A DNA stretch of 64,000 nucleotides from an uncultured Fibrobacterota bacterium (GCA_963753345.1 CAVWBU010000024.1:256001-320000); one strand, 5' to 3'; numbered from the stretch's first letter, positions 1-64,000 are shown. Notes: generated from the sequence alone by a model not told the origin. Numbers and translations: made by a program.

Positions 1-511
1 TGTTCTCGGCTGTGCAATACCTGATGATCCATCCGGGCCCCTGGTCGTGGTTGATGACGCCTTCGTCAACCGGGCAATTGAAATTTTGGATGGTGAGATA
101 CTCGATTGTCACATTCCGTGCCTTGGTGGTGAACGCGTACTGATTGAGATTCTGGCCATCGATGATGGCGCCGGGCCCTCCCATAAAAGTGGACCCGTTG
201 CCAGGCTGAATCTGGCTGTATTGGCCTGTGCCGAGGGTGTGAACACCGGAAGCAAACCAGTAGGTGGCGCCGGCGGTTTTAAAATTGACGCTCGAATTGT
301 CTCCCGCAGGCACCGTGATTGCTCCGGCCGGGGCCGAGGACGGACCGGCAAGAAGAGCCTGATTGTCACAAACGTTGACCGGAGGATTTGCAGGAAAAGC
401 ATTGGCGACCTGCACACTCCCGGTAGACAGGATTGCAACAATAATGAGGGCCAAAACTGCAAACGTTTTTGTGGAAAGGCCTTTACAATAAGTACACTTG
501 CTGGATTGCAT
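1..511 (-). CDS. Secreted right-handed parallel beta-helix repeat protein (pectate-lyase-like fold); C-terminus runs off the left edge of the window
   Basis: Not in the ORF track. Hand translation from ATG at 511 (RBS GAGG upstream): MQSSKC...FAVLALIIVAILSTGSVQVANA (signal peptide) ...TYWFASGVHTLG...GGPGAIIDGQNLNQYAF...NVTIEYLTIQNF..., open to position 1. Confidence 0.7.
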   Translation of the reverse strand, partial: MQSSKCTYCKGLSTKTFAVLALIIVAILSTGSVQVANAFPANPPVNVCDNQALLAGPSSAPAGAITVPAGDNSSVNFKTAGATYWFASGVHTLGTGQYSQIQPGNGSTFMGGPGAIIDGQNLNQYAFTTKARNVTIEYLTIQNFNCPVDEGVINHDQGPGWIIRYCTAEN

Positions 512-580
512 GTAAGCCTCCAGTGTGAGATGGTACATTGTCCTTATCTTTCTTTACGGAATCTGCTCTGAATTCTGACG

Positions 581-2074
581 TCAACGCGGCTCGCATACGA
601 CAAGGTTTGAAGCCGCCTGGGCCGCCGTTTGAACGTGCATCACATAGACGCCGCGCGGGAGGGCTTGCCGGCGCATGTCACGCAGCACCGATTCGGTGCT
701 GTTGCGTTGCATGAGCGCCTGCCCTCTCATATTGTAAAGAACAACAAGCTGCCTGCCCGCTGCCGGCGCCGCAACCGCTGCAGGCAATCCGCCACGGCTG
801 ATGGATGCCGCGGTCGAATTTTCAAGCAGAATGGGTTTTATTCCGATGGTGACCGTTGTTCCGCTGATGCTGTGGAGGCTGCCCGCAAGGTCCCGGTACT
901 GGACATAACCATTCGGAACAATGAATGTCGAGGTCGAGGCTGTATTGGTGTCCCACACGGCCAACGCTTGATAGCCGCCCGGCCGGGTGAAACCGCAGGT
1001 GCCAACCGAACCATTGGCCGTATACGGCTGGCTCATCGTAGCGCCGACCATCCATTTGTATAATTCCCCGTATGCAATTCCCGCAGCATTGAGGCCGCTG
1101 GACGGGGCCCACATCTGCCCCCATTGCCAACTGCCGTTATTATTGTCCCAGGCATACCAGGCGTACACCGATACTCCCAACGACCATTGGAGAAGGTAGT
1201 GGCGGGCCAGGAAAGCCACACAAGCATCCGTCGTGGGATTATTCGAATTACTCCCCTCGGTTCCCCAGTCTCCTTCGGTGCAAAAGATGGGTTTCGATCC
1301 CTGACCGTAAGCATTCATCGCGGCCTTCAGATTCCCCACGATGCCTATTATCTCTTCCGCAGGAGTAATCTGGTTCGCGCCAGCCATGGAGCAATAGCCG
1401 TGAAATGCGATAGCGTCTGCATACGCGCCTCCGCCGGCAGCAAAGTAATCGCTATAGAATTGCGTCATGTTTTCCTTGCCGCCGGTCGCATCCGGCGTCA
1501 GAACAGTGACGGTCTGATCAATGGATTTCGTAACAGCATAGAGATGCTGGCCAAGCTGCTCGAGCTGAGCGATGGTCCCGGTGTAAAAACCCTCCTGCGC
1601 CATGGCCTCATTCCAGACTTCAAGATATTTAATGCTCGTGTGGTAACGGTTGACAAATGCCGTAATGAAGTCATCCCAATACTTAATGCTATCCGGGGGA
1701 TCGGTGTGGGCAGCGGCCGCCCACGACGGCGTCCCGCCAAAGCAGTATAGAATATCGACATTCTTTCCTGTGAGCGAATCCACTGTCGCATCCAGGCTTT
1801 TCCAGCTAAAATTTCCCCTTGACGGCTCAAGCCCGGCCCAGCTGATATCGCCATTTCCCCAGTGGTCCCACGTTCTGAATAAACCGTAGGGCTTGGATGG
1901 TGATGGTATCCCATTGGCCCCATAGCACAGGCCGTGCAGGCCGAAGAAACGCGATGGAATAGTATCAGCCGAGGCTTTACAAATGCACAAGGGCAAACAA
2001 AAAGCCGCCAGGGCACAAGCTGCCAATGCCCTAGAGAACACCGAAGACCGGGAATTCTGTGACCTTGGTGACAT
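581..2074 (-). CDS. Secreted clan GH-A glycoside hydrolase (GH39/GH5-like) with T9SS-CTD-like tail
   Basis: Signal peptide; EVWNE acid/base and IFCTEG nucleophile motifs; C-terminal LYNMRGQ...LPRGVYVMHV. Start moved to ATG at 2074 (AAGGAGG RBS). Confidence 0.75.
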   Translation of the reverse strand: MSPRSQNSRSSVFSRALAACALAAFCLPLCICKASADTIPSRFFGLHGLCYGANGIPSPSKPYGLFRTWDHWGNGDISWAGLEPSRGNFSWKSLDATVDSLTGKNVDILYCFGGTPSWAAAAHTDPPDSIKYWDDFITAFVNRYHTSIKYLEVWNEAMAQEGFYTGTIAQLEQLGQHLYAVTKSIDQTVTVLTPDATGGKENMTQFYSDYFAAGGGAYADAIAFHGYCSMAGANQITPAEEIIGIVGNLKAAMNAYGQGSKPIFCTEGDWGTEGSNSNNPTTDACVAFLARHYLLQWSLGVSVYAWYAWDNNNGSWQWGQMWAPSSGLNAAGIAYGELYKWMVGATMSQPYTANGSVGTCGFTRPGGYQALAVWDTNTASTSTFIVPNGYVQYRDLAGSLHSISGTTVTIGIKPILLENSTAASISRGGLPAAVAAPAAGRQLVVLYNMRGQALMQRNSTESVLRDMRRQALPRGVYVMHVQTAAQAASNLVVCEPR

Positions 2075-2141
2075 AGGAAACCTCCTTAAGGCTGCGGCAT
2101 AGGTTCGCCAGATGTACCATGCCTTTGTCAAGCGCTTACTC

Positions 2142-3089
2142 TTATCTTGTTACTGCCATAATTGTCTTTGATTCGTTCCTGTAAAAATAGACTTGAGGAA
2201 CTTCAAACGTCTTCAACAAGTTCGGTGCAATCTGACGACCTCTAACATCGTATATTGTCCATTTCGCGTCAGAAACGGCATTTTGTACGATGCTGTTGGC
2301 CGGTACTCTGGAGTTTATGGCCGCAATCCCTTGGCCCTGGAGGATGACTGAATAGCCGGTGACATTGAAGGTCTCGTCCACTCCGCCCGTGCTGCAAATC
2401 TCCCAGCCGTAGCCGATCATCATCAGGAGACTGGGGTTCGGCAGGTATCCGTGGTCCACCAGCCAATTGAGCATGGCCAGGAGGTCCACACTGCCAGACT
2501 GCACCATATCGGCTTCGTGCAGCTTCCAGGCCATGCAATTCGTACCGAACGTGCATAGATACCAGCTCTTGACCGGAACACCGCCAGACCCGCCGAAGGT
2601 GGCAGTTGCCACGCCAGTGCAGGCGCCATTCCTGGCGAAGTCATGCTGGATCATGATCTCTGCGCCCGCCTTCATCCAGATGTCCCACATTGCCCAGGCG
2701 CTGGTCTGGCTGTTCGGGTTCATGTTCTCGCTGAACGTCGAGATCATGGAGGTGAGGGTAGATAGCCCGGTCCCTTCACTGGTGACTTTTCCGTAGTTCG
2801 TGCCGACGCTCGCGTAGGACACCACCGCCGTGTTTCCGTTGGGCATGTTGGCGGTCACGGACCAGTTGCCGGGGTCGGTGGCGATGAGGGTCTGGTGCCA
2901 TCCGTTGATGGGGTTCCACACGTTGTTCCCGATGTAGGTGCTTGAGGTGGTCGCGTTGATGCCCGGGTAGTTGTCATACGGGCCGCAGCTCCCCTTCGCC
3001 TCGCTGGTCGTGCAGGCAGCGTGCGCCTCGATGGCCACAAGAGCCACGGCAACGGCGGCAATCCAGGTTAGCCGGAACTTTTTCTTCAT
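2142..3089 (-). CDS. Secreted GH12-like endoglucanase with short CTD-like tail
   Basis: Signal peptide MKKKFRL...AHA; NNVWN, WDIW, AEIMI and GWEI motifs typical of GH12; tail IYDVRGRQI. Confidence 0.7.
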   Translation of the reverse strand: MKKKFRLTWIAAVAVALVAIEAHAACTTSEAKGSCGPYDNYPGINATTSSTYIGNNVWNPINGWHQTLIATDPGNWSVTANMPNGNTAVVSYASVGTNYGKVTSEGTGLSTLTSMISTFSENMNPNSQTSAWAMWDIWMKAGAEIMIQHDFARNGACTGVATATFGGSGGVPVKSWYLCTFGTNCMAWKLHEADMVQSGSVDLLAMLNWLVDHGYLPNPSLLMMIGYGWEICSTGGVDETFNVTGYSVILQGQGIAAINSRVPANSIVQNAVSDAKWTIYDVRGRQIAPNLLKTFEVPQVYFYRNESKTIMAVTR

Positions 3090-3096
3090 ACGTACC

Positions 3097-4395
3097 TCAG
3101 TTGGTGGTAATCGAGAAATCGGTAAACTTAAAAACAGCGTTCGTGCTGTTCGTCGACACAATCTCAACGCCGAAGTCGAGCTGGCCCAGCGTGGAGTTGG
3201 CCGGGAGCCAGCCTTTTGATATCGTCCAATTGAAAATTTCAAGTACATCTATTGTGCCTGAGGTGAAAATCGCGGTCGGCACAAAGGCGATGTAGCCGTT
3301 GTTGGAAGTCTTGTACACGTTGTAGGTATGGCCGCCCAGGGTCACGGTCGCCGACAGACTACCGGCCGGAACCTGCTTGTAGTTCTCAGTCCAGATCATG
3401 AATTCGGTGCAGCCGGCCGTGGCGACGCCATTGGTCCAGATGTCGTAGGCGACATCGTAGATGCCGACATGCGGACTGGTCTCGGCAAACGAGCTCGTGA
3501 TGGTTTTGAACGAGCTGATGAGTACGTTGCTGTAGTCCTTGTGGACATTCGGATAGGTCTTTACCGCGCCGTCGCCGTTATTATTGTTCATGTTGGCAAC
3601 CACGTACCAGCTGTGATATGAACACGCGGACAGGGTTTCGGCGCATTGATAAGAGGCAACGTTCCACATGTTGTTGTGGACATAGTAACCTTCGGTGCTC
3701 CAGCCGCCGCTCGTAGCCGAGGTCACGAACACGGGACTGGTGCACTCGCCCAGCGTTGAGGCGGTAAGCACGCACACCTGATTCGAAAGCGTGTACGAGG
3801 AGATGAACGCCTCGAACGAATTGTATCCGGTCTTTGCCGCGACAAGCGTGTCCGCAACAGCGGCATTTTTGGCAAGCGGCCGGTCCGCCGCGTTTCCAAG
3901 CGTCCTGAGTCCCGAGCCCGCGCCGTAGGAGCCGCACAGGGACAGTTTGCAAACAGCCGACCATGCGCCGATCCTGACCTTGACAAAATACACTCCCGAC
4001 CGCATGTTCCCGGCCGAAGGGGTGAGCGAATACGCGCCCCGGCCAAGCGTTTTGTCAAGCATCGTTGAAACCAGACGGCCGTTCATGGAATACACGTCGA
4101 TCCGCACCGCCGCCGGCTCGGCAACGGTAAACCGCACCTCACCGCCCGCGACAAAGGCCGCGACGGGAGCCGGATGCCCCGGAAGGGGCGCTGCCACGGT
4201 GCTTTGCAAAAGCGAAAACGCCCCTCCGGTGCCGCTGGTGGTTGAGACGCCCGCCGTCGCCAGGCTCACCGTTGCGCCCGCAACGCCGCTGCCCTCTGCG
4301 TCGACCACGGTGCCCGTGATGGCAATGTTCTGCGCACCCGCCTGGAGAGCAAACGCCGCGACAAACGCGCACAGAAGATTTCTTTTTCCAATCAT
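3097..4395 (-). CDS. Secreted protein: carboxypeptidase-regulatory-like domain with inserted CTD/FlgD-like domain, then C-terminal GH12 domain
   Basis: Signal peptide; ITGTVVD...GATVSL; IDVYSMNGRLV...SGVYFVKV; GH12 motifs NNMWN, YDIW, TEFMIW, FGVEI. Confidence 0.75.
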   Translation of the reverse strand: MIGKRNLLCAFVAAFALQAGAQNIAITGTVVDAEGSGVAGATVSLATAGVSTTSGTGGAFSLLQSTVAAPLPGHPAPVAAFVAGGEVRFTVAEPAAVRIDVYSMNGRLVSTMLDKTLGRGAYSLTPSAGNMRSGVYFVKVRIGAWSAVCKLSLCGSYGAGSGLRTLGNAADRPLAKNAAVADTLVAAKTGYNSFEAFISSYTLSNQVCVLTASTLGECTSPVFVTSATSGGWSTEGYYVHNNMWNVASYQCAETLSACSYHSWYVVANMNNNNGDGAVKTYPNVHKDYSNVLISSFKTITSSFAETSPHVGIYDVAYDIWTNGVATAGCTEFMIWTENYKQVPAGSLSATVTLGGHTYNVYKTSNNGYIAFVPTAIFTSGTIDVLEIFNWTISKGWLPANSTLGQLDFGVEIVSTNSTNAVFKFTDFSITTN

Positions 4396-5078
4396 ACGAG
4401 CCTCCTTGCTTCTAAAAAGCAGCATTGATTAGTTGGTGGTAATGGAGAAGTCGCTAAATTTGAAAACAGCGTTCGTGCTGTTCGTTGACACGATCTCAAC
4501 GCCAAAGTCGAGCTGACTCAATGTGGAGTTGGCCGGAAGCCAGCCCTTGGACATTGTCCAATTGAAGATCTCAAGGATATCCACCGTGCCTGAGGTGAAA
4601 ACCACGGTCGGCACGAAAGCGATGTAGCTGTTATCGGAAGTCTTCCACGCATTGTAGGTCACGCCGCCCAAGATCACGGTCGCCGATAGACTGCCGGCAG
4701 GCATCTGATTGTAGTTCTCGGTCCAGATCATGAGTTCGGTACTGCCGGCGGCGGCAATACCGTTGGTCCAGATGCTGTACGCCACGTCGTAGATGCCCAC
4801 ATGCGGACTGGCCTCGCTAAACGTGCTCGCGATGGTTTTGAACGAGCTGATCGGCACGCTGTCGTAGTCCATATGGACATTCGGATACGTCTTGACGGCG
4901 CCGTCGCCGTTATTGTTGTTCATGTTTGCGACGACATACCAGTTGTGATACGAGCAGGCGTACAGGGTTTCCGCACACTGATACGACGCGCTGTTCCACA
5001 TGTTGTTGTGGACATAATACCCGCTGTCGCTCCAGCCGCCGTTCGGGTCCGACGTCACGAATGCCGGACTCGTGCACT
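3097..5078. repeat. Direct duplication of the GH12 coding region (about 3097-3746 and 4429-5078, offset 1332 nt)
   Basis: Both proteins end in near-identical ECTSP.FVTS...DFSITTN, and the DNA aligns by eye with mostly synonymous differences. Confidence 0.9.
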
Positions 5079-5694
5079 CATCCGCGGCAATGGTTGTGGT
5101 GTCGCCCGCCGAGGTCTTGACATTTGCAATTTCAACCGCCGGTGCGGAGACGCGCACGGTCAGAATGCCTTGCGGCAGATCGGTGAAAGAAAACCGTCCC
5201 GAGGAGTTGACCAACGCGAGACGCTCCAATCCGTAAACCTGGGCGTATGCCGTACCCGTTACTGAATCGATGGCGCCGATAATGGCTGCATAGGGCCGCA
5301 AGGTGCCGGTGCCCAGATGCAACGTATCATGCACGGCAAGCGAGCAGGCAAACAGAACACTCGAACCGCCATCGTTCACTTCGATGCAATAGCTGCCCGG
5401 GTCGATGCCGTCGATTTCAAACCGACCCTGCGAATCGGTCAATGCGTCGGCGCCATAGAGCGCCGCTTTGGCAAGCGCAGGCGGCTGGGTTACGTAATCG
5501 CTGCGCCGCAGGCGGACCGTTGCGCCCGATGACGGACCGCCGTCGCTTTTGTAAATGACGGCTGTAACCCTGGCGTTGGTGGTTTCGGACCCGGCGCCGA
5601 CCACCGACTGACTTTTCCCGCAACCCAGCAGCAATGGCGCCACGGCCCAGGCAAGGCCGGCGCCTATTAACGCCCATGGCCGCGTTTGCATCAT
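4429..5694 (-). CDS. Lipoprotein with carboxypeptidase-regulatory-like domains and C-terminal GH12-like domain
   Basis: Lipobox LLGC followed by GAGSETTN; DALTDSQGRFEI; GH12 domain nearly identical to the neighbour's but with YSIW in place of YDIW. Confidence 0.75.
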   Translation of the reverse strand: MMQTRPWALIGAGLAWAVAPLLLGCGKSQSVVGAGSETTNARVTAVIYKSDGGPSSGATVRLRRSDYVTQPPALAKAALYGADALTDSQGRFEIDGIDPGSYCIEVNDGGSSVLFACSLAVHDTLHLGTGTLRPYAAIIGAIDSVTGTAYAQVYGLERLALVNSSGRFSFTDLPQGILTVRVSAPAVEIANVKTSAGDTTTIAADECTSPAFVTSDPNGGWSDSGYYVHNNMWNSASYQCAETLYACSYHNWYVVANMNNNNGDGAVKTYPNVHMDYDSVPISSFKTIASTFSEASPHVGIYDVAYSIWTNGIAAAGSTELMIWTENYNQMPAGSLSATVILGGVTYNAWKTSDNSYIAFVPTVVFTSGTVDILEIFNWTMSKGWLPANSTLSQLDFGVEIVSTNSTNAVFKFSDFSITTN

Positions 5695-6500
5695 TGTCGG
5701 GTCACCGGAAAAAGTTGAATGTTCAGTTGGTACACCGTGTCGGGTTCCTTGGTGTCAGCCGCGAATTTCAGCAAGGTCGAACGGAATTCTTCTATTGTTT
5801 CGTTTATTTCGTCAAAATCTCTTTTCGCCGCTGTAATTGTTACGGTGGAAATGTTGCGCTCCTGCCGGTGGTGCCGGTGCAGGGATTCCATCGCAAGCTT
5901 CATGGTTTCTTCCTGAAATGTCTTTACGGCAACAGCAGGACACCCTTCGCCGGAGGTGACAATCTTATTCGTCAATTCCAACGCACCGTTGCGCCGGGTC
6001 ACCAGGCCGAGCGTTTTCAGAAGCCCGATTGCTTTTCGCGCCTGCGCTTCGGTGATCGGCGGGTCCAGTTGTGCCGCCAGCTTTTTATAATTTCCGGTAA
6101 ACGGATAGAAATCGAGGAGCGTGAGAATGGCCGAATAATACCATTTCTGGAAATACTCGTATTGTTTTTTTTCAATCGTATAGGCTTGTACCCCTCTCAG
6201 GGCAAGGAGCCGCTCGTAGTGCTGTTTGATGTCCCGGTCCGATTTGGCCTTGTTGAAATGCACCAGTGACGCAAAGTATTCGGCATCGGTGCCGGTCAGG
6301 CCGCAGAAGTCGATGAAACACTCGATCGACGTGGAGCTTATATGCCGCTGTTTCTGGAAAATCTTGACCAGATGGGAAGCATCGATCGAAAGCTTGGCGC
6401 CCATGTAACGGTACGAGAAGTAGGGGGATGCCTTTTTCTTCTCATGGAAAAAGTCTCGCAGGAAGTCCCGATATTCCAAGTAACTCTTTATCGATTGCAT
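5691..6500 (-). CDS. TIGR02147/DUF4423 family protein (Fibrobacterota paralogous family, N-terminal HTH-like)
   Basis: YLEYRDFLRDF...FSYRY, YFQKWYYSAI, RNISTVT and C-terminal VYQLNIQLFP motifs; stop overlaps the lipoprotein start (ATGATG). Confidence 0.85.
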   Translation of the reverse strand: MQSIKSYLEYRDFLRDFFHEKKKASPYFSYRYMGAKLSIDASHLVKIFQKQRHISSTSIECFIDFCGLTGTDAEYFASLVHFNKAKSDRDIKQHYERLLALRGVQAYTIEKKQYEYFQKWYYSAILTLLDFYPFTGNYKKLAAQLDPPITEAQARKAIGLLKTLGLVTRRNGALELTNKIVTSGEGCPAVAVKTFQEETMKLAMESLHRHHRQERNISTVTITAAKRDFDEINETIEEFRSTLLKFAADTKEPDTVYQLNIQLFPVTRQ

Positions 6501-6772
6501 ATCAGTCAATATACAACCGGCATGGGCGGCACGCCGGAAAAATGACCGCGATTGGCATATTTCGTGGCCATAAATGCCCACACATACTGTAATTATTGCG
6601 AGTTATTCCGGGCAAATTGCCGGGATGTTTCTATTTCAGTACCAAAAAATTGCCCACAGAACTATTTGCAGGTCTTTCAAAGGATGACATCAAAGCGCTT
6701 TGCAGGGGTTATAGTAACGCCCCTTGAAGAATTCTGCGTTACCTTCATGCAGGTGCGCCCTGCAGCGCGCAC

Positions 6773-6805
6773 AAAAGCAACAAGGCATCCTTTCGGATGC
6801 CTTGT
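6773..6805 (-). terminator. Rho-independent terminator downstream of GH2
   Basis: 11-bp stem ACAAGGCATCC/GGATGCCTTGT with a GAAA loop on the minus strand, followed by TGCTTTT. Confidence 0.75.
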
Positions 6806-6829
6806 CTGTTCCATCACTACGGAGCAAAA

Positions 6830-9615
6830 CTACCGCACCAGGAGAACCTGCTTGACAAAGTGTCCGCCGTCCACGTCAAGACGGACGAACCAGATTCCGG
6901 CGCTCGTGGATTTGCCGTTGCCGAGGGTTCCGTTAATCGCGATCGGATGCCATCCCGCCTCGACCCTCGCGTTGGCCGTCCGTTCGAGGATTCTTCCTCT
7001 TGCGTCAAGAATCTCCATTGAAACCAGCGAGGGTCTGCTTATGTAATACCGTACCATGCCGTTGAAGGTCCGGATGTCGAGCGCAGGCATGGCGGAAGCA
7101 GCCGCCGTCGCACGCAACGCCGGCTTCACCGCCGCCACTATTCCGTTGTTCGGTACCGGAACGACGGTAAACGACGTTGTGCCGGTGTCGAGGCCGGGCG
7201 ATGTGGCCGTCACGGTCACCACGCCGGGCGTGAACGTTGAACGGATCGCCACCTTGATAAGCCCGCCCTCTGCGGCAAGATTGGGATCAAGCGGCGCATG
7301 ATAGCCGAGCGGCTGGCCCGCGGTCACATATTGGTTGGCGCCGCCGCGATAGTTGCCGGGCCCGCTCACGCTGAACGTGATGAGATTGCTGGCCGTGGGA
7401 TTGGTGATGCCGTTTGCATCAACCACCTTTGCAAGTATGAGCTTGGCGTCGGTCCCGTTGGCCGTGATCTGGAACGTGTCGCCGTTTGCCTGGACCGTCG
7501 GCGTGTCCGGGATGAGAACGATGTGGTCGGGAGCGCCTGCGGTTTGCTTCTCGTCAGAGCACACCAATATTTCCGCCGGCGTCAAGGCCGTTGGCAAGCA
7601 GTGTCCCTGAGGCCCAGGCAACACTCCAGGCTCGCGCCGCCCAGGGGTGTAGGCGTCTTCTTTCCCAGGCTGGTTCCGTTGAGGAACAGCTCCACGCTGG
7701 GGCAGTTGGAAAACGCGTTGACCGTTACCGTTCCAGACCTGTTCCAGTGATTGGCAAGAAAGACCACCGGCCTGAACTGCAAAAGGGGTCCAGGCGGCTG
7801 CATACATCTTGAAAAGCATCTTGGGTATGCGGTTGAAATCCATCATGGAGGAGCCGAACGACCTCACTCCTGTGGCAGGCGTGCCGTCCATGAAGGCCTG
7901 GCACTCACCCGGGGTCTCGGCCATGTACCATTGGCACAGGCCGAAGCACTTGGCATTGACGCTGCTCTGCCAATTATTCATGAATTGGTTGGCGAACGAG
8001 ATTTCACCGTTGTAATCCGTCCTCGAATCCGCGTTGCCCCATGCCTCCGCGCCCCACGCCGGGTTGCCGGGCTGCCGTTCTTCATGCCGATCTCGCATCC
8101 GGTCACCGTGCACGAGATAAGGTCCTTGGGCCCGAACCCGGCGCCGCGGACCGAAATCACGCGCGGCGCAAGCGAGTCCCACGTATTGCAGATAGTCCTG
8201 AGCGTGTTGCAGAAGCTGGCGACAATATTGCCGTTGCACACCTCCCACGCAAGGATCGACGGATCGTTTCTGTCGCGTATGACTCCGTCGCGCTGGACCT
8301 CCTGCTTGAGAGTCTGCTGGTCCGCGGTTGCCGCGCCGCCAAACAGTCCTTCGCCGTCGCCGCTGGGCTGCATGAGCATCACGCCCGTGTTGTCGCATGC
8401 GTAAACAAACCCCGGGCTGCACGCGGAATGGCCGGGCCTCCACAGGCGGCCGCCGCACCTCGTGAGAATCACGGCGTCACGATACTCGATTTCCGGCGGC
8501 AGGGCGGTCCCGAGCGCGGGATAGTCGTAGCGGGCCGAAGCGCCGTCCATGTAGTGCATGTGACCATTGATATACGGGTAATTGGCGTCCCACGTGATGG
8601 TGCGGATCCCGAGCGGGCTTGTAAACACGTCGACCGTGGTCCCGCCCACCTGCACGATATGGTACACGGTGTACATGTACGGCGTGCCGTAGATGCTGGC
8701 GTTTGGATACCACAGGTGCGGATTGGCCACGGTGCCTGTCTGGTCGAAGACGGAGCTCTGCCCCGCGGCAACGGACTGCGCGGCGCTGGTGAGGGTCAAG
8801 ACGACCGTGTTGCTTCTGTCCACCACCTTGGTGGTGACCGTAGCGCTCTGGGCCGCGGCACCGTCGTTTCTCACGTTTGTCAACATGCGCACCGTGGCCT
8901 GTGAGCCGTCGGTAGCGATGGCCGTGGTGGCGACATAGGTACCCCACTGATTGAGCGTCGAATACAGATTCACGGGGACATGAACATTGTCGGTGATGTG
9001 CATATAAACAGGGCGGAATATTCCGCCGTCCTCAGACCCGAAACGGAATACCTCCGAAAAACCAGGATCCTCGTAGAATCCCCCGTACTTGCCGACGCGC
9101 ACGGCCAGCACATTGTCCGCACCTCCGAAGGTGACGTAGGGAGTGACATCCACCACGAATCCCATGAAACCGATGACGTGGGTCGCGTTCGCATCCGCGG
9201 TTACCGCGCTGTTACCGGGAAGAAAAGTACCGTTGATGTACACCTGACAGCCCACGTGCACCCCTTGGAATTCAACGATGATCTTTCTGGTGGCATAGGA
9301 ATTGTCGAGGGAAAAATGTTTCCTGTACCAGACATTGCCTCCGAACATTGAACCGTCGCCGCCGCCGCTTTGCTGGTTGATAAACGTGTCGGTGTCGTTA
9401 TAGGTGTGCGGAACGCCGATCTGTTTCCACGCGGCATCGTTGAACGCAACGCTTTGAGGATTGCCCGGGGGATCGGATTTGGTAAACAGCCAGGGTGTTA
9501 CTCCCATATTGATGGTCACCCTGTTGCTCGATTCTCCCGTGTACGTTTGCGCAAAGCCGGACACAACAGCCAGCATCGCGATAACCATCGCCCATCCAAG
9601 AATTTTGCTTTTCAT
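6830..9615 (-). CDS. Secreted GH2 beta-galactosidase-like glycoside hydrolase with CTD-like tail; interrupted by four single-base indels (about 8075, 7775, 7628, 7566)
   Basis: WYRKHF, IIVEFQGV, LGIRTI, RDRNDPSILAWE motifs; the reading frame can be stitched across ORFs 7978..9744, 6830..8458 and 7582..7803 plus a short third frame (WSVAWASGTLLANGLDAGGNI). Confidence 0.8.
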
Positions 9616-9677
9616 TGCTATTCCCTCCTTCAATGGTTTTTTTTCACACGCCATTTGCCGTTCAATGCATGGTTTGG

Positions 9678-9793
9678 ATTGAAGAACCTCGGAGCAAGCT
9701 CCGAGGAAAAGGCAAACGACATAATATTGAAGCGCGAAGCGCAATTACCATACCTTAGGGAACGAAGTGACAATGCGCTCGCTGTGGGATTCG
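9678..9793 (+). repeat. MITE/REP-like element, copy 1
   Basis: Begins ATTGAAGAACCTCGGAGCAAGCTCCGAGGA and ends TGCGCTCGCTGTGGGATTC; same ends as 9937-10055. Confidence 0.7.
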
Positions 9794-9936
9794 AACTCCG
9801 CTTTGCATACCCCCTTCCTTAAAGTGGTTACAAAACCAGTCCAACCCAATTCCTAATACCTAATAATATAACCAACATTCGCCAATTTTAAAGGAATACT
9901 TGGCTCTCTTATCACCCTTTTTAGCTTTCAATAATC

Positions 9937-10055
9937 ATTGAAGAACCCCGCAGCAAGCTGCGAGGAATCTTCCATCCCTTTGGAAAAAGAACATACTTAT
10001 AGTCGCTCGCTTACCCCGAAGCAAGCTTCGAGGAGTGCGCTCGCTATGGGATTCA
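9937..10055 (+). repeat. MITE/REP-like element, copy 2
   Basis: Begins ATTGAAGAACCCCGCAGCAAGCTGCGAGGA, has a second internal hairpin CCCCGAAGCAAGCTTCGAGGA, ends TGCGCTCGCTATGGGATTCA. Confidence 0.75.
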
Positions 10056-11900
10056 CACTTTAGCCGCAGGATTCTTATCAATCCCCAGCTTGCGTAATTT
10101 CCTAAAAAGTGTCGCCTTGTGGATGCCCAGCTTCCGCGCCGTCTTTATCTTGCTTCCGCCCATCTCGGCCAACACGCTCATGAGATACAGCTTTTCCAGT
10201 TCGTCGAAGTCCTTGACATGCGCAATCGCCTGCATTCCCGCCGTTGGCGCGCTCACCCGGAACTGCGAAGGCAGATGTGCCGTCCCTATCTCCGAGCCGT
10301 TGCAGAAAACGAACGCGTGCTCCATGGCGTTCTCCAGTTCGCGGATATTGCCGGGAAAATCGTATGAAAGGAGCGCGTTGAGCGCGTCTTGCGACAGGGT
10401 CTTGACGGCCTTGCTGTAGCGCGTGTTGAACCGCTCGATGAAGTGTTCACACAACAGGGGAATATCGCCCCGACGGTCGCGCAGCGGGGGCAACTTGACA
10501 AGAAGCACGTTGATGCGGTAAAAAAGGTCTTCTCGGAATTCCCCTTTCTTGACTTTTGCCAACAGCTCCCTGTTCGTCGCCGCGATGACGCGGATATCGA
10601 CTTTCGCCGATTCGGTGCCTCCGAGTGGCTCAAAGGTCTTGTCCTGCAGCACACGCAGAAGCTTTGCCTGCATGGCGCCCGTGATGTCGCCGATTTCGTC
10701 GAGGAAGACCGTCCCGCCGTTTGCGCGCGAGAAAATCCCCGGCTTGTCCTTCTTTGCGTCGGTAAAGGCCCCGGCCTTGTAGCCGAACAGCTCACTCTCC
10801 AGAAGATTATCCGGCAGGGCCGAACAATTAATGGCCACAAAGGGCTTGCTTTTTCGGGGACTCAGCTCGTGAATAGAACGCGCCACGAGCTCCTTGCCCG
10901 TGCCGGTTTCTCCGGTGACAAGTACCGTGGCGGGCGTCCGGGCCATAACCGGCAGAATGTCGAATATTTCCTTCATAAGCGGGCTGCGGCTCACCATGCT
11001 GTGAAAACTCGCCTTGTCCATCATCTCTTTCCGAAGGTTGGCAATGACATGCCGGGCCTCTTCGGTTTCCCGATGCGCCTGCCTGATGCGGGCCTCATCG
11101 GCCTTTCTCTTTTCGGTGGCGTCCTGCACCTGCACCAGAAAAAGCCTCGGAGCGTCTTCCTTGTTGTCAAGCGGGGTGACGTTCCAGAGGAAGAAGCGGT
11201 CCCCGGCTCCGGCGTTCCCGCCGCCGATGGATGTCACTGTTTCATGCTCGACGCTGTCTCCCGCGGCGAGCCGCTTGCGCTTTTCGTCGGGCAGGCCGGC
11301 CATCTCAAACAGAACAAAAGGTACATCGGACGGCTGCGCATGGCTGGGGATGCCGAAGAGTCCGCAGAACGCCGTGTTCATCTCGGTGAGCTTTCCGGTT
11401 CCGTCGCACAACGCTATGCCGATGGGCGACCACGAGACAATGCTCTTGAACCGCTTCTCGCTTTCCCTCAGTTTCCGTTCCGCGGTCACGCGGTCGGAGA
11501 TGTTGATGATGCACATGCGGATCCCCACGATGCCGGTGCCGCCGGCGATCGGAGAGGTGTTGACAAGCAGATGCAGCACAACGCCGTCTTTGCGCGTTAC
11601 CGTGTATTCGGAGGGGGTTCCAAAGTCGCCGTGACGGATATTGTGGATGTCCTTTTTTGCGCGTTCATGATCGGCCGGCGCGATAAGATCGAAGAGATGG
11701 ATACCGCGCCTGAAATCTTCCTGGGTGAGCAGAAACGTCTCAAGGCCCTTCATGTTCGTGTAAATCAACTTCATGTCGTTGTCCCACTCGCAGATGATGC
11801 CGGGCAGCAGCTGCGCCGTGTCGCGGAACCGGTTCTCGCTTGCCTGCAGCTCCCGCACCTTTTTCGCGAGCTCTTCTCGTGTCATTGCATCAATATTCAT
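10053..11900 (-). CDS. Sigma54-dependent enhancer-binding protein with two PAS domains and Fis-type HTH
   Basis: GETGTGKE Walker A, ESELFGY, GAFTDA, FLDEIG, FREDLFYR and FPGNIREL motifs; C-terminal HTH; N-terminal PAS. Confidence 0.95.
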   Translation of the reverse strand: MNIDAMTREELAKKVRELQASENRFRDTAQLLPGIICEWDNDMKLIYTNMKGLETFLLTQEDFRRGIHLFDLIAPADHERAKKDIHNIRHGDFGTPSEYTVTRKDGVVLHLLVNTSPIAGGTGIVGIRMCIINISDRVTAERKLRESEKRFKSIVSWSPIGIALCDGTGKLTEMNTAFCGLFGIPSHAQPSDVPFVLFEMAGLPDEKRKRLAAGDSVEHETVTSIGGGNAGAGDRFFLWNVTPLDNKEDAPRLFLVQVQDATEKRKADEARIRQAHRETEEARHVIANLRKEMMDKASFHSMVSRSPLMKEIFDILPVMARTPATVLVTGETGTGKELVARSIHELSPRKSKPFVAINCSALPDNLLESELFGYKAGAFTDAKKDKPGIFSRANGGTVFLDEIGDITGAMQAKLLRVLQDKTFEPLGGTESAKVDIRVIAATNRELLAKVKKGEFREDLFYRINVLLVKLPPLRDRRGDIPLLCEHFIERFNTRYSKAVKTLSQDALNALLSYDFPGNIRELENAMEHAFVFCNGSEIGTAHLPSQFRVSAPTAGMQAIAHVKDFDELEKLYLMSVLAEMGGSKIKTARKLGIHKATLFRKLRKLGIDKNPAAKV

Positions 11901-12090
11901 GGTTTCTCCTCACCGGGTGGTTATTTCCTAATATAGAATTTCACTTGCGATTTGACAAGTTTGCCGGAACGCCGGTTGTTCCACCTGCTGCGGCCTTCTA
12001 GTATTTTGGTGGGCGAAACACGGCTTGAGGTCGCTTGGGCCGGATGGTGCAACCACCGCGGGTTTGCGGAAGCTCCCGTCACAATCCGCA

Positions 12091-13008
12091 ATGACCAAAC
12101 GTCAACAGCAATTCTCTATCCCCTTGAAACCCTTCAAGCGCACCTATGTCGAAATCACCAACGCGTGCAACCTCGCGTGCACGTTCTGTCCGGGAACGGC
12201 CAGGCGCATCGAGTTCATGAGCACCGGAATGTTCGACGGAGTCCTTGCGGCGCTCGGCGGGCATTGCACGCACCTGTACCTGCACGTTCTCGGCGAGCCG
12301 CTCCTTCACCCCGCGCTGCCGGAGCTCCTCGACAGCGCGCACCAGCACGGGAAGCTTGTCAACCTCACCACCAACGGGCTTCTCATTGGTAAAGCAGGTG
12401 CATCCATTGCGGGGAAACCTGCGCTTCGGCAGGTGACCTTCTCCCTGCACAGCTTCGCGCCCGGCCGCAGCGCCGCCTCGGCCGAAGCCTATCTCACCCC
12501 GATCCTCGATTTCGCCCGCAATGCCTCAGCGGCGCACCTGATATGCCTGCGACTGTGGGACGCCGCCGATTCCAGCGACACCGGCAGCCGCGAATCCATG
12601 CTTTCCATCATTGCCAACGCGTTTTGTCTGCCGCCCGCGCTCCGCAATGACCTTAAAAGGTCTGCTGCGGTGCGCCTTGACAAAAACATATTCCTCAATA
12701 CCATGCAACGGTTCGCCTGGCCCAATATGAACGGCCCCGATTTTGGCAAAAGCGGCTTCTGCCTTGCACTGCGCGAACAGATTGCGATATTGGTCGACGG
12801 CACGGTGGTGCCGTGCTGCCTTGACAGCAACGGAACCCTCGCGCTTGGAAATATTTGCTCGCTGCCTGTCGCCGATATCCTCGCGTCGGACAGCGCGCGG
12901 CGAATTCACGACGGCTTTTCGCGGCGAACGGCGGTTGAACCATTATGCAGGCACTGCTCGTATCGGCTGAGATTCGGAAGTAACGGCAAAGTCATCCATG
13001 ACGAATGA
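12091..13008 (+). CDS. Radical SAM protein with SPASM/twitch domain
   Basis: CNLACTFC motif, GEPLLHP, TTNG; C-terminal VVPCCLD...LCRHC. Confidence 0.9.
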   Translation: MTKRQQQFSIPLKPFKRTYVEITNACNLACTFCPGTARRIEFMSTGMFDGVLAALGGHCTHLYLHVLGEPLLHPALPELLDSAHQHGKLVNLTTNGLLIGKAGASIAGKPALRQVTFSLHSFAPGRSAASAEAYLTPILDFARNASAAHLICLRLWDAADSSDTGSRESMLSIIANAFCLPPALRNDLKRSAAVRLDKNIFLNTMQRFAWPNMNGPDFGKSGFCLALREQIAILVDGTVVPCCLDSNGTLALGNICSLPVADILASDSARRIHDGFSRRTAVEPLCRHCSYRLRFGSNGKVIHDE

Positions 13009-13138
13009 CGGAATATTTTTGTATTGTACGCCGGTCTTTTTCCGAGATCATCTAGCGGCAAGCGCGGCGACTTTCTTTACCGCCGGCGGAGCAATTGTTT
13101 CGTCATGAGATTTATTGTTGAGGCTTTTGTTGACTTGA

Positions 13139-15037
13139 TTATACTTCGTCAAGTCTGATAATTGCATACGGGCGGAGTACAATCCGTAAAATACCATCTC
13201 GAACTGCCACCTTTCTTCCTCGCTCCTGCCGAAATTCAAGCGGCCGCCTGCAGGCGCGCGCAAACGACTTCTCGTCGAGTGTCCGCGCGGCGAGCCCGTT
13301 CGGCATCCTGCAAAGAACTGCTTTTCGAGACGCGGACGCGAGGTTGGCAATAAGGAAACACCTGCGGCCGCCGTTTTCGAGCACGCATCCGTCAATACCC
13401 GCGCCCGTCCGCGTAGCAAGCGGCCGCAGCCGGCCGCCGGCGAACTCCCCAAAGTCCGCAAACACATGGTACATCGGAAACACGCGGCGACCGCCGGGCT
13501 CCATGATGCCGCAATCGCCGCTTGTCTCGAAATACGTTATGCCTGCGGCGCCGCCCCTGGCCGACCGGATGATGCTTCCCAACGTCCACACGGCTCCCAG
13601 CAGCGATTTCTGGCGCGGATCGGGCCCGTGGTCCTTGCGGGGCGCGAGCGGATTGAGCCTTGGCCGCAGGGTGATGGGCGTCACAAAGATCTTTTTTCCC
13701 GGGAACCGAGCGCGTGCGGTCCGGAGAACGTGAGACTGTCCCTCCAGATTGAATAGTATCGCCTCATCATCGAAGGTGTGCACCTGCGGATTGACTGAAT
13801 AGCAAACTCCCTCCGCTCCGCGCAATGCAGGTTTGTTCCTGTTGATTTCCACAAAGTTGCCGTCTGTTCCGGATATCATCTCTGTTTGATCGAACAGCCG
13901 CGGTGCACCGGCATAAAATGCTCCACGGGTCTCCTGCGACGTTACTTTTTCCCCCGATCGGAACACGAGGCATCGCTTCACGGGAACGTGGAGTCCGTCA
14001 ATCATGTCGGCGAGGCGCCCTGCATCCTTCACGATTGAGTGCGGACCACCTCCGAAAGAGAGCGCCAGTTCCAGAGAACAACCAAAGACAGCCGCGCTCC
14101 CGGCGGCACGTGATACTGTTTGCAAAGCCTTCCGATCATCAAACCTGAAATCTGATCTGACATGCGAGAACCCGCAGGCGCGGACGAGCTCCGCTTCACG
14201 CGCAGGAATCGTTCGAACCGCATCGCAAAGGGCGGTCCCGATTTCGGGGATCGGGCATGATCGTCTGGAAAATTCCAGAGCGTCATCCCGGTGCGGAAGA
14301 GAAAACGGCCTCGGTTTTGTTTTTGACGTCAGGCGGACAAGTATCCGCTGCGAAAACCGGGCACCTTTCTTTACCCTGAAAGGAATGTTGTCGGCGAGCG
14401 GCGGACAATACACCTTGAACGAGGCATCGGTCCAGTTCCGCTGGTCCTCCATTTCGAACGTGTCGCCTTCAAACCGAATCTCCGACGAGACTCCTCCCGC
14501 AAACGTCAGGACCAGAGCACGCATGTTTGCAAACGGCTGATGCGGGCTTATTGTTTCGCCGGGAAACCGCGCCCTGATTCGCGTTCCGTCAACCTTTTCG
14601 ACCCCGCACGGTTTCCCCAGGCACCCTTCGAGCGGCAGCAGCACGCAGAAACCAATCCTGTTCGTCTCAAAAGATAATCGCGCAGTCCCGTCAAGGGAGA
14701 AGGAAACAGCGCCGGTTTCCAAGCCTTCAATTGACGCATGCCACACAAAGTCGATGCCGTCGCGCCGGTGGATGCAGTCGAACCGTATTGAGAACGAATT
14801 CCGGCCGCGTCTTATGCGGAGGTTTGCAACAGCGGGCCGCACCGTGTTCCAGTATTTGTCGCGCACCGCAACATACATCCGCCGCACAAGTTCCAAATCG
14901 CCCGCCAGGAAATTCCGGAGTTCTCCATCGCTGTACAAAAGCGACAGATGGCCTGCTCGCAGCAAGACCGGTTGCCGCAGCGGCTTCGAGCTTCCGCGGA
15001 GCGCGACGTTCTTCTTGGATTCGGAGGCGTGCCTCAT
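13139..15037 (-). CDS. D-apionate lactonase (ApnL)-like protein
   Basis: LRAGHLSL...AVRDKYWNT, NRIGFCVL, ISPHQPF, FEMEDQRNWTDASFK and NPQVH motifs recalled from the ApnL family; start uncertain (15037 or 15091). Confidence 0.6.
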   Translation of the reverse strand: MRHASESKKNVALRGSSKPLRQPVLLRAGHLSLLYSDGELRNFLAGDLELVRRMYVAVRDKYWNTVRPAVANLRIRRGRNSFSIRFDCIHRRDGIDFVWHASIEGLETGAVSFSLDGTARLSFETNRIGFCVLLPLEGCLGKPCGVEKVDGTRIRARFPGETISPHQPFANMRALVLTFAGGVSSEIRFEGDTFEMEDQRNWTDASFKVYCPPLADNIPFRVKKGARFSQRILVRLTSKTKPRPFSLPHRDDALEFSRRSCPIPEIGTALCDAVRTIPAREAELVRACGFSHVRSDFRFDDRKALQTVSRAAGSAAVFGCSLELALSFGGGPHSIVKDAGRLADMIDGLHVPVKRCLVFRSGEKVTSQETRGAFYAGAPRLFDQTEMISGTDGNFVEINRNKPALRGAEGVCYSVNPQVHTFDDEAILFNLEGQSHVLRTARARFPGKKIFVTPITLRPRLNPLAPRKDHGPDPRQKSLLGAVWTLGSIIRSARGGAAGITYFETSGDCGIMEPGGRRVFPMYHVFADFGEFAGGRLRPLATRTGAGIDGCVLENGGRRCFLIANLASASRKAVLCRMPNGLAARTLDEKSFARACRRPLEFRQERGRKVAVRDGILRIVLRPYAIIRLDEV

Positions 15038-15148
15038 AAACAAGACCTTTGAAATGCCGGTTGCGCCATGTGTATAATTATAATATAGCAATGCGGAGCG
15101 CGGCGCTCAAAGACCTGCGCGGTATCACGCATCACCAAGGCACACACA

Positions 15149-16246
15149 ATGAACTTCCTTTTGAAGCTTGTCAGGACCCGGCTCAACCCTTTTATTGTGC
15201 TTTTTGCCATTGGTGTCGTGTACTTTGCCGTTCAGTCGTTCTTCCTGCTGGTGGTCAACGATGACGCAACCCTTTCCATTTCGGCCGTGCCCATTCTTTT
15301 TTCGGGGTGGTTCATGGGCCCCTGGTGGGCTGCCGGCGCCGGAGTGTGCATTTTTATCTATTTCTGTCTTATCAAGTTATTCTCCATGGGACTCGGCACC
15401 TGGATCGACCTTGCGGTGGGCGGCGGGTCAATAGCGATCTTCGCACTCATCGGAGCGGCCATCGGCAGGATGGAGCAGCTCAACAGGCTCCTTCAAGAGC
15501 AGCTTGCGGCACGAAAAATCGCGGAGCAGGCCCTCGAATCCCGCACGCAGCAACTTGCCCGCTCAAATAAAGAACTCGAGCAATTCGCGTATATCGCCTC
15601 GCACGACCTGCAGGAGCCGCTCAGAAAAATCTCCGCATTCGGGTCAAGGCTTGCCTCCAAGTACACGGCCGTCATCGACGACCAGGGCAAGGACTACCTC
15701 GCGAGGATGCAGAACGCGGCTGTCCGCATGCAGGGGCTTATCGAAGGCCTGCTCACCTATTCGCGGGTCACCACAAAGGCGCAGCCGTTCTCTCCCGTCG
15801 ATCTGTTTGCCATCCTCACCGAAGTGCTCGGCGACCTCGAGACCAAGATCAAGGACACCGGCGCGGACGTTCGGTGCGACGTAAACGCAACCATCGACGC
15901 AGACCCTTTGCAGATGAGGCAATTGTTCCAGAACCTCGTGGGCAACGCGCTCAAGTACCACGCGCCGGGCGTCTCGCCCGTCATTGACATACGCGTATCA
16001 ACCGCAAACGGCCTTTGTTCCCTTACCGTTGCCGACAACGGAATCGGTTTTGAGCAGAAATACGCCGAACAGATCTTCGGCGTTTTCCAGCGGCTCCACG
16101 GCCGCTCGAGCGAATACGAAGGCTCGGGCATCGGGCTGTCGGTGTGCAGGAAGATCGCCGAGCGCCACGGCGGGAGCATCAGCGCACAGTCGGAGCCGGG
16201 CAAGGGTGCGACGTTCACCGTCGTGCTCCCCGCCAAACAGGCCTGA
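15149..16246 (+). CDS. Membrane sensor histidine kinase
   Basis: N-terminal TM helices; ASHDLQEPLR H-box, NLVGNALKY, DNGIG, GSGIGL. Confidence 0.95.
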   Translation: MNFLLKLVRTRLNPFIVLFAIGVVYFAVQSFFLLVVNDDATLSISAVPILFSGWFMGPWWAAGAGVCIFIYFCLIKLFSMGLGTWIDLAVGGGSIAIFALIGAAIGRMEQLNRLLQEQLAARKIAEQALESRTQQLARSNKELEQFAYIASHDLQEPLRKISAFGSRLASKYTAVIDDQGKDYLARMQNAAVRMQGLIEGLLTYSRVTTKAQPFSPVDLFAILTEVLGDLETKIKDTGADVRCDVNATIDADPLQMRQLFQNLVGNALKYHAPGVSPVIDIRVSTANGLCSLTVADNGIGFEQKYAEQIFGVFQRLHGRSSEYEGSGIGLSVCRKIAERHGGSISAQSEPGKGATFTVVLPAKQA

Positions 16247-16332
16247 GGCGGCTTGGCCGTTTCCTTTCCGCAGATGATAAGGTATATTCTTGGCTGAACG
16301 CTCCGGCCAAAATTTTTCGCAAGGAGTTCTCC

Positions 16333-16785
16333 ATGAACCAGAAGAAAAATTCCGTGGTGATCCTCATGGCCGACGACGACGAAGACGACCGCCTCATGGC
16401 GAAAGAGGCGTTTAACGAAGTCAAACTCATCAACCACTTCCACATGGTGGAGAACGGCGAGGAGCTCATGGACTACCTGCGGCGCAAGGGGAAATACGCC
16501 GATCCCGCCGTCTCGCCCCGGCCAGGGCTCATCCTCCTCGACCTCAACATGCCAAGGAAAGACGGCCGCCAGGCACTCGCGGAAATCAAGGCGGACCCCT
16601 CGCTGCGCCAGATCCCCATTGTGGTGCTCACCACGTCCAAGGCCGAAGAGGACATTTTACGGTCCTACGATCTCGGCGTGAATTCGTTTATTGCAAAACC
16701 GGTGACGTTCGAGCAACTGGTCGTCATCATGAAGACGCTCACGAAGTACTGGTTCGAAATCGTGGAACTTCCGCCCCAAGGGTAG
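16333..16785 (+). CDS. Single-domain response regulator (Rcp1/CheY-like)
   Basis: ADDDEDD, LLDLNMPRKDG, VLTTS, KP; RBS AAGGAG. Confidence 0.95.
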   Translation: MNQKKNSVVILMADDDEDDRLMAKEAFNEVKLINHFHMVENGEELMDYLRRKGKYADPAVSPRPGLILLDLNMPRKDGRQALAEIKADPSLRQIPIVVLTTSKAEEDILRSYDLGVNSFIAKPVTFEQLVVIMKTLTKYWFEIVELPPQG

Positions 16786-16789
16786 GAGC

Positions 16790-17974
16790 ATGGCCCCAGC
16801 GTCCGCCATCCGCCTCTGCCTCGTCGACGACGATGAGGACTATTTTGTCATCACCCGTGACCTTCTGGCCGACATCCCTTCGTATAAATTCGCGATTACT
16901 TGGATAAACACCTTTGAGCGCGCCCTCGAAGAGATACCCCGGTCGTCTTTTGATGTCCTCGTGTTCGACTACAACCTCGGCGCAAAAAACGGGCTCGATC
17001 TCCTGCGGCAGGTGCTTGCGGCCGGGCTGCGCGCGCCCGTGATCATGCTTACCGGCCAGGGAGACCACACCATCGACCTGGAAGCGATGAAGTCCGGCGC
17101 CGCCGACTATCTTGTCAAAGGAAAAGTCGACGCGGTGCAGCTCGAACGGTCCATCAGGTACTGCATGGACCGCTTCGCGACCATGGAACAGCTCCGCGCC
17201 TCCCGCGACTCGCTCCGCCGGACCACGCAGCAGCTCGAAGCCGCGCTTGCAAAAATCAACGAGGAGCTCGAGACCGCCCGGCGCGTGCAGAAATCACTGC
17301 TGCCGCAGACCGTCGACACCTTTCGGGGCGTCGAATTTTCCGGCGTGTATCTGCCGAGCGGCATGGTCGGCGGCGATATGTACGACGTCGTCAGAATCGA
17401 CGACACGCACGTTGCGTTCCTCATCATCGACGTGTGCGGCCACGGCGTTCCTGCGGCGCTCATCACCGCCATGGCCAAAATCTCCTTTTCACGGTGCATC
17501 CTCAAGGATATTTCGCCAAAGTCAATTTTTGCCCAGGTGAACGCCGAGCTGTTCCGCTACATGCCCGAGGGAAGGTACGTGACCGCGTTTCTCGCCATTG
17601 TGGACCTCGAAAAGAAGGAACTGGCATTTTCCCGCGCCGGCCACCCACCCGCCCTGCTCGCCCGCGGCCCCGAAGTCGAGTACCTTTCCACCGGCGCTCC
17701 GCTCGTCGGCTGCTTCGCCGACAGCCAGTTCGAGGAGGCGACCACGCCCGTCGCGCCGGGCGACACCATCGCGCTCTACACCGACGGCATCGTGGAAAGC
17801 GTAAACGGTTCGAACGAACGCTATCCCATGTTGACACTGGAGAACATCATGCGCGGCGCCCGGGAAAAACCCGCGGCCGAGGTGAGCGCGGCGATAATCG
17901 ACTCCCTCAAAAAATTTACGGGGCCGGTCGCGCAGGACGATGATGTGACGGTGCTGGTGGTGAAGATTTTGTAG
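16790..17974 (+). CDS. Response regulator fused to SpoIIE/PP2C phosphatase
   Basis: REC domain, then VGGDMYD, DVCGHGVPAA, YTDGI, DDVT. Confidence 0.93.
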   Translation: MAPASAIRLCLVDDDEDYFVITRDLLADIPSYKFAITWINTFERALEEIPRSSFDVLVFDYNLGAKNGLDLLRQVLAAGLRAPVIMLTGQGDHTIDLEAMKSGAADYLVKGKVDAVQLERSIRYCMDRFATMEQLRASRDSLRRTTQQLEAALAKINEELETARRVQKSLLPQTVDTFRGVEFSGVYLPSGMVGGDMYDVVRIDDTHVAFLIIDVCGHGVPAALITAMAKISFSRCILKDISPKSIFAQVNAELFRYMPEGRYVTAFLAIVDLEKKELAFSRAGHPPALLARGPEVEYLSTGAPLVGCFADSQFEEATTPVAPGDTIALYTDGIVESVNGSNERYPMLTLENIMRGAREKPAAEVSAAIIDSLKKFTGPVAQDDDVTVLVVKIL

Positions 17975-18207
17975 GGGTATTCCTTGATGTAAAGCAAGAA
18001 GAGATATTGGAAAATGAGGGGCGGTTTGCGGAGATTGGGGCGGGAAACGATGCGGCGGTACGGCGGCGGAGATTCTGCATTCCGCAAGGTTCTACATCAA
18101 ACAACCTCTCAAAAACCCGCTATGCGTGCAACGATTACTGCCATCATCAATTGCGGTATCTGGTCTCTTATCTCGCCCTTTCCGCAGGAACACGGCAGCC
18201 AGCTTCA

Positions 18208-19443
18208 TCACGTATGATACTCCGCATTTATCCGGATATAATCGTACGTCAAATCGCAGGTATGCACCACTGCGCATTCTTTCCCCGTTCCAAGGTCTAT
18301 GTCGATTCGCACCACATCCGCGCGCATTTTCCTGCTGAGGTCCCCGGCATTAAAGGTAACGGGCCTGCCGTTTCTGAACACGCGCCTGCCGCACAGCGAC
18401 ACCGCAAGACGTTTCTGCGAAAAGGGTGCGCCGGAATACCCGACCGCGCACACGATGCGGCCCCAGTTGGGATCGTTGCCGAACAGCGCGGTCTTTACAA
18501 GATTGGAATTCGCAACCGCCTTGGCCGCTTTTTTCGCGTCCGCTTGCGTTGCCGCCCCGGACACGCATATTTCCACGCGCTTGGTGGCGCCCTCGCCGTC
18601 CGCCGCGATTTTCCTGCACAATGCATCGCTCACCAGGCGCAGGGACTCCTGAAACACGCTCGCCTGCCAGGCGCTCGTTACGGCCGATCCGGAAATGCCG
18701 TTTGCCAGCACGAGCACCATGTCGTTGGTCGAGGTGTCTCCGTCAACCGTCAGGTTGTTGAACGTCGTGTTAACGACCTTCTTGACAATTGTGTTGAGCA
18801 GCGTACGGTTGACGGCTGCGTCCGTCGTTATAAAGCAGAGCATGGTCGCCATGTCCGGGTGAATCATGCCCGATCCCTTTGCGCAGCCGCCGATCACATA
18901 GCGTCCGGCAGGAGTTTCAACCGAAACTGCGGCTTCTTTCCTTTTCGTATCCGTGGTGAGGATTGCGTCCGCAAACGCTCGGCCGCCCTGCGCGGAGGAA
19001 TCGATGCGACGGTAAAGAAGGGGAATGTTCTTTTCTATGAGACCCATGGGCAGAGCATGGCCGATGACGCCGGTGGACGCCACGAGCACCGATTGCGGCT
19101 TTGCGCCGGCCCGTTGCCCGACCAGCTCGGCAATCCTCTTTGTGTCCCGTTCGCCTTTGCCGCCGGTGCACGCATTGGCATTCCCGCTGTTCGCAAACAC
19201 GGCGCGCACCTGCGCGCTCGGGAGGATTCCTTCGCACCAGTCAACCGACGAGGCCCGCACCGCGTTCGTGGTAAACGCCCCCGCCGCGCTGCAAGGGGCC
19301 TCGCTTATCAGCAGACCGCAGTCCGGCCCCTTTGACATTTTGATGCCCGCGGCCGCCGCTGATGCGCAATACCCCTGCGCCGCCGTAATGCCGCCCGAAA
19401 CTTCGCGCACCCTTGCGTTCTCCAACAGCCTTGTCTTTCCCAT
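18208..19443 (-). CDS. argJ: Bifunctional glutamate N-acetyltransferase/amino-acid acetyltransferase
   Basis: NSGNANACTG, STGVIG, KGSGMIHPDMATML, DGDTSTND, DGEGATK, INAEY. Confidence 0.97.
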   Translation of the reverse strand: MGKTRLLENARVREVSGGITAAQGYCASAAAAGIKMSKGPDCGLLISEAPCSAAGAFTTNAVRASSVDWCEGILPSAQVRAVFANSGNANACTGGKGERDTKRIAELVGQRAGAKPQSVLVASTGVIGHALPMGLIEKNIPLLYRRIDSSAQGGRAFADAILTTDTKRKEAAVSVETPAGRYVIGGCAKGSGMIHPDMATMLCFITTDAAVNRTLLNTIVKKVVNTTFNNLTVDGDTSTNDMVLVLANGISGSAVTSAWQASVFQESLRLVSDALCRKIAADGEGATKRVEICVSGAATQADAKKAAKAVANSNLVKTALFGNDPNWGRIVCAVGYSGAPFSQKRLAVSLCGRRVFRNGRPVTFNAGDLSRKMRADVVRIDIDLGTGKECAVVHTCDLTYDYIRINAEYHT

Positions 19444-19551
19444 GTTTTCTCCATCTGCTTTTCACATCGTATTGACTGAGTGGGAGCATATAATATATTA
19501 TGAATACGGCGACCATGCCAAAATACAAGAACTGAAGAATTTGAAAAGGAC

Positions 19552-20709
19552 TTGCTCTTGAAAAATCCCATCGCGGCAATCCTCACGGTATTTCTGATTC
19601 TGTCAACAACCGCGGGGCAGACCGGCGAGCAAACCTATGTCATCAAGAAGGGCGACACCCTCTGGGACCTTGCCTTTAAATTTCTCGGCGATCCTTTCAA
19701 GTGGTCTCAACTCTGGCACCAGAACCAGTATATTTCCAATCCCAATCTGATCTACCCGGGAAAATCTCTTATCATCGGCGGCAGCAGCGGACAGGACGCC
19801 CAAACAGGCATGGCAGGGGAAAACGGTGCACCTGCTGCTTCATCTTCGCCTGCGTCATCCCGGCAGGACGAGTTCTCCTCCGAGACAAAACAGGCATTGG
19901 CGCAATCCGAACAGCCGACTTCTTCGCAGTCCCTGGAAACCAGGGGCGCGAAAAAGGTCGAGGCCGACGCGTACGATTCTCTGTTCAAGGCCGCGATGCA
20001 TAGAAACAAGCACTTCACCTCTGATTTCCTTGAGAAAGTTGCATTTCTCTGGGACAAAAAAGATGAAAAAGGACTTGTATACCCCGGAAACGCCTCCCTG
20101 CAGAAAATGGCGAACCCAAAAGAATTGCTCACCAGGTACGAACGGGAGACGTATCAGCACTACGAGGAAGTTCTCATCGAGCCCATTTCAAAGACGCACT
20201 ACCGCCCGGGCGACACGGTCGATATCTTTCATTCCGAGGGGATCATGAAATACAGGGGAAACCCCGTGAATCTGGTCCACCGTGTTGCCAGAGGCTGCAT
20301 TCAATCCGTAGGTGACAAAAAGACAAGCGCCATCCTCTTCAAAATATGGGACATAGTACAAAACGGGGACAGAGTCGATACTGTGGCCCATTTCGCCAAC
20401 CTCGAGCTGGACACGCTTGTGGACCCGAACACTTCCATTAAGGGAACCGTTTTTCTGCGTGTTGAAAACACCGACCTTCCGTACCTATTTCAAACCTTTA
20501 TTCTCGACAAAGGCTCAAAGGACGGCGTGATGATCGGCGATGTGTTTGCGGTCCATGCAAAGAACGATCCCATTTTCGACAGACCTTCTGCCGTTGCCTG
20601 CGCGGTGCGCGTCGACGAGACCTCAAGCACGCTGGCCCTGGAGAAACTCGTAAGTTCGATCGGCGCCGGCGACACGGTTTCCCTCGTGAAGCGGATCCGG
20701 TTCAAATAG
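19552..20709 (+). CDS. LysM peptidoglycan-binding domain protein
   Basis: Signal peptide, then YVIKKGDTLWDLA...NPNLIYPG. Confidence 0.88.
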   Translation: MLLKNPIAAILTVFLILSTTAGQTGEQTYVIKKGDTLWDLAFKFLGDPFKWSQLWHQNQYISNPNLIYPGKSLIIGGSSGQDAQTGMAGENGAPAASSSPASSRQDEFSSETKQALAQSEQPTSSQSLETRGAKKVEADAYDSLFKAAMHRNKHFTSDFLEKVAFLWDKKDEKGLVYPGNASLQKMANPKELLTRYERETYQHYEEVLIEPISKTHYRPGDTVDIFHSEGIMKYRGNPVNLVHRVARGCIQSVGDKKTSAILFKIWDIVQNGDRVDTVAHFANLELDTLVDPNTSIKGTVFLRVENTDLPYLFQTFILDKGSKDGVMIGDVFAVHAKNDPIFDRPSAVACAVRVDETSSTLALEKLVSSIGAGDTVSLVKRIRFK

Positions 20710-20716
20710 AAAACAG

Positions 20717-20941
20717 GTGGGAATAGTGGCCAGATTCTTTCTCCGTCTCGGCGGAGTGCTGTTTTTCAACAAACACCGCAAGAGTGTCCGCAGCAGCGTT
20801 ATTCTTCTGCTCACGAACCTTCTTCTTTTGGCCGGCATCATCTTTACCGTTGAAATAGTCCTCATTTTTCTGGGCATCGGGAATGTGTTCGTGCCCATGA
20901 CCAGCGCCGCGTGGGATTTTCTCACCAAGCTTGTATATTGA
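20717..20941 (+). CDS. Small membrane protein
   Basis: GTG start just after the LysM gene stop; long hydrophobic segment. Confidence 0.5.
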   Translation: MGIVARFFLRLGGVLFFNKHRKSVRSSVILLLTNLLLLAGIIFTVEIVLIFLGIGNVFVPMTSAAWDFLTKLVY

Positions 20942-21172
20942 CGTCCGCGCATCTGCGCTCATCCGATTTTTTTCCGCTTCGACATCCTCGCACTTCGGCA
21001 GCCCCGCTCGACATGAATCCAAGGCAGCCTTCGTGGCTGACTGATTGCACTTTTTACGGATAGAAACTATTTTGGAAACAGGTTCAAGAGCCCGGCGTCC
21101 TGGGCAGTGGGCTTTGCACGTGAGCGTCGAAAACCAAACAATCCCGTCACCCGCACTGCGAGGGAAATATCC

Positions 21173-22438
21173 ATGACTTCATACCGTTCATCCGTAGGCT
21201 ATCCCAATGTTCTCGGAATGATCATGGCCGGAGGCGAAGGGTCCAGGCTCCACCCGCTCACCAACGAACGTGCGAAACCGGCCGTATATTTCGGCGGCAA
21301 GTACAGGATTGTCGACTTTGTCCTCAACAACTTCATCAATTCCGGGATTTTCAAGATAAAAGTCCTTACCCAGTTCAAGTCGGATTCACTCATCAAGCAC
21401 CTTACGACCGGATGGAACCTCAACCGAATGCTTGGCCAGTACATCGACCCGGTTCCCGCGCAAATGCGAACCGGCAAGAATTGGTATATGGGCACCGCGG
21501 ACGCAATATTCCAGAACTTCAACCTCATCGAGGATGAAAATCCGGACTACATCGCGGTGTTCGGCGCCGATCACATTTACAAAATGGATATTTCCCAGAT
21601 GCTCGATTTTCACCGGCGCGCAGGCGCCGTGGCAACCGTGGTTGCAATTCCGAAACCCGTTGAGGAAGCTTCGGCCTTCGGCATCATAGAAATCGATACC
21701 GACGGCCGGATGATCGGGTTCGAGGAGAAACCCAAGAATCCCAGAACCATTCCCGGCAACTCCGGGATGGTCCTGGTGTCCATGGGAAACTACATTTTCA
21801 ACAGGAAGTTTCTCGTTCGCGAACTGTTCAACGATGCCTCGCTTAGCGGCTCCTCTCACGACTTCGGCAAAGACGTAATTCCAAAAATCTTCCACAACTA
21901 TCCGATCTATGTGTGGGACTTCTCCAACAACCGGATTCCCGGAGAGACGCCGCAGCAGAACATTTACTGGAAGGACGTGGGCAGCATAGACGCCTATTAT
22001 GAGGCAAATATGACCCTTCGGGATGTGGTTCCTGAGATAAATCTCTACAACGAGGCATGGCCCATCCGCACCGCTCCAGGCCAATCGCCGCCCGCAAAAT
22101 TCGTCTTTTCCGGGGAGCCACCCGAAAAACGAAAAGGCGAAGCACTCGACTCTATTCTGAGCGGAGGCTGCATCGTAAGCGGCGGCAGGGTCATCCGCTC
22201 TGTCCTGTCGCGCGGTGTGCGGGTTCACAGCCTGGCCGTCGTCGAGGACTCAATTATCTTCCCGGACGTGCAGGTCAGCGAAAAAGCCCATATCCGGCGT
22301 ACCATCATCGACCGCGGCGTCCAGATTATGCCGGGTGAGAGGATAGGGTTCAATATCGAGGAAGACCGCAAGCGTTTCACGGTGAGCGAATCAGGCATTG
22401 TGGTCATAAGTCAACCGTCAAAAAACATCCTTCCGTAG
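21173..22438 (+). CDS. glgC: Glucose-1-phosphate adenylyltransferase
   Basis: MAGGEGSRL, RAKPAVYFGGKYRI, GTADA, ADHIYKMD, FEEKP, SMGNYIF, DFGKD. Confidence 0.97.
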   Translation: MTSYRSSVGYPNVLGMIMAGGEGSRLHPLTNERAKPAVYFGGKYRIVDFVLNNFINSGIFKIKVLTQFKSDSLIKHLTTGWNLNRMLGQYIDPVPAQMRTGKNWYMGTADAIFQNFNLIEDENPDYIAVFGADHIYKMDISQMLDFHRRAGAVATVVAIPKPVEEASAFGIIEIDTDGRMIGFEEKPKNPRTIPGNSGMVLVSMGNYIFNRKFLVRELFNDASLSGSSHDFGKDVIPKIFHNYPIYVWDFSNNRIPGETPQQNIYWKDVGSIDAYYEANMTLRDVVPEINLYNEAWPIRTAPGQSPPAKFVFSGEPPEKRKGEALDSILSGGCIVSGGRVIRSVLSRGVRVHSLAVVEDSIIFPDVQVSEKAHIRRTIIDRGVQIMPGERIGFNIEEDRKRFTVSESGIVVISQPSKNILP

Positions 22439-22619
22439 GCATGCATTGATGTAATTTTGGCAAGGCAAAATTCCTCGCGCACTTAATCGTATTGTGGACG
22501 GAAAGGATTATGATGAGTGTTTGGAAATCAAGAGGTTAATCGTTTAAACGCGTGCCTCTTGCACGTGTTTATGGTATAATTTGTGGGGTGCAGCTAACTT
22601 ATAACAGCAATTCTTTATT

Positions 22620-23459
22620 ATGCCGACAAGAACTGAATCGCTTTATTTCCGGGACATCAACCGCTTCCGCATCCTTTCGGAAGAGGAAGAGCGGGAAGTC
22701 ATTAGTGCTGTTCAGAAAAACAAGAACGGCGCCATTTCGACCCTCATAACCAGCAACCTCAGGTTTGTCGTAAGCGTGGCCCGGCGCTACCGGGGGAGAG
22801 GGCTGAGTTTTCTCGAACTTATCAACGAAGGCAACATCGGCCTTCTCAAGGCCGCCAAGCGCTTTGACCTTGAAAATAAGGTGAAGTTCATCTCCTATGC
22901 CGTCTGGTGGATCCGCCAGTCCATCCAGAAAGCCCTGTTCGAACAGACCGGAACGGTCCGGATCCCGCCCAACAAGATTGCTCTCCTTTCGAAATTCAAG
23001 AAGGCGCTTGACAGAAATTCCGGCGACTACCTGCGCACCATCGACATGACGGATTTCAAGGACCACGAGCAGGACATCATCGATGTCATGGACAAGCTCA
23101 GGGGGATCTCGCTTGACGCGCCGGTAGGCAGCGGCAACCAGTCCGCGGAAGGCGACTCCACCAAGACGCTGCAAGATATTCTGGGTGAAGATCCGAGCCA
23201 GGACAGCGAAAGCGAACGCCGAGAACTCGGCAAGGTGCTCGACAACGTGCTCCAGAATATCACCAGCAGGGAGGAGCGGATCCTCCGGATGTACTACGGA
23301 CTCAATTTCTCAAAGCAATTCACGCTCGAGGAGATCGGCAAGGAACTCAAGCTCACCCGCGAGCGTGTTCGGCTCATCCGCGACCGATCACTCAGGAAAC
23401 TTTTCAGAAATCCCGCGTCCCGCGCAAAGCTTTCCTTGTTTATTCAGGCCCGCAAGTAG
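22620..23459 (+). CDS. Sigma70-family RNA polymerase sigma factor (RpoD/RpoS-like, lacking region 1.1)
   Basis: NLRFVVSVA, EGNIGL, KFISYAVWWIRQ, TLEEIG...TRERVR. Confidence 0.93.
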   Translation: MPTRTESLYFRDINRFRILSEEEEREVISAVQKNKNGAISTLITSNLRFVVSVARRYRGRGLSFLELINEGNIGLLKAAKRFDLENKVKFISYAVWWIRQSIQKALFEQTGTVRIPPNKIALLSKFKKALDRNSGDYLRTIDMTDFKDHEQDIIDVMDKLRGISLDAPVGSGNQSAEGDSTKTLQDILGEDPSQDSESERRELGKVLDNVLQNITSREERILRMYYGLNFSKQFTLEEIGKELKLTRERVRLIRDRSLRKLFRNPASRAKLSLFIQARK

Positions 23460-23671
23460 CCCTTGGCCGCAGCTTCGCTTTTTCGGCGTCCCTCAATTTT
23501 TTCTTGGAGAACGCACGTCGGGAATGCATATTGTATGACATGCGGGAATTCCTTCCCTGTCCGGGGAAAGCGCCGACCCCGTCTGCTCCGAGCGCTGCTT
23601 CCGCCGACCCGGACATTGCAAACGCCGTTTTATAGAATCAGCGGTTTCATGTCAACCAACCGGATGCGGCC

Positions 23672-24106
23672 ATGTTCTTCTGGAAACACAAGATAATTTC
23701 ACTTCTTGTTATTGCGGGGATAGCTTATTTCTTTGTCAATCCCCCCCACAAGTTCGGTCTTGCAACCGGCAACTTCGTTGTGTTCAACCGCATTCCGATA
23801 ACCGGGCTCGACCTCTTCATCGATTTCGATGGCGTAGTGAGGCCCATGATGAACCTCGGCGGAACCGACAATCGCAGAGAGTGGACGAAGTCCATTCTCG
23901 AAACACCGCCCGAAGAGGACATGCTTCTCATTGTCGGAACGGGGTTCGGTGCGGCATCATTTCAGTTGAGCGATTCTCTCGTTATGCTGCTCAACACCAG
24001 AAACATTCGCAGTAGCCAGGTCCCGTCCGCCCAGGCGGTACAGCAGTATAACGCCGCCCTCGACCAGAAAAAGAAGGTCGCCCTTCTTCTAACGATAAAG
24101 AAATAA
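23672..24106 (+). CDS. Membrane-anchored Mth938/NDUFAF3-like domain protein
   Basis: N-terminal TM; LLIVGTG and AVQQYN...KVALLL motifs. Confidence 0.55.
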   Translation: MFFWKHKIISLLVIAGIAYFFVNPPHKFGLATGNFVVFNRIPITGLDLFIDFDGVVRPMMNLGGTDNRREWTKSILETPPEEDMLLIVGTGFGAASFQLSDSLVMLLNTRNIRSSQVPSAQAVQQYNAALDQKKKVALLLTIKK

Positions 24107-24112
24107 ACGTGA

Positions 24113-24156
24113 TGTGACGGCGGTCACAGCCGGGCGAAAGCTGCGCGTTTTATCTT
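24113..24156 (+). promoter_or_regulatory. TGTGAC-N4-GTCACA palindrome (CRP/FNR-type) with -10-like TATCTT upstream of tssA
   Basis: TGTGACggcgGTCACA at 24113-24128; TATCTT at 24151. Confidence 0.7.
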
Positions 24157-24278
24157 CTTTTGTACTGTGTTCGCGGCAAGCCCTTTGCCATCCAAAAAAT
24201 GTGCCGCGCAAGGGCGATTACTATATTCTTGTTTTCCGTTCGGCCACCCGACCATGCCATTGCACAAGGAGACGTCCT

Positions 24279-25793
24279 ATTTCCGAGCTTCTTGACATTA
24301 TCGTAAAACCCGTTCCGGGCGACGCCCCCATGGGCGCCAATATCAACTACGATGCCGATTTCGACGCCTGCAAGGGTGAAATCGGCAAGATCGGCAACAT
24401 AGATTACGGGGTTGTCGAGACATCGTGCAGGAAACTCCTTGCCAAAAAATCCAAGGACATGCGGCTTCTTTGCTTTCTAGGCTTCACGTATCTTCGAAGC
24501 GCAAAATGGGAATTCCTCGCTGATGTGTTTGAAGGGTTTGTCAAGCTTTGCACGCAAAACTTCGACGCGATGTTTCCCGACCGGGAACGCGCAAAATTTA
24601 ATGCGATAAAATGGCTTTCCGAGCCGCGCTTCAACGAAACCGCGGCCGCCCAGAAACCGGACGAGGCGGATTATCCGCATGTTGCCCGGCTGCTTGAAAA
24701 CCTGACATCCCTCAAAGGCTTTCTCCAGGAGAAATTTCCCGAAGGCTCGCCGTTCCCTTCCGGCTTCCATACTGCGGTTCAGAATTGGGAAAAGGCATGC
24801 AAGCCCAAGCCGAAGCCCGATGCCGCAGCCGCTGCTGCGGGCGGAACCGCCGCGGCAGAGGCGATGGATACGCCGAAGCAGGCCCAGCTTTCGGCCAGGA
24901 AAGCCGCGTACTTTCTTATCGAGAAGGAGCCCCAACGGCCCATGGGTTTCAGGCTCATGCGTTCCATCCGCTGGGATATTTTTGATAAGGTCCCGCCGAA
25001 CGAAAATGGAAAGACCCAGCTGGCGCCGCCGGCGGCGGAGCTCATTGCGGCGCTTGGGGCAATGATTGCGAACAAGGAATTCAAACCAGCGCTTGATAAA
25101 ACGGAAGTCGCCTTCACAACCGGCGCCAACCATCTGTGGCTGGGGCTCCAGCGGATCGGCGTGGAGGCGTGCCGGGGCCTCGGCGAATCCTACAGGGCCG
25201 TGGAACAGGCCATTGTGTACGAAACGGGTTTTTTCGTCAAACGGCTGCCCGACATCGCCAAACTTTCCTTTTCCGACGGCTCGCCCTTCTGCGACGACGC
25301 GACCAGGGAATGGCTTTCAAAACAGGTGCTGCCACTTCTCTCATCCGGAGGCACCCCGGGAGCGACAAAGGATACGGAGGCCTCCGCCGGCGATAGAGTT
25401 GAAGCCGAAAAGAAACAGGTGTCAACGCTCAGCGCATCGGGAAAGACGGAAGCGGCGCTGGATCTTCTGCAGAATGCCATCCGCAACTCGTCGAATGAAC
25501 GGGACAATTTCAGACGGTCCATCATCATGTGCAACATGCTGGCGACCGCGAAGCAGCCGGACATCGCCCTTTCGATCCTCGAATCCCTCGACGGAAAGAT
25601 CCAGCTGTATCATCTTGATAAATGGGACCCTGACCTCGCCGTTGACGCATGGAGCATCATGGTCAAGGTTCTCAAAGTCGCGCGGGCGAACAAGCCCGCT
25701 CCGCTTCAGGCAGGCATGACCGAGAAACAAAACACTATATTAAGTAAGATCAGTCAAATCGATCCCAAGAAAGCGTTTTCACTCACCTCATAA
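24279..25793 (+). CDS. tssA: Type VI secretion system protein TssA (ImpA_N + VasJ-like)
   Basis: PVPGDAPMG...YDADF, KSKDMRLL, LSFSDGSPF...TREWL, LDKWDPDLA; upstream of tssB/C. Start uncertain (ATT at 24279 behind AAGGAG, or ATG at 24330). Confidence 0.88.
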   Translation: MSELLDIIVKPVPGDAPMGANINYDADFDACKGEIGKIGNIDYGVVETSCRKLLAKKSKDMRLLCFLGFTYLRSAKWEFLADVFEGFVKLCTQNFDAMFPDRERAKFNAIKWLSEPRFNETAAAQKPDEADYPHVARLLENLTSLKGFLQEKFPEGSPFPSGFHTAVQNWEKACKPKPKPDAAAAAAGGTAAAEAMDTPKQAQLSARKAAYFLIEKEPQRPMGFRLMRSIRWDIFDKVPPNENGKTQLAPPAAELIAALGAMIANKEFKPALDKTEVAFTTGANHLWLGLQRIGVEACRGLGESYRAVEQAIVYETGFFVKRLPDIAKLSFSDGSPFCDDATREWLSKQVLPLLSSGGTPGATKDTEASAGDRVEAEKKQVSTLSASGKTEAALDLLQNAIRNSSNERDNFRRSIIMCNMLATAKQPDIALSILESLDGKIQLYHLDKWDPDLAVDAWSIMVKVLKVARANKPAPLQAGMTEKQNTILSKISQIDPKKAFSLTS

Positions 25794-25818
25794 TCACCTT
25801 CAGGAAAGGTAGGTTTGT

Positions 25819-26331
25819 ATGGCTGGCAGTTTCCAAAACGAAATACCCCCTGCCCGTATCAACCTCAAGCTCGACGTGGGCAAGGGCGGAGCCAAGAAGA
25901 AGATCGAATTGCCTCTCAAGACGCTCGTGGTAGGAGACTTCTCCTTCAAGAAACGCGGCGAACGCGTTTCCGACCGGGAAAAGATCAGCATCAACAAGGA
26001 GAACTTCACGCAGGTGATGGGAAGCATGGACCTGCAATTGAACTACAACGTCGAGAACAAACTCACCGGCGCCGGCGACCTCAAGGTTGACCTGAAAGTC
26101 AAGAACATGGACTCGTTCAAGCCCGAAAACGTCGCCAAGAGCATCCCCGCGCTGTCCAAAATGCTTGCAGCCCGAAACCTTCTGAAGGACCTGAAATCGA
26201 ACCTGCTTGACAACAGGGAATTCCGCAAGCGCCTCGAGGAAATCATCAAGGACCCTGGCGCCATGAAGTCCCTGCAGGACGAACTCAAAAAAATCGTGGC
26301 CGAGGAACAGAAAGCGGAAGAAAAGAAATAG
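25819..26331 (+). CDS. tssB: T6SS contractile sheath small subunit
   Basis: SFQNEIPPARINL, ELPLKTLVVGDF, FKPENVA, LLDNREFR. Confidence 0.95.
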   Translation: MAGSFQNEIPPARINLKLDVGKGGAKKKIELPLKTLVVGDFSFKKRGERVSDREKISINKENFTQVMGSMDLQLNYNVENKLTGAGDLKVDLKVKNMDSFKPENVAKSIPALSKMLAARNLLKDLKSNLLDNREFRKRLEEIIKDPGAMKSLQDELKKIVAEEQKAEEKK

Positions 26332-26382
26332 GGCGCGACCTTTCATTACCACCGATCACCACCAAAACGAGGAGCTTTCATT

Positions 26383-27903
26383 ATGGCAGAACAGGAAAAA
26401 CAGGCGGCCGGGAAGCAGGCGCAGGACGCCCACGGCCTCGAATACATCTATCAGACCATGAACCTCTCCATTCCAAAAAAACAGATTGACATATCGGAAT
26501 ATAAAAACACCGAAGTGCTCGCCGACAGCGACGCCAACGAGCGCATCAGCGCCGCGCTTTCGGTTTTTGTCGAAAGCGTAGCCGCCTCAAGCCAGAGCAT
26601 CGACAGGATCGACAAGGCGATGCTCGACCATCACATCAGCGAAATAGACAGGAAGCTGTCGCTCCAAATTGACGAGATCATGCACCATGCCAACTTCCAG
26701 AAGATGGAAGCGGCATGGCGGAGCCTCAAGTTCCTTGTCGACCGTATCGATTTCAAGAAAAATGCCAAACTCGACATTCTTGACGCATCGAAAGAAGACC
26801 TCGCCGAGGACTTCGAAGACGCGCCGGAAACAATCCAGTCGGGCCTTTACAAACACGTATACGTGAGCGAATACGACACCCCCGGCGGCGAACCGTACGG
26901 GTCACTCGTTTCGAATTTCGAGTTCGACAGCGGCCCCTCCGACATCACCCTTCTGCAGAACGTGTCGAAGGTGTCGGCCGCCTGCCATTGCCCGTTTTTG
27001 GGATTGGCGAGCCCCAAGTTCTTCGGTAAGGAGACAATCCAGGACCTTACCAAGATCGAGGACCTTCACAATTACATGGAACGGTCCGAGTTCCTCAAGT
27101 GGAATTCGTTCCGCCAGACCGAGGACGCTCGGTACGTGGGACTCATGCTTCCCCGCTTCATGCTCAGGCTCCCCTACGGCCCGGACACGCAGCCCGTCAA
27201 GGAATTCAATTACACCGAGAACGTAAAAGGAACCGATCACGACAAGTACCTGTGGGGCAATTCGACGTTCGCGTTCGCTGCGAACATGGTCCGCTCCTAC
27301 ATCGAAAACGGATGGTGCGTCCAGATCCGCGGGCCCGAGGCCGGCGGAAAAGTGGAAGACCTGCCGGTGCACATGTACGATGTCGGAAAAGGCAAGCAGA
27401 TGAAGATTCCCACGGAAATCCTCATTCCGGAAACCCGCGAATTCGAATTCGCGCAGGAAGGGTTCATTCCGCTGTCGTTCTACAAGAACCGCAACTACGC
27501 GTGCTTCTTCTCCGCCAATTCGGCGCAGAAGCCCGCGGAATACGACAATCCGGTCATCACCGCAAACATGCGCATCAATTCCCGGCTGCCGTACATTTTC
27601 CTGGTGTCGAGAATCGCGCACTATCTCAAGGTGATCCAGAGAGAGAATATCGGGTCCACCAAGAACAAGGTGGTGCTCCAGAACGAGCTCAACGGTTGGA
27701 TTAAGAATCTTGTCACCGAAATGAACGATCCGGGCCCGGATCTCATATCGACCCATCCCCTCAAGGCGGCGGAAGTGACCGTGAACGAAATCGAGGACAA
27801 CCCCGGGTTCTTCAGGGTGACGCTTTCGGTCATGCCTCATTTCCAGATCGAGGGAATCGATATCAACCTGTCCCTCGTGTCCCAGATGCCGAAAGGAAAA
27901 TAG
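26383..27903 (+). CDS. tssC: T6SS contractile sheath large subunit
   Basis: IMHHANFQKMEAAWR, EYDTPGGEP, RLPYG, WCVQIRGPEAGG, RIAHYLKV, PHFQIEG. Confidence 0.97.
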   Translation: MAEQEKQAAGKQAQDAHGLEYIYQTMNLSIPKKQIDISEYKNTEVLADSDANERISAALSVFVESVAASSQSIDRIDKAMLDHHISEIDRKLSLQIDEIMHHANFQKMEAAWRSLKFLVDRIDFKKNAKLDILDASKEDLAEDFEDAPETIQSGLYKHVYVSEYDTPGGEPYGSLVSNFEFDSGPSDITLLQNVSKVSAACHCPFLGLASPKFFGKETIQDLTKIEDLHNYMERSEFLKWNSFRQTEDARYVGLMLPRFMLRLPYGPDTQPVKEFNYTENVKGTDHDKYLWGNSTFAFAANMVRSYIENGWCVQIRGPEAGGKVEDLPVHMYDVGKGKQMKIPTEILIPETREFEFAQEGFIPLSFYKNRNYACFFSANSAQKPAEYDNPVITANMRINSRLPYIFLVSRIAHYLKVIQRENIGSTKNKVVLQNELNGWIKNLVTEMNDPGPDLISTHPLKAAEVTVNEIEDNPGFFRVTLSVMPHFQIEGIDINLSLVSQMPKGK

Positions 27904-27918
27904 CGGAAAACGCCGATC

Positions 27919-27961
27919 TGTGACGCTCGTCACAGATCGGCGCCGCGCTCAAGTTTATTTT
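27919..27961 (+). promoter_or_regulatory. TGTGAC-N4-GTCACA palindrome with -10-like TATTTT upstream of hcp
   Basis: TGTGACgctcGTCACA at 27919-27934, inside a 15-bp-arm inverted repeat (27911-27942); TATTTT at 27956. Confidence 0.7.
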
Positions 27962-28018
27962 TTTTGGTAATCGGGAACAACCCGCCCCGCAAACTTTACA
28001 CTGTGAAAGGAGTTTTGT

Positions 28019-28519
28019 ATGCCAATTCCCGCGTATTTGTGGCTCAAGAACGAGACCGGTGCCGACGTCAAAGGCTCCGTGGACGTGGCGAACCGCGAAG
28101 GAAGCATTGAGGTGCTCGAATTCCATCACGAAGTCCGCATCCCCACGGACCCGGACACCGGGCGCCTCACCGGCACCCGCAAGCACGAGTCGCTCACGTT
28201 CGTCAAGGCCTTCGACGCCTCGTCGCCGTACCTGTACAAGGCCGTGTGCGAAGGCGAGACGTACAAGACCGCCGAGTTCAAATTCTACAACATTGACGAC
28301 ACCGGCAGCGAAAAGGAATACTTCAACTTCAAACTCGAAGGCGTCAAGGTCTGCTCGGTGAAACCGACAATGCCCAATGTAAAGGACCCGACCAAGGAGC
28401 GCTACACCCACCTCGAGGAAGTCTCCCTGCGCTACCGCAAGATCACCTGGACATTCCTCGACGGAAACCTTCAGGCCTCGGATTCATGGGCGGAGGGAAG
28501 GGAAGGCGGGAGCAAGTAG
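28019..28519 (+). CDS. hcp: T6SS tube protein Hcp
   Basis: MPIPAYLWL...KGSV...REGSIEV...TGTRKH...SSPYLYKA...HLEEVSLRYRKITW. Confidence 0.96.
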   Translation: MPIPAYLWLKNETGADVKGSVDVANREGSIEVLEFHHEVRIPTDPDTGRLTGTRKHESLTFVKAFDASSPYLYKAVCEGETYKTAEFKFYNIDDTGSEKEYFNFKLEGVKVCSVKPTMPNVKDPTKERYTHLEEVSLRYRKITWTFLDGNLQASDSWAEGREGGSK

Positions 28520-28557
28520 ATTTCCCTGCCCGTTCGCTGTTGGAAGAATCACCGTAT

Positions 28558-28588
28558 GGGGCGCCGGCTGCAGCGCCCCTTCTTATTA
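28558..28588 (+). terminator. Probable terminator after hcp
   Basis: GGGGCGC-N8-GCGCCCC stem followed by TTCTTATT. Confidence 0.55.
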
Positions 28589-28799
28589 TGGTTACTCCGG
28601 TATCGACATTTCAGCGGACTCCGGTACAATCGCTCAGCCTGAGCACGGCTGTTGATTTTGTATGTTCAACAATGTATGTTTTCAGACTCGATAATTGCGA
28701 TTATTAAACGAATTTTTCACTTCACAGGACGGCCTCCGACTTGCCGGATATCGGGCAACATAATTCTCGGCCGTCAATCACCCAACTTTCGGAGCAATC

Positions 28800-30044
28800 A
28801 TGAGTAAGAATCCCGTTCTCTGCATCGTCGGACTCGGCTACGTGGGCCTGCCGCTTGCCGTTGAATTCGCCAAGCATTTCACGGTCCACGGCTTTGACAT
28901 AAGCGAAAAGCGCGTTGCGATCCTCAGAAAAGGCAGGGACCCCAACCGCGAGGTGGACTCTCAGGTATTGTCGAGCGTCAAGATCGAGTATTCAAGCAAC
29001 CCATCGGTCATCAGGAAAGCCGATTTCGTTGTGGTTGCCGTGCCCACGCCCATCGACGACCACAAGATCCCCGACCTTACGCCTGTTGTCAAGGCCTCGG
29101 AAACCGTGGGAAGGAACCTGAAGAGGGGCGCGATCGTGGTGTATGAATCCACCGTGTACCCCGGCGTCACCGAAGACGAATGCGTGCCGATCCTTGAGCG
29201 CGAAAGCGGGTTCACGTGGAAAAAGGACTTTTTCGTGGGATATTCGCCGGAGCGCATCAATCCCGGCGACCGGGAGCACACGGTGTCGAAGATAACCAAG
29301 GTCGTGTCGGGAGACACCCCGCAAACGCTTGAGACCGTCGCCGCGGTTTATGGCGCCGCGGTGAAGGCGGGCGTGTACCGGGCGCCTTCGATAAAAGTCG
29401 CTGAGGCGGCGAAGGTGATCGAAAACACCCAGCGAGACATCAACATCGCGCTCATGAACGAGCTGCGCATCATATTTGACAAACTGGGAATATCCACCAC
29501 CGAGGTGCTCGCCGCCTCAAAGACAAAGTGGAACTTTCTTCCCTTTGAGCCCGGGCTTGTCGGCGGGCACTGCATCGGCGTCGACCCCTACTACCTGGCC
29601 TACAAGGCCGAGGAAATAGGCCATCACCCGCAGATCATCATGGCAGGCAGGCGCATCAACGACGCCATGGGCAGGTATTTCGGCAGGGAAATCGTCAAGG
29701 AGATGACCAACAAGGGAATCTGCGTCAAGGACACGAGGGCGCTTGTGCTCGGCATCACGTTCAAGGAGAACGTGCCCGACATCCGCAATTCCAAGGTGAT
29801 CGACATCATGAAGGAACTCGCCGAGTTCGGCGTCAAGGTTGACGTGTGGGAGCCCGTGGCCGACGCCGAGGAGGTGCGGCTGGAATACGGGATCACCCCG
29901 ATTGCCAGGCCAAAACGGCACTCTTACGACGCAGTCGTGCTTGCCGTGAAGCACCGGGAGTTTCTTGAGCTGGGCAGGGCCGGGCTGTCGGCCTTCCTCA
30001 AGCCCAACGGTGTTTTCTTTGATGTCAAGGAAGCATTGGCATAG
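28800..30044 (+). CDS. Nucleotide-sugar dehydrogenase (WbpO/TviB-like UDP-HexNAc 6-dehydrogenase)
   Basis: GLGYVGLP, YESTVYPG, YSPERINPGD, GLVGGHCIGVDPYYL, FKENVPD. Confidence 0.95.
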   Translation: MSKNPVLCIVGLGYVGLPLAVEFAKHFTVHGFDISEKRVAILRKGRDPNREVDSQVLSSVKIEYSSNPSVIRKADFVVVAVPTPIDDHKIPDLTPVVKASETVGRNLKRGAIVVYESTVYPGVTEDECVPILERESGFTWKKDFFVGYSPERINPGDREHTVSKITKVVSGDTPQTLETVAAVYGAAVKAGVYRAPSIKVAEAAKVIENTQRDINIALMNELRIIFDKLGISTTEVLAASKTKWNFLPFEPGLVGGHCIGVDPYYLAYKAEEIGHHPQIIMAGRRINDAMGRYFGREIVKEMTNKGICVKDTRALVLGITFKENVPDIRNSKVIDIMKELAEFGVKVDVWEPVADAEEVRLEYGITPIARPKRHSYDAVVLAVKHREFLELGRAGLSAFLKPNGVFFDVKEALA

Positions 30045-30076
30045 ACCATAAATGCGGTTCTTTGGATAAAAATAAC

Positions 30077-30228
30077 AAATTGGGCGCCCCGCCGCTTTGT
30101 GGCGGCGGTCCTCCTTCCAGGCTCGGCCTTCGGCCTCGTTACCGCCTGCCACGAGGGTCCTTCGGGCCGTGGTCAGTCGGCAATCCCGCTTTGGCGGGAC
30201 CATTTTTCCAGTCCGACCTGGCGCGCGG
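30077..30228 (+). repeat. Structured intergenic repeat, copy 1
   Basis: Shares AAATTGGGCG...CTCCTTCC...CCTTCGGCCTCG...CCGCCTGCCAC...CGGGCCGTGGTCAG...TCCAGTCC...CGCGCGG with 40719-40878. Confidence 0.8.
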
Positions 30229-30370
30229 GCAGATGGACACCGAATCTCTTCAACCCTAATTGACAAGAGGAAGTGAACCTAAGTGACGGGAAGCGAGAGA
30301 GCTTGCTCCGGTAGCTGCAATGCAGAACTTGCGTGGACAAGATCTGCAACTATCAATTTTGATTCAGCAA

Positions 30371-31015
30371 TCAATTGAACCGCTTCTCATCCCCCATATT
30401 CGGCCTAATAATCAATTCCTCATACTGTTTCCTCAGCGACTCCCCGACCGCGGCATTTTCCCCCAGGCAATCCAGCGCCATGGCGATCGCCTCGACGGTT
30501 GCGAGGCCGTGCCTTTTTGTCTGGCCCCGCAACGACGGATGGTCGGGATTGAGCGTGATCCGGTTGAGCTTGAGCAGCCACGGATTCCGCCACCACATAG
30601 CCTTTGCCTGCTTCCACGACCCGTCAATGACGATGATGCCTTTGAAACGTGTCGAAATGGCAAGGAGAAGGTTCTTCGGGCTGAACATCTCCAGTTTCCT
30701 CGACGGCTCCTTGATGCCTTTGAGCAACAGCACCGCCCATGCATCCGCGTCTGCCTCTTCGCCGAGTGCGTGGGAAAGATTACGCCACGAAAGCCCGACG
30801 CGCAGCACGCTGTTGGCAAGCGCGCGGTGGGCAAGCATTGCCGAATTGAGAAGCTTGTGCTGTTCCTGGGGGTGTTGGAGGATAAGAACCTTTGCACCCG
30901 TGCCGAAAGGAACCGTTTTTCCGCACATGCACTGCGGAGTGAGGCGAAGGCATACAGGGCAAGCGTTCTTTTTGTCAATCTTCTTGGGGGTGGCTGCGGG
31001 CCTTGATGTTTTCAT
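30371..31015 (-). CDS. DTW-domain protein (tRNA-uridine aminocarboxypropyltransferase-like)
   Basis: CPVC...CMC, ILQHPQE, IDGSWKQAK, LATVEA. Confidence 0.9.
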   Translation of the reverse strand: MKTSRPAATPKKIDKKNACPVCLRLTPQCMCGKTVPFGTGAKVLILQHPQEQHKLLNSAMLAHRALANSVLRVGLSWRNLSHALGEEADADAWAVLLLKGIKEPSRKLEMFSPKNLLLAISTRFKGIIVIDGSWKQAKAMWWRNPWLLKLNRITLNPDHPSLRGQTKRHGLATVEAIAMALDCLGENAAVGESLRKQYEELIIRPNMGDEKRFN

Positions 31016-31036
31016 TTTGTGAAACGGCCCGTACCG

Positions 31037-31846
31037 TTAGTCAACCTGCGGGGCGTCCTGCCCTGCCTGCAGGGGCGCTTCTGCGGCCTGGTCCGGCTCT
31101 TTTTCCACGCGCCGCTTCACCAGAATGCGGCCGAACCGTGTTTCCTGCCGGAAGATTATCTCCTGCATTTTGGTGAGCTCAAGGATTGCCATAAACGTCA
31201 CCACGAGCACGATCCTGCGCTTGTCGTCGGCAAACAGGTCTTCAAATGGAATTTCCCGGTCGGCGGCGATCATGCCGAGAACGTGCTCGATGCGGTCGTC
31301 GAGACGCACCATATCGTGGCCGATGACCTGCCGGCTGTCGCCCTCGGCCGCCACGCGGTCAAGCACGCGCTTGAAGGCGGTGATCAGGTCGAACACCGTG
31401 ACCGCGCCCGCGACAAGGCCGTCGTCGGCCGCGGAAAGCGGCGTTACGGGCTCGGCGCTGCCCCGTGTGAAGCAGCCGATCTGCTCGGACTCGAAATGCC
31501 GCAGCGAGTGGGCCGCCTCCTTGTACTTTTTGTATTCGAGGAGCTGCGCGATAAGCTGTTCCCTGTTGTAAATTCCCTCCTCGCCTTCGATCGGCTCCTG
31601 CTCCGACGGCGGCAGGAGCTCGCGCGCCTTGAGGCGGATGAGCGTGCTGGCCATGTACAGGTATTCCGCGGCGATGTCGATGTTGAGCTCGCGCATGAGG
31701 TCGAGATACTCGAGGTACTGCTGGGCGACCTGCGCCACCTGGATCTGCCTGATGTCCACTTCGGCCCGGTTGACAAGGTAGAGCAGCAGGTCGAGCGGCC
31801 CCTCGAACAGCGAAAGCTTGACCTGATATTCCTGTTTCACCTGCAT
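31037..31846 (-). CDS. scpA: Segregation and condensation protein A
   Basis: FEGPLDLLLYL, AAEYLYMAS, KARELLP, VVTFMAILEL. Confidence 0.95.
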   Translation of the reverse strand: MQVKQEYQVKLSLFEGPLDLLLYLVNRAEVDIRQIQVAQVAQQYLEYLDLMRELNIDIAAEYLYMASTLIRLKARELLPPSEQEPIEGEEGIYNREQLIAQLLEYKKYKEAAHSLRHFESEQIGCFTRGSAEPVTPLSAADDGLVAGAVTVFDLITAFKRVLDRVAAEGDSRQVIGHDMVRLDDRIEHVLGMIAADREIPFEDLFADDKRRIVLVVTFMAILELTKMQEIIFRQETRFGRILVKRRVEKEPDQAAEAPLQAGQDAPQVD

Positions 31847-32217
31847 GCGATCGCCTCGATTTCCACCAGGACGTTTTTCGGCAGCGCGGCAACCTCCACC
31901 ACCGACCGCGCGGGCCTCGCGCCGCAAAGTTCTTCCTCGTAGACCGCGTTGAACGCGGCAAAGTCGGCCATGGAGCGGAGGAACACGGTGGTCTTGACAA
32001 GCGCGTCTGTTCCCATCGACTGCGACGAAAGCACGGCCTTGAGGTTTGCAAGCGCCTGCCGCGCCTGGTCGGCGATCGTTGCGCCCGTAACCGCGCCGCT
32101 CGCCGGATCGAGCGGGATCTGGCCCGAAATAAAAACAAAGTCTCCCGACGATACTCCTTGAGAGTACGGGCCCACCGGCTTCGGGGCGTTGGGCGTGTAA
32201 ATCGGCGCTGCCTGCAT
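31837..32217 (-). CDS. ridA: RidA family enamine/imine deaminase
   Basis: APKPVGPYSQ, SGQIPLDP, PARSVVEVAALP, VEIEAIA. Confidence 0.93.
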   Translation of the reverse strand: MQAAPIYTPNAPKPVGPYSQGVSSGDFVFISGQIPLDPASGAVTGATIADQARQALANLKAVLSSQSMGTDALVKTTVFLRSMADFAAFNAVYEEELCGARPARSVVEVAALPKNVLVEIEAIACR

Positions 32218-32228
32218 TCTGTCTCCGG

Positions 32229-34058
32229 TTATTCTACGGTCACGCTTTTTGCAAGGTTTCTGGGCTGATCGATTTCGCATTTCCGGATGGCGGCGATGTG
32301 ATACGCAAGCAGCTGCAGCGGGATAACGGACAACAGCGGGCTCAGCATGGGAATCGTGCACGGCACGTGGATCACATGCGCCGCATGCTTTCTGATGCGG
32401 GTGTCGCCCTCGGTGGCAATGGCGATCACCTTGCCGCCGCGCGCGTTCACTTCCTGAATATTCGAAATCACCTTTTCGTAAACGCTGTCTTTAAGCGCGA
32501 TGACCACGGTCGGCATGTCTTTGTCGATGAGCGCGATGGGGCCGTGCTTCATTTCGGCTGCCGGATATCCTTCCGCGTGAATGTAGGAAATCTCCTTGAG
32601 CTTGAGCGCGCCTTCGAGCGCGACCGGAAAGTTGTAGGAGCGGCCGAGGTAGATAAAGTTGTTGTGCTTCGAGTACTTCTTCGCGATGTCCCGTATCGCT
32701 GCGTTCTGCTTGAGGATTTTCTTCACCTGCTCCGGGATTTTCGCAAGCGCCTGCGCGATGTCAACACCTTGGTCGTGTGAAATCCTGCGCATGCGGCCGA
32801 GAAGCAGCGTGAGCAGGGCCAGCACGGTGAGCTGCGAGGTGAAGGCCTTGGTCGAGGCCACGCCGATTTCCGGCCCGGCGTGGAGGTACACGCCGCCGTG
32901 GGTCTCGCGCGCGATGGACGACCCCACCGCGTTGCAGATGCCGAGCACGGTGGCGCCCTTGTTCGCGGCCTCGCGCAGGGCCGCGAGCGTGTCGGCGGTC
33001 TCGCCGGATTGACTTATGACAAACACGAGGGTGTGCGGGTCTATGATGGGATTGCGGTACCGGAATTCCGAGGCGTACTCCACCTCGGCGGACACGCCCG
33101 CGATTTCCTCAATCATGTGCTCGCCCACGAGCGCGGCGTGCCACGACGTGCCGCACGCCACGAAGATGATGCGATTGATCTGGCGGAGCTGCTGCAACAC
33201 AAGGTTGAGACCGTCGAGCCTGGCGCTGCCGTCGTCAACGAGCAGGCGGCCCCGCATGGCGTTGCGGATGCTGTCGGGCTGTTCGAAAATTTCCTTGAGC
33301 ATGAAGTGCGCGAACCCGCCCTTGGCAAGCGCCTCGGCGCTGTAATCGACGTGCTGAATCTCGTGCACCATAACCTTCTGATCGAGGTCCATCACGGTGT
33401 GGTCGGTGCGGTTGAGCACCACCAGGCTTGAGTCCTTGAGATAGATGACGCGCTTGGTGTAGCGGACAATGGCGCTGGCGTCGGATGCGAGGAAATACTC
33501 GCCGTCGCCCACGCCCACCACGAGGGGCGAGCCGCGGCGCGCGCCCACGAGCACGTTCGGGTTGTCCGCGGCAATCACGGCGATGCCGAACGTGCCGTCG
33601 ACCTCGGCAAGCGCCTTTGAAACGGCGCCCAACAGGTCTCCTTTGTAGTATTTGCCCACGAGCTGGGCAAGCACCTCGGTGTCGGTTTCGGACCTGAAAA
33701 CAACGCCCTCCTTCTTGAGTTTCTCCTTGAGCGTCCCATAATTCTCGATGATGCCGTTGTGGACAAGGGCGATCCTGTTGTGCATGTCGGTGTGCGGGTG
33801 GGCATTCGCCTGCGAGGGCACGCCGTGCGTTGCCCAGCGCGTGTGGGCGATGCCGATGGTGGCCCCTTTTTTCACTTTTTTTTCGGCAAACTCCCTGAGT
33901 TGCGCGACCTTCCCCTTGTTCTTCAGGACGGTGATGTTCCCTTTGTCAATAAGCGCCACGCCGGCGCTGTCGTATCCGCGGTATTCAAGCGCGGAAAGGC
34001 CTTCCATGAGAACAGGAAACGCTTCCCGTTTGCCGACGTATCCGACTATTCCGCACAT
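32229..34058 (-). CDS. glmS: Glutamine-fructose-6-phosphate aminotransferase
   Basis: MCGIVG start, HTRWATHG, SQSGETADT, PRNLAKSVTVE end. Confidence 0.98.
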   Translation of the reverse strand: MCGIVGYVGKREAFPVLMEGLSALEYRGYDSAGVALIDKGNITVLKNKGKVAQLREFAEKKVKKGATIGIAHTRWATHGVPSQANAHPHTDMHNRIALVHNGIIENYGTLKEKLKKEGVVFRSETDTEVLAQLVGKYYKGDLLGAVSKALAEVDGTFGIAVIAADNPNVLVGARRGSPLVVGVGDGEYFLASDASAIVRYTKRVIYLKDSSLVVLNRTDHTVMDLDQKVMVHEIQHVDYSAEALAKGGFAHFMLKEIFEQPDSIRNAMRGRLLVDDGSARLDGLNLVLQQLRQINRIIFVACGTSWHAALVGEHMIEEIAGVSAEVEYASEFRYRNPIIDPHTLVFVISQSGETADTLAALREAANKGATVLGICNAVGSSIARETHGGVYLHAGPEIGVASTKAFTSQLTVLALLTLLLGRMRRISHDQGVDIAQALAKIPEQVKKILKQNAAIRDIAKKYSKHNNFIYLGRSYNFPVALEGALKLKEISYIHAEGYPAAEMKHGPIALIDKDMPTVVIALKDSVYEKVISNIQEVNARGGKVIAIATEGDTRIRKHAAHVIHVPCTIPMLSPLLSVIPLQLLAYHIAAIRKCEIDQPRNLAKSVTVE

Positions 34059-34218
34059 GATTCCGCTCCGAGTGTAATTGAGGGGGAAGGATCCAGCATG
34101 ATGATCGTTGGTGAATAGAAATATAAATGTTTTGAAAAATCCGGGGACAATGATAATGAGAATTGTTATTCTTTCATCACACTGTCGCACAGGAGCCTGC
34201 CCGCACCGTGACCGCGCT

Positions 34219-37200
34219 TTACGCAATCCCCGCTTTTGTTAATTCCGCAAGTTTCTCATCAAGCCGCTTCTGCGAAACCGGGAAAAGCGTCTTGACCTCC
34301 TGCTGGGCGAACAGGGAGATCTTGAATTCCTCCACCATCATACAAAAGTCCAGCGCAAGACTATGGTCATCTTGATGACATTTCTTGAGCTTGGTAAGTA
34401 TTGCAGCGGATTTTTCACGATAGGGCACCACGGTCTGCAGCTTGAGTAGGTACTTCCCAGGATCGGAAAATGCCCTCTGAATCCTGAATCCGAAAGCCTT
34501 GAAATACCGAGGATACTGCATAAGCATCCCGTAACTCAATGCCCCGCCCAGGAAGTGTTCCATGTATGATACAAGCTCGCTTTTCAAATCGGAAGCTGCG
34601 AGTGCATATCCTTTGGAACTGCTTGCCCGCGACCCGGCCTTTAGTTCACCCAGCAGTTCCGGGTATCCTGAAGCAATCTTTGAAATCAAGGTTCCCGCCT
34701 GCGGGCCAACGTCTGCCAGGCGAGACCGCACACGTTTGAGGAGAGCATCGAATTCCCGGAGTTTCAGTATCGACAGGTTCTCATCCGCAAAGCAATGGTC
34801 CCTGATGAGCGAAAACATCGTATCCTTGAGGCCGTCGGCCCTGTCGCCTTTGACAAACGAGGAGAACCGCCGGGCATGCGTCTCGATGTCCCGCTCCAGC
34901 CACGCCAACTCCTTTTCGAGACAGATTTCCACAAGCCTTTTCACACCCCGGGGGTGATTGTCGGCCTGATCGTCCGTGGAGGTGAAAACTGCGATGTCAA
35001 CCGAGCCGTCTCGTTCGACAAGCGATGGATACCCGAACACGGAGAATCCGTTCTTGGCAGGGACGACCTCTAACTGTTGGGGCAAATCTCCGAAATTCCA
35101 GGCCCGGACATCTTTTCTGATCCACTGCCGCGCGGCCTCGCGCCAGGCAGCAACATTGCTGTTGGGTCCGACCGCCTTGCCGCTCTTGTCAACAATCACC
35201 TTGACCATGAGGTGCGGGGGCAGTTCGTGAAAAGGCAGCGCCGCCGGATCAAGCGGCACGTCGATCAACACGGCGGCGCTTTCGCAGACGCTGTCGAGAA
35301 AATCGCCGCCGTCATAGCTAAGGGATGCCGCAATTCGGCGTGCAGCCTCCGCAGTATCCCCCGCTTTCTGCCTGAGTGATTTCGGAAGGCTTTCGAGCAG
35401 AAAGCGGATGCGCGGCTCGTACAGACCAGGTACAATCCAGTCGAACACCGTATTGTTGACAACCGCAAGCTCCTGTGAGGAGATACGAATGCTGGGCCCG
35501 TCGAGCTCCGACGAGGGGTCGAATTCGTAGACAACAGGGAATTCCCCTGCTCCGATGACGACAGAATCCGGAAACCGGGCCACCTCACGACCCGGCCCCT
35601 CGCTCATGAGGTCGGATTCCTTCATGTAAAGAGCGTCCGCAGCGCCGGGTTTTCGCAGAAACGCGTTGAGTTCGTGGACCGACGTGACGCCCGGAATCCT
35701 GGACTTGTAGAACGACGCCATGGCCTCTTCGCCCGCGAAAACGCCGCTTGTGCGAAGTTTCTTTTCAAACCCCTCCACTCGCTTCCGCATCTCGAGGTTG
35801 TGTTGGTAAAACCGGTGCGACGACGTGAGCCTGCCCGCGCAGAGGCCTTCGCGGATGAATACCTCGTTTGCCTCTGCGGGATTTATCCTTCCGTACCCGA
35901 CCATCCGTCCCGCCACGATGACGAGGCCGAAAAAGGAAACCGTCTCCTTTGCCTTGACGCCGCCGGTTTCCGCATCGAAAAACGGCTCGCTGTACCGCCG
36001 TTTGCAAAGGTGCGGGGCGATTGTTTCAAGCCAGAGCGGGTCTATTGATGCGCAGGTGCGGCTGTACAAACGCGAGGTTTCGACCAGCTCGCACGAGACG
36101 ATCCAGTCCGGCTTTTTCTTAAAGAGCGACGATCCGGGAAACACGGCAGAGGTGCGGTCCTTGGCGATCCGGTAGGTGCCGTCGTCGTTTTTCGTTCCCA
36201 CGTGGGAAATAAACCCGGCAACGATGCAGCGGTGGATCTGCTCGTAGGTGGCAACGCCCGCCCTGTTCATAGATGTTTCTTTTGCGCCGACAATCGACGC
36301 AAGCTGGTCGTGAACGTCTTTCCATTCACGAATGCGGACAAAGGAGAGAAAGTTGTCCATGCAGAAACTTTTGAGCTTCGAGAGCGATTGCTTCCCGGGC
36401 CTCACCCATTCACACGCGTCCCACACCTTCAGATAGAAAAGAAAATCGGAAAGCGGGTCGCAGAACCGGGCGTGGGCCGCATCGGCAAGGTCCTTCTTGT
36501 CGGCGGGACGAACGCGCACGTCCTGTACGCTCAGCGCCGATGCGATCACCAGCATCTCCGGCACGCACGATTGCCGATGGGCCTCAAGCAGCATGCGCGA
36601 CACCGCAGGGTCCACGGGAAACCGCGCCATGTTCCGGCCAGTGTCCGTCAGGTTTTTCGATTCGTCAAGCGCGCCGAGCTCCGCAAGCGAGCGGTATCCC
36701 TGCGATATCGCCTGGCGCGGCGGCGCCTGCAGAAACGGGAAGTCCTCGACGCGCCCGAGCCCGAGCGACGCCATCGACAGAATAACCTGCCCGAGGTTTG
36801 AGCGCAGAATCTCCGGCGGCGTGTATTCCGGCCGCGACAGCAGGTCTTTTTCGGAATACAGCCGGACGCACATGCCGTCGCGCACGCGGCCGCACCTGCC
36901 CGCGCGCTGGCGTGCGCTTGCCTGCGACACGGCGCCCACCGGGAGGCGCGTGATGCCCATGGACGGATCGTACTGCTTGATGCGCGCGAGCCCCGTGTCG
37001 ACCACGAAGCGGACATTGGGCACGGTCACCGACGTCTCGGCGATGTTGGTCGCCACGATGATTTTTCTTTTGTCAAATATGCGGAACACCGCGGCCTGCT
37101 CGGAAAGCGGCATCCTGCCGAACAGCGGCGCAACAATGCACGACCGGCCGAGCCTGCCTTCCAGAAGCTGCCGGGTCTCATGGATGTCGCGCTCCGTGGG

Positions 37201-37890
37201 CATGAAGACCAGGATGTCGCCGGAATCCGACGATTCCAGAAGTCCCTGCGCCGCATCAGCAGCGGCATTCACAAAGGAGATTTCCCCGTTCTCGCCGACT
37301 GCGGGCTCCTGATGAAGAATGTCCACGGGAAACATCCTGCCCGAAACCGTGACCACAGGAGCTTTTCCAAAGGCGGCCGCGAAAAGCGCGGTGTCGATGG
37401 TGGCCGACGACAGCACGAGCCGCAGATCCGGCCGCCTGGGGAGAAGCCACCGCATGTAGCCAAGAAGGAAATCTATGTTGAGGCTCCGTTCGTGGACTTC
37501 GTCGATGATCACCACCGCATACCTGCGAAGGTTTCTGTCGGTCTGCAGCTCGCGGAGCAGAATGCCGTCGGTCATGAACTTGATTTTTGTCTGCGCCGAT
37601 TCCCTGTCGGTGAAGCGGACTTTGTACCCGACCAGCGATCCGAGCTGGCATGACATCTGCGACGCCACAAAGGAGGCGACCGACGTTGCCGCAATCCGCC
37701 GCGGCTGCGTGATGCCGATTGTTCCCCGTTGCCCGAAACCAGCCTCAAGGCAGATTAGGGGCAGCTGCGTTGTCTTGCCCGACCCTGTTTCTCCTGCGAC
37801 AACAACGACCTGGGAGGAGCGGATTGCCCGGAGGATCTCGTCCTTCTTGCCGTTGATGGGCAGGCCAGCGGGGACTTCGGGACCGGTCAT
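34219..37890 (-). CDS. hrpA: ATP-dependent RNA helicase HrpA
   Basis: GETGSGKTTQLP, TQPRR, DEVHERS, SAT, QRAGRCGR; DUF3418-like C-terminus (EEFKISLFAQ). Confidence 0.93.
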   Translation of the reverse strand: MTGPEVPAGLPINGKKDEILRAIRSSQVVVVAGETGSGKTTQLPLICLEAGFGQRGTIGITQPRRIAATSVASFVASQMSCQLGSLVGYKVRFTDRESAQTKIKFMTDGILLRELQTDRNLRRYAVVIIDEVHERSLNIDFLLGYMRWLLPRRPDLRLVLSSATIDTALFAAAFGKAPVVTVSGRMFPVDILHQEPAVGENGEISFVNAAADAAQGLLESSDSGDILVFMPTERDIHETRQLLEGRLGRSCIVAPLFGRMPLSEQAAVFRIFDKRKIIVATNIAETSVTVPNVRFVVDTGLARIKQYDPSMGITRLPVGAVSQASARQRAGRCGRVRDGMCVRLYSEKDLLSRPEYTPPEILRSNLGQVILSMASLGLGRVEDFPFLQAPPRQAISQGYRSLAELGALDESKNLTDTGRNMARFPVDPAVSRMLLEAHRQSCVPEMLVIASALSVQDVRVRPADKKDLADAAHARFCDPLSDFLFYLKVWDACEWVRPGKQSLSKLKSFCMDNFLSFVRIREWKDVHDQLASIVGAKETSMNRAGVATYEQIHRCIVAGFISHVGTKNDDGTYRIAKDRTSAVFPGSSLFKKKPDWIVSCELVETSRLYSRTCASIDPLWLETIAPHLCKRRYSEPFFDAETGGVKAKETVSFFGLVIVAGRMVGYGRINPAEANEVFIREGLCAGRLTSSHRFYQHNLEMRKRVEGFEKKLRTSGVFAGEEAMASFYKSRIPGVTSVHELNAFLRKPGAADALYMKESDLMSEGPGREVARFPDSVVIGAGEFPVVYEFDPSSELDGPSIRISSQELAVVNNTVFDWIVPGLYEPRIRFLLESLPKSLRQKAGDTAEAARRIAASLSYDGGDFLDSVCESAAVLIDVPLDPAALPFHELPPHLMVKVIVDKSGKAVGPNSNVAAWREAARQWIRKDVRAWNFGDLPQQLEVVPAKNGFSVFGYPSLVERDGSVDIAVFTSTDDQADNHPRGVKRLVEICLEKELAWLERDIETHARRFSSFVKGDRADGLKDTMFSLIRDHCFADENLSILKLREFDALLKRVRSRLADVGPQAGTLISKIASGYPELLGELKAGSRASSSKGYALAASDLKSELVSYMEHFLGGALSYGMLMQYPRYFKAFGFRIQRAFSDPGKYLLKLQTVVPYREKSAAILTKLKKCHQDDHSLALDFCMMVEEFKISLFAQQEVKTLFPVSQKRLDEKLAELTKAGIA

Positions 37891-38084
37891 GGCTGGCGTC
37901 CCGACGCGCGGCCGGGAGATAACCGTCCCGTCTCAGACCGGCAGCGTCGCAATGTATTGAATGTCATAAAGACACGGGCCTCTCCGTATTCTTTTATGAG
38001 GGAGCTGAGAAAACCGTTGCATCGCGGGTGCATGAGTGATACAATATGCAATCATAGGGAAATCTTCACAAAGAGGACAGCGGG

Positions 38085-38456
38085 ATGAACCGCAAGCTCG
38101 AAGTCGTCGTGGTTGACGACGAAGAACAGATCACCGAACTCCTGAGGACGTTTATCCTCTGCATTGCTCAGGAAATCCGGATCCATACGTTCACCGACTC
38201 CGTGGACGCCAAGGACTTTATTGCGCGCAACCCGGTGGACGTGCTCATCACCGACTACAAGATGCCGCGGCTCGACGGCCTGCAGCTCATGGAATCGGCC
38301 CCTGCCCGCGTAAAAAAAGTGATGATTTCCGGTTTCGTTTCGGAAATCGCGGAGGAAAAACTCCAGAAGCTCAATGCCACGTTTTTCGAGAAACCGGTCC
38401 CCCTGCGCGCCCTGGCAAAAATAATTTCGGAACAGCAGGAAAAACTCAGGCAGTAG
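38085..38456 (+). CDS. Single-domain response regulator
   Basis: VVDDE, ITDYKMPRLDG, ISG, EKP. Confidence 0.92.
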   Translation: MNRKLEVVVVDDEEQITELLRTFILCIAQEIRIHTFTDSVDAKDFIARNPVDVLITDYKMPRLDGLQLMESAPARVKKVMISGFVSEIAEEKLQKLNATFFEKPVPLRALAKIISEQQEKLRQ

Positions 38457-38566
38457 AACGGTGCGGGCGAATTTTTCCTGCCCGCTTTCCACCGCACGGC
38501 CGTCATGCACGCAATTTCCTCCGGCATCCCTTCCCGCGATTTAGTTTTTCGATGGAGTCATCCGCC

Positions 38567-38881
38567 ATGAAAACGGCAATACTGTACATAACCGCCAAAG
38601 ATGCGAAAGAGGCAAGGAAGATCGCCGCGGCGCTCGTGAAGGAGCGGCTCGCGGCATGCGCCAACATCATAGACCGGATTCATTCCGTGTACCGGTGGAA
38701 GGGTAAAATTGAAAAAAATGCGGAGGCCCTGGTATTCGCAAAGACCAAGGCATCGCTGGTGACAAAGGCGATTTCCCGCGTGCGCGAACTTCACAGCTAC
38801 GAATGCCCGTGCATTGTTTCCTTCCCTATTGACAAGGGGAATCCGGACTTTTTAACATGGATCTCCAATGAAACGATGTAA
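38567..38881 (+). CDS. cutA: Divalent-cation tolerance protein CutA
   Basis: LAACAN, SVYRWKG, HSYECPCI. Confidence 0.93.
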   Translation: MKTAILYITAKDAKEARKIAAALVKERLAACANIIDRIHSVYRWKGKIEKNAEALVFAKTKASLVTKAISRVRELHSYECPCIVSFPIDKGNPDFLTWISNETM

Positions 38882-39413
38882 CCTGTTCCCTCTCGCGCTG
38901 CTTGCATGCGCCGCCGCGTCCGCGCTTTCCCTTTTCTGTGCGGGCGGGTATAAACTGATCAGCCTCGACGATCTCGAATACAAGAGATGCTGGCTTTCCA
39001 GGCCCGATGCGGGCATTGCCGTGTTTGCGTCCAAGCAGCCGCTGTACGAAACCGGAAACGTGCAGGCCTACGACGCGTCGGTGAAGCAGAATGCGGGCGT
39101 CTTTGCGGTGAAAATCGAAAACAAAGGCGCGCTTCCCCTGTGCATCGACAGTGGCCATATTTTCGTCCTCGACGGTTCCGGAAACCCGGCCGCAATTGTC
39201 AAGAACGCCCGCGACGCCTCGAAACTGCTCGGCGCCGGGCAATCGTTGGGAGATGATGTTGCCGCGAACGCCCTCTGGGGCAAAACGCTCGAGCCGGGAA
39301 AATCCTACTGCGCCTTCATCTGCGTCACCGCGCCGAAGGACCCGTACTTCGCCACGTATTTCCTGCGGTTTGTCGGCAACAACGGCGAGACGTTGACAGA
39401 GGCGAGGTTTTAA
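38868..39413 (+). CDS. Hypothetical exported protein/lipoprotein
   Basis: Overlaps the cutA stop; hydrophobic N-terminus ending in SLFC. Confidence 0.6.
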   Translation: MKRCNLFPLALLACAAASALSLFCAGGYKLISLDDLEYKRCWLSRPDAGIAVFASKQPLYETGNVQAYDASVKQNAGVFAVKIENKGALPLCIDSGHIFVLDGSGNPAAIVKNARDASKLLGAGQSLGDDVAANALWGKTLEPGKSYCAFICVTAPKDPYFATYFLRFVGNNGETLTEARF

Positions 39414-39500
39414 AAGCGTAGATGCGTAGATGCGTAAAAGCGTGTTTGCGTATATGAAGGATCCGCATTTTCGCATTCTCGCATATGCGCTTTCACGCAT
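39412..39500. repeat. Inverted pair of 8-nt tandem repeat arrays
   Basis: Five NNNNGCGT units (39412-39451) followed by five CGCNNNNN units (39464-39500, last one partial). Confidence 0.75.
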
Positions 39501-40666
39501 TATCCCTTCACCACCCCTAACGGTCGCAGCTTCACCACCACCTCAACTAAATCCCTCTGCGCGTCGATCACCTCATCGATATTCTTGTACGCCTGCGGCG
39601 CTTCGCTCAAGTCAATCTTGCCTTTCCTTCCGCGCGGCCAGGTGTCAAACACAATTCCCTTCATCGCCTGCCGTACCTGCTCATAGGTGAGCGTCCGGTT
39701 CGCTTCATTTCTGCCCATTACCCTTCCCGCGCCGTGTGAACAGGACTGGAAACTGTCGGCATTGCCGAGCCCGCGCACGATGTACGACGACGTCCCCATG
39801 CTCCCGGGAATGATCCCCTCCAGGCCTTTACTGGCGCGAGTTGCGCCCTTGCGATGCACCACGAGCGTCCGGCCGTAATGTGTCTCTTCCGCCGCGAAAT
39901 TGTGGTGGATGTTGATTTCCCGCACAAAACCGCATCGCGTTTCGAATTGCAGCTGTTCGCAGCACACGTCTTTCATCCCGGCCCTGTTTTCGGCCGCGAA
40001 TAGAAGCGCGTAATTCATCGCCGCCATGTATTCCTGGGCCATCGGATTGTCCATGGGCAGATAGGCAAGGTCATTGTCGGGAAGTTCCAGACCGCGCTTG
40101 GTGCAGAACGCAAGCGCCTTGTCGTGATACTCCTTAGCAATTTTGTATCCGAAATTCCTGCTGCCGCTGTGGACCATGAGCCACACGAACCCGTCGCTGC
40201 CCGCCTGGATTTCAATGAAGTGGTTGCCGCCGCCGAGCGTTCCGAGCTGCTTGTGCGCAGAGTCAAGCTCGCGTTGGACAACCGCGACATCCGGAGCGTT
40301 GTCGAACCCGTCCCAATCCTGTGTTTGTTTGTGATGACTGAACCCCATGGGCACCAGCCCGCGGATGCGGTTGAGCACAATGCGCACGGTGTCCGCGTCT
40401 ATTGACGACACAGGAAGATCGGTCTGCACCGCGCACATGCCGCAGCCGATGTCCACGCCCACCGCGTTGGGCACGATGGTGTCGTTGCAGGCAATAACGC
40501 CGCCGATGGGCATGCCGAAGCCTTCGTGGCAGTCGGCCATGAGGGCCACGTGGCCGTAGACAAAAGGGAGTTTCGTGAGGTTGACCGCCTGCGCAAGCGC
40601 GCCCGGCTCAATGGTTTTGCACCAGGACTTGATGGGAATTCGGTGGCCGGAGATGATGGATAGCAT
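39500..40666 (-). CDS. rtcB: RNA ligase RtcB family protein
   Basis: ADCHEG, VGVDIGCG, GTLGGGNHF, HSGSR, HRKGA, PGSMG, SCSHGAGR, EAPQAYK. Confidence 0.96.
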   Translation of the reverse strand: MLSIISGHRIPIKSWCKTIEPGALAQAVNLTKLPFVYGHVALMADCHEGFGMPIGGVIACNDTIVPNAVGVDIGCGMCAVQTDLPVSSIDADTVRIVLNRIRGLVPMGFSHHKQTQDWDGFDNAPDVAVVQRELDSAHKQLGTLGGGNHFIEIQAGSDGFVWLMVHSGSRNFGYKIAKEYHDKALAFCTKRGLELPDNDLAYLPMDNPMAQEYMAAMNYALLFAAENRAGMKDVCCEQLQFETRCGFVREINIHHNFAAEETHYGRTLVVHRKGATRASKGLEGIIPGSMGTSSYIVRGLGNADSFQSCSHGAGRVMGRNEANRTLTYEQVRQAMKGIVFDTWPRGRKGKIDLSEAPQAYKNIDEVIDAQRDLVEVVVKLRPLGVVKG

Positions 40667-40718
40667 GATTGGAAAATAGTTTGAATCAGGTATGATGATA
40701 CCTTGCCATCTTGAAAAG

Positions 40719-40878
40719 AAATTGGGCGTTCCCCTCGCCTTCGTCAAGACGCAGGCTCGGGTCGGCCCTCCTTCCGGTCTCGACCTTCGGCCTCGGGCCG
40801 CCTGCCACAATGGCCCTGCGGGCCGTGGTCAGGCGGCACCGCGCTCCAGCGCGGCCTCCAGTCCTGCCTAACGCGCGG
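40719..40878 (+). repeat. Structured intergenic repeat, copy 2
   Basis: Homologous to 30077-30228. Confidence 0.8.
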
Positions 40879-41092
40879 CAAAAGAACTCCGTTCGGTCAA
40901 TATGTGTCTTCACGCCAGCCGGAACACATGGTGAAAAAATGCCTTTTGCAACGACTCTCCATGGGTGCCCCCCGCAGCAGGGCTTGGTCTTGCAACTACT
41001 TTGTCAAGGGGGCTACCCTGGAGAGGGGAGTGTCGAGGACCGTAGGGCCGAGACCAGGGGAGATACCTCTCCCCCGACGGCTTTATCAATTG

Positions 41093-43675
41093 TTATTTAA
41101 CTGCAAATTCTAATTTGTCATCCCCCGCCGTAACTTTCAAAGCCTGCCCTTCCTTTAGATCTCCCGCCACCATAAGCCTTGACACCGGGGTCTCGAGTTC
41201 CTTTTGGATGGCCCTCTTGAGCGGCCGCGCACCATATACTGGGTCGTAGCCTGTGCTGGCAAGCAGGGCCTTTGCCTTCTTGTCGGCGGAGAACGTGATG
41301 TTTCTCGCCTTGAGCAACTCCGAAAAACGCACGAGCTGAATATCCACGATGCTCACCAGGTCGTCCTGCGAAAGCCCGTGGAACACCACGATCTCGTCGA
41401 CGCGGTTCAAAAATTCCGGCCGGAAATAATTCTTCATTTCGGCCATCACCGTTTTCTTGATCGTCTCGTAATCGCCGCCCGCGTTCTCCACGATGTGCTG
41501 GGAGCCGATGTTCGACGTCATGATGATGATGGTGTTCTTGAAGTTCACCGTGTGGCCGTGCGAATCCGTCACGCGGCCGTCGTCGAGGATCTGGAGGAGC
41601 ACGTTGAACACGTCCGGGTGGGCCTTTTCTATTTCGTCGAACAATATCACGCTGTACGGCCGTCTGCGCACGGCCTCGGTGAGCTGGCCGCCCTCCTCGT
41701 AGCCCACGTAGCCGGGCGGCGCGCCGATGAGCCGCGACACGGTGTGCTTTTCCATGTATTCCGACATGTCAATTCTGATCATGGCGTGCTCGTCGTCGAA
41801 CAGGTTGAACGCGAGGCTGCGCGCGAGCTCGGTCTTGCCCACGCCCGTGGGCCCCAGGAAAATAAAGCTGCCGATAGGGCGAGAAGGGTCCTTGAGCCCG
41901 GCGCGGCCGCGCAGCACCGCGTCGGCAACGGCGTCCACCGCCTCGTTCTGGCCTATCACGCGCTCGTGCAGGTGCTTGGCGAGCGAAAGGACCTTTTCCT
42001 TTTCGCCTTCAACGAGCCTGCTCACGGGGATGTGGGTCCACCGCGCGACGATGGCCGCGATGTCCTCTTCGTCAACTTCCTCTTTAAGGAGGCGGTTGCC
42101 GTTGCCGGCCTTGAGCGCTTTTTCCGCTTCGGCAAGCTGGCGTTCGAGCTGGGGAATGGTGCCGTGCCGGACTTGCGCGGCCGTGTTGAGGTCGTAGGCG
42201 CGCTGCGCCTTGTCAAGTTCGTATTTCGCGGTCTCGAGCTTCTGCCGCAGCTGCTGGAGCGCGGCGATTTTCTGTTTTTCACCGTCCCAGCGGAGCCTGA
42301 GCTTGGAGGTCTTTTCCTTGACCTCGGCGAGCTCCTTGTTTAATTTGTCAAGACGTTCCTTCGACGAAGGGTCTTTTTCCTTTTTAAGGCCCGTGATTTC
42401 TATCTCGAGCTGCATCTGGCGCCGGCTCGCCTCGTCGAGCTCGCGCGGGCTGCTGTCCATCTCGGTGCGGAGGCAGGCCGCCGCCTCGTCGACAAGGTCG
42501 ATGGCCTTGTCGGGCAGGAACCGGTCCGAGATGTACCGGTCCGACAGCACGGCCGCGGCCACGAGTGCGGCGTCGCGTATCTTGACGCCGTGGTGCACCT
42601 CGTAGCGCTCGCGCAGTCCGCGCAGGATGGAAATGGTGTCTTCCACGCTCGGCTGGTCCACGAGCACGGTCTGGAACCTGCGCTCGAGCGCCTTGTCCTT
42701 TTCGATGTGCTTTCTATATTCGTCAAGCGTGGTGGCGCCGATGCAGTGCAGTTCGCCGCGGGCGAGCATGGGCTTGAGCAGGTTGCCGGCGTCCATGGCG
42801 CCTTCAGCGGCGCCAGCGCCCACAACCGTATGCAGTTCGTCAATAAAAAGGATGATGCTGCCCTTCGCCTCGGTCACTTCCTTGAGCACGGCCTTGAGCC
42901 GTTCTTCGAATTCGCCCCGGAACTTCGCTCCCGCGATGAGCGCGCCCATGTCAAGCGACACCAGCGATCGGTTCTTGAGGCCTTCGGGCACGTCCCCTCG
43001 CACGATGCGGAGCGCAAGCCCCTCCACGATTGCGGTCTTGCCCACGCCCGGGTCGCCGATGAGCACGGGGTTGTTTTTCGTGCGGCGCGAAAGGATCTGG
43101 ATCACGCGGCGGATCTCCTCATCACGGCCGATCACAGGATCGAGCTTCCCCTTGTGCGCCATGTCGGTGAGGTTGCGCGAATATTTCTCCAGGGCGTTGA
43201 ACGTCGCCTCGGGTTCGGGCGAGGTCACGCGCTGGTTGCCGCGCACCGCCTTGAGCGTTTCCAAAACTTTGGCGTGGCTCATTCTGAACCGCTCGCCTGC
43301 TTCGCGGCAGTCAGCGTCCTTTTCCAGCAGGGCGAGCAACAGGTGTTCCACGCTCACGAATTCATCCTTCATGCGCGAGGCTGTTTTCTCCGCCTCCGAA
43401 ATAACCTGCGTGAGGCCGCGCGACAGGTAGGTCTGGGTCGCGCCGCTTCCCGTGACGGCCGGGATTTTGCGCAGCTTGTCGATAACAGTCTCGGCAATGT
43501 CCTTTATGTCAACACCGAGCTTCTGCAGAATGGATTGCACAAGGCCGCCCTGCTGCATCACGAGCGCGAGCATCAGATGCAGGGGAACCAGTTCCTGATG
43601 GTTCATCTCGACCGCGATCTTGTTCGCGCCTTCCAGGGCTTCCTGGGACTTGCTGGTTAGTTTTTCCGCGTTCAC
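41093..43675 (-). CDS. clpB: ATP-dependent chaperone ClpB
   Basis: Two AAA+ modules ([16 protein letters not shown]), [10 protein letters not shown], coiled-coil M domain, [13 protein letters not shown] start with AAGGAG. Confidence 0.97.
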
Positions 43676-43711
43676 AATAATCTCCTTTAAGTAGTGATGC
43701 CCTTTGATAAA

Positions 43712-43727
43712 CGCAAGGTGAATGCCA
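43712..43727 (-). promoter_or_regulatory. Candidate sigma54 (-24/-12) promoter of clpB
   Basis: Minus strand TGGCATTCACCTTGCG (GG-N10-GC), ending 36 nt before the start codon. Confidence 0.6.
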
Positions 43728-43919
43728 TAAGTAAATATATTGGATGATGTAGTGACTTAGGATGATTAAAATCAAAAGGTTGAAACCAGATTATTGGTTG
43801 AAGTCCAGGATTCACTGAGCAATGCCGGCGTTTCGAAATGAAACAATTTCCATCACATATTGGATCATGTAAAATGCCGCAAATTTTCCCGGTCCCTCAA
43901 TCATTTATATTACCACTGT

Positions 43920-44540
43920 ATGCCAATCATCCGCATCAAGATCTGCGGCATTACGCAATACGACGACGCCAAGACAGCGGTGAGTCTCGGGGTTGACGCG
44001 CTCGGTTTTGTTTTCCACCCCGCAAGCCCGCGTTATATCCACCCGGAAGCGGCGCGCGACATTATTGCCAGGCTCCCGCCATTCGTCTCCAAGGTCGGCG
44101 TATTTGTCAACGAAACCGCCGAAACGATTTTCTCGGTCATGTCGCAGGCCGGCATCGACACGGTCCAGCTCCACGGCGACGAGACGCCGGATTTCGCCAA
44201 CGCTCTCTCGTGCCCGGTTGTCAAGGCGTTCGGCGTCAAGCCGGGCTTCGACATCGCCACGCTCGCCCCCTACAAGGTAAGCGGCTACCTTCTCGACACC
44301 TGGAGCGAAGCGCGCGGCGGGAGCGGCGCGACCTTCGACTGGTCGCTGGCGCAGCAGGCCACGAAGCGCTACGCCAATGTGATTCTTGCGGGCGGGCTCA
44401 ATCCCGCAAACGTTCGCGAAGCCCTTGAAAGCGTCATCCCGTATGCCGTTGAATTCAACAGCGGCGTGGAGATCAAGCCGGGCGTCAAAAACCATTACAA
44501 AATGCGCGAGGCGGTTGAGATTGTGCGGTCCTGGAAGTAG
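43920..44540 (+). CDS. trpF: Phosphoribosylanthranilate isomerase
   Basis: IKICGIT, SPRY, VGVFVN, QLHGDE, GGSGATFDW, LAGGL, SGVE. Confidence 0.96.
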   Translation: MPIIRIKICGITQYDDAKTAVSLGVDALGFVFHPASPRYIHPEAARDIIARLPPFVSKVGVFVNETAETIFSVMSQAGIDTVQLHGDETPDFANALSCPVVKAFGVKPGFDIATLAPYKVSGYLLDTWSEARGGSGATFDWSLAQQATKRYANVILAGGLNPANVREALESVIPYAVEFNSGVEIKPGVKNHYKMREAVEIVRSWK

Positions 44541-44759
44541 TTGGGTTTGCTCGCTTGCAGTCCTCGCATATGCGCAGGTCGCGTTCTCTTTTCTTTGAAC
44601 CCATATTCGTTCATCATATATATTTTCCACTCCGTAATTTGGTTTGCCCCCCATCAAACAGGATTGTCGGGCGAAGGTCCAAGCGGAAGCAGCGCGGTTA
44701 AGCGCTATTTCTCCTTCCGCCCGACACCGGCAATACCCGTTAGTCAACCGTGGCAGGCC

Positions 44760-47700
44760 ATGCCGGATTTCCCAATGGCACAACGACAACTCCTTTTTCT
44801 GCTGTGCGCCGGCGTGCTGTTCGCCGCATCTTCCGCCTCGCCCCCGCCCCGCCAGCTCTTCTTCCAATACAACAATATTGTGTGGTGGGGAACCGAGTTC
44901 GGCCTCAACCGGTTTCAAACCACCAACGAACTGTGGGGAAACATCCGCTCCGAATCGGTGAACGACCTCTGCCTTGACGATCCGGAATTGTGGGTGGCCA
45001 CCGATCACGGCGCCCTGTACGCCGATCTGCGCTACCTCGACTGGAAGTCGTACACCGCCAAGCATGGCTTGCCGTCCGACACGGTTGTCCGGCTCGTGGC
45101 GGACCCGGATTACGTGTACGCCGCGGGCCCGCACGGGCTTGCGCGGTTCAACAAGGTGGTGATGCAGTGGGAACCCATGGGCGCCTTTGCCGACAAGCGC
45201 ATCTACGACCTGTATTCCAACCAGGCGCAACTGTGGGTCGCCACCGACCAGGGCGTATTCTATTTTGACAAGAAGTTCGAAAAATGGGAAAATTACACCA
45301 CGAGCACCGGCCTTATTTCCAACACCGCGTTCAGGCTTTTTTACTTCAGCGACCACATCTGGGTCGAGACCGACAAAGGTTTTTCCCGGTATTCGATCAG
45401 CATGAAGGCGTGGAACTCCTACCCGCTTAACAACGGCATCGTGGGCTCGGCCGTCAGCTACATGCTGGTTGACGCATCGTACATCTGGGTGGTGTCGCCC
45501 GAGGGCGTGGCCCGGTTCAACGGCAGCAGCCAGACCTGGGAAAACTTCTCCCGCAACACGCATGATCGACAAGAAGACCGTTTATTCCCTTTCCACGTCC
45601 GGAACTACCGAATGGTTTACCACCTCCGACGGCGTGTATACGTTCGACGAATCCCAGCGCCGGTGGAAGACTTACACGGCGGTGGACGGCCTCAGCGACG
45701 ACGCGCAGGACGAAGTGTACACCTCGGGCCAGACCACGCTGTGCAGAAAAGGCGCTTCGTTTTCCTATTTGAAAACCGACCAGGACCTTTGGTATGCCAC
45801 CCAGATGAAGGTGACCGGCATGGGCGGGCAAAGACCGAAATGGAAGGCGCACATGGACGAAACAGGGCTTGGCGTCACGGCGCCGGCAGGCCAGAGTTTG
45901 AGCCTTCAGGGGACCGCCGAATACAAAGTGGAAAACAAGGCGACGTTTCCCTCGCCGCTCACCACCAGCATCCCCAATTACCTATTGAACAAGAACCTCG
46001 ATTCCGTGGTCTACACCTACGACACACTGGCCAACGGCGCAATAACGCGCACGGTCGAAGATACCGTCGCAACATACAAGGACTTTCTTTACGGATGGCC
46101 AAAGGCCCAGCTTAATCTGAACGGCGACCTCAATAACGGACGCACGTTCCGGGCCACCTACGACAACACCGATCCTCTCGGCGATCTGCGCTACAGCGCG
46201 GAATACCGCGGCTTCGGCGAAGACAATCTGCGAAGGCTTGGCTGGCGCACCGACCAGAAGACCGATTACTTCTTCAGTTCGCTCATCAGCCCCACCTATC
46301 TTAACGGCGCAGGGCGTCCGCACCGAGTTCGGCGACCGGGTCGGCGACAAGAAGCTCCGCCGGGTGAATACCGGCGTGTGGGCGGGCTTCGGGAAAACCA
46401 AGTTTTTCAGGAAACTCATTCCGTTCCGTGAAGACAACTTTTACGAACTCGACATACAGAATATCGTCACCGAAACCGTGCAAATCCTCGTGGACGGCCA
46501 GGTGGTTGACCCGAGCGACTACAGCATCGAGCGGACCATGGGCCTGCTTTCATTCAAGAACGAAGGCCTTGCAAACCCGGATTCCCGCATCGAGGTTTCC
46601 TGCCAATACCAGCCGGTCATCGGCGAGTACACGAACCAGATGGCTTCGGTTGAGAACGTGGTTGAGGTGAACGATAAGCTTGCCCTCGGCGTCAACGGCG
46701 CTTATCGCGGATTCAAAGAGCCGGACCGCACCGGGCTGGATTCTTCGTACAACCGAGACTTTGCCGGCAGCGCCAACACCAAGATCGAGATGAAATCGGC
46801 CGACAACAAGATGTACCTTCGCGCCGTGCCCGAAGTGTCGGGCAGCTACAACGATTCGATTGTCGCGATAAAACAGGGTTCCGCGGCAAAACTCGATCTC
46901 TATTCGGTGATGCATAATCTCAAACTCACGGTGAACGGAATTTTCCAGACGCCCGATTACGTTACTCTCGCCGACCAGAATTCCGTTTACGGAAGGATAA
47001 ACTACCAGGGGCAGGGCGAATTGGTGTGGGACCTGTGGAAGCAGTACATGCCGATCACTGCCGGCGCCGGCGTGATAAACGCTTTGTCCGGCAGCGAAGT
47101 GCGGGAGTACGCGCAGTACCTTATCTCGCTGCCCGAACTTCCGTCCCTTCGGCTGTTCGGCATGCATCAGGACATGAAGAACTACACGCAACTGCCGCGC
47201 GACTCCCTGCCCGGCGACCGCGACTCGCTCAAGTCGGACCGGTGGAACGGCGTTGTGGAAACGGAATGGGGCCATTCGTTCAAGCGCATGGACAGGATAT
47301 GGTTCGACCTTTCCTATTCCGTCAATTTCCTCACCGATTCCGTCGACACGAACGTTTCCGGCGGATCGACCCCGGGCACCTACGACCTTGTGCCCCAGTT
47401 CGACCAGAAACTCAATCACAATATTTTTGCATGGATCAGGTTCTCACCCTTAAAAAAACTGCAGCTCGAAACCAAGAGCGTTTTCAGGATTTACCAGGGC
47501 CGCAGCAGCCTGGACAGTGTCATGGCATTCCGGGGGGACCTGATTCGGCCCGAATTCAAGATCTTTTCCCAGGAGCTTGTCCCGGGCGTCACGCTGTACG
47601 GCGATGATCAGCTGCAAACCGCGCAATATGTCGTCAGCTCGTCCGAATGGTTAAACTCAACATCGAACATGGTGAACGCCAGCCTGCTTCTTGTTCCCGG

Positions 47701-48497
47701 CGTTTACCTCAAGTTTCTCAACCCGTTTCAGCTCAACCTCGGCTACGGATTGTCAACTGCCGATTCGTCGTCCCTTATTTCCACCGGCAACGGCGACAGC
47801 ACCTACACGTTTTCGAATGCCTCGACCCAGACCTACACGATCAAGCCGATATTCGACTTCACCCAGGACCTTCATTACGACAGCAGGGTGGAAAAAACGA
47901 ATTCCACAAACCTGACCTACGCGACCGACGACGGCCTCAAGTGGTACAACGAGGCGCGTCTTGCTTTTAGAGACCGGAAGACCAGGTTCGACATCGATCT
48001 CAACATGTTCTTCGACGACATGAGCATGCCGAATTACGGCAACCAAGGCCTCGACACCTTTGCCGTCAAGAGCACGTTCGAAGAATTAATAGTCAAGTGG
48101 ACGGAACGCTGGTCGCCGAATCTCAGGACAGAATCAACAGTCGACGTTTCCCGGCAGAACCTTGACTCAACCTTCAACGATGCAGCCAACAACATCTTCA
48201 GGGACACCGTGACCGGGTATCTTAACTCGCTCACGCCCGGAATATTGTTCGACTGGCGCATTCCCGGCAAGATAATAAGGGAATGGCGGACCCAGTACTA
48301 TATCGGCGCAATGCTTTCCGGCGGAAGGGGTTACGATTTTAACACCTATACGCAGACATGGCAGAACAAGTTCGACATCCAGGTGAAGGCCGGGGCCAAT
48401 TTCTTCCTGCGCCTGCTGATGGAAGTGGACTATGTGTTCAATACCAAGGTGCTGATTTACAATATGGCCGCAATTGAAGGCGACGGCATTGTTCTAA
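44760..48497 (+). CDS. Large outer-membrane protein: N-terminal beta-propeller repeats, SprA-like periplasmic motif, C-terminal beta-barrel; three apparent frameshifts (about 45560, 46303, 48468)
   Basis: Signal peptide; LWVATD.G and W..YT...GL repeats; stitched from ORFs 44541, 45469 and 46238; alternative frame ends QLKATALF* at 48497 (terminal Phe). Confidence 0.65.
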
Positions 48498-48657
48498 GGT
48501 TGGCGAATTATCGATAAATCGGCTAAATTACGAAGGAGAGCTGCGCGTACTTCACGTGGAATAGAAGAGTTATGATGTTGGGCAGGGCAAGCAGGTGTCG
48601 TGTTTGGTGTTGAGGCTACGCTCTTTCGCGGGTTCTCCTAGAAATGGCAGGGTGGCT

Positions 48658-50148
48658 ATGAATCAGAAGAAAATCAATCGAAGAAAATTCCTGGTGGAGT
48701 CGCTTGAGACCGCGGCGGGGCTTGGTTTCATTGCAGGCTGCGACAAAAGAACAATCGTTGAGCCGGATGTCCGGCTGCCGGCAGCGCCGACCGGCCTGGC
48801 TTACAACCTTGCCTCAAGCGGCACCGGAACCGTCGATTCGGTCATAGTCACCTGGAACCAGCCTGTTACCGATGTTACGGGAGCAAAGTTGTGGACGGGA
48901 ATCCGTGCCTATGATGTTTACCGCAACGACACCCTGCTTGCGCAGGTGACCGATCCGAGTTTCGCGGATGCCGGCGGGTTTACCGTGGGAAGTACCTGCG
49001 CCTACACGGTACGGGCCGTCGACTCCAGCACGGTTATCGGGCCCAATGGCCAGCCGGGAAACCAGAGCCCGCCGTCCGATCGTCTGCTTGTTCCCATTCA
49101 GAAGGCGTCGTATGTATATCCCGTCGCCAATGCCGCCGCCAACACCGGCACCATAGGAAGACCGAATATCCAGGCGGCTCCGCTCAAGTCGATGATCGAC
49201 GCGGCGGTCGCGCAGATGCAGATTGACAAAGGTGCAATTCCCCCGGGAAGCACCCAGGACCCGGCGATCGTGACGGCCGCGTGGGAATCGCTGTTCCCGG
49301 GCTTGACTGTATCTTCACTTATAGGAATCAAGGTCAACACGCTCGGCGGTTCAAACGTAAGTACGAGGCCGGAGGTTGTGACCGCCATGGTGAGCAGTTT
49401 GACGGCAATGCTCGGCGGAACGTTTCCCGCCTATAATATTATTGTTTTCGACGACAGGTCTCCGGGCGCCCAGATGGCGGCGGCCGGGTTTCCCTTGCGA
49501 AACGTGAACGGCACCTACCGGATCGCGTCGGCCAGCTTCAACACCACGCTCAATAATGGGGTTCCCGTAAGCCAGCAGGAGCCGGGGGCTTCTCTGTGGG
49601 GATCCACCGTCAACATCGCCGGCGCGGACAGAAGGCTCACCGCAATATTCGACGCCGTTGACTTTCTGATCAACGTTCCAGTCCTCAAGGATCATGATCA
49701 GTCCGGAATATCATTCTCCATGAAGAACCTTTACGGCATTACCGACATCTGGAACGGTCCAGGGGCCATGCACGACACGATGTGCAGTCCGTCGATTCCG
49801 GCTCTGTATCAAGCCGCCCAAGCAATACCGAACGCAGGAACCGGCTCATCCAAATTTGTTCTCATTGTCGGGGACGCGCTCCAGGGATGCTATAATCTAG
49901 GGCCAGAGGGACCGCCCAACTGCCAGCCGAATTCCATTGTCGTGGGCACCGATCCGGTTGCTATGGACACCTGGGCCTTAAAAACAATCAACGCCTTGCG
50001 GGCAAAATACGCGCCCACGCTTCCGGAAATTTCCTGGACGCACAGCACCAACCCGGATCAGTCCGATGCCCGGCACATCCTGGATGCGGCCATTCAATAC
50101 AATCTCGGATCAACCAATTTCGTTGCAGGGAAGGTTTCGCTCGCATGA
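48658..50148 (+). CDS. Tat lipoprotein with Fn3 domain and DUF362 domain
   Basis: NRRKFL twin-arginine signal with IAGC lipobox; PAAPTGL...YTVRAVD Fn3; IGIKVN, INVPVLKDH, MKNLYG, DPVAMD. Confidence 0.85.
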   Translation: MNQKKINRRKFLVESLETAAGLGFIAGCDKRTIVEPDVRLPAAPTGLAYNLASSGTGTVDSVIVTWNQPVTDVTGAKLWTGIRAYDVYRNDTLLAQVTDPSFADAGGFTVGSTCAYTVRAVDSSTVIGPNGQPGNQSPPSDRLLVPIQKASYVYPVANAAANTGTIGRPNIQAAPLKSMIDAAVAQMQIDKGAIPPGSTQDPAIVTAAWESLFPGLTVSSLIGIKVNTLGGSNVSTRPEVVTAMVSSLTAMLGGTFPAYNIIVFDDRSPGAQMAAAGFPLRNVNGTYRIASASFNTTLNNGVPVSQQEPGASLWGSTVNIAGADRRLTAIFDAVDFLINVPVLKDHDQSGISFSMKNLYGITDIWNGPGAMHDTMCSPSIPALYQAAQAIPNAGTGSSKFVLIVGDALQGCYNLGPEGPPNCQPNSIVVGTDPVAMDTWALKTINALRAKYAPTLPEISWTHSTNPDQSDARHILDAAIQYNLGSTNFVAGKVSLA

Positions 50149-50702
50149 ATTCGTCCGGCTTGAGACATTTCGTATCTCCCCTTTACCGTATTGCAATCAT
50201 TGCGCTGCCGCTGATATTTCTTACCCAGTGCCGCATCAGCAAGGATCCCGGCGCCGGGGCGGACCCGCAGGACTATTTGCCCCTGGACAACGACATAAGC
50301 GGCTATGTCAAGAAGGGCAGCGTCTCGCTCATGACCGACCAGCAGTCGATCTTCAACGCCATCGACGGCGCAGCGCAAAGCTACATCACCTACGGGTTCG
50401 AGGAAGGCGTGGTGCAATTGTACAGCAACGGCAGCGTGGACATCAACGTTGAGATTTTCAACCAGGGGACCCAATCATACGCCCAGTCCCTTTATAATTA
50501 TTTCATGCCCACCTCTCCTCAAATCCTGAGTCAGAACAATCCGGCCGTGGTTGTGGACCTTTCTCAGGCAACGTCGTACACCATCCAGTACACCAAGCAG
50601 AGCATATTCATGCGCATAACCACCACCGAGAAATCCGATTTTGCGCTCGATATGGCAAAACAGTTTTATTACAACATCGACAACAAAATCGGCGCGCAAT
50701 AG
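50145..50702 (+). CDS. DUF6599-like lipoprotein
   Basis: Lipobox-like LTQC; IFNAIDGAAQSYITYGF motif. Confidence 0.65.
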   Translation: MNSSGLRHFVSPLYRIAIIALPLIFLTQCRISKDPGAGADPQDYLPLDNDISGYVKKGSVSLMTDQQSIFNAIDGAAQSYITYGFEEGVVQLYSNGSVDINVEIFNQGTQSYAQSLYNYFMPTSPQILSQNNPAVVVDLSQATSYTIQYTKQSIFMRITTTEKSDFALDMAKQFYYNIDNKIGAQ

Positions 50703-50763
50703 ATGATGTATATTTTTGATCCGAAATCGTGATGATTTTGTCCCATAAAAAAGGAGCCGGATT

Positions 50764-51669
50764 GTGATAACGCGAAGAGAATTCATCAAGACCGGAAGCG
50801 CGGCCGCCGCGGGCGCCGCAATGTCGTCCGTCAATGTCCTGGCCGAAGACAAGAAGAAGCCGCTTGTCGCGGTTGCAAAGGGAAAGCCCGAGGAGATCGT
50901 CAAGAAGGCGGTTGACGCGCTCGGCGGCATGCAGAAATTCGTGAAACAGGGCGACCGCGTGGTGCTCAAGGCCAACATGGGATTTCCCAACCCGCCGGAA
51001 TGGGGCACCACCACGCACCCGCAAATCGTCAAGGCGGTCGCGCAATTGTGCCTCGACGCGGGCGCGCAGCGCGTCATCGTGCTGGACCATCCCCTGCGCG
51101 ACGGCGCGGTCTGCAAGGAAAAAAGCGGCATCGGCGCCGCGATTGAAGGCATGAAGGGCGCCGTGGTCGCCCTGCTCGAAGATCCCAAGTTCTACCAGGA
51201 AACGCCCATTCCGAACGCGAAGCAGCTCAAGAGCACGTCCATCGCCAAGGAAGTGCTGCGGGCAAACTGCCTCATCAACGTACCGACGGCAAAATCGCAT
51301 GACGCAACAGGTGTGAGCCTCGGCATCAAGAACCTTATGGGGCTGGTGTGGGACCGCCAGTTCATGCACGAACAGGTGGAGCTCAATCAGGCAATCGCGG
51401 ACCTTCTCCTGGTTATCAAGCCGCATCTCACCATTGTCAATGCGGTCTACGCGCTCCTCACCAACGGCCCGAGCGGACCCGGAAAGACCGAGGAGCTCAA
51501 CACGGTTGTGGCAAGCGCGGACCCCGTGGCCGCGGATTCGTACATGGTGGGCATCGCCCGCTGGTACAACAAGGAATTCAAAGGCAGCCAGGTCAAACAC
51601 ATCAAGAACGCCTACGACATGGGGCTCGGCGAGATTGACGTTGAGAAGATGGACGTGAAGATAGTATAA
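50764..51669 (+). CDS. Tat-exported DUF362 domain protein
   Basis: TRREFIK signal; LGGMQKFV, VVLKAN, TTHP, INVPTAKSH, IKNLMG, GPSGPG, DPVAAD. Confidence 0.92.
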   Translation: MITRREFIKTGSAAAAGAAMSSVNVLAEDKKKPLVAVAKGKPEEIVKKAVDALGGMQKFVKQGDRVVLKANMGFPNPPEWGTTTHPQIVKAVAQLCLDAGAQRVIVLDHPLRDGAVCKEKSGIGAAIEGMKGAVVALLEDPKFYQETPIPNAKQLKSTSIAKEVLRANCLINVPTAKSHDATGVSLGIKNLMGLVWDRQFMHEQVELNQAIADLLLVIKPHLTIVNAVYALLTNGPSGPGKTEELNTVVASADPVAADSYMVGIARWYNKEFKGSQVKHIKNAYDMGLGEIDVEKMDVKIV

Positions 51670-51740
51670 CGTTTCGCTCCATGGTGATGGTTGCATGGCG
51701 CCCTGATTTTTGTTGCCCTGCTTTGCCGAGATCGACGAGT

Positions 51741-52082
51741 ATGACAGTGAACACCCAAATCCTTGCCCCTGACGAAAAAGCGGCACTTGAGGAGATCAAA
51801 TACCGCGTGTCCATGCTGTGTCCGGTGCGGCAATACATCCTGTTCGGCTCCAAAGCAAGGGGCGAAGCCCAGCCTGATTCGGACATAGATCTGCTTATCA
51901 TAACCAAACGGCCATTGACAACGGGAGAACGAAACGGAATTTCACATGAGATTTTCGAAGTGAACATTGCCCGCGACACGAATTTCTCCCGCATCATAGT
52001 TGACACAGAAGAATGGGAAAACGGCATGACTTCCGCCCTTCCCTTCCACGACAACGTTCTTAGGGACGGTATTCCAGTATGA
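51741..52082 (+). CDS. Minimal nucleotidyltransferase (MNT) antitoxin
   Basis: LFGSKARG...DSDIDLLI. Confidence 0.9.
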   Translation: MTVNTQILAPDEKAALEEIKYRVSMLCPVRQYILFGSKARGEAQPDSDIDLLIITKRPLTTGERNGISHEIFEVNIARDTNFSRIIVDTEEWENGMTSALPFHDNVLRDGIPV

Positions 52083-52471
52083 TAAGTGAGGAAAACAGGC
52101 GTCGGATCCCCGCTTTCTGGCTTACCCGCGCGGAAGAATCTCTGGCTGCGGCATCGCTCGCTTTTGAAAACAGCCTTCTCACTTCGGCGGTAAATCGGAC
52201 ATACTATGCCGCTTTTTACGCCGCGTGCGCACTTCTTGCCAAAGACGGGAGTGATTACGGAAAACATTCAGCCGTTAGGGCCGCCGTCCACCGGGACCTG
52301 GTCAAGACAGGCAGAATAGGCGTAGAATTCGGTGAACTCTTTTCCATCCTTTTTGAAGAACGCAATGAAGGCGATTACCTTTCCTTTAAAAACTTCTCCG
52401 AGACAGATGTCGCGTCTTGGCTGAGCAGGACCCGTGAGTTCCTGGCCGTTACAAGGAAATTGATATCATGA
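52079..52471 (+). CDS. HEPN domain protein (UPF0332-like)
   Basis: AVNRTYYAAFYA, KHSAV, RNEGDY; start overlaps the MNT stop. Confidence 0.9.
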   Translation: MISEENRRRIPAFWLTRAEESLAAASLAFENSLLTSAVNRTYYAAFYAACALLAKDGSDYGKHSAVRAAVHRDLVKTGRIGVEFGELFSILFEERNEGDYLSFKNFSETDVASWLSRTREFLAVTRKLIS

Positions 52472-54170
52472 AACTATCAACCTTTCGCCGCATTACGCAG
52501 GCCGTCACGTTTTCTCTCTTCACAATACTTTTCATTTTCACTATGTACCCGTTTGCCGCGAAGTTCCCGGTCGACGCGTTCCTCAGGCTCGACCCGCTTG
52601 TGGCCACCGTGGCAATGATCGGCTCGCGCGCATTAATCGCCACCATGGTCTGGGCGGCCGTGCTTCTCGCGCTTTCGCTTGTTGTCGGCAGGTTTTTCTG
52701 CGGGTATGTCTGCCCGCTCGGCACGCTTATCGACCTTTCGGATTTCCTTGTCCACGGCAAAAAGCACAAAAAGGAAACCGTTGAGCCAAAGCCCAACCGG
52801 AGGATCAAGTACTACGTGCTTATCGGCGTTGTCGCGGCCTCGCTGATCGGCGCAAACCTCCTCGCCTTCGTTAGCCCGATGTCCATTGCGCCGCGCATGT
52901 TCTCGCTGGTTTTGTTCCCGCCGGTCGTATGGCTTATAAACGCCGCCGTGGACCTGCTTCGTCCCGTGTTTCTCGCCGCGGGCATGGACACCTTTACACA
53001 GGTGAATTTCATGCGGTATTTCTTTTCGTCCGGCGTCACGGCGTTTGTTTTTCTCGCCATCATCGTGGCGGCGAGCTTCTGGCGCAAACGTTTCTGGTGC
53101 AGGTACGTGTGCCCCACGGGCGCTTTTATTTCGCTGTTTTCCAGATTCGGCATTGTCAAGCGCACCGTGAACGACGCGCTCTGCACCGACTGCAAGCTCT
53201 GCGCGGCCAAGTGCGACATGCGGGCCGTTGCCCTCAATCCGCGCAACACCATCTTGTCCGAATGCGTGCTGTGCGGGGACTGCGTTGACGGATGCAAGAA
53301 ACACGCGATCACCATCGGAATCGCCGGGTTCGGCTTCGGCAAGGCCGATCCGGCCCTCAACATCGAGCGCCGCGGATTCATCCAGTCCGCAACAGCCGGC
53401 CTTCTCCTTGCCGCGACCGCAAAGGCCGGGCTCAACAGCCCGAAGAACCTCAACGGCCGGTTTATACGCCCCCCGGGTCCCTGCCGGAATCCGAGTTCCT
53501 CGCGCGCTGCATCCGCTGCGGCGAATGCATGAAGACGTGCAAAACGAACGGGCTCCAGCCCGCCGATCTCGAGGCGGGATTCGACGGCCTGTGGACCCCG
53601 CACCTGGTGCCCAGGCACGGGCCGTGCGAAGACAAGTGCAACATGTGCGGCCACGTGTGCCCCACCCAGGCCATACGCGGCCTCCCGCTTGAGGAAAAAC
53701 AGTTTGTCAAGATGGGCACGGCCGTTATCGACCGCCACCGGTGCATTGCCTGGGAGCAGGAAAAGCTCTGCCTCATCTGCGCAGAAATATGCCCCATCCA
53801 CGCCATAGATTCCATGGTGGTGGACAATTTCAAGGGGCCTTTTAAGCGGCCGTTCGTGATGGACGACAAGTGCATCGGCTGCGGGTACTGCGAAAAAGCA
53901 TGCCCGGTGCAGGGAAGGGCGGCCATCGAGGTGTATTCTATCGGTGAGAACAGAATAAACAAAGGCTCGTATATCACCGAAAAGAAGAAAGCCCTTCGCG
54001 CCATAAAGGAATCCGACGCGGAAAACAGCGTCAGCGCCGATGCCATGGGGTCGGGCGGCGAGATAAAAGGCGCGGAAAAGCCGGGTGGCCCAGCACAACA
54101 GGCAGCGCCAAAACCGCAAAATGCTGTCCCTCCTTCAGGGGAAGAATTGCCCAAGGGGTTCACGGAGTAG
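52468..54170 (+). CDS. Membrane polyferredoxin: NapH/MauN-like TM domain fused to NapG/MauM-like 4Fe-4S domain; one frameshift at about 53476
   Basis: GRFFCGYVCPLG, FWCRYVCPTG, many CxxCxxC motifs, internal ERRGFI; adding one G in CCGGGTCC restores RPPGSLPESEFLARCIRC. Confidence 0.88.
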
Positions 54171-54290
54171 AGAATTCGTTCCGGCCCGGCTTGTCTGCAA
54201 GAAATGGCTGAATCGGAATATTTCAGACAAACCGGCTTTTGCCTAAAATTTCGATATCAAGGCATTCGTAGTCGAACAAGGTGGGAGTGT

Positions 54291-54887
54291 GTGATTTTGA
54301 ATCCTAAGCGCCATATCATGCTGGCGGGAGCGATGGGAGTGTTGGGTATGATATCATGCGCAAATGGCCCGACCAGCCGTCAAGCCACGTTGGCTGATTT
54401 TTATGTCACCACCCAGGTGGACGGCTGGGTTCCGGCTTCAAACAGCCCTTTTGCCGTCATGCCTATTGAAAGTCTGTATCGCGCAGTCGACGGCGATGCT
54501 GCTCTCTACCAGAATGTCGGACTCGAAAACTGGTTTATCGAGCACATGTACGGCGGGCCCACGCACACAGACACCAACGGCAATTATCATTTCGAGGGCT
54601 ATGTTGAAGAATACGGCTCTGCGGCAAGTTCAAAAGCTATCTTTGACAAGATCACCGCGCTGCACGTGATCCAAAATCCGCTCGATACCACCTTTTCCGA
54701 CACGGTGCAGCTTGCCGGTTTTTCACTTGACGAGGCGCAGGCGGTCCGGGTCCAGGGGGGAATCGATGTCTATGCCACGTTTGATAGATATTTTTTCAGT
54801 CTTGAGTTTACCGGATACGCAGACCCGACAACCGCAGCGCCGGATGCGGTGAATTTTTTGAGCGATTATAAGGCATTGGCAAAATAG
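54291..54887 (+). CDS. DUF6599-like lipoprotein
   Basis: GTG start after GGGAG; MISC lipobox; LYRAVDGDAALY motif. Confidence 0.6.
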   Translation: MILNPKRHIMLAGAMGVLGMISCANGPTSRQATLADFYVTTQVDGWVPASNSPFAVMPIESLYRAVDGDAALYQNVGLENWFIEHMYGGPTHTDTNGNYHFEGYVEEYGSAASSKAIFDKITALHVIQNPLDTTFSDTVQLAGFSLDEAQAVRVQGGIDVYATFDRYFFSLEFTGYADPTTAAPDAVNFLSDYKALAK

Positions 54888-55022
54888 AAGCAGTGGATGT
54901 TCAGGCGTAGAGCGTAGTATATTTATTTATATAATGGCAAATAAATCAGGCGTAATCGGTTAAATCTAATATATTTATTGATAAAGGCTGGATTGACATC
55001 TTGAACGGAGGGGGTTAATGTC

Positions 55023-55634
55023 ATGAAATCGGGTTGGACAAAAGCGTTTTCAAAAGTGCTTGCCGGAGCGATTTGCGGTGTGGGAGTAATGGCGCTTACG
55101 TGCGCAGGGCCCACGACGCCGAAAGCCGTAACGACTCCGGTGGACAGTTTGATTATTACCAATCAGATTACCGGCTGGGTGCTTGACTCGTCTGTGTCGG
55201 TCTCCGGCGCCGCGACGATGCCCTTCACCAATTCCACGGCAAATAGTAATTGGGTCGATGGCGGATGCCCCAGTTATTGCGGTAAGTGCGATGGGACCGA
55301 TGCTCTCAAGGACGGTTTCGGTACTTACCTCAAGGAACCGCTTGCCGGCGCCACCCGCAAGCTGGAAGTATTCGTGCTCGACTATGGATCAGCAGCGGCT
55401 GCAGATTCGGAATTCAATATCTGGCCCATTAAATACGCGGCGTCGACAAAGGAAACTATTTCACCGTTCCCGAATACCACCGCAATCGGATTCGATGTCG
55501 GCGGCGGATTGTACGTTTTTGCACATATGAGCAATATATTTATTGAAATGCAGTTTAGTGACTACGACTCGTCAAGCCAGGCGGTGCCGGATGCGAGTGC
55601 GTTCTCGACATATTACAATTCAAAAATAAAATAA
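55023..55634 (+). CDS. Lipoprotein, divergent DUF6599-like paralogue
   Basis: ALTC lipobox; shares TNQITGW, VDGG, DYGSAAAA and PDA..F with the upstream gene. Confidence 0.6.
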   Translation: MKSGWTKAFSKVLAGAICGVGVMALTCAGPTTPKAVTTPVDSLIITNQITGWVLDSSVSVSGAATMPFTNSTANSNWVDGGCPSYCGKCDGTDALKDGFGTYLKEPLAGATRKLEVFVLDYGSAAAADSEFNIWPIKYAASTKETISPFPNTTAIGFDVGGGLYVFAHMSNIFIEMQFSDYDSSSQAVPDASAFSTYYNSKIK

Positions 55635-55692
55635 TGAATAAAGATTGTTAATTTTGTTTTCTTAACCATCTCTTTCACGAGGGGGAAATATC

Positions 55693-57199
55693 ATGAGTGA
55701 AAAGACATTGAAGACGAGGCGGAATTTCTTGAAAGCCTCCGCGGCAAGCGCGGCCGGATTGGCGCTTGTTGGGTCCATTGGCGAATAAGGCAAAGGCAGC
55801 GAACATAACCACCACGTTGGTCAACCTCAGCACAACGCCGATCAACACGGACGTGGATAACCTGCGCGTTGCCTTTATTCAGGACGCGCCCTCCGGGACT
55901 GTTACCTCGACGTCAATGGTTCGGAGTACCACATATCCAGGCTGGACCGACTTCAATAGTCCCACCTACGCGACGGGCGTAAATTTTGCTGCCGTGAAGG
56001 CCAACATGGACAAACTGGCATGCGCGCTCGCCAACAAAACGGATGTAACCGCCGCATGGGCCACTCTTTTGAAAATCCCGTCAACAAAGACATGGCAAAC
56101 GGCCAAAGCAGTGATAAAGCCCAACGCCTTTGCCAGCGACCATCCTTCCGTCCCCATTGTGTCAAGAATATGCGAAGTGCTTATCGGCTTTGGAATGCCG
56201 GCTGCCAATATTACAATCGCTGACCAGGGAGGGAATTGTGGCATATATCTTGGCACGGGCTTGTGTCCTGCCGGTGTGGTGGCCACCAGTGAAGGAGGAG
56301 TGAATAAAACGGGCACCACAGTTCAATTTCCAGCTTCCGCGGGTGGTGAGACGTTTAGTGCACTCACGTGCGTGGGGGACGCGGATATTCTGGTAAGCAT
56401 AGGGTGCAATAAAGGCCATGATCAATTTGGTGAGTATAGCGGTGTTACCATGAGTCAGAAAAACACAAAGGGTGCAATATGGTTCGGCTGCAATGACAAT
56501 AATGCGGCCGGCACAAGGGGCACGCTGCGTTTGGTAAACAACAATTCGTGCGTCTATATGGTCGGCAATATCCCGACTACCTATCCTGCAAAGATGCAGC
56601 TCTATATTGTAGACTCGCTGTGGATGGGCAATGCCGCCGATTGGAGCGGTGGAATTACCGATGGGAACAACGGCAATGCGATTGTGATGGGTACGTTTGG
56701 AGGAGCTGTTGACTACGCGACAACCATGAAAATAAGAGTGACAAAATTTGCGGCAAGTACGTGGAACCAGCCCATTGTGAACGCATTTATTACAGGCTAC
56801 GGATACCCTGCTTCAGCTATTACCACAGTCATGAACCCCGTAGCTGCGAACGTGGCAGGGCCGGGCCTTGTTGATGCATCAGGGGTATTGACTTCGACTC
56901 TTCCTCAAGAGAATTCGCATCTTCTTCGCGAGGGAAATGTGCAGATCTCGGTATCGGGCAATGGCATAAGGCCGGTCAACACCACGGTTAGCTTTGCCAA
57001 AGGCGAAACGGCTCAATCTGCCGAGATTTACAATATGCAGGGCAAGAAGGTTCGGACGCTTGCTCTTAACTCCGGAAGCAATCATGTTATTTGGGATGGC
57101 AGGACCGATTCCGGCAGCCTTGCAAGGGCGGGGAATTACATTGTGAGAATCAGAGGCCAGAAGTCCGTGATCTCGGGGGATGTGGCGCTCAGCAGGTAA
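55693..57199 (+). CDS. Tat-exported divergent DUF362 protein with C-terminal FlgD/T9SS-CTD-like domain; frameshift at about 55765
   Basis: ATG at 55693 gives MSEKTLKTRRNFLKASAASAAGLA, continuing in ORF 55766; VIKPN, NKGH, GVTMSQKN; tail IYNMQGKKVRTL...WDGRTDSG...AGNYIVRI. Confidence 0.72.
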
Positions 57200-57228
57200 C
57201 TTTCCGAATTTCGCTTTGGTTGGTTGTC

Positions 57229-57265
57229 AAAAGACCCTTTCCGTATGGAAAGGGTCTTTCTTTTT
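57229..57265. terminator. Bidirectional intrinsic terminator
   Basis: 13-bp stem AAAGACCCTTTCC-GTAT-GGAAAGGGTCTTT with T-tract, between convergent genes. Confidence 0.85.
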
Positions 57266-57324
57266 CCGAAACGAATGATATAAGAGGCAGGTTGAAGATT
57301 CCGTCGTAGCAGAAAGCAATGCTC

Positions 57325-58227
57325 CTATTCTTCACGATCTTTGTAACGCCTAAATCGGTCTTTGATAAGGACCCTGTCGACTTCAAGAACAAACTCATCC
57401 CTCGAAAAGTGCCGTCCCACGAACTTGAAGTTGTGAACTCCCAATTTCTGCAGCGCCGTTATCTTCTTGTCCGAAAGAACCAACGTCTCAATTTGGGTTT
57501 TCTGCTTCATGGCACGATACAAAGGGCAGTGGGAAACATAACTGTCTCCCTCGAACTTCGGGTCCCAGAAAATCTGCGATTTCGAAATCGCCACATAATG
57601 GGCCCGCCTGTTGGGACAAAAAGGCACGCACCGCTCATTGATGAGGATTTCAAGTTTGTCAACGCCAAGCCGTTTTATCAGTTCATAATTATCGTTGTAC
57701 TCAGGCGGCAGCACAAGCAGATCGATCTCGTCGATTCGCTTTTTCAAAAAGGGCACAGAAAGATTCTTTTGGGAGGTTGCAGAACTGATGATTTTGAACT
57801 TCGGATAATGCTTCCTGACGTATTCTTCAATCAATGGATTCCCTGTGATAACCGCGTTCATTGAATTGTGTGCAACCTCCAGTGTCAGGTTTGCCCGTTC
57901 GTCGCTCAGATCCTTTTTCCCGATCAACGAGTTGGAATAGGTGTATCTGATGCCTATTCCCTTATCGTTATAAGAGCGGATGAGGGATTCCATGCCCAAG
58001 GGATGGTACCACAGATAGTTTGCTTTCTTAAACCATTCTTTCTCATCGGCAATATTCGAGGAGAATTGGACGAAGTTCCTTCCCCCGTTCCAGGCTACAT
58101 TGGGAAAAGTACCGTACAGCGATGAGATCACAAAACGGTGTTTGAGGATTCCCTTGCCGGACAGCAGATCATCTACAACGCCAAGACGATTTGCAAAGGC
58201 GCCTATGGAAAGGTTTTGTTTTTTCAT
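57325..58227 (-). CDS. Peptidase U32-like (Fe-S) family protein
   Basis: WNGGR, INERCVPFCPNRRAHY, HCP, FKFVGR (resembles U32 KIEGR). Confidence 0.55.
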   Translation of the reverse strand: MKKQNLSIGAFANRLGVVDDLLSGKGILKHRFVISSLYGTFPNVAWNGGRNFVQFSSNIADEKEWFKKANYLWYHPLGMESLIRSYNDKGIGIRYTYSNSLIGKKDLSDERANLTLEVAHNSMNAVITGNPLIEEYVRKHYPKFKIISSATSQKNLSVPFLKKRIDEIDLLVLPPEYNDNYELIKRLGVDKLEILINERCVPFCPNRRAHYVAISKSQIFWDPKFEGDSYVSHCPLYRAMKQKTQIETLVLSDKKITALQKLGVHNFKFVGRHFSRDEFVLEVDRVLIKDRFRRYKDREE

Positions 58228-58313
58228 GTTTTTTCAAACCCAACCAACCCACTTTTCCATACCATACCTGAAGGACTTTTCTTCGATATGCTGCTCTTGG
58301 GAATAGTGTACAC

Positions 58314-58853
58314 TTATAGGCTGCCGTTTGGCGATTGCGTGCTTATCTGCTGCATCTCTTCGACAAACTCAGCGGGCCCATAGTGGCTCCAACCCCTGTC
58401 GATTTGAACGGTAATGGGTACCTTGGTCTGAACGTCATACATATAGATTAGGTTCAATACCGCCGAATCAATTTTTGTGCCTCGCTCTGTCACCTTGAGG
58501 TAGGTAAGATCTTTATTGGGTCCCCATGAGGCACACGTGACTATCACATTCGATTTGTCGGGTCGAAACCAGGCGGGAAGAAAATCTTCCGACAACCAGA
58601 GGCACTTGAATCTCTTGCACGGTTCCGCCGGCCGGTCCGGATAAATTGAACATCCACCGGGTTTCATGAAATGGCACGGCCTTCCTAGATAGAAATGATG
58701 CCCGTACACCTGGCCTTCCAGATGCCCTTCGCAACAGGCAGTGCACTCACCGCAAGTCCGCAAGACTTTGGGGAAACCGCTTTTGGCAATTTCGGCAGAC
58801 TGCTTTGAGGATATCACGTTTCGCTTCATGGAATTTTTCTTCTCTCCTTTCAT
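58314..58853 (-). CDS. CxxCxxCC (YkgJ-like) metal/Fe-S binding protein
   Basis: CGECTACC...CHF...GCSIYPDRPAEPCKRFKCLWL. Confidence 0.7.
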   Translation of the reverse strand: MKGEKKNSMKRNVISSKQSAEIAKSGFPKVLRTCGECTACCEGHLEGQVYGHHFYLGRPCHFMKPGGCSIYPDRPAEPCKRFKCLWLSEDFLPAWFRPDKSNVIVTCASWGPNKDLTYLKVTERGTKIDSAVLNLIYMYDVQTKVPITVQIDRGWSHYGPAEFVEEMQQISTQSPNGSL

Positions 58854-59388
58854 TACGATAGAAAAACACTGAAATGCACCAAAAAAACAATATCGGTCAA
58901 GGTGCAGTATGACCTAAAGTTCAACGGAACCTTACGCTTGAGGGAATTGTCCTGTTTTCTCTGTCCAGATTTGGGACTATGTTGAACTGATTAACGAAAG
59001 CGGCGATGGAAAGGTTCTGTTTCTGCATACCTACCTTGTTCAGACCTCACCCACCCGGCTCTAATGACCAGGATTGATTTCGAAGAGGTTAAGAACTCCC
59101 TTGCAAGAATGAAATTACTGCTTTACATATCTATACAGGCTTACCACACGAGCATCGGTGATTATTGACAAGTAACAAATATTGTTCCCTGCAGCCAAGA
59201 AGACGTGGCTGGCACCTTGTCCTGCCACGGGGTTACTGGTATTTGCCGGAACGCCGACCCCCCGTTCAGAATCTGAGGTTAAAGGATGTTGGCTGATTGG
59301 TAGTTATCCCGCTTCCAGGTTCTCCATTAATTTAATGCCATGCTGATATCGGATTTGCTCCCAATGCATAATCTGGGATCAATCCTTC

Positions 59389-62300
59389 TTAGAATCCGGT
59401 GGAAGCGCCGGAAATCTTGACAAGATTGGGCTGGGTGGTATACGTACCGTTTCCAAGTTGTCCGTTGCCGTTGGCTCCGCAGACCCAGACCGTCCCATCT
59501 GTTTTCACAACGAAACTCGAACCATTCCCCGCGTCTGCCGCAATATACTGAACTCCGGACATTACGTTTTCTGGAGCCCGTCGCGTGGCTGTTTGTCCGT
59601 CACAAAGCTGGCCGTTCAGGTCGAACCCTGTTGCCCAAAGCACTCCTCCGGTCGTGAGCATCAACGTTTGCGTTTGACCTGCCGAAACGCTTGCCACATT
59701 GGCTACCGAGAGCATTTGGGCAGGTACGATGTTTTGAGTTGTGGAGCTGTCCGCATTTCCCAGCTGACCTGCGTAATTGAATCCCCAGCTCCAAACCGTG
59801 CCATCGCTCTTTATGGCGAAACTCTGCTGGTATGCGGCGGAAATACTCGTGAACGTGCCGGTGATAGTAACGGGATATAGGGTGGAATCGCCATTGTAAA
59901 GGGTGCCATAGCCGAGTTCACCGGAACCGTTATCTCCGCAGGCGTACAGCGTTCCATTAGTCATCAAAACCAGTGAGAACCCCTGCCCTGCAGCCACCGC
60001 TTTAACGCCCGAATAATAGACCTCCTCCGGACTGGTTCTGCTTATTGTGGTACCATCTCCAAGTTCACCAGAGGAATTTCCGCCGCAGGCCCACAGTGTT
60101 TGATCTTTCTTTAGTATCAAGATATGTGTGGAGCTTGCTGACATGCTTTGCACATTTGTCATGATCTTTGTAGTGCTGCCAGATGCGACTTGGTAAAGGT
60201 CCCCAGTGCTTGTAAGATAGAGGCTGGAGCCGCCATTGACAGCGACGGCGCTAATAATGCCGGTCTTGACCTTTATGGGCGTGAGCTGAACAGTAGTTCC
60301 TCCGTCGCACAGTTCCCCATAGGAATCATCCCCGCATGCCCACAGTGTGCTGTCGGACTTGACAAAGAGGGTATGCATATCGCAGCAAGAGATCTGAGTC
60401 ACACTGATAACGGTTACTGTGACACTTGCAGTTGAGGTGTTACCACATGGTGTGCTGCTTTCCGCACGTACATAATAAGTTGTGGTCGCTGCAGGAGTAA
60501 CTGTAATGGAAGTCCCGGCACCTGCAGCGTTCGTGCATCCTGAGTTCGTGTACCATTTCCACGAAGCGCCAGTTCCAAGCGATCCTCCCGAAACGCTCAC
60601 CGTCGTCGAATTGCCCGCATTGATTTTTGCAGATCCGGCAGTTGCCCCGGTCGGTGCAATTGAAGGCACACTAACGGTTATGGTGGTGGTCGCCGTTGCA
60701 GTATTGCCGCATGTGCCCTCGGCTCGCACATAATAGATGGTTGTTGACGTAGGAGAAACTGTTATGGACGCTCCCGTGTTGGTGCCCGTAACCGGGATGG
60801 TGCAGCCGGCGTCCGTGTACCAGTGGTACGAAGCGGCGGTACCGAGCGTTCCGCCAGACTCGGTGAGCGTTGAGGTGCTGCCGGAGCAGATGGTTGTCAC
60901 GGTGGCGCCTATGCTTGTGGGAGCTACCGAGTTCGTGTTGACAGTAACGACTGCCGAGGAACCTGTTGTGTTACCGCAGGCGCCTTCGGCGCGGACATAA
61001 TACGTTGTTGTGGTGCTTGGCGTCACCGTGATCGGAGTTCCCGTGTTGATGCCGGTAACGGGAGTGGTGAAGCCGGCATCGGTGTACCATTTCCAACTAG
61101 CGCCGGTGCCCAACGTGCCTCCCGAAACGCTGAGCGAGGAAGAAGTTCCCGAACAAACGGTTGAAGGCGTCGCAACCGCGCCATTGGCCGCTGTTGAGGG
61201 TGTATTCACCGTCACCATCACGCCAGCGGTCGCGGTGTTGTTGCCCGCGCCCTCCGCACGCACGTAATACGTGGTCGTTGACGTTGGAGAAACAGTTATC
61301 GGAGTTCCCGTGTTGTTGCCGAGCACGGGCGTCGTGCATGCGGCATCCGTATACCATTTCCACGAGGCGTCTGTTCCAAGAGAACCGCCGGTAACGCTCA
61401 GTGAGGATGATCCGCCGGAACAGATGGCGGCCGGATCGGCCGAAGCGCCGGTGGGTGCGGTCGACGTAACGGTCAACTGCGTTGTGGAGGAATCCTTGCC
61501 CGTCGGGTTGGTCACCACCACTTTGTAAACCCCGCCGTCGGCGCCTCCCCATGTTTTCGAATAGGAAGCAGTTGTCGCGCCGGTGATTGCCGCGCCGTTG
61601 TAGTACCATTGATACGTAATGGGCGGCGTGCCGGATGCAACGATCGTCAGCGCAGTGCTGCTGCCCTGAACAACATTGGTGGTCCCGGGGAGCGGCGTGG
61701 TAATGGAGGAATTAATCGTGACCGCAGTCTTTGAGGAATCACTTCCTGCGCTATTTGTCACTACCACCTTGTAAACTCCGCCGTCGCCCGCTCCCCATGT
61801 CTTGGAATAGCTGCTCGAGGTTGCGCCGGAAATTGCCGCGCCGTTGAGATACCACTGGTACGTCAGCGTCGCAGTGCCGGCTGCCGTGACTGAAAGCGCC
61901 GTCGTGCTGCTTATCGCTATGCTCGTGCTTGCGCCAAGTCCCGTGGTGATGAGCGGGCTTACGGTAACCTGCGTGGTCGACGAATCCTTTCCCGCTGCGT
62001 TTGTTGCCACCACTTTATACGTTCCGCCGTCGGTTGCGGTCCAGGTCTTCGAATACGAACTCGATGTCGCGCCGCTGATTGCCGCGCCGTTAAAATACCA
62101 CTGATAGGTCGGAGCGGTCCCGGATGCGGTGACCGATAGCGCGGTGCTGCCGCTTTGGATTACAGGCGTGTTTGCGGCAAGACCGCTCGTAATAACCGGG
62201 CTTACGGTCAATTGCGTCGACGAAGAATCCTTGCCCGTCGGGTTGGTCACCACCACTTTGTAAACCCCGCCGTCGGCGCCTCCCCATGTTTTCGAATAGG

Positions 62301-63636
62301 AAGCAGTTGTCGCACCGGTGATTGCCGTGCCGTTATAATACCATTGATACGTAATGGGCGCCGTTCCCGACGCGAGGATCGTAAGCGGCGTGGCGCTGCC
62401 CTGAACAACATTGGTGGTCCCGGGAAGCGGCGTGGTAATGGAGGAATTAATCGTGACCGTAGTCTTTGACGAATCGCTGCCTGCGCTATTTGTCACTACC
62501 ACCTTGTAAACTCCGCCATCGCCTGCTCCCCACGTCTTGGAATAGCTGCTCGTGGTTGCGCCGGTGATTGCCGCGCCGTTGTAATACCATTGATAGGTGA
62601 GCGTCGCAGTGCCGGCAGCCGTGACCGAAAGCGCCGTCGTGCTGCTTACCGCTATGCTCGTGCTCGCGCCAAGCCCCGTGGTGATGAGCGGGCTTACAGT
62701 AACCTGCGTGGTTGAGGAATCCTTTCCCGCGGTATTGGACACCACCACTTTGTACGTTCCGCCGTCGGTTGCGGTCCAGGTCTTCGAATACGAGCTTGAT
62801 GTTGCACCGGTGATTGCCGTGCCGTTGTAATACCACTGGTATGAGAGGTTGGCGCCGCCGGCAACGACCTGCAGCGCGGTTGTACCGCCTGCCGTGATGG
62901 AAGTAGTCGCAGCTAATGGGGTCGTGATCTGAACCGCGATGACCGCGCTTACCGATATCTTCACCGTTACGGTGTCCGACATAGGTGGCGTGCCATTGTC
63001 GGTTGCCGCAAACACGGCGGAATCCGTTCCGGTGAATCCTGAAGGAGGCGTCCACGTGAATACAGTGCCGTTGAGCGTAGCGCCCTGCGGGCCCTTGACA
63101 AGAACGATAGTGCTGGTCTGGCCCGCGTCGGAATCCTGCACCGACAGCGACAGCGAACATTCCTGCGTCGTGAGGATGTTTCGCACGCCCGACACCTCCA
63201 GCACCGGCGGCCGGTTGGGGGTGGGTTTGCCGGCAATAATAATTGATGCCGTAACCGTCTTTTCCGTGCCGCCCGCGAAAACCACAATTGAAACGGTGCG
63301 GGTTCCGGCCGAACGGAACGTGATGGAAACATCCTGGGTCTCGGTCCAGGCTGTGCTCTTGTCAAAGACATGAACCGTGTCCGTATCGGTGACGCCGTAA
63401 ACAGTCACCTTCACCGAATCGATGTAGGAAGGAAGATAGGCGGTCAGGGTGATGGTCACCTGGTTGCCGACACTGTCGGAAATGGTGGAGCCGCTTTTCT
63501 GGCCCGCGGAATTTTCAAGTACCGGCGTGACCGTTGCTTTGGAAGGATCGAACGGATTCTGCTGGCTGGTGCAGGTTAAAAGGACAAGTGAGGACACCAA
63601 CAAGGCGAGCAACGAACCAGGTTTACAGGTACGCAT
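59389..63636 (-). CDS. Giant surface lipoprotein: cadherin-like domain, six I-set Ig repeats, four CHU-type Ig repeats, C-terminal RCC1 beta-propeller
   Basis: LLTC lipobox; YQWYYNG.AI.GAT repeats; YYVRAE repeats; LWACG.N..GELG RCC1 repeats. Confidence 0.88.
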   Translation of the reverse strand: MRTCKPGSLLALLVSSLVLLTCTSQQNPFDPSKATVTPVLENSAGQKSGSTISDSVGNQVTITLTAYLPSYIDSVKVTVYGVTDTDTVHVFDKSTAWTETQDVSITFRSAGTRTVSIVVFAGGTEKTVTASIIIAGKPTPNRPPVLEVSGVRNILTTQECSLSLSVQDSDAGQTSTIVLVKGPQGATLNGTVFTWTPPSGFTGTDSAVFAATDNGTPPMSDTVTVKISVSAVIAVQITTPLAATTSITAGGTTALQVVAGGANLSYQWYYNGTAITGATSSSYSKTWTATDGGTYKVVVSNTAGKDSSTTQVTVSPLITTGLGASTSIAVSSTTALSVTAAGTATLTYQWYYNGAAITGATTSSYSKTWGAGDGGVYKVVVTNSAGSDSSKTTVTINSSITTPLPGTTNVVQGSATPLTILASGTAPITYQWYYNGTAITGATTASYSKTWGGADGGVYKVVVTNPTGKDSSSTQLTVSPVITSGLAANTPVIQSGSTALSVTASGTAPTYQWYFNGAAISGATSSSYSKTWTATDGGTYKVVATNAAGKDSSTTQVTVSPLITTGLGASTSIAISSTTALSVTAAGTATLTYQWYLNGAAISGATSSSYSKTWGAGDGGVYKVVVTNSAGSDSSKTAVTINSSITTPLPGTTNVVQGSSTALTIVASGTPPITYQWYYNGAAITGATTASYSKTWGGADGGVYKVVVTNPTGKDSSTTQLTVTSTAPTGASADPAAICSGGSSSLSVTGGSLGTDASWKWYTDAACTTPVLGNNTGTPITVSPTSTTTYYVRAEGAGNNTATAGVMVTVNTPSTAANGAVATPSTVCSGTSSSLSVSGGTLGTGASWKWYTDAGFTTPVTGINTGTPITVTPSTTTTYYVRAEGACGNTTGSSAVVTVNTNSVAPTSIGATVTTICSGSTSTLTESGGTLGTAASYHWYTDAGCTIPVTGTNTGASITVSPTSTTIYYVRAEGTCGNTATATTTITVSVPSIAPTGATAGSAKINAGNSTTVSVSGGSLGTGASWKWYTNSGCTNAAGAGTSITVTPAATTTYYVRAESSTPCGNTSTASVTVTVISVTQISCCDMHTLFVKSDSTLWACGDDSYGELCDGGTTVQLTPIKVKTGIISAVAVNGGSSLYLTSTGDLYQVASGSTTKIMTNVQSMSASSTHILILKKDQTLWACGGNSSGELGDGTTISRTSPEEVYYSGVKAVAAGQGFSLVLMTNGTLYACGDNGSGELGYGTLYNGDSTLYPVTITGTFTSISAAYQQSFAIKSDGTVWSWGFNYAGQLGNADSSTTQNIVPAQMLSVANVASVSAGQTQTLMLTTGGVLWATGFDLNGQLCDGQTATRRAPENVMSGVQYIAADAGNGSSFVVKTDGTVWVCGANGNGQLGNGTYTTQPNLVKISGASTGF
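61480..62850. repeat. Intragenic tandem duplication of a three-Ig-domain block (period 735 nt)
   Basis: AATCCTTGCCCGTCGGGTTGGTCACC... occurs at 61491 and 62226; protein order A-B-C-A'-B-C. Confidence 0.9.
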
Positions 63637-63696
63637 AAGAAAATTCCCCCTGGATTAGGCAAACGGTTAGTTCGATAACAAATACGCTCTGTCAAT

Positions 63697-63739
63697 AAAA
63701 TACTCTTTCGGTTTTCGCGGGGCTGTGACTGGCGTCACA
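63697..63739 (-). promoter_or_regulatory. TGTGAC-N4-GTCACA palindrome with -10-like TATTTT upstream of the giant lipoprotein
   Basis: TGTGACtggcGTCACA at 63724-63739; minus-strand TATTTT at 63702-63697. Confidence 0.7.
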
Positions 63740-63849
63740 AAACGGCAATTGCCTTACGGCTACATTCGGGCCTCGGTCGCCTCGACGCTCTCACCGGACA
63801 AGTCGTTGACCGCGAATCGAAGCTGAAACATGGTTCCGAAAAGGTCGGC

Positions 63850-64000
63850 CTACAAATCTTTGAGCAGTCTCTTCACAATCTCATTTGCGCCCATTCCCTC
63901 GGTCTCGGCATGAAACGACCGCACGATTCTGTGGCGGAGCACGCAGGGCGCGGCTCGCTTCACGTCGTTTGCATCCGGTGATGGCCTGCCTTCGAGCGCG
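63850..64000 (-). CDS. MoxR family AAA+ ATPase, C-terminal fragment
   Basis: Hand translation: ALEGRPSPDANDVKRAAPCVLRHRIVRSFHAETEGMGANEIVKRLLKDL*. Confidence 0.85.
   Translation of the reverse strand, partial: ALEGRPSPDANDVKRAAPCVLRHRIVRSFHAETEGMGANEIVKRLLKDL

Follow-up and report, generated by a model that had tools for sequence, protein, structure and literature searches.

What does a bacterium do with a locus that joins a large outer-membrane protein, three Tat-signalled proteins of the large unknown family DUF362, three lipoproteins and a membrane polyferredoxin? We analysed such a locus within a window of 64,000 nucleotides from an uncultured Fibrobacterota bacterium (GCA_963753345.1, CAVWBU010000024.1:256001-320000). 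A preliminary description had seen in it a redox chain that links the quinone pool with enzymes in the periplasm and on the cell surface by way of a dedicated outer-membrane protein. Our results show that the gene set is real, widely conserved and previously undescribed, and we give about an even chance to its being an enzyme system of the cell envelope with exported LarA-like proteins at its core, and not an outer-membrane electron conduit.

The ten co-oriented genes described earlier, with their overlapping stops and starts and their strong terminator, were all found at or near their described positions. All of them lie on the plus (+) strand, as does the intrinsic terminator at about 57230-57269 (a 13-bp stem with 6 G-C pairs, a 4-nt loop and then a T run). 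The start of the gene for the first lipoprotein, Lipo1, overlaps the stop of D362_A in an ATGA, which couples the two translationally. Only eight of the ten genes belong to the system, as the remaining two are an inserted cassette of an MNT nucleotidyltransferase (51681-52082; Pfam NTP_transf_2, 40 bits) and a HEPN protein (52079-52471; Pfam HEPN, 67.5 bits). This cassette is present in just one of seven related loci (G004), and in three of four sequencing runs (X2-X4) its depth is zero, with contigs that end at 51668 and resume at 52468; we therefore regard it as a strain-variable insertion and not as part of the system. The Pfam matches and the overlap of the two genes resemble HEPN/MNT toxin-antitoxin pairs, but here the pair travels as a passenger within a locus whose relatives mostly lack it.

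In the raw window the outer-membrane protein (OMP) is spread over three frames, and the polyferredoxin and D362_CTD over two each. Compared with contigs from four short-read runs of two studies, the window carries 1-base indels at 45560 (4/4 runs), 46311 (3/4), 53468 (4/4) and 55769 (4/4), and the run contigs also depart from it at 48468 and 48502. The OMP holds the errors at 45560, 46311, 48468 and 48502, D362_CTD holds the one at 55769, and the polyferredoxin has lost one C after 53468. Each OMP orthologue reads as one uninterrupted frame (1219-1274 aa); polyferredoxin orthologues are likewise open over 566-570 aa in G002, G003 and G005, and in two frames in G004. Since the four frame breaks are absent from the run contigs and the orthologues are intact, they represent single-base assembly errors rather than gene decay.

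At the centre of the locus stand the three DUF362 paralogues, and the earlier assignment of a twin-arginine signal to each, in a lipobox form, a soluble form and a form with a C-terminal domain, holds in full. D362_A (48658-50148) combines a Tat signal and lipobox (RRKFL...IAGC) with an Ig/Fn3-like N-terminal module and a DUF362 domain, D362_sol (50764-51669) is a soluble DUF362 protein behind a Tat signal, and D362_CTD (55693-57199) joins a Tat signal and a divergent DUF362 domain to a type A C-terminal sorting domain of the type IX secretion system (T9SS). D362_sol and D362_A score 163.9 and 74 bits against Pfam PF04015, whose gathering score of 24 bits both exceed. D362_CTD reaches 18.3 bits only; its hhalign match to D362_A has a probability of 99.3% (E 9e-21). 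The tail of D362_CTD matches TIGR04183 with 26.3 bits (cut-off 23), and the genome encodes a SprA homologue (270.8 bits, or 404.6 with adjoining pieces), so that this protein is a predicted T9SS cargo. A Tat signal would be unusual for such a cargo.

The structural model of D362_sol (AF2, pLDDT 90) places this family next to the nickel enzyme lactate racemase, LarA. Residues 39-270 of the model align by VIA-align with LarA 34-270 (Z 19.4, rmsd 2.6 Å, 209 residues); twelve LarA-family entries score Z 16-19 and the next unrelated entry 5.9. The 14 Foldseek matches listed with E <1e-3 are likewise all of the LarA family or a T. maritima structural-genomics homologue. His179, Lys189 and His202 of D362_sol align to the His/Lys/His of LarA by hhalign, an alignment that is weak when taken alone (E 0.12, probability 0.5); according to PMC7583248, LarA His174 is catalytic and Lys184 and His200 contact the cofactor. 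Among 81 D362_sol-type ORFs, His179 is kept in 77, Lys189 in 80 and His202 in 80. The corresponding His346, Lys356 and His372 of D362_A are invariant among 12 orthologues, and D362_CTD retains the His and the Lys and has Asn at the third position. Other features of LarA are missing: the position of its other catalytic histidine, His108, is Arg112 in D362_sol and is occupied by Gln, Arg, His, Asp or Asn among the 81 ORFs, and D362_sol, with 301 aa and an alignment confined to LarA 34-270, has no counterpart of the C-terminal domain with Lys298. The titles of PDB entries 9q3j and 9q3k speak of LarA-like enzymes that have just one catalytic His. A Pfam scan (E up to 0.01) gave no Lar_N match among the locus proteins. 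The D362_sol type has just one conserved Cys (71 of 81 ORFs), and DUF362 therefore lacks an Fe-S site. DUF362 is thus a sister family in LarA's Pfam clan (CL0471) and not LarA itself; judged from the model, it is homologous to LarA over the cofactor domain alone and retains the putative nickel-pincer His/Lys/His site. The earlier notion of metalloenzymes of unspecified cofactor can accordingly be narrowed to homologues of the LarA cofactor domain.

The genomic company of DUF362 points in the same direction. The genome encodes LarC (401 bits), LarE (310) and LarB (278) and contains no true LarA, its sole Lar_N match (25.7 bits) falling on a DUF362 paralogue. In a survey of 151 genomes of the phylum, LarC was found in 69 of the 71 genomes with strong DUF362, and 96 of the 105 LarC-positive genomes had no strong LarA. 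A sister family (f10) has a DUF362 gene 2-4 kb from larC in seven of its eight DUF362 genomes, and all five loci that were fetched contain a cluster of a Tat-signal DUF362 gene, tatC, larB and larC. DUF362 is also found where LarC is missing, namely in the control B. thetaiotaomicron and in two surveyed genomes, G019 (100% complete) and G038 (77% complete). LarC was present in 10/10 outside genomes, where it is not discriminating because seven of the ten also have strong LarA.

The polyferredoxin (52468-54170) supplies the second tie. It consists of a NapH-like part in the membrane, which has a pair each of Cx3CP and cytoplasmic 4Fe-4S motifs, and an internal twin-arginine segment that precedes a NapG-like four-cluster domain; in the intact G002 orthologue (567 aa) the motifs lie at 78, 211, 238, 265, 300 (RRRGF), 347, 393, 437 and 468. 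It matches Fer4_5 with 66 bits, NapH models with 92-95 bits and NapG models with 85-96 bits; the NapH and NapG scores lie under the equivalog cut-offs, so that it is neither NapH nor NapG proper. Its architecture is that of a known NapH-NapG fusion type, with predicted insertion by both Sec and Tat. In 80 loci with a D362_sol homologue, a NapH-like gene directly adjoins in 61 and a NapG-like gene in 59, and seven of the 19 loci without a NapH-like neighbour have less than 1 kb downstream, too short for judgement. The pair recurs in Fibrobacterota, Thermodesulfobacteriota, Desulfovibrionaceae, WOR-3, Armatimonadota, Latescibacterota, NC10, Myxococcota, Planctomycetota and others. The genome's own DUF362 paralogues include three cytoplasmic ones fused to 2x[4Fe-4S] domains. 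This adjacency bears out the functional tie between a NapH/NapG-type polyferredoxin of the inner membrane and a periplasmic Tat DUF362 protein, and with it the view of a conserved envelope system: a DUF6599 gene stands beside DUF362 in 25 of the 80 loci, mostly ending at the start of D362_sol, and in WOR-3 a homologue of the propeller part of the OMP follows the gene set. The earlier description would have fallen had these genes failed to occur together in other genomes, and this was not the case.

All three lipoproteins appear DUF6599-like, as described earlier. Lipo1 (50145-50702) scores 21.9 bits against DUF6599 (PF20244), under the cut-off of 27 bits, and its positional orthologues in other phyla reach 38.4 (L046), 35.5 (L067) and 135 (L079); DUF6599 clusters make up 19 of its 30 matches in the Atlas. 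Lipo2 (54318-54887) and Lipo3 (55023-55634) reach the family via hhalign to the Lipo1 alignment only (probability 94%, E 1e-7). The OMP (44760-48517, ~1250 aa) has a Sec signal, an N-terminal beta-propeller with Reg_prop-like repeats (Reg_prop, 21.2 bits) and a C-terminal large beta-barrel, for which AF2 modelled ~30 long strands over 734 aa (pLDDT 57). Foldseek returned only large outer-membrane barrels for this low-confidence model, namely SprA, LptD, MtrB (6r2q_B, TMq 0.35) and TonB-dependent transporters, with BtuB1-BtuG1 among the matches. Of 1.84 billion representatives, just 21 are related to the OMP. In two loci a propeller protein carries an internal DUF6599 domain.

We propose the following model. 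LarB, LarC and LarE, whose genes lie outside this locus, would make the nickel-pincer nucleotide (NPN), which the three DUF362 proteins most likely take up in the cytoplasm; such loading would be the reason for their export in folded form through Tat. Once outside the cytoplasm they may perform hydride-transfer chemistry on an organic substrate. D362_sol would partner one-to-one with the NapH-NapG fusion polyferredoxin, which would link it either with the quinone pool of the membrane or with a cytoplasmic reductant. D362_A and D362_CTD would be placed either at the outer membrane or on the surface of the cell, with the DUF6599 lipoproteins as their non-redox partner subunits and the propeller-plus-barrel OMP as a platform or substrate gate in the outer membrane.

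It is rather unlikely, though a serious alternative, that DUF362 works without NPN, with another ligand or metal at the His/Lys/His site; D362_sol would then simply be a novel terminal enzyme, reductase or dehydrogenase, in a NapGH-type module, and LarBCE would serve aldo-keto reductases (AKRs) or other enzymes. AKR genes occur near the D362_sol-polyferredoxin pair in 10 of the 80 loci, where several of them encode Tat signals and Cys motifs, as well as near the f10 cluster and next to another Tat-DUF362 gene in this genome. Some AKRs are NPN-dependent, such as NphT, which was found via larBCE clusters without larA (PMC13524815); a term search of the PMC13524815 text gave no mention of DUF362, ferredoxin or twin-arginine. 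The DUF362 genomes without LarC and the true LarA in seven outside genomes fit this alternative; the missing C-terminal domain, the variable His108 position and the Asn of D362_CTD count against our model. Against it, no positions of the family are better conserved than the three residues that in LarA bind NPN or act with it, the LarA fold match is unambiguous, and in f10 the DUF362 gene is directly joined to tatC-larB-larC, whereas the AKR lies 1.5 kb beyond. We consider it improbable that the DUF362 proteins are NPN-dependent racemases or epimerases with no net redox turnover, whose exported cofactor the polyferredoxin merely re-reduces or repairs. Every LarA homologue characterised so far is a racemase or an epimerase according to PMC11770544 and PMC7583248, and DUF362 shares their fold and site; yet it lacks the C-terminal domain that provides the catalytic Lys298, and its tie to Fe-S proteins is near universal, by fusion in the cytoplasm and by a dedicated polyferredoxin outside, and so suggests a stoichiometric exchange of electrons more than an occasional repair.

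Very improbable, finally, is the originally described chain, a heme-free conduit from the quinone pool through periplasmic DUF362 and the dedicated OMP to DUF362 enzymes at the surface. Two DUF362 proteins are indeed predicted at the outer membrane or surface (by lipobox and by T9SS domain), the OMP is conserved together with D362_A and Lipo1, and MtrB is among the barrel matches. However, that match is no better than those of unrelated large barrels, and in most phyla the core of D362_sol and polyferredoxin lacks this barrel. Neither the OMP nor the DUF6599 proteins contain heme motifs or conserved Cys/His cofactor ligands (in Lipo1, none apart from the lipid-anchor Cys), and DUF362 has its single conserved Cys. 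There is therefore no support for electron transfer across the outer membrane, and no component of the locus could take electrons past the periplasmic NapG-like domain. As noted earlier, the locus encodes no multiheme cytochrome: CxxCH is absent from every locus protein. A role of the barrel as an MtrB-type conduit sheath was rejected on the same ground, as it would have no multiheme cytochrome partner.

Returning to the enzyme system, it is possible, at somewhat less than an even chance, that DUF362 (PF04015) as a whole forms a second large nickel-pincer branch that exchanges electrons with Fe-S partners, and that its Tat members are the first extracytoplasmic nickel-pincer enzymes, acting as a tethered 'periplasmic nicotinamide'. 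This would account for the many genomes, most of the sampled Fibrobacterota among them, that keep larBCE without larA; it would also make quinone pool, NapH-NapG polyferredoxin and DUF362 a new module of respiration or detoxification, and could yield the first testable function for this large family.

Several known systems share parts of this arrangement. As in MtrCAB porin-cytochrome conduits, a large outer-membrane barrel is encoded together with envelope redox genes, but here it has neither a multiheme cytochrome nor another cofactor-binding partner. LptDE, SusCD and BtuB-BtuG also pair a large barrel with small co-encoded lipoproteins; this is an analogy only, as no sequence family is shared and our protein has a ~500-residue N-terminal propeller and DUF6599 partners. 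The polyferredoxin resembles the polytopic family that both Sec and Tat insert, exemplified by a delta proteobacterium MLMS-1 protein (Tooke et al. 2017, PMC5449189), in its Cx3CP pair, its two cytoplasmic 4Fe-4S motifs, its NapG-type four-cluster domain and its internal twin-arginine motif ahead of a weakly hydrophobic fifth helix. The available part of PMC5449189 names no partner enzyme, whereas here the partner is DUF362, which also sets the module apart from the NapGH quinol dehydrogenase with its nitrate reductase NapAB or NapC. NphT sets a precedent for NPN enzymes beyond the LarA family, and AKR genes adjoin DUF362 genes here, but the TIM-barrel fold of NphT is unrelated. With the LarA superfamily of nickel-pincer nucleotide racemases and epimerases (PMC7583248, PMC11770544), DUF362 shares the N-terminal domain fold, clan CL0471, the His-x9-Lys...His pattern of the putative cofactor site and a genome with LarB, LarC and LarE; it differs in its one-domain build without the Lys298 domain or the conserved His108, and the proteins of this locus differ further in being Tat-signalled, predicted to act outside the cytoplasm, and tied to Fe-S partners.

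Ten plus-strand genes lie between trpF (43860-44540) and a strong terminator, a 13-bp stem followed by a T run at 57230-57259 on the plus strand; the ten co-oriented genes and the terminator are those of the preliminary description. The source genome (G000, with the window at C24:256001-320000) is metagenome-assembled, and its nearest proteins are labelled Chitinivibrionales or Fibrobacterota. The series begins with a large outer-membrane propeller-plus-barrel protein (OMP, 44760-48517), followed by D362_A, a lipoprotein that has a Tat signal, an Ig/Fn3-like module and a DUF362 domain (48658-50148, 74 bits), the lipoprotein Lipo1, whose start overlaps the preceding stop (50145-50702), and the soluble Tat-signal DUF362 protein D362_sol (50764-51669, 164 bits). 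After an MNT/HEPN pair (51681-52471) come a NapH/NapG-type polyferredoxin (52468-54170), the lipoproteins Lipo2 (54318-54887) and Lipo3 (55023-55634), and D362_CTD, a Tat-signal divergent DUF362 protein ending in a T9SS type A C-terminal domain (55693-57199; TIGR04183, 26.3 bits against a cut-off of 23). The locus is flanked by ClpB, trpF, an unknown gene and a giant Ig/RCC1 protein; the latter, just 3' of the locus on the minus strand (59389-63636), has 1414 aa and combines numerous Ig-like domains with an RCC1-like propeller at its C-terminus (235 bits).

As the raw window reads, the OMP falls into three frames, and the polyferredoxin and D362_CTD into two each. We compared the region 44700-57300 with Logan contigs from four runs of two studies (freshwater sediment and peat). 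Compared with the window, every one of the four runs is a base short at 45560, 48468, 48502 and 55769 and carries one extra C after 53468; a base at 46311 is absent in three runs, the contig of the fourth stopping there. The locus frame breaks are therefore assembly errors, six single-base indels within 12 kb as judged against short-read contigs, and gene decay as their source is ruled out by run contigs that do not carry them. Because the bases at 48468 and 48502 are missing in every run, the window misreads the final OMP residues. Orthologues are single open frames (OMP, 1219-1274 aa; polyferredoxin, 566-570 aa in the related genomes G002, G003 and G005; D362_CTD, 509-519 aa); the polyferredoxin is split in G004 too, and the OMP of G003 (L015/L026, G003:C29) has one in-frame TAA, so that its row was left out of the barrel alignment. 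The SprA gene elsewhere in the source genome (G000:C31:31896-38064) also looks split, into frames of 827 and 1650 aa, which fits a genome-wide indel problem; "pseudogene" calls in this genome need a read check.

The HEPN/MNT toxin-antitoxin pair can be set aside as a component of the system. It sits between D362_sol and the polyferredoxin with start and stop codons overlapping its neighbours, but occurs in only one of seven related loci (G004). In three of the four runs its depth is zero, with contigs that end at 51668 and resume at 52468. Its absence from the peat-run contigs and from six of the seven related loci points to a recent strain-level insertion into an operon-like locus.

The remaining genes form a core with additions. 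The OMP barrel part matches 13 of 41 related genomes, among them all 5 other genus members and members of three further families, and is narrow in range, with only 21 relatives among 1.84 billion representatives. OMP, D362_A and Lipo1 occur in that order in all seven related loci fetched. The four same-genus loci also hold D362_sol and the polyferredoxin, a pair that in another genome (G022) lies ~11 kb away, and three of the four (G002, G004 and G005) further have Lipo2, Lipo3 and D362_CTD, the last in two copies in G002; none of the three was found within the fetched stretch of the G003 locus. The segment 54200-57200 that encodes them has a G+C content of 0.49-0.51, against 0.55-0.58 upstream, and between genus members its products share about 32-70% identity, with 66-91% for D362_sol and the polyferredoxin. 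It looks like a fast-evolving, surface-exposed module.

A wider survey, in which the D362_sol alignment was scanned against one genome per species, gave 80 loci from many phyla. The grouping of DUF362 and polyferredoxin genes made in the preliminary description is borne out there: a NapH-like gene directly adjoins the DUF362 gene in 61 of 80 loci, 7 of the other 19 having less than 1 kb of downstream sequence, and a NapG-like part is found in 59. DUF6599-like ORFs, detected with a lipoprotein HMM, are present in 25 loci, usually ending at the D362_sol start, and a second DUF362 ORF in 23. The WOR-3 loci that were checked (L049 and L067) have the order D362_A, DUF6599, D362_sol, polyferredoxin and then a protein of 1235-1339 aa, whose first ~390 residues in L067 show homology to the propeller of the OMP (27% identity, E 4e-25); tatC is next door in the WOR-3 loci L049 and L053. 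In one Myxococcota and one Deltaproteobacteria locus a giant protein directly after D362_sol (L076:4124-8197, 1358 aa; L080:7858-12093, 1412 aa) has, besides Reg_prop repeats, a DUF6599 domain in its interior (40.5 and 23.5 bits). In these giants, two components that the window encodes as separate genes are naturally fused. Two further neighbourhoods were noted: a Syntrophus MAG (L057) encodes the nickel chaperones HypA and HypB at 12474-13489, 3 kb from the DUF362-polyferredoxin pair, and in a Planctomycetaceae locus (L118) NrfA and NrfH, of cytochrome c nitrite reductase, lie divergently at 4531-6560, adjoining the pair.

The polyferredoxin matches the Fer4_5, NapH and NapG models, all below equivalog cut-offs. 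Its intact G002 orthologue has Cx3CP at 78 and 211, cytoplasmic cluster motifs at 238 and 265, and an internal twin-arginine segment at 300 followed by four more cluster motifs. With its NapH-like membrane part, internal twin-arginine and NapG-like clusters, the window protein is of the type that Tooke et al. described as a "polytopic polyferredoxin", a NapH-NapG fusion, and showed, with reporter fusions in tat-plus and tat-minus E. coli, to be inserted by Sec and Tat together (PMC5449189); the text available from that source names no partner enzyme. We consider it very probable that DUF362 functions together with the polyferredoxin as a redox pair.

What, then, is the DUF362 protein? DUF362 is a large family without assigned function. 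In the literature searched (article texts) we found no function bearing on the term, several matches being only DUF362x names, no mention of DUF6599 and no paper combining nickel-pincer with twin-arginine; COG2006 likewise led to nothing of relevance. In the PDB, neither the D362_sol sequence nor its profile had a significant match, and the relation that emerged, to the lactate racemase LarA, was found only by fold comparison. The AF2 model of D362_sol (pLDDT 90) has only LarA-family structures as top Foldseek matches, and VIA-align places it on LarA 34-270 with Z 19.4 and an rmsd of 2.6 A over 209 residues, against 5.9 for the closest unrelated fold. DUF362 and the LarA N-domain family also share one Pfam clan (PMC11770544).

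The predicted site agrees with this relation. Residues invariant among 26 aligned D362_sol homologues include Lys69, Asn71, Lys177, His179, Lys189, Arg198, His202, Asp253 and Asp258; there is a single invariant Cys, so an Fe-S cluster in DUF362 itself is ruled out. In hhalign, His179, Lys189 and His202 fall on His, Lys and His of the LarA alignment, a match weak by itself (E 0.12), and PDB LarA sequences carry these residues in the stretch EPH...GGxK...H. Their LarA counterparts are the catalytic His174 and the cofactor-interacting Lys184 and His200 (PMC7583248); the cofactor is the nickel-pincer nucleotide (NPN) made by LarB, LarC and LarE. Of the 81 D362_sol-type ORFs in the 80 loci, 77 keep the His179, 80 the Lys189 and 80 the His202, and 12 D362_A sequences, drawn from four phyla, show no variation at any of the three. 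D362_CTD is a true DUF362 homologue (hhalign probability 99.3%), yet its third position is Asn and it carries an insert of 4 residues. DUF362 lacks the LarA C-terminal domain, and its position near LarA His108 is variable. Judged from the model, DUF362 is a one-domain LarA relative with the predicted cofactor site kept.

Three cytoplasmic DUF362 paralogues of the source genome are fused to 2x[4Fe-4S]; in one of them the domain directly follows the His/Lys stretch as an insertion. D362_CTD and the WOR-3 D362_A orthologues (L067:5105-6418 and L049:5124-6440) each combine a Tat signal with a T9SS type A sorting domain, implying that Tat passes a folded cargo, possibly with its cofactor loaded, on to T9SS. 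D362_A gave 308 matches; the 120 listed have DUF362 only, four also with a T9SS-type tail or Tat signal, and show no carbohydrate-binding or other informative fusion. DUF362-CBM9-dockerin fusions have been reported (PMC5742341) and were not seen in the D362_A subfamily among the matches listed.

Genomic ties to cofactor biosynthesis point the same way, with exceptions. The source genome encodes LarC (401 bits), LarE (310 bits, cut-off 150) and LarB (278 bits, cut-off 175), and its sole Lar_N match (25.7 bits) falls on a DUF362 paralogue. Among 151 genomes sampled from the phylum, 105 have LarC, only 9 have Lar_N at 130 bits or more, and 71 have strong DUF362 (E up to 1e-40); LarC is present in 69 of these 71, a count that overstates the association because related genomes are not independent. 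In the sister family f10, strong DUF362 occurs in 8 of 55 genomes, 2-4 kb from larC in 7 of the 8. All five f10 loci fetched (L036, at G086:C29:119000-133000, and L037, L038, L039 and L040) hold Tat-signal DUF362, in one or two copies, together with tatC, larB and larC, the genes being collinear in four loci and divergent in one. Outside genomes holding the pair have LarC in ten of ten cases, which does not discriminate because seven also have strong LarA. The control B. thetaiotaomicron has strong DUF362 and no LarC, as do G019 (100% complete) and G038 (77% complete). Taken together, the larBCE, f10 and 4Fe-4S-fusion links would give a reason for Tat export, namely a cofactor loaded in the cytoplasm, and for the Fe-S partner.

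Aldo-keto reductases (AKRs), rather than DUF362 proteins, could be the real users of LarBCE. Some AKRs use the same NPN cofactor (PMC13524815, which reports a mass shift of about 450 Da for its NPN enzyme), and AKR genes, several with Tat signals, lie near the DUF362-polyferredoxin pair in 10 of 80 loci. A Tat-signal AKR with a C-terminal 4Fe-4S domain is encoded 1.5 kb downstream of the f10 cluster in G086, and at ~86.7-88.6 kb of the contig that holds the window, but outside the window (G000:C24, L122), an AKR of 329 aa (255 bits, no signal peptide) directly precedes, in the same orientation, another Tat-signal DUF362 (124 bits). The text of this 2026 NPN-enzyme discovery paper contains none of "DUF", "ferredoxin" and "twin-arginine", and its supplementary co-occurrence tables may list DUF362 as a neighbour of larBCE.

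Lipo1 appears by sequence to be a DUF6599 protein, with Lipo2 and Lipo3 its probable distant paralogues (hhalign probability 94%, E 1e-7), in agreement with their first assignment as DUF6599-like, and the gene order suggests a DUF362-DUF6599 contact. The C-terminal 734 residues of the OMP were modelled with ~30 long strands at low confidence (pLDDT 57), so neither strand number nor closest barrel type can be named. Foldseek matches are all large outer-membrane barrels (SprA, LptD, MtrB, SlpA and TonB-dependent transporters), and an Atlas search gave unnamed clusters with Porin_4 as the only lead; the model supports a large barrel and nothing more specific. That the locus encodes no multiheme cytochrome was confirmed, with no CxxCH motif in any of its proteins. 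The heme-free chain proposed earlier, from the quinone pool through the OMP to surface DUF362, did not fare as well: across their family the lipoproteins have no conserved Cys or His beyond the lipid-anchor Cys, which together with the absence of CxxCH makes electron transfer across the outer membrane very improbable.

A mechanism has to start from what is shown: which parts are present and conserved, to what type the polyferredoxin belongs, that DUF362 has a LarA-like fold and site, and that it is tied genomically to larB, larC and tatC. We propose that LarBCE make the cofactor, which would be attached in the cytoplasm to the conserved Lys of the DUF362 proteins, and that Tat would export these folded. 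D362_sol would dock on the periplasmic NapG-like domain and swap electrons with the quinone pool. The lipid-anchored D362_A, at the outer membrane or surface, and D362_CTD, brought there by T9SS (SprA is present in the genome), would act with DUF6599 partners, and the OMP might serve as platform or substrate gate. Taken as a whole, this reading of exported NPN-loaded DUF362 with a polyferredoxin link and outer-membrane partners has, in our judgement, an even chance of being right.

The evidence narrows DUF362 to a precise question: is Lys189 loaded with NPN, and are electrons exchanged with the NapH-NapG partner? If so, the module would end in a new enzyme class, one new to nickel biochemistry; the widespread Sec/Tat dual-targeted polyferredoxin would gain a client and a rationale, orphan larBCE genes would be accounted for, and it would be asked what peat and sediment anaerobes oxidise or reduce outside the cytoplasm. 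If not, a conserved two-gene redox module in about ten phyla is still to be explained. Among known systems, the DUF362-polyferredoxin module belongs, as a variant, with the NapGH-type pairings of a quinol dehydrogenase and a periplasmic Tat enzyme.
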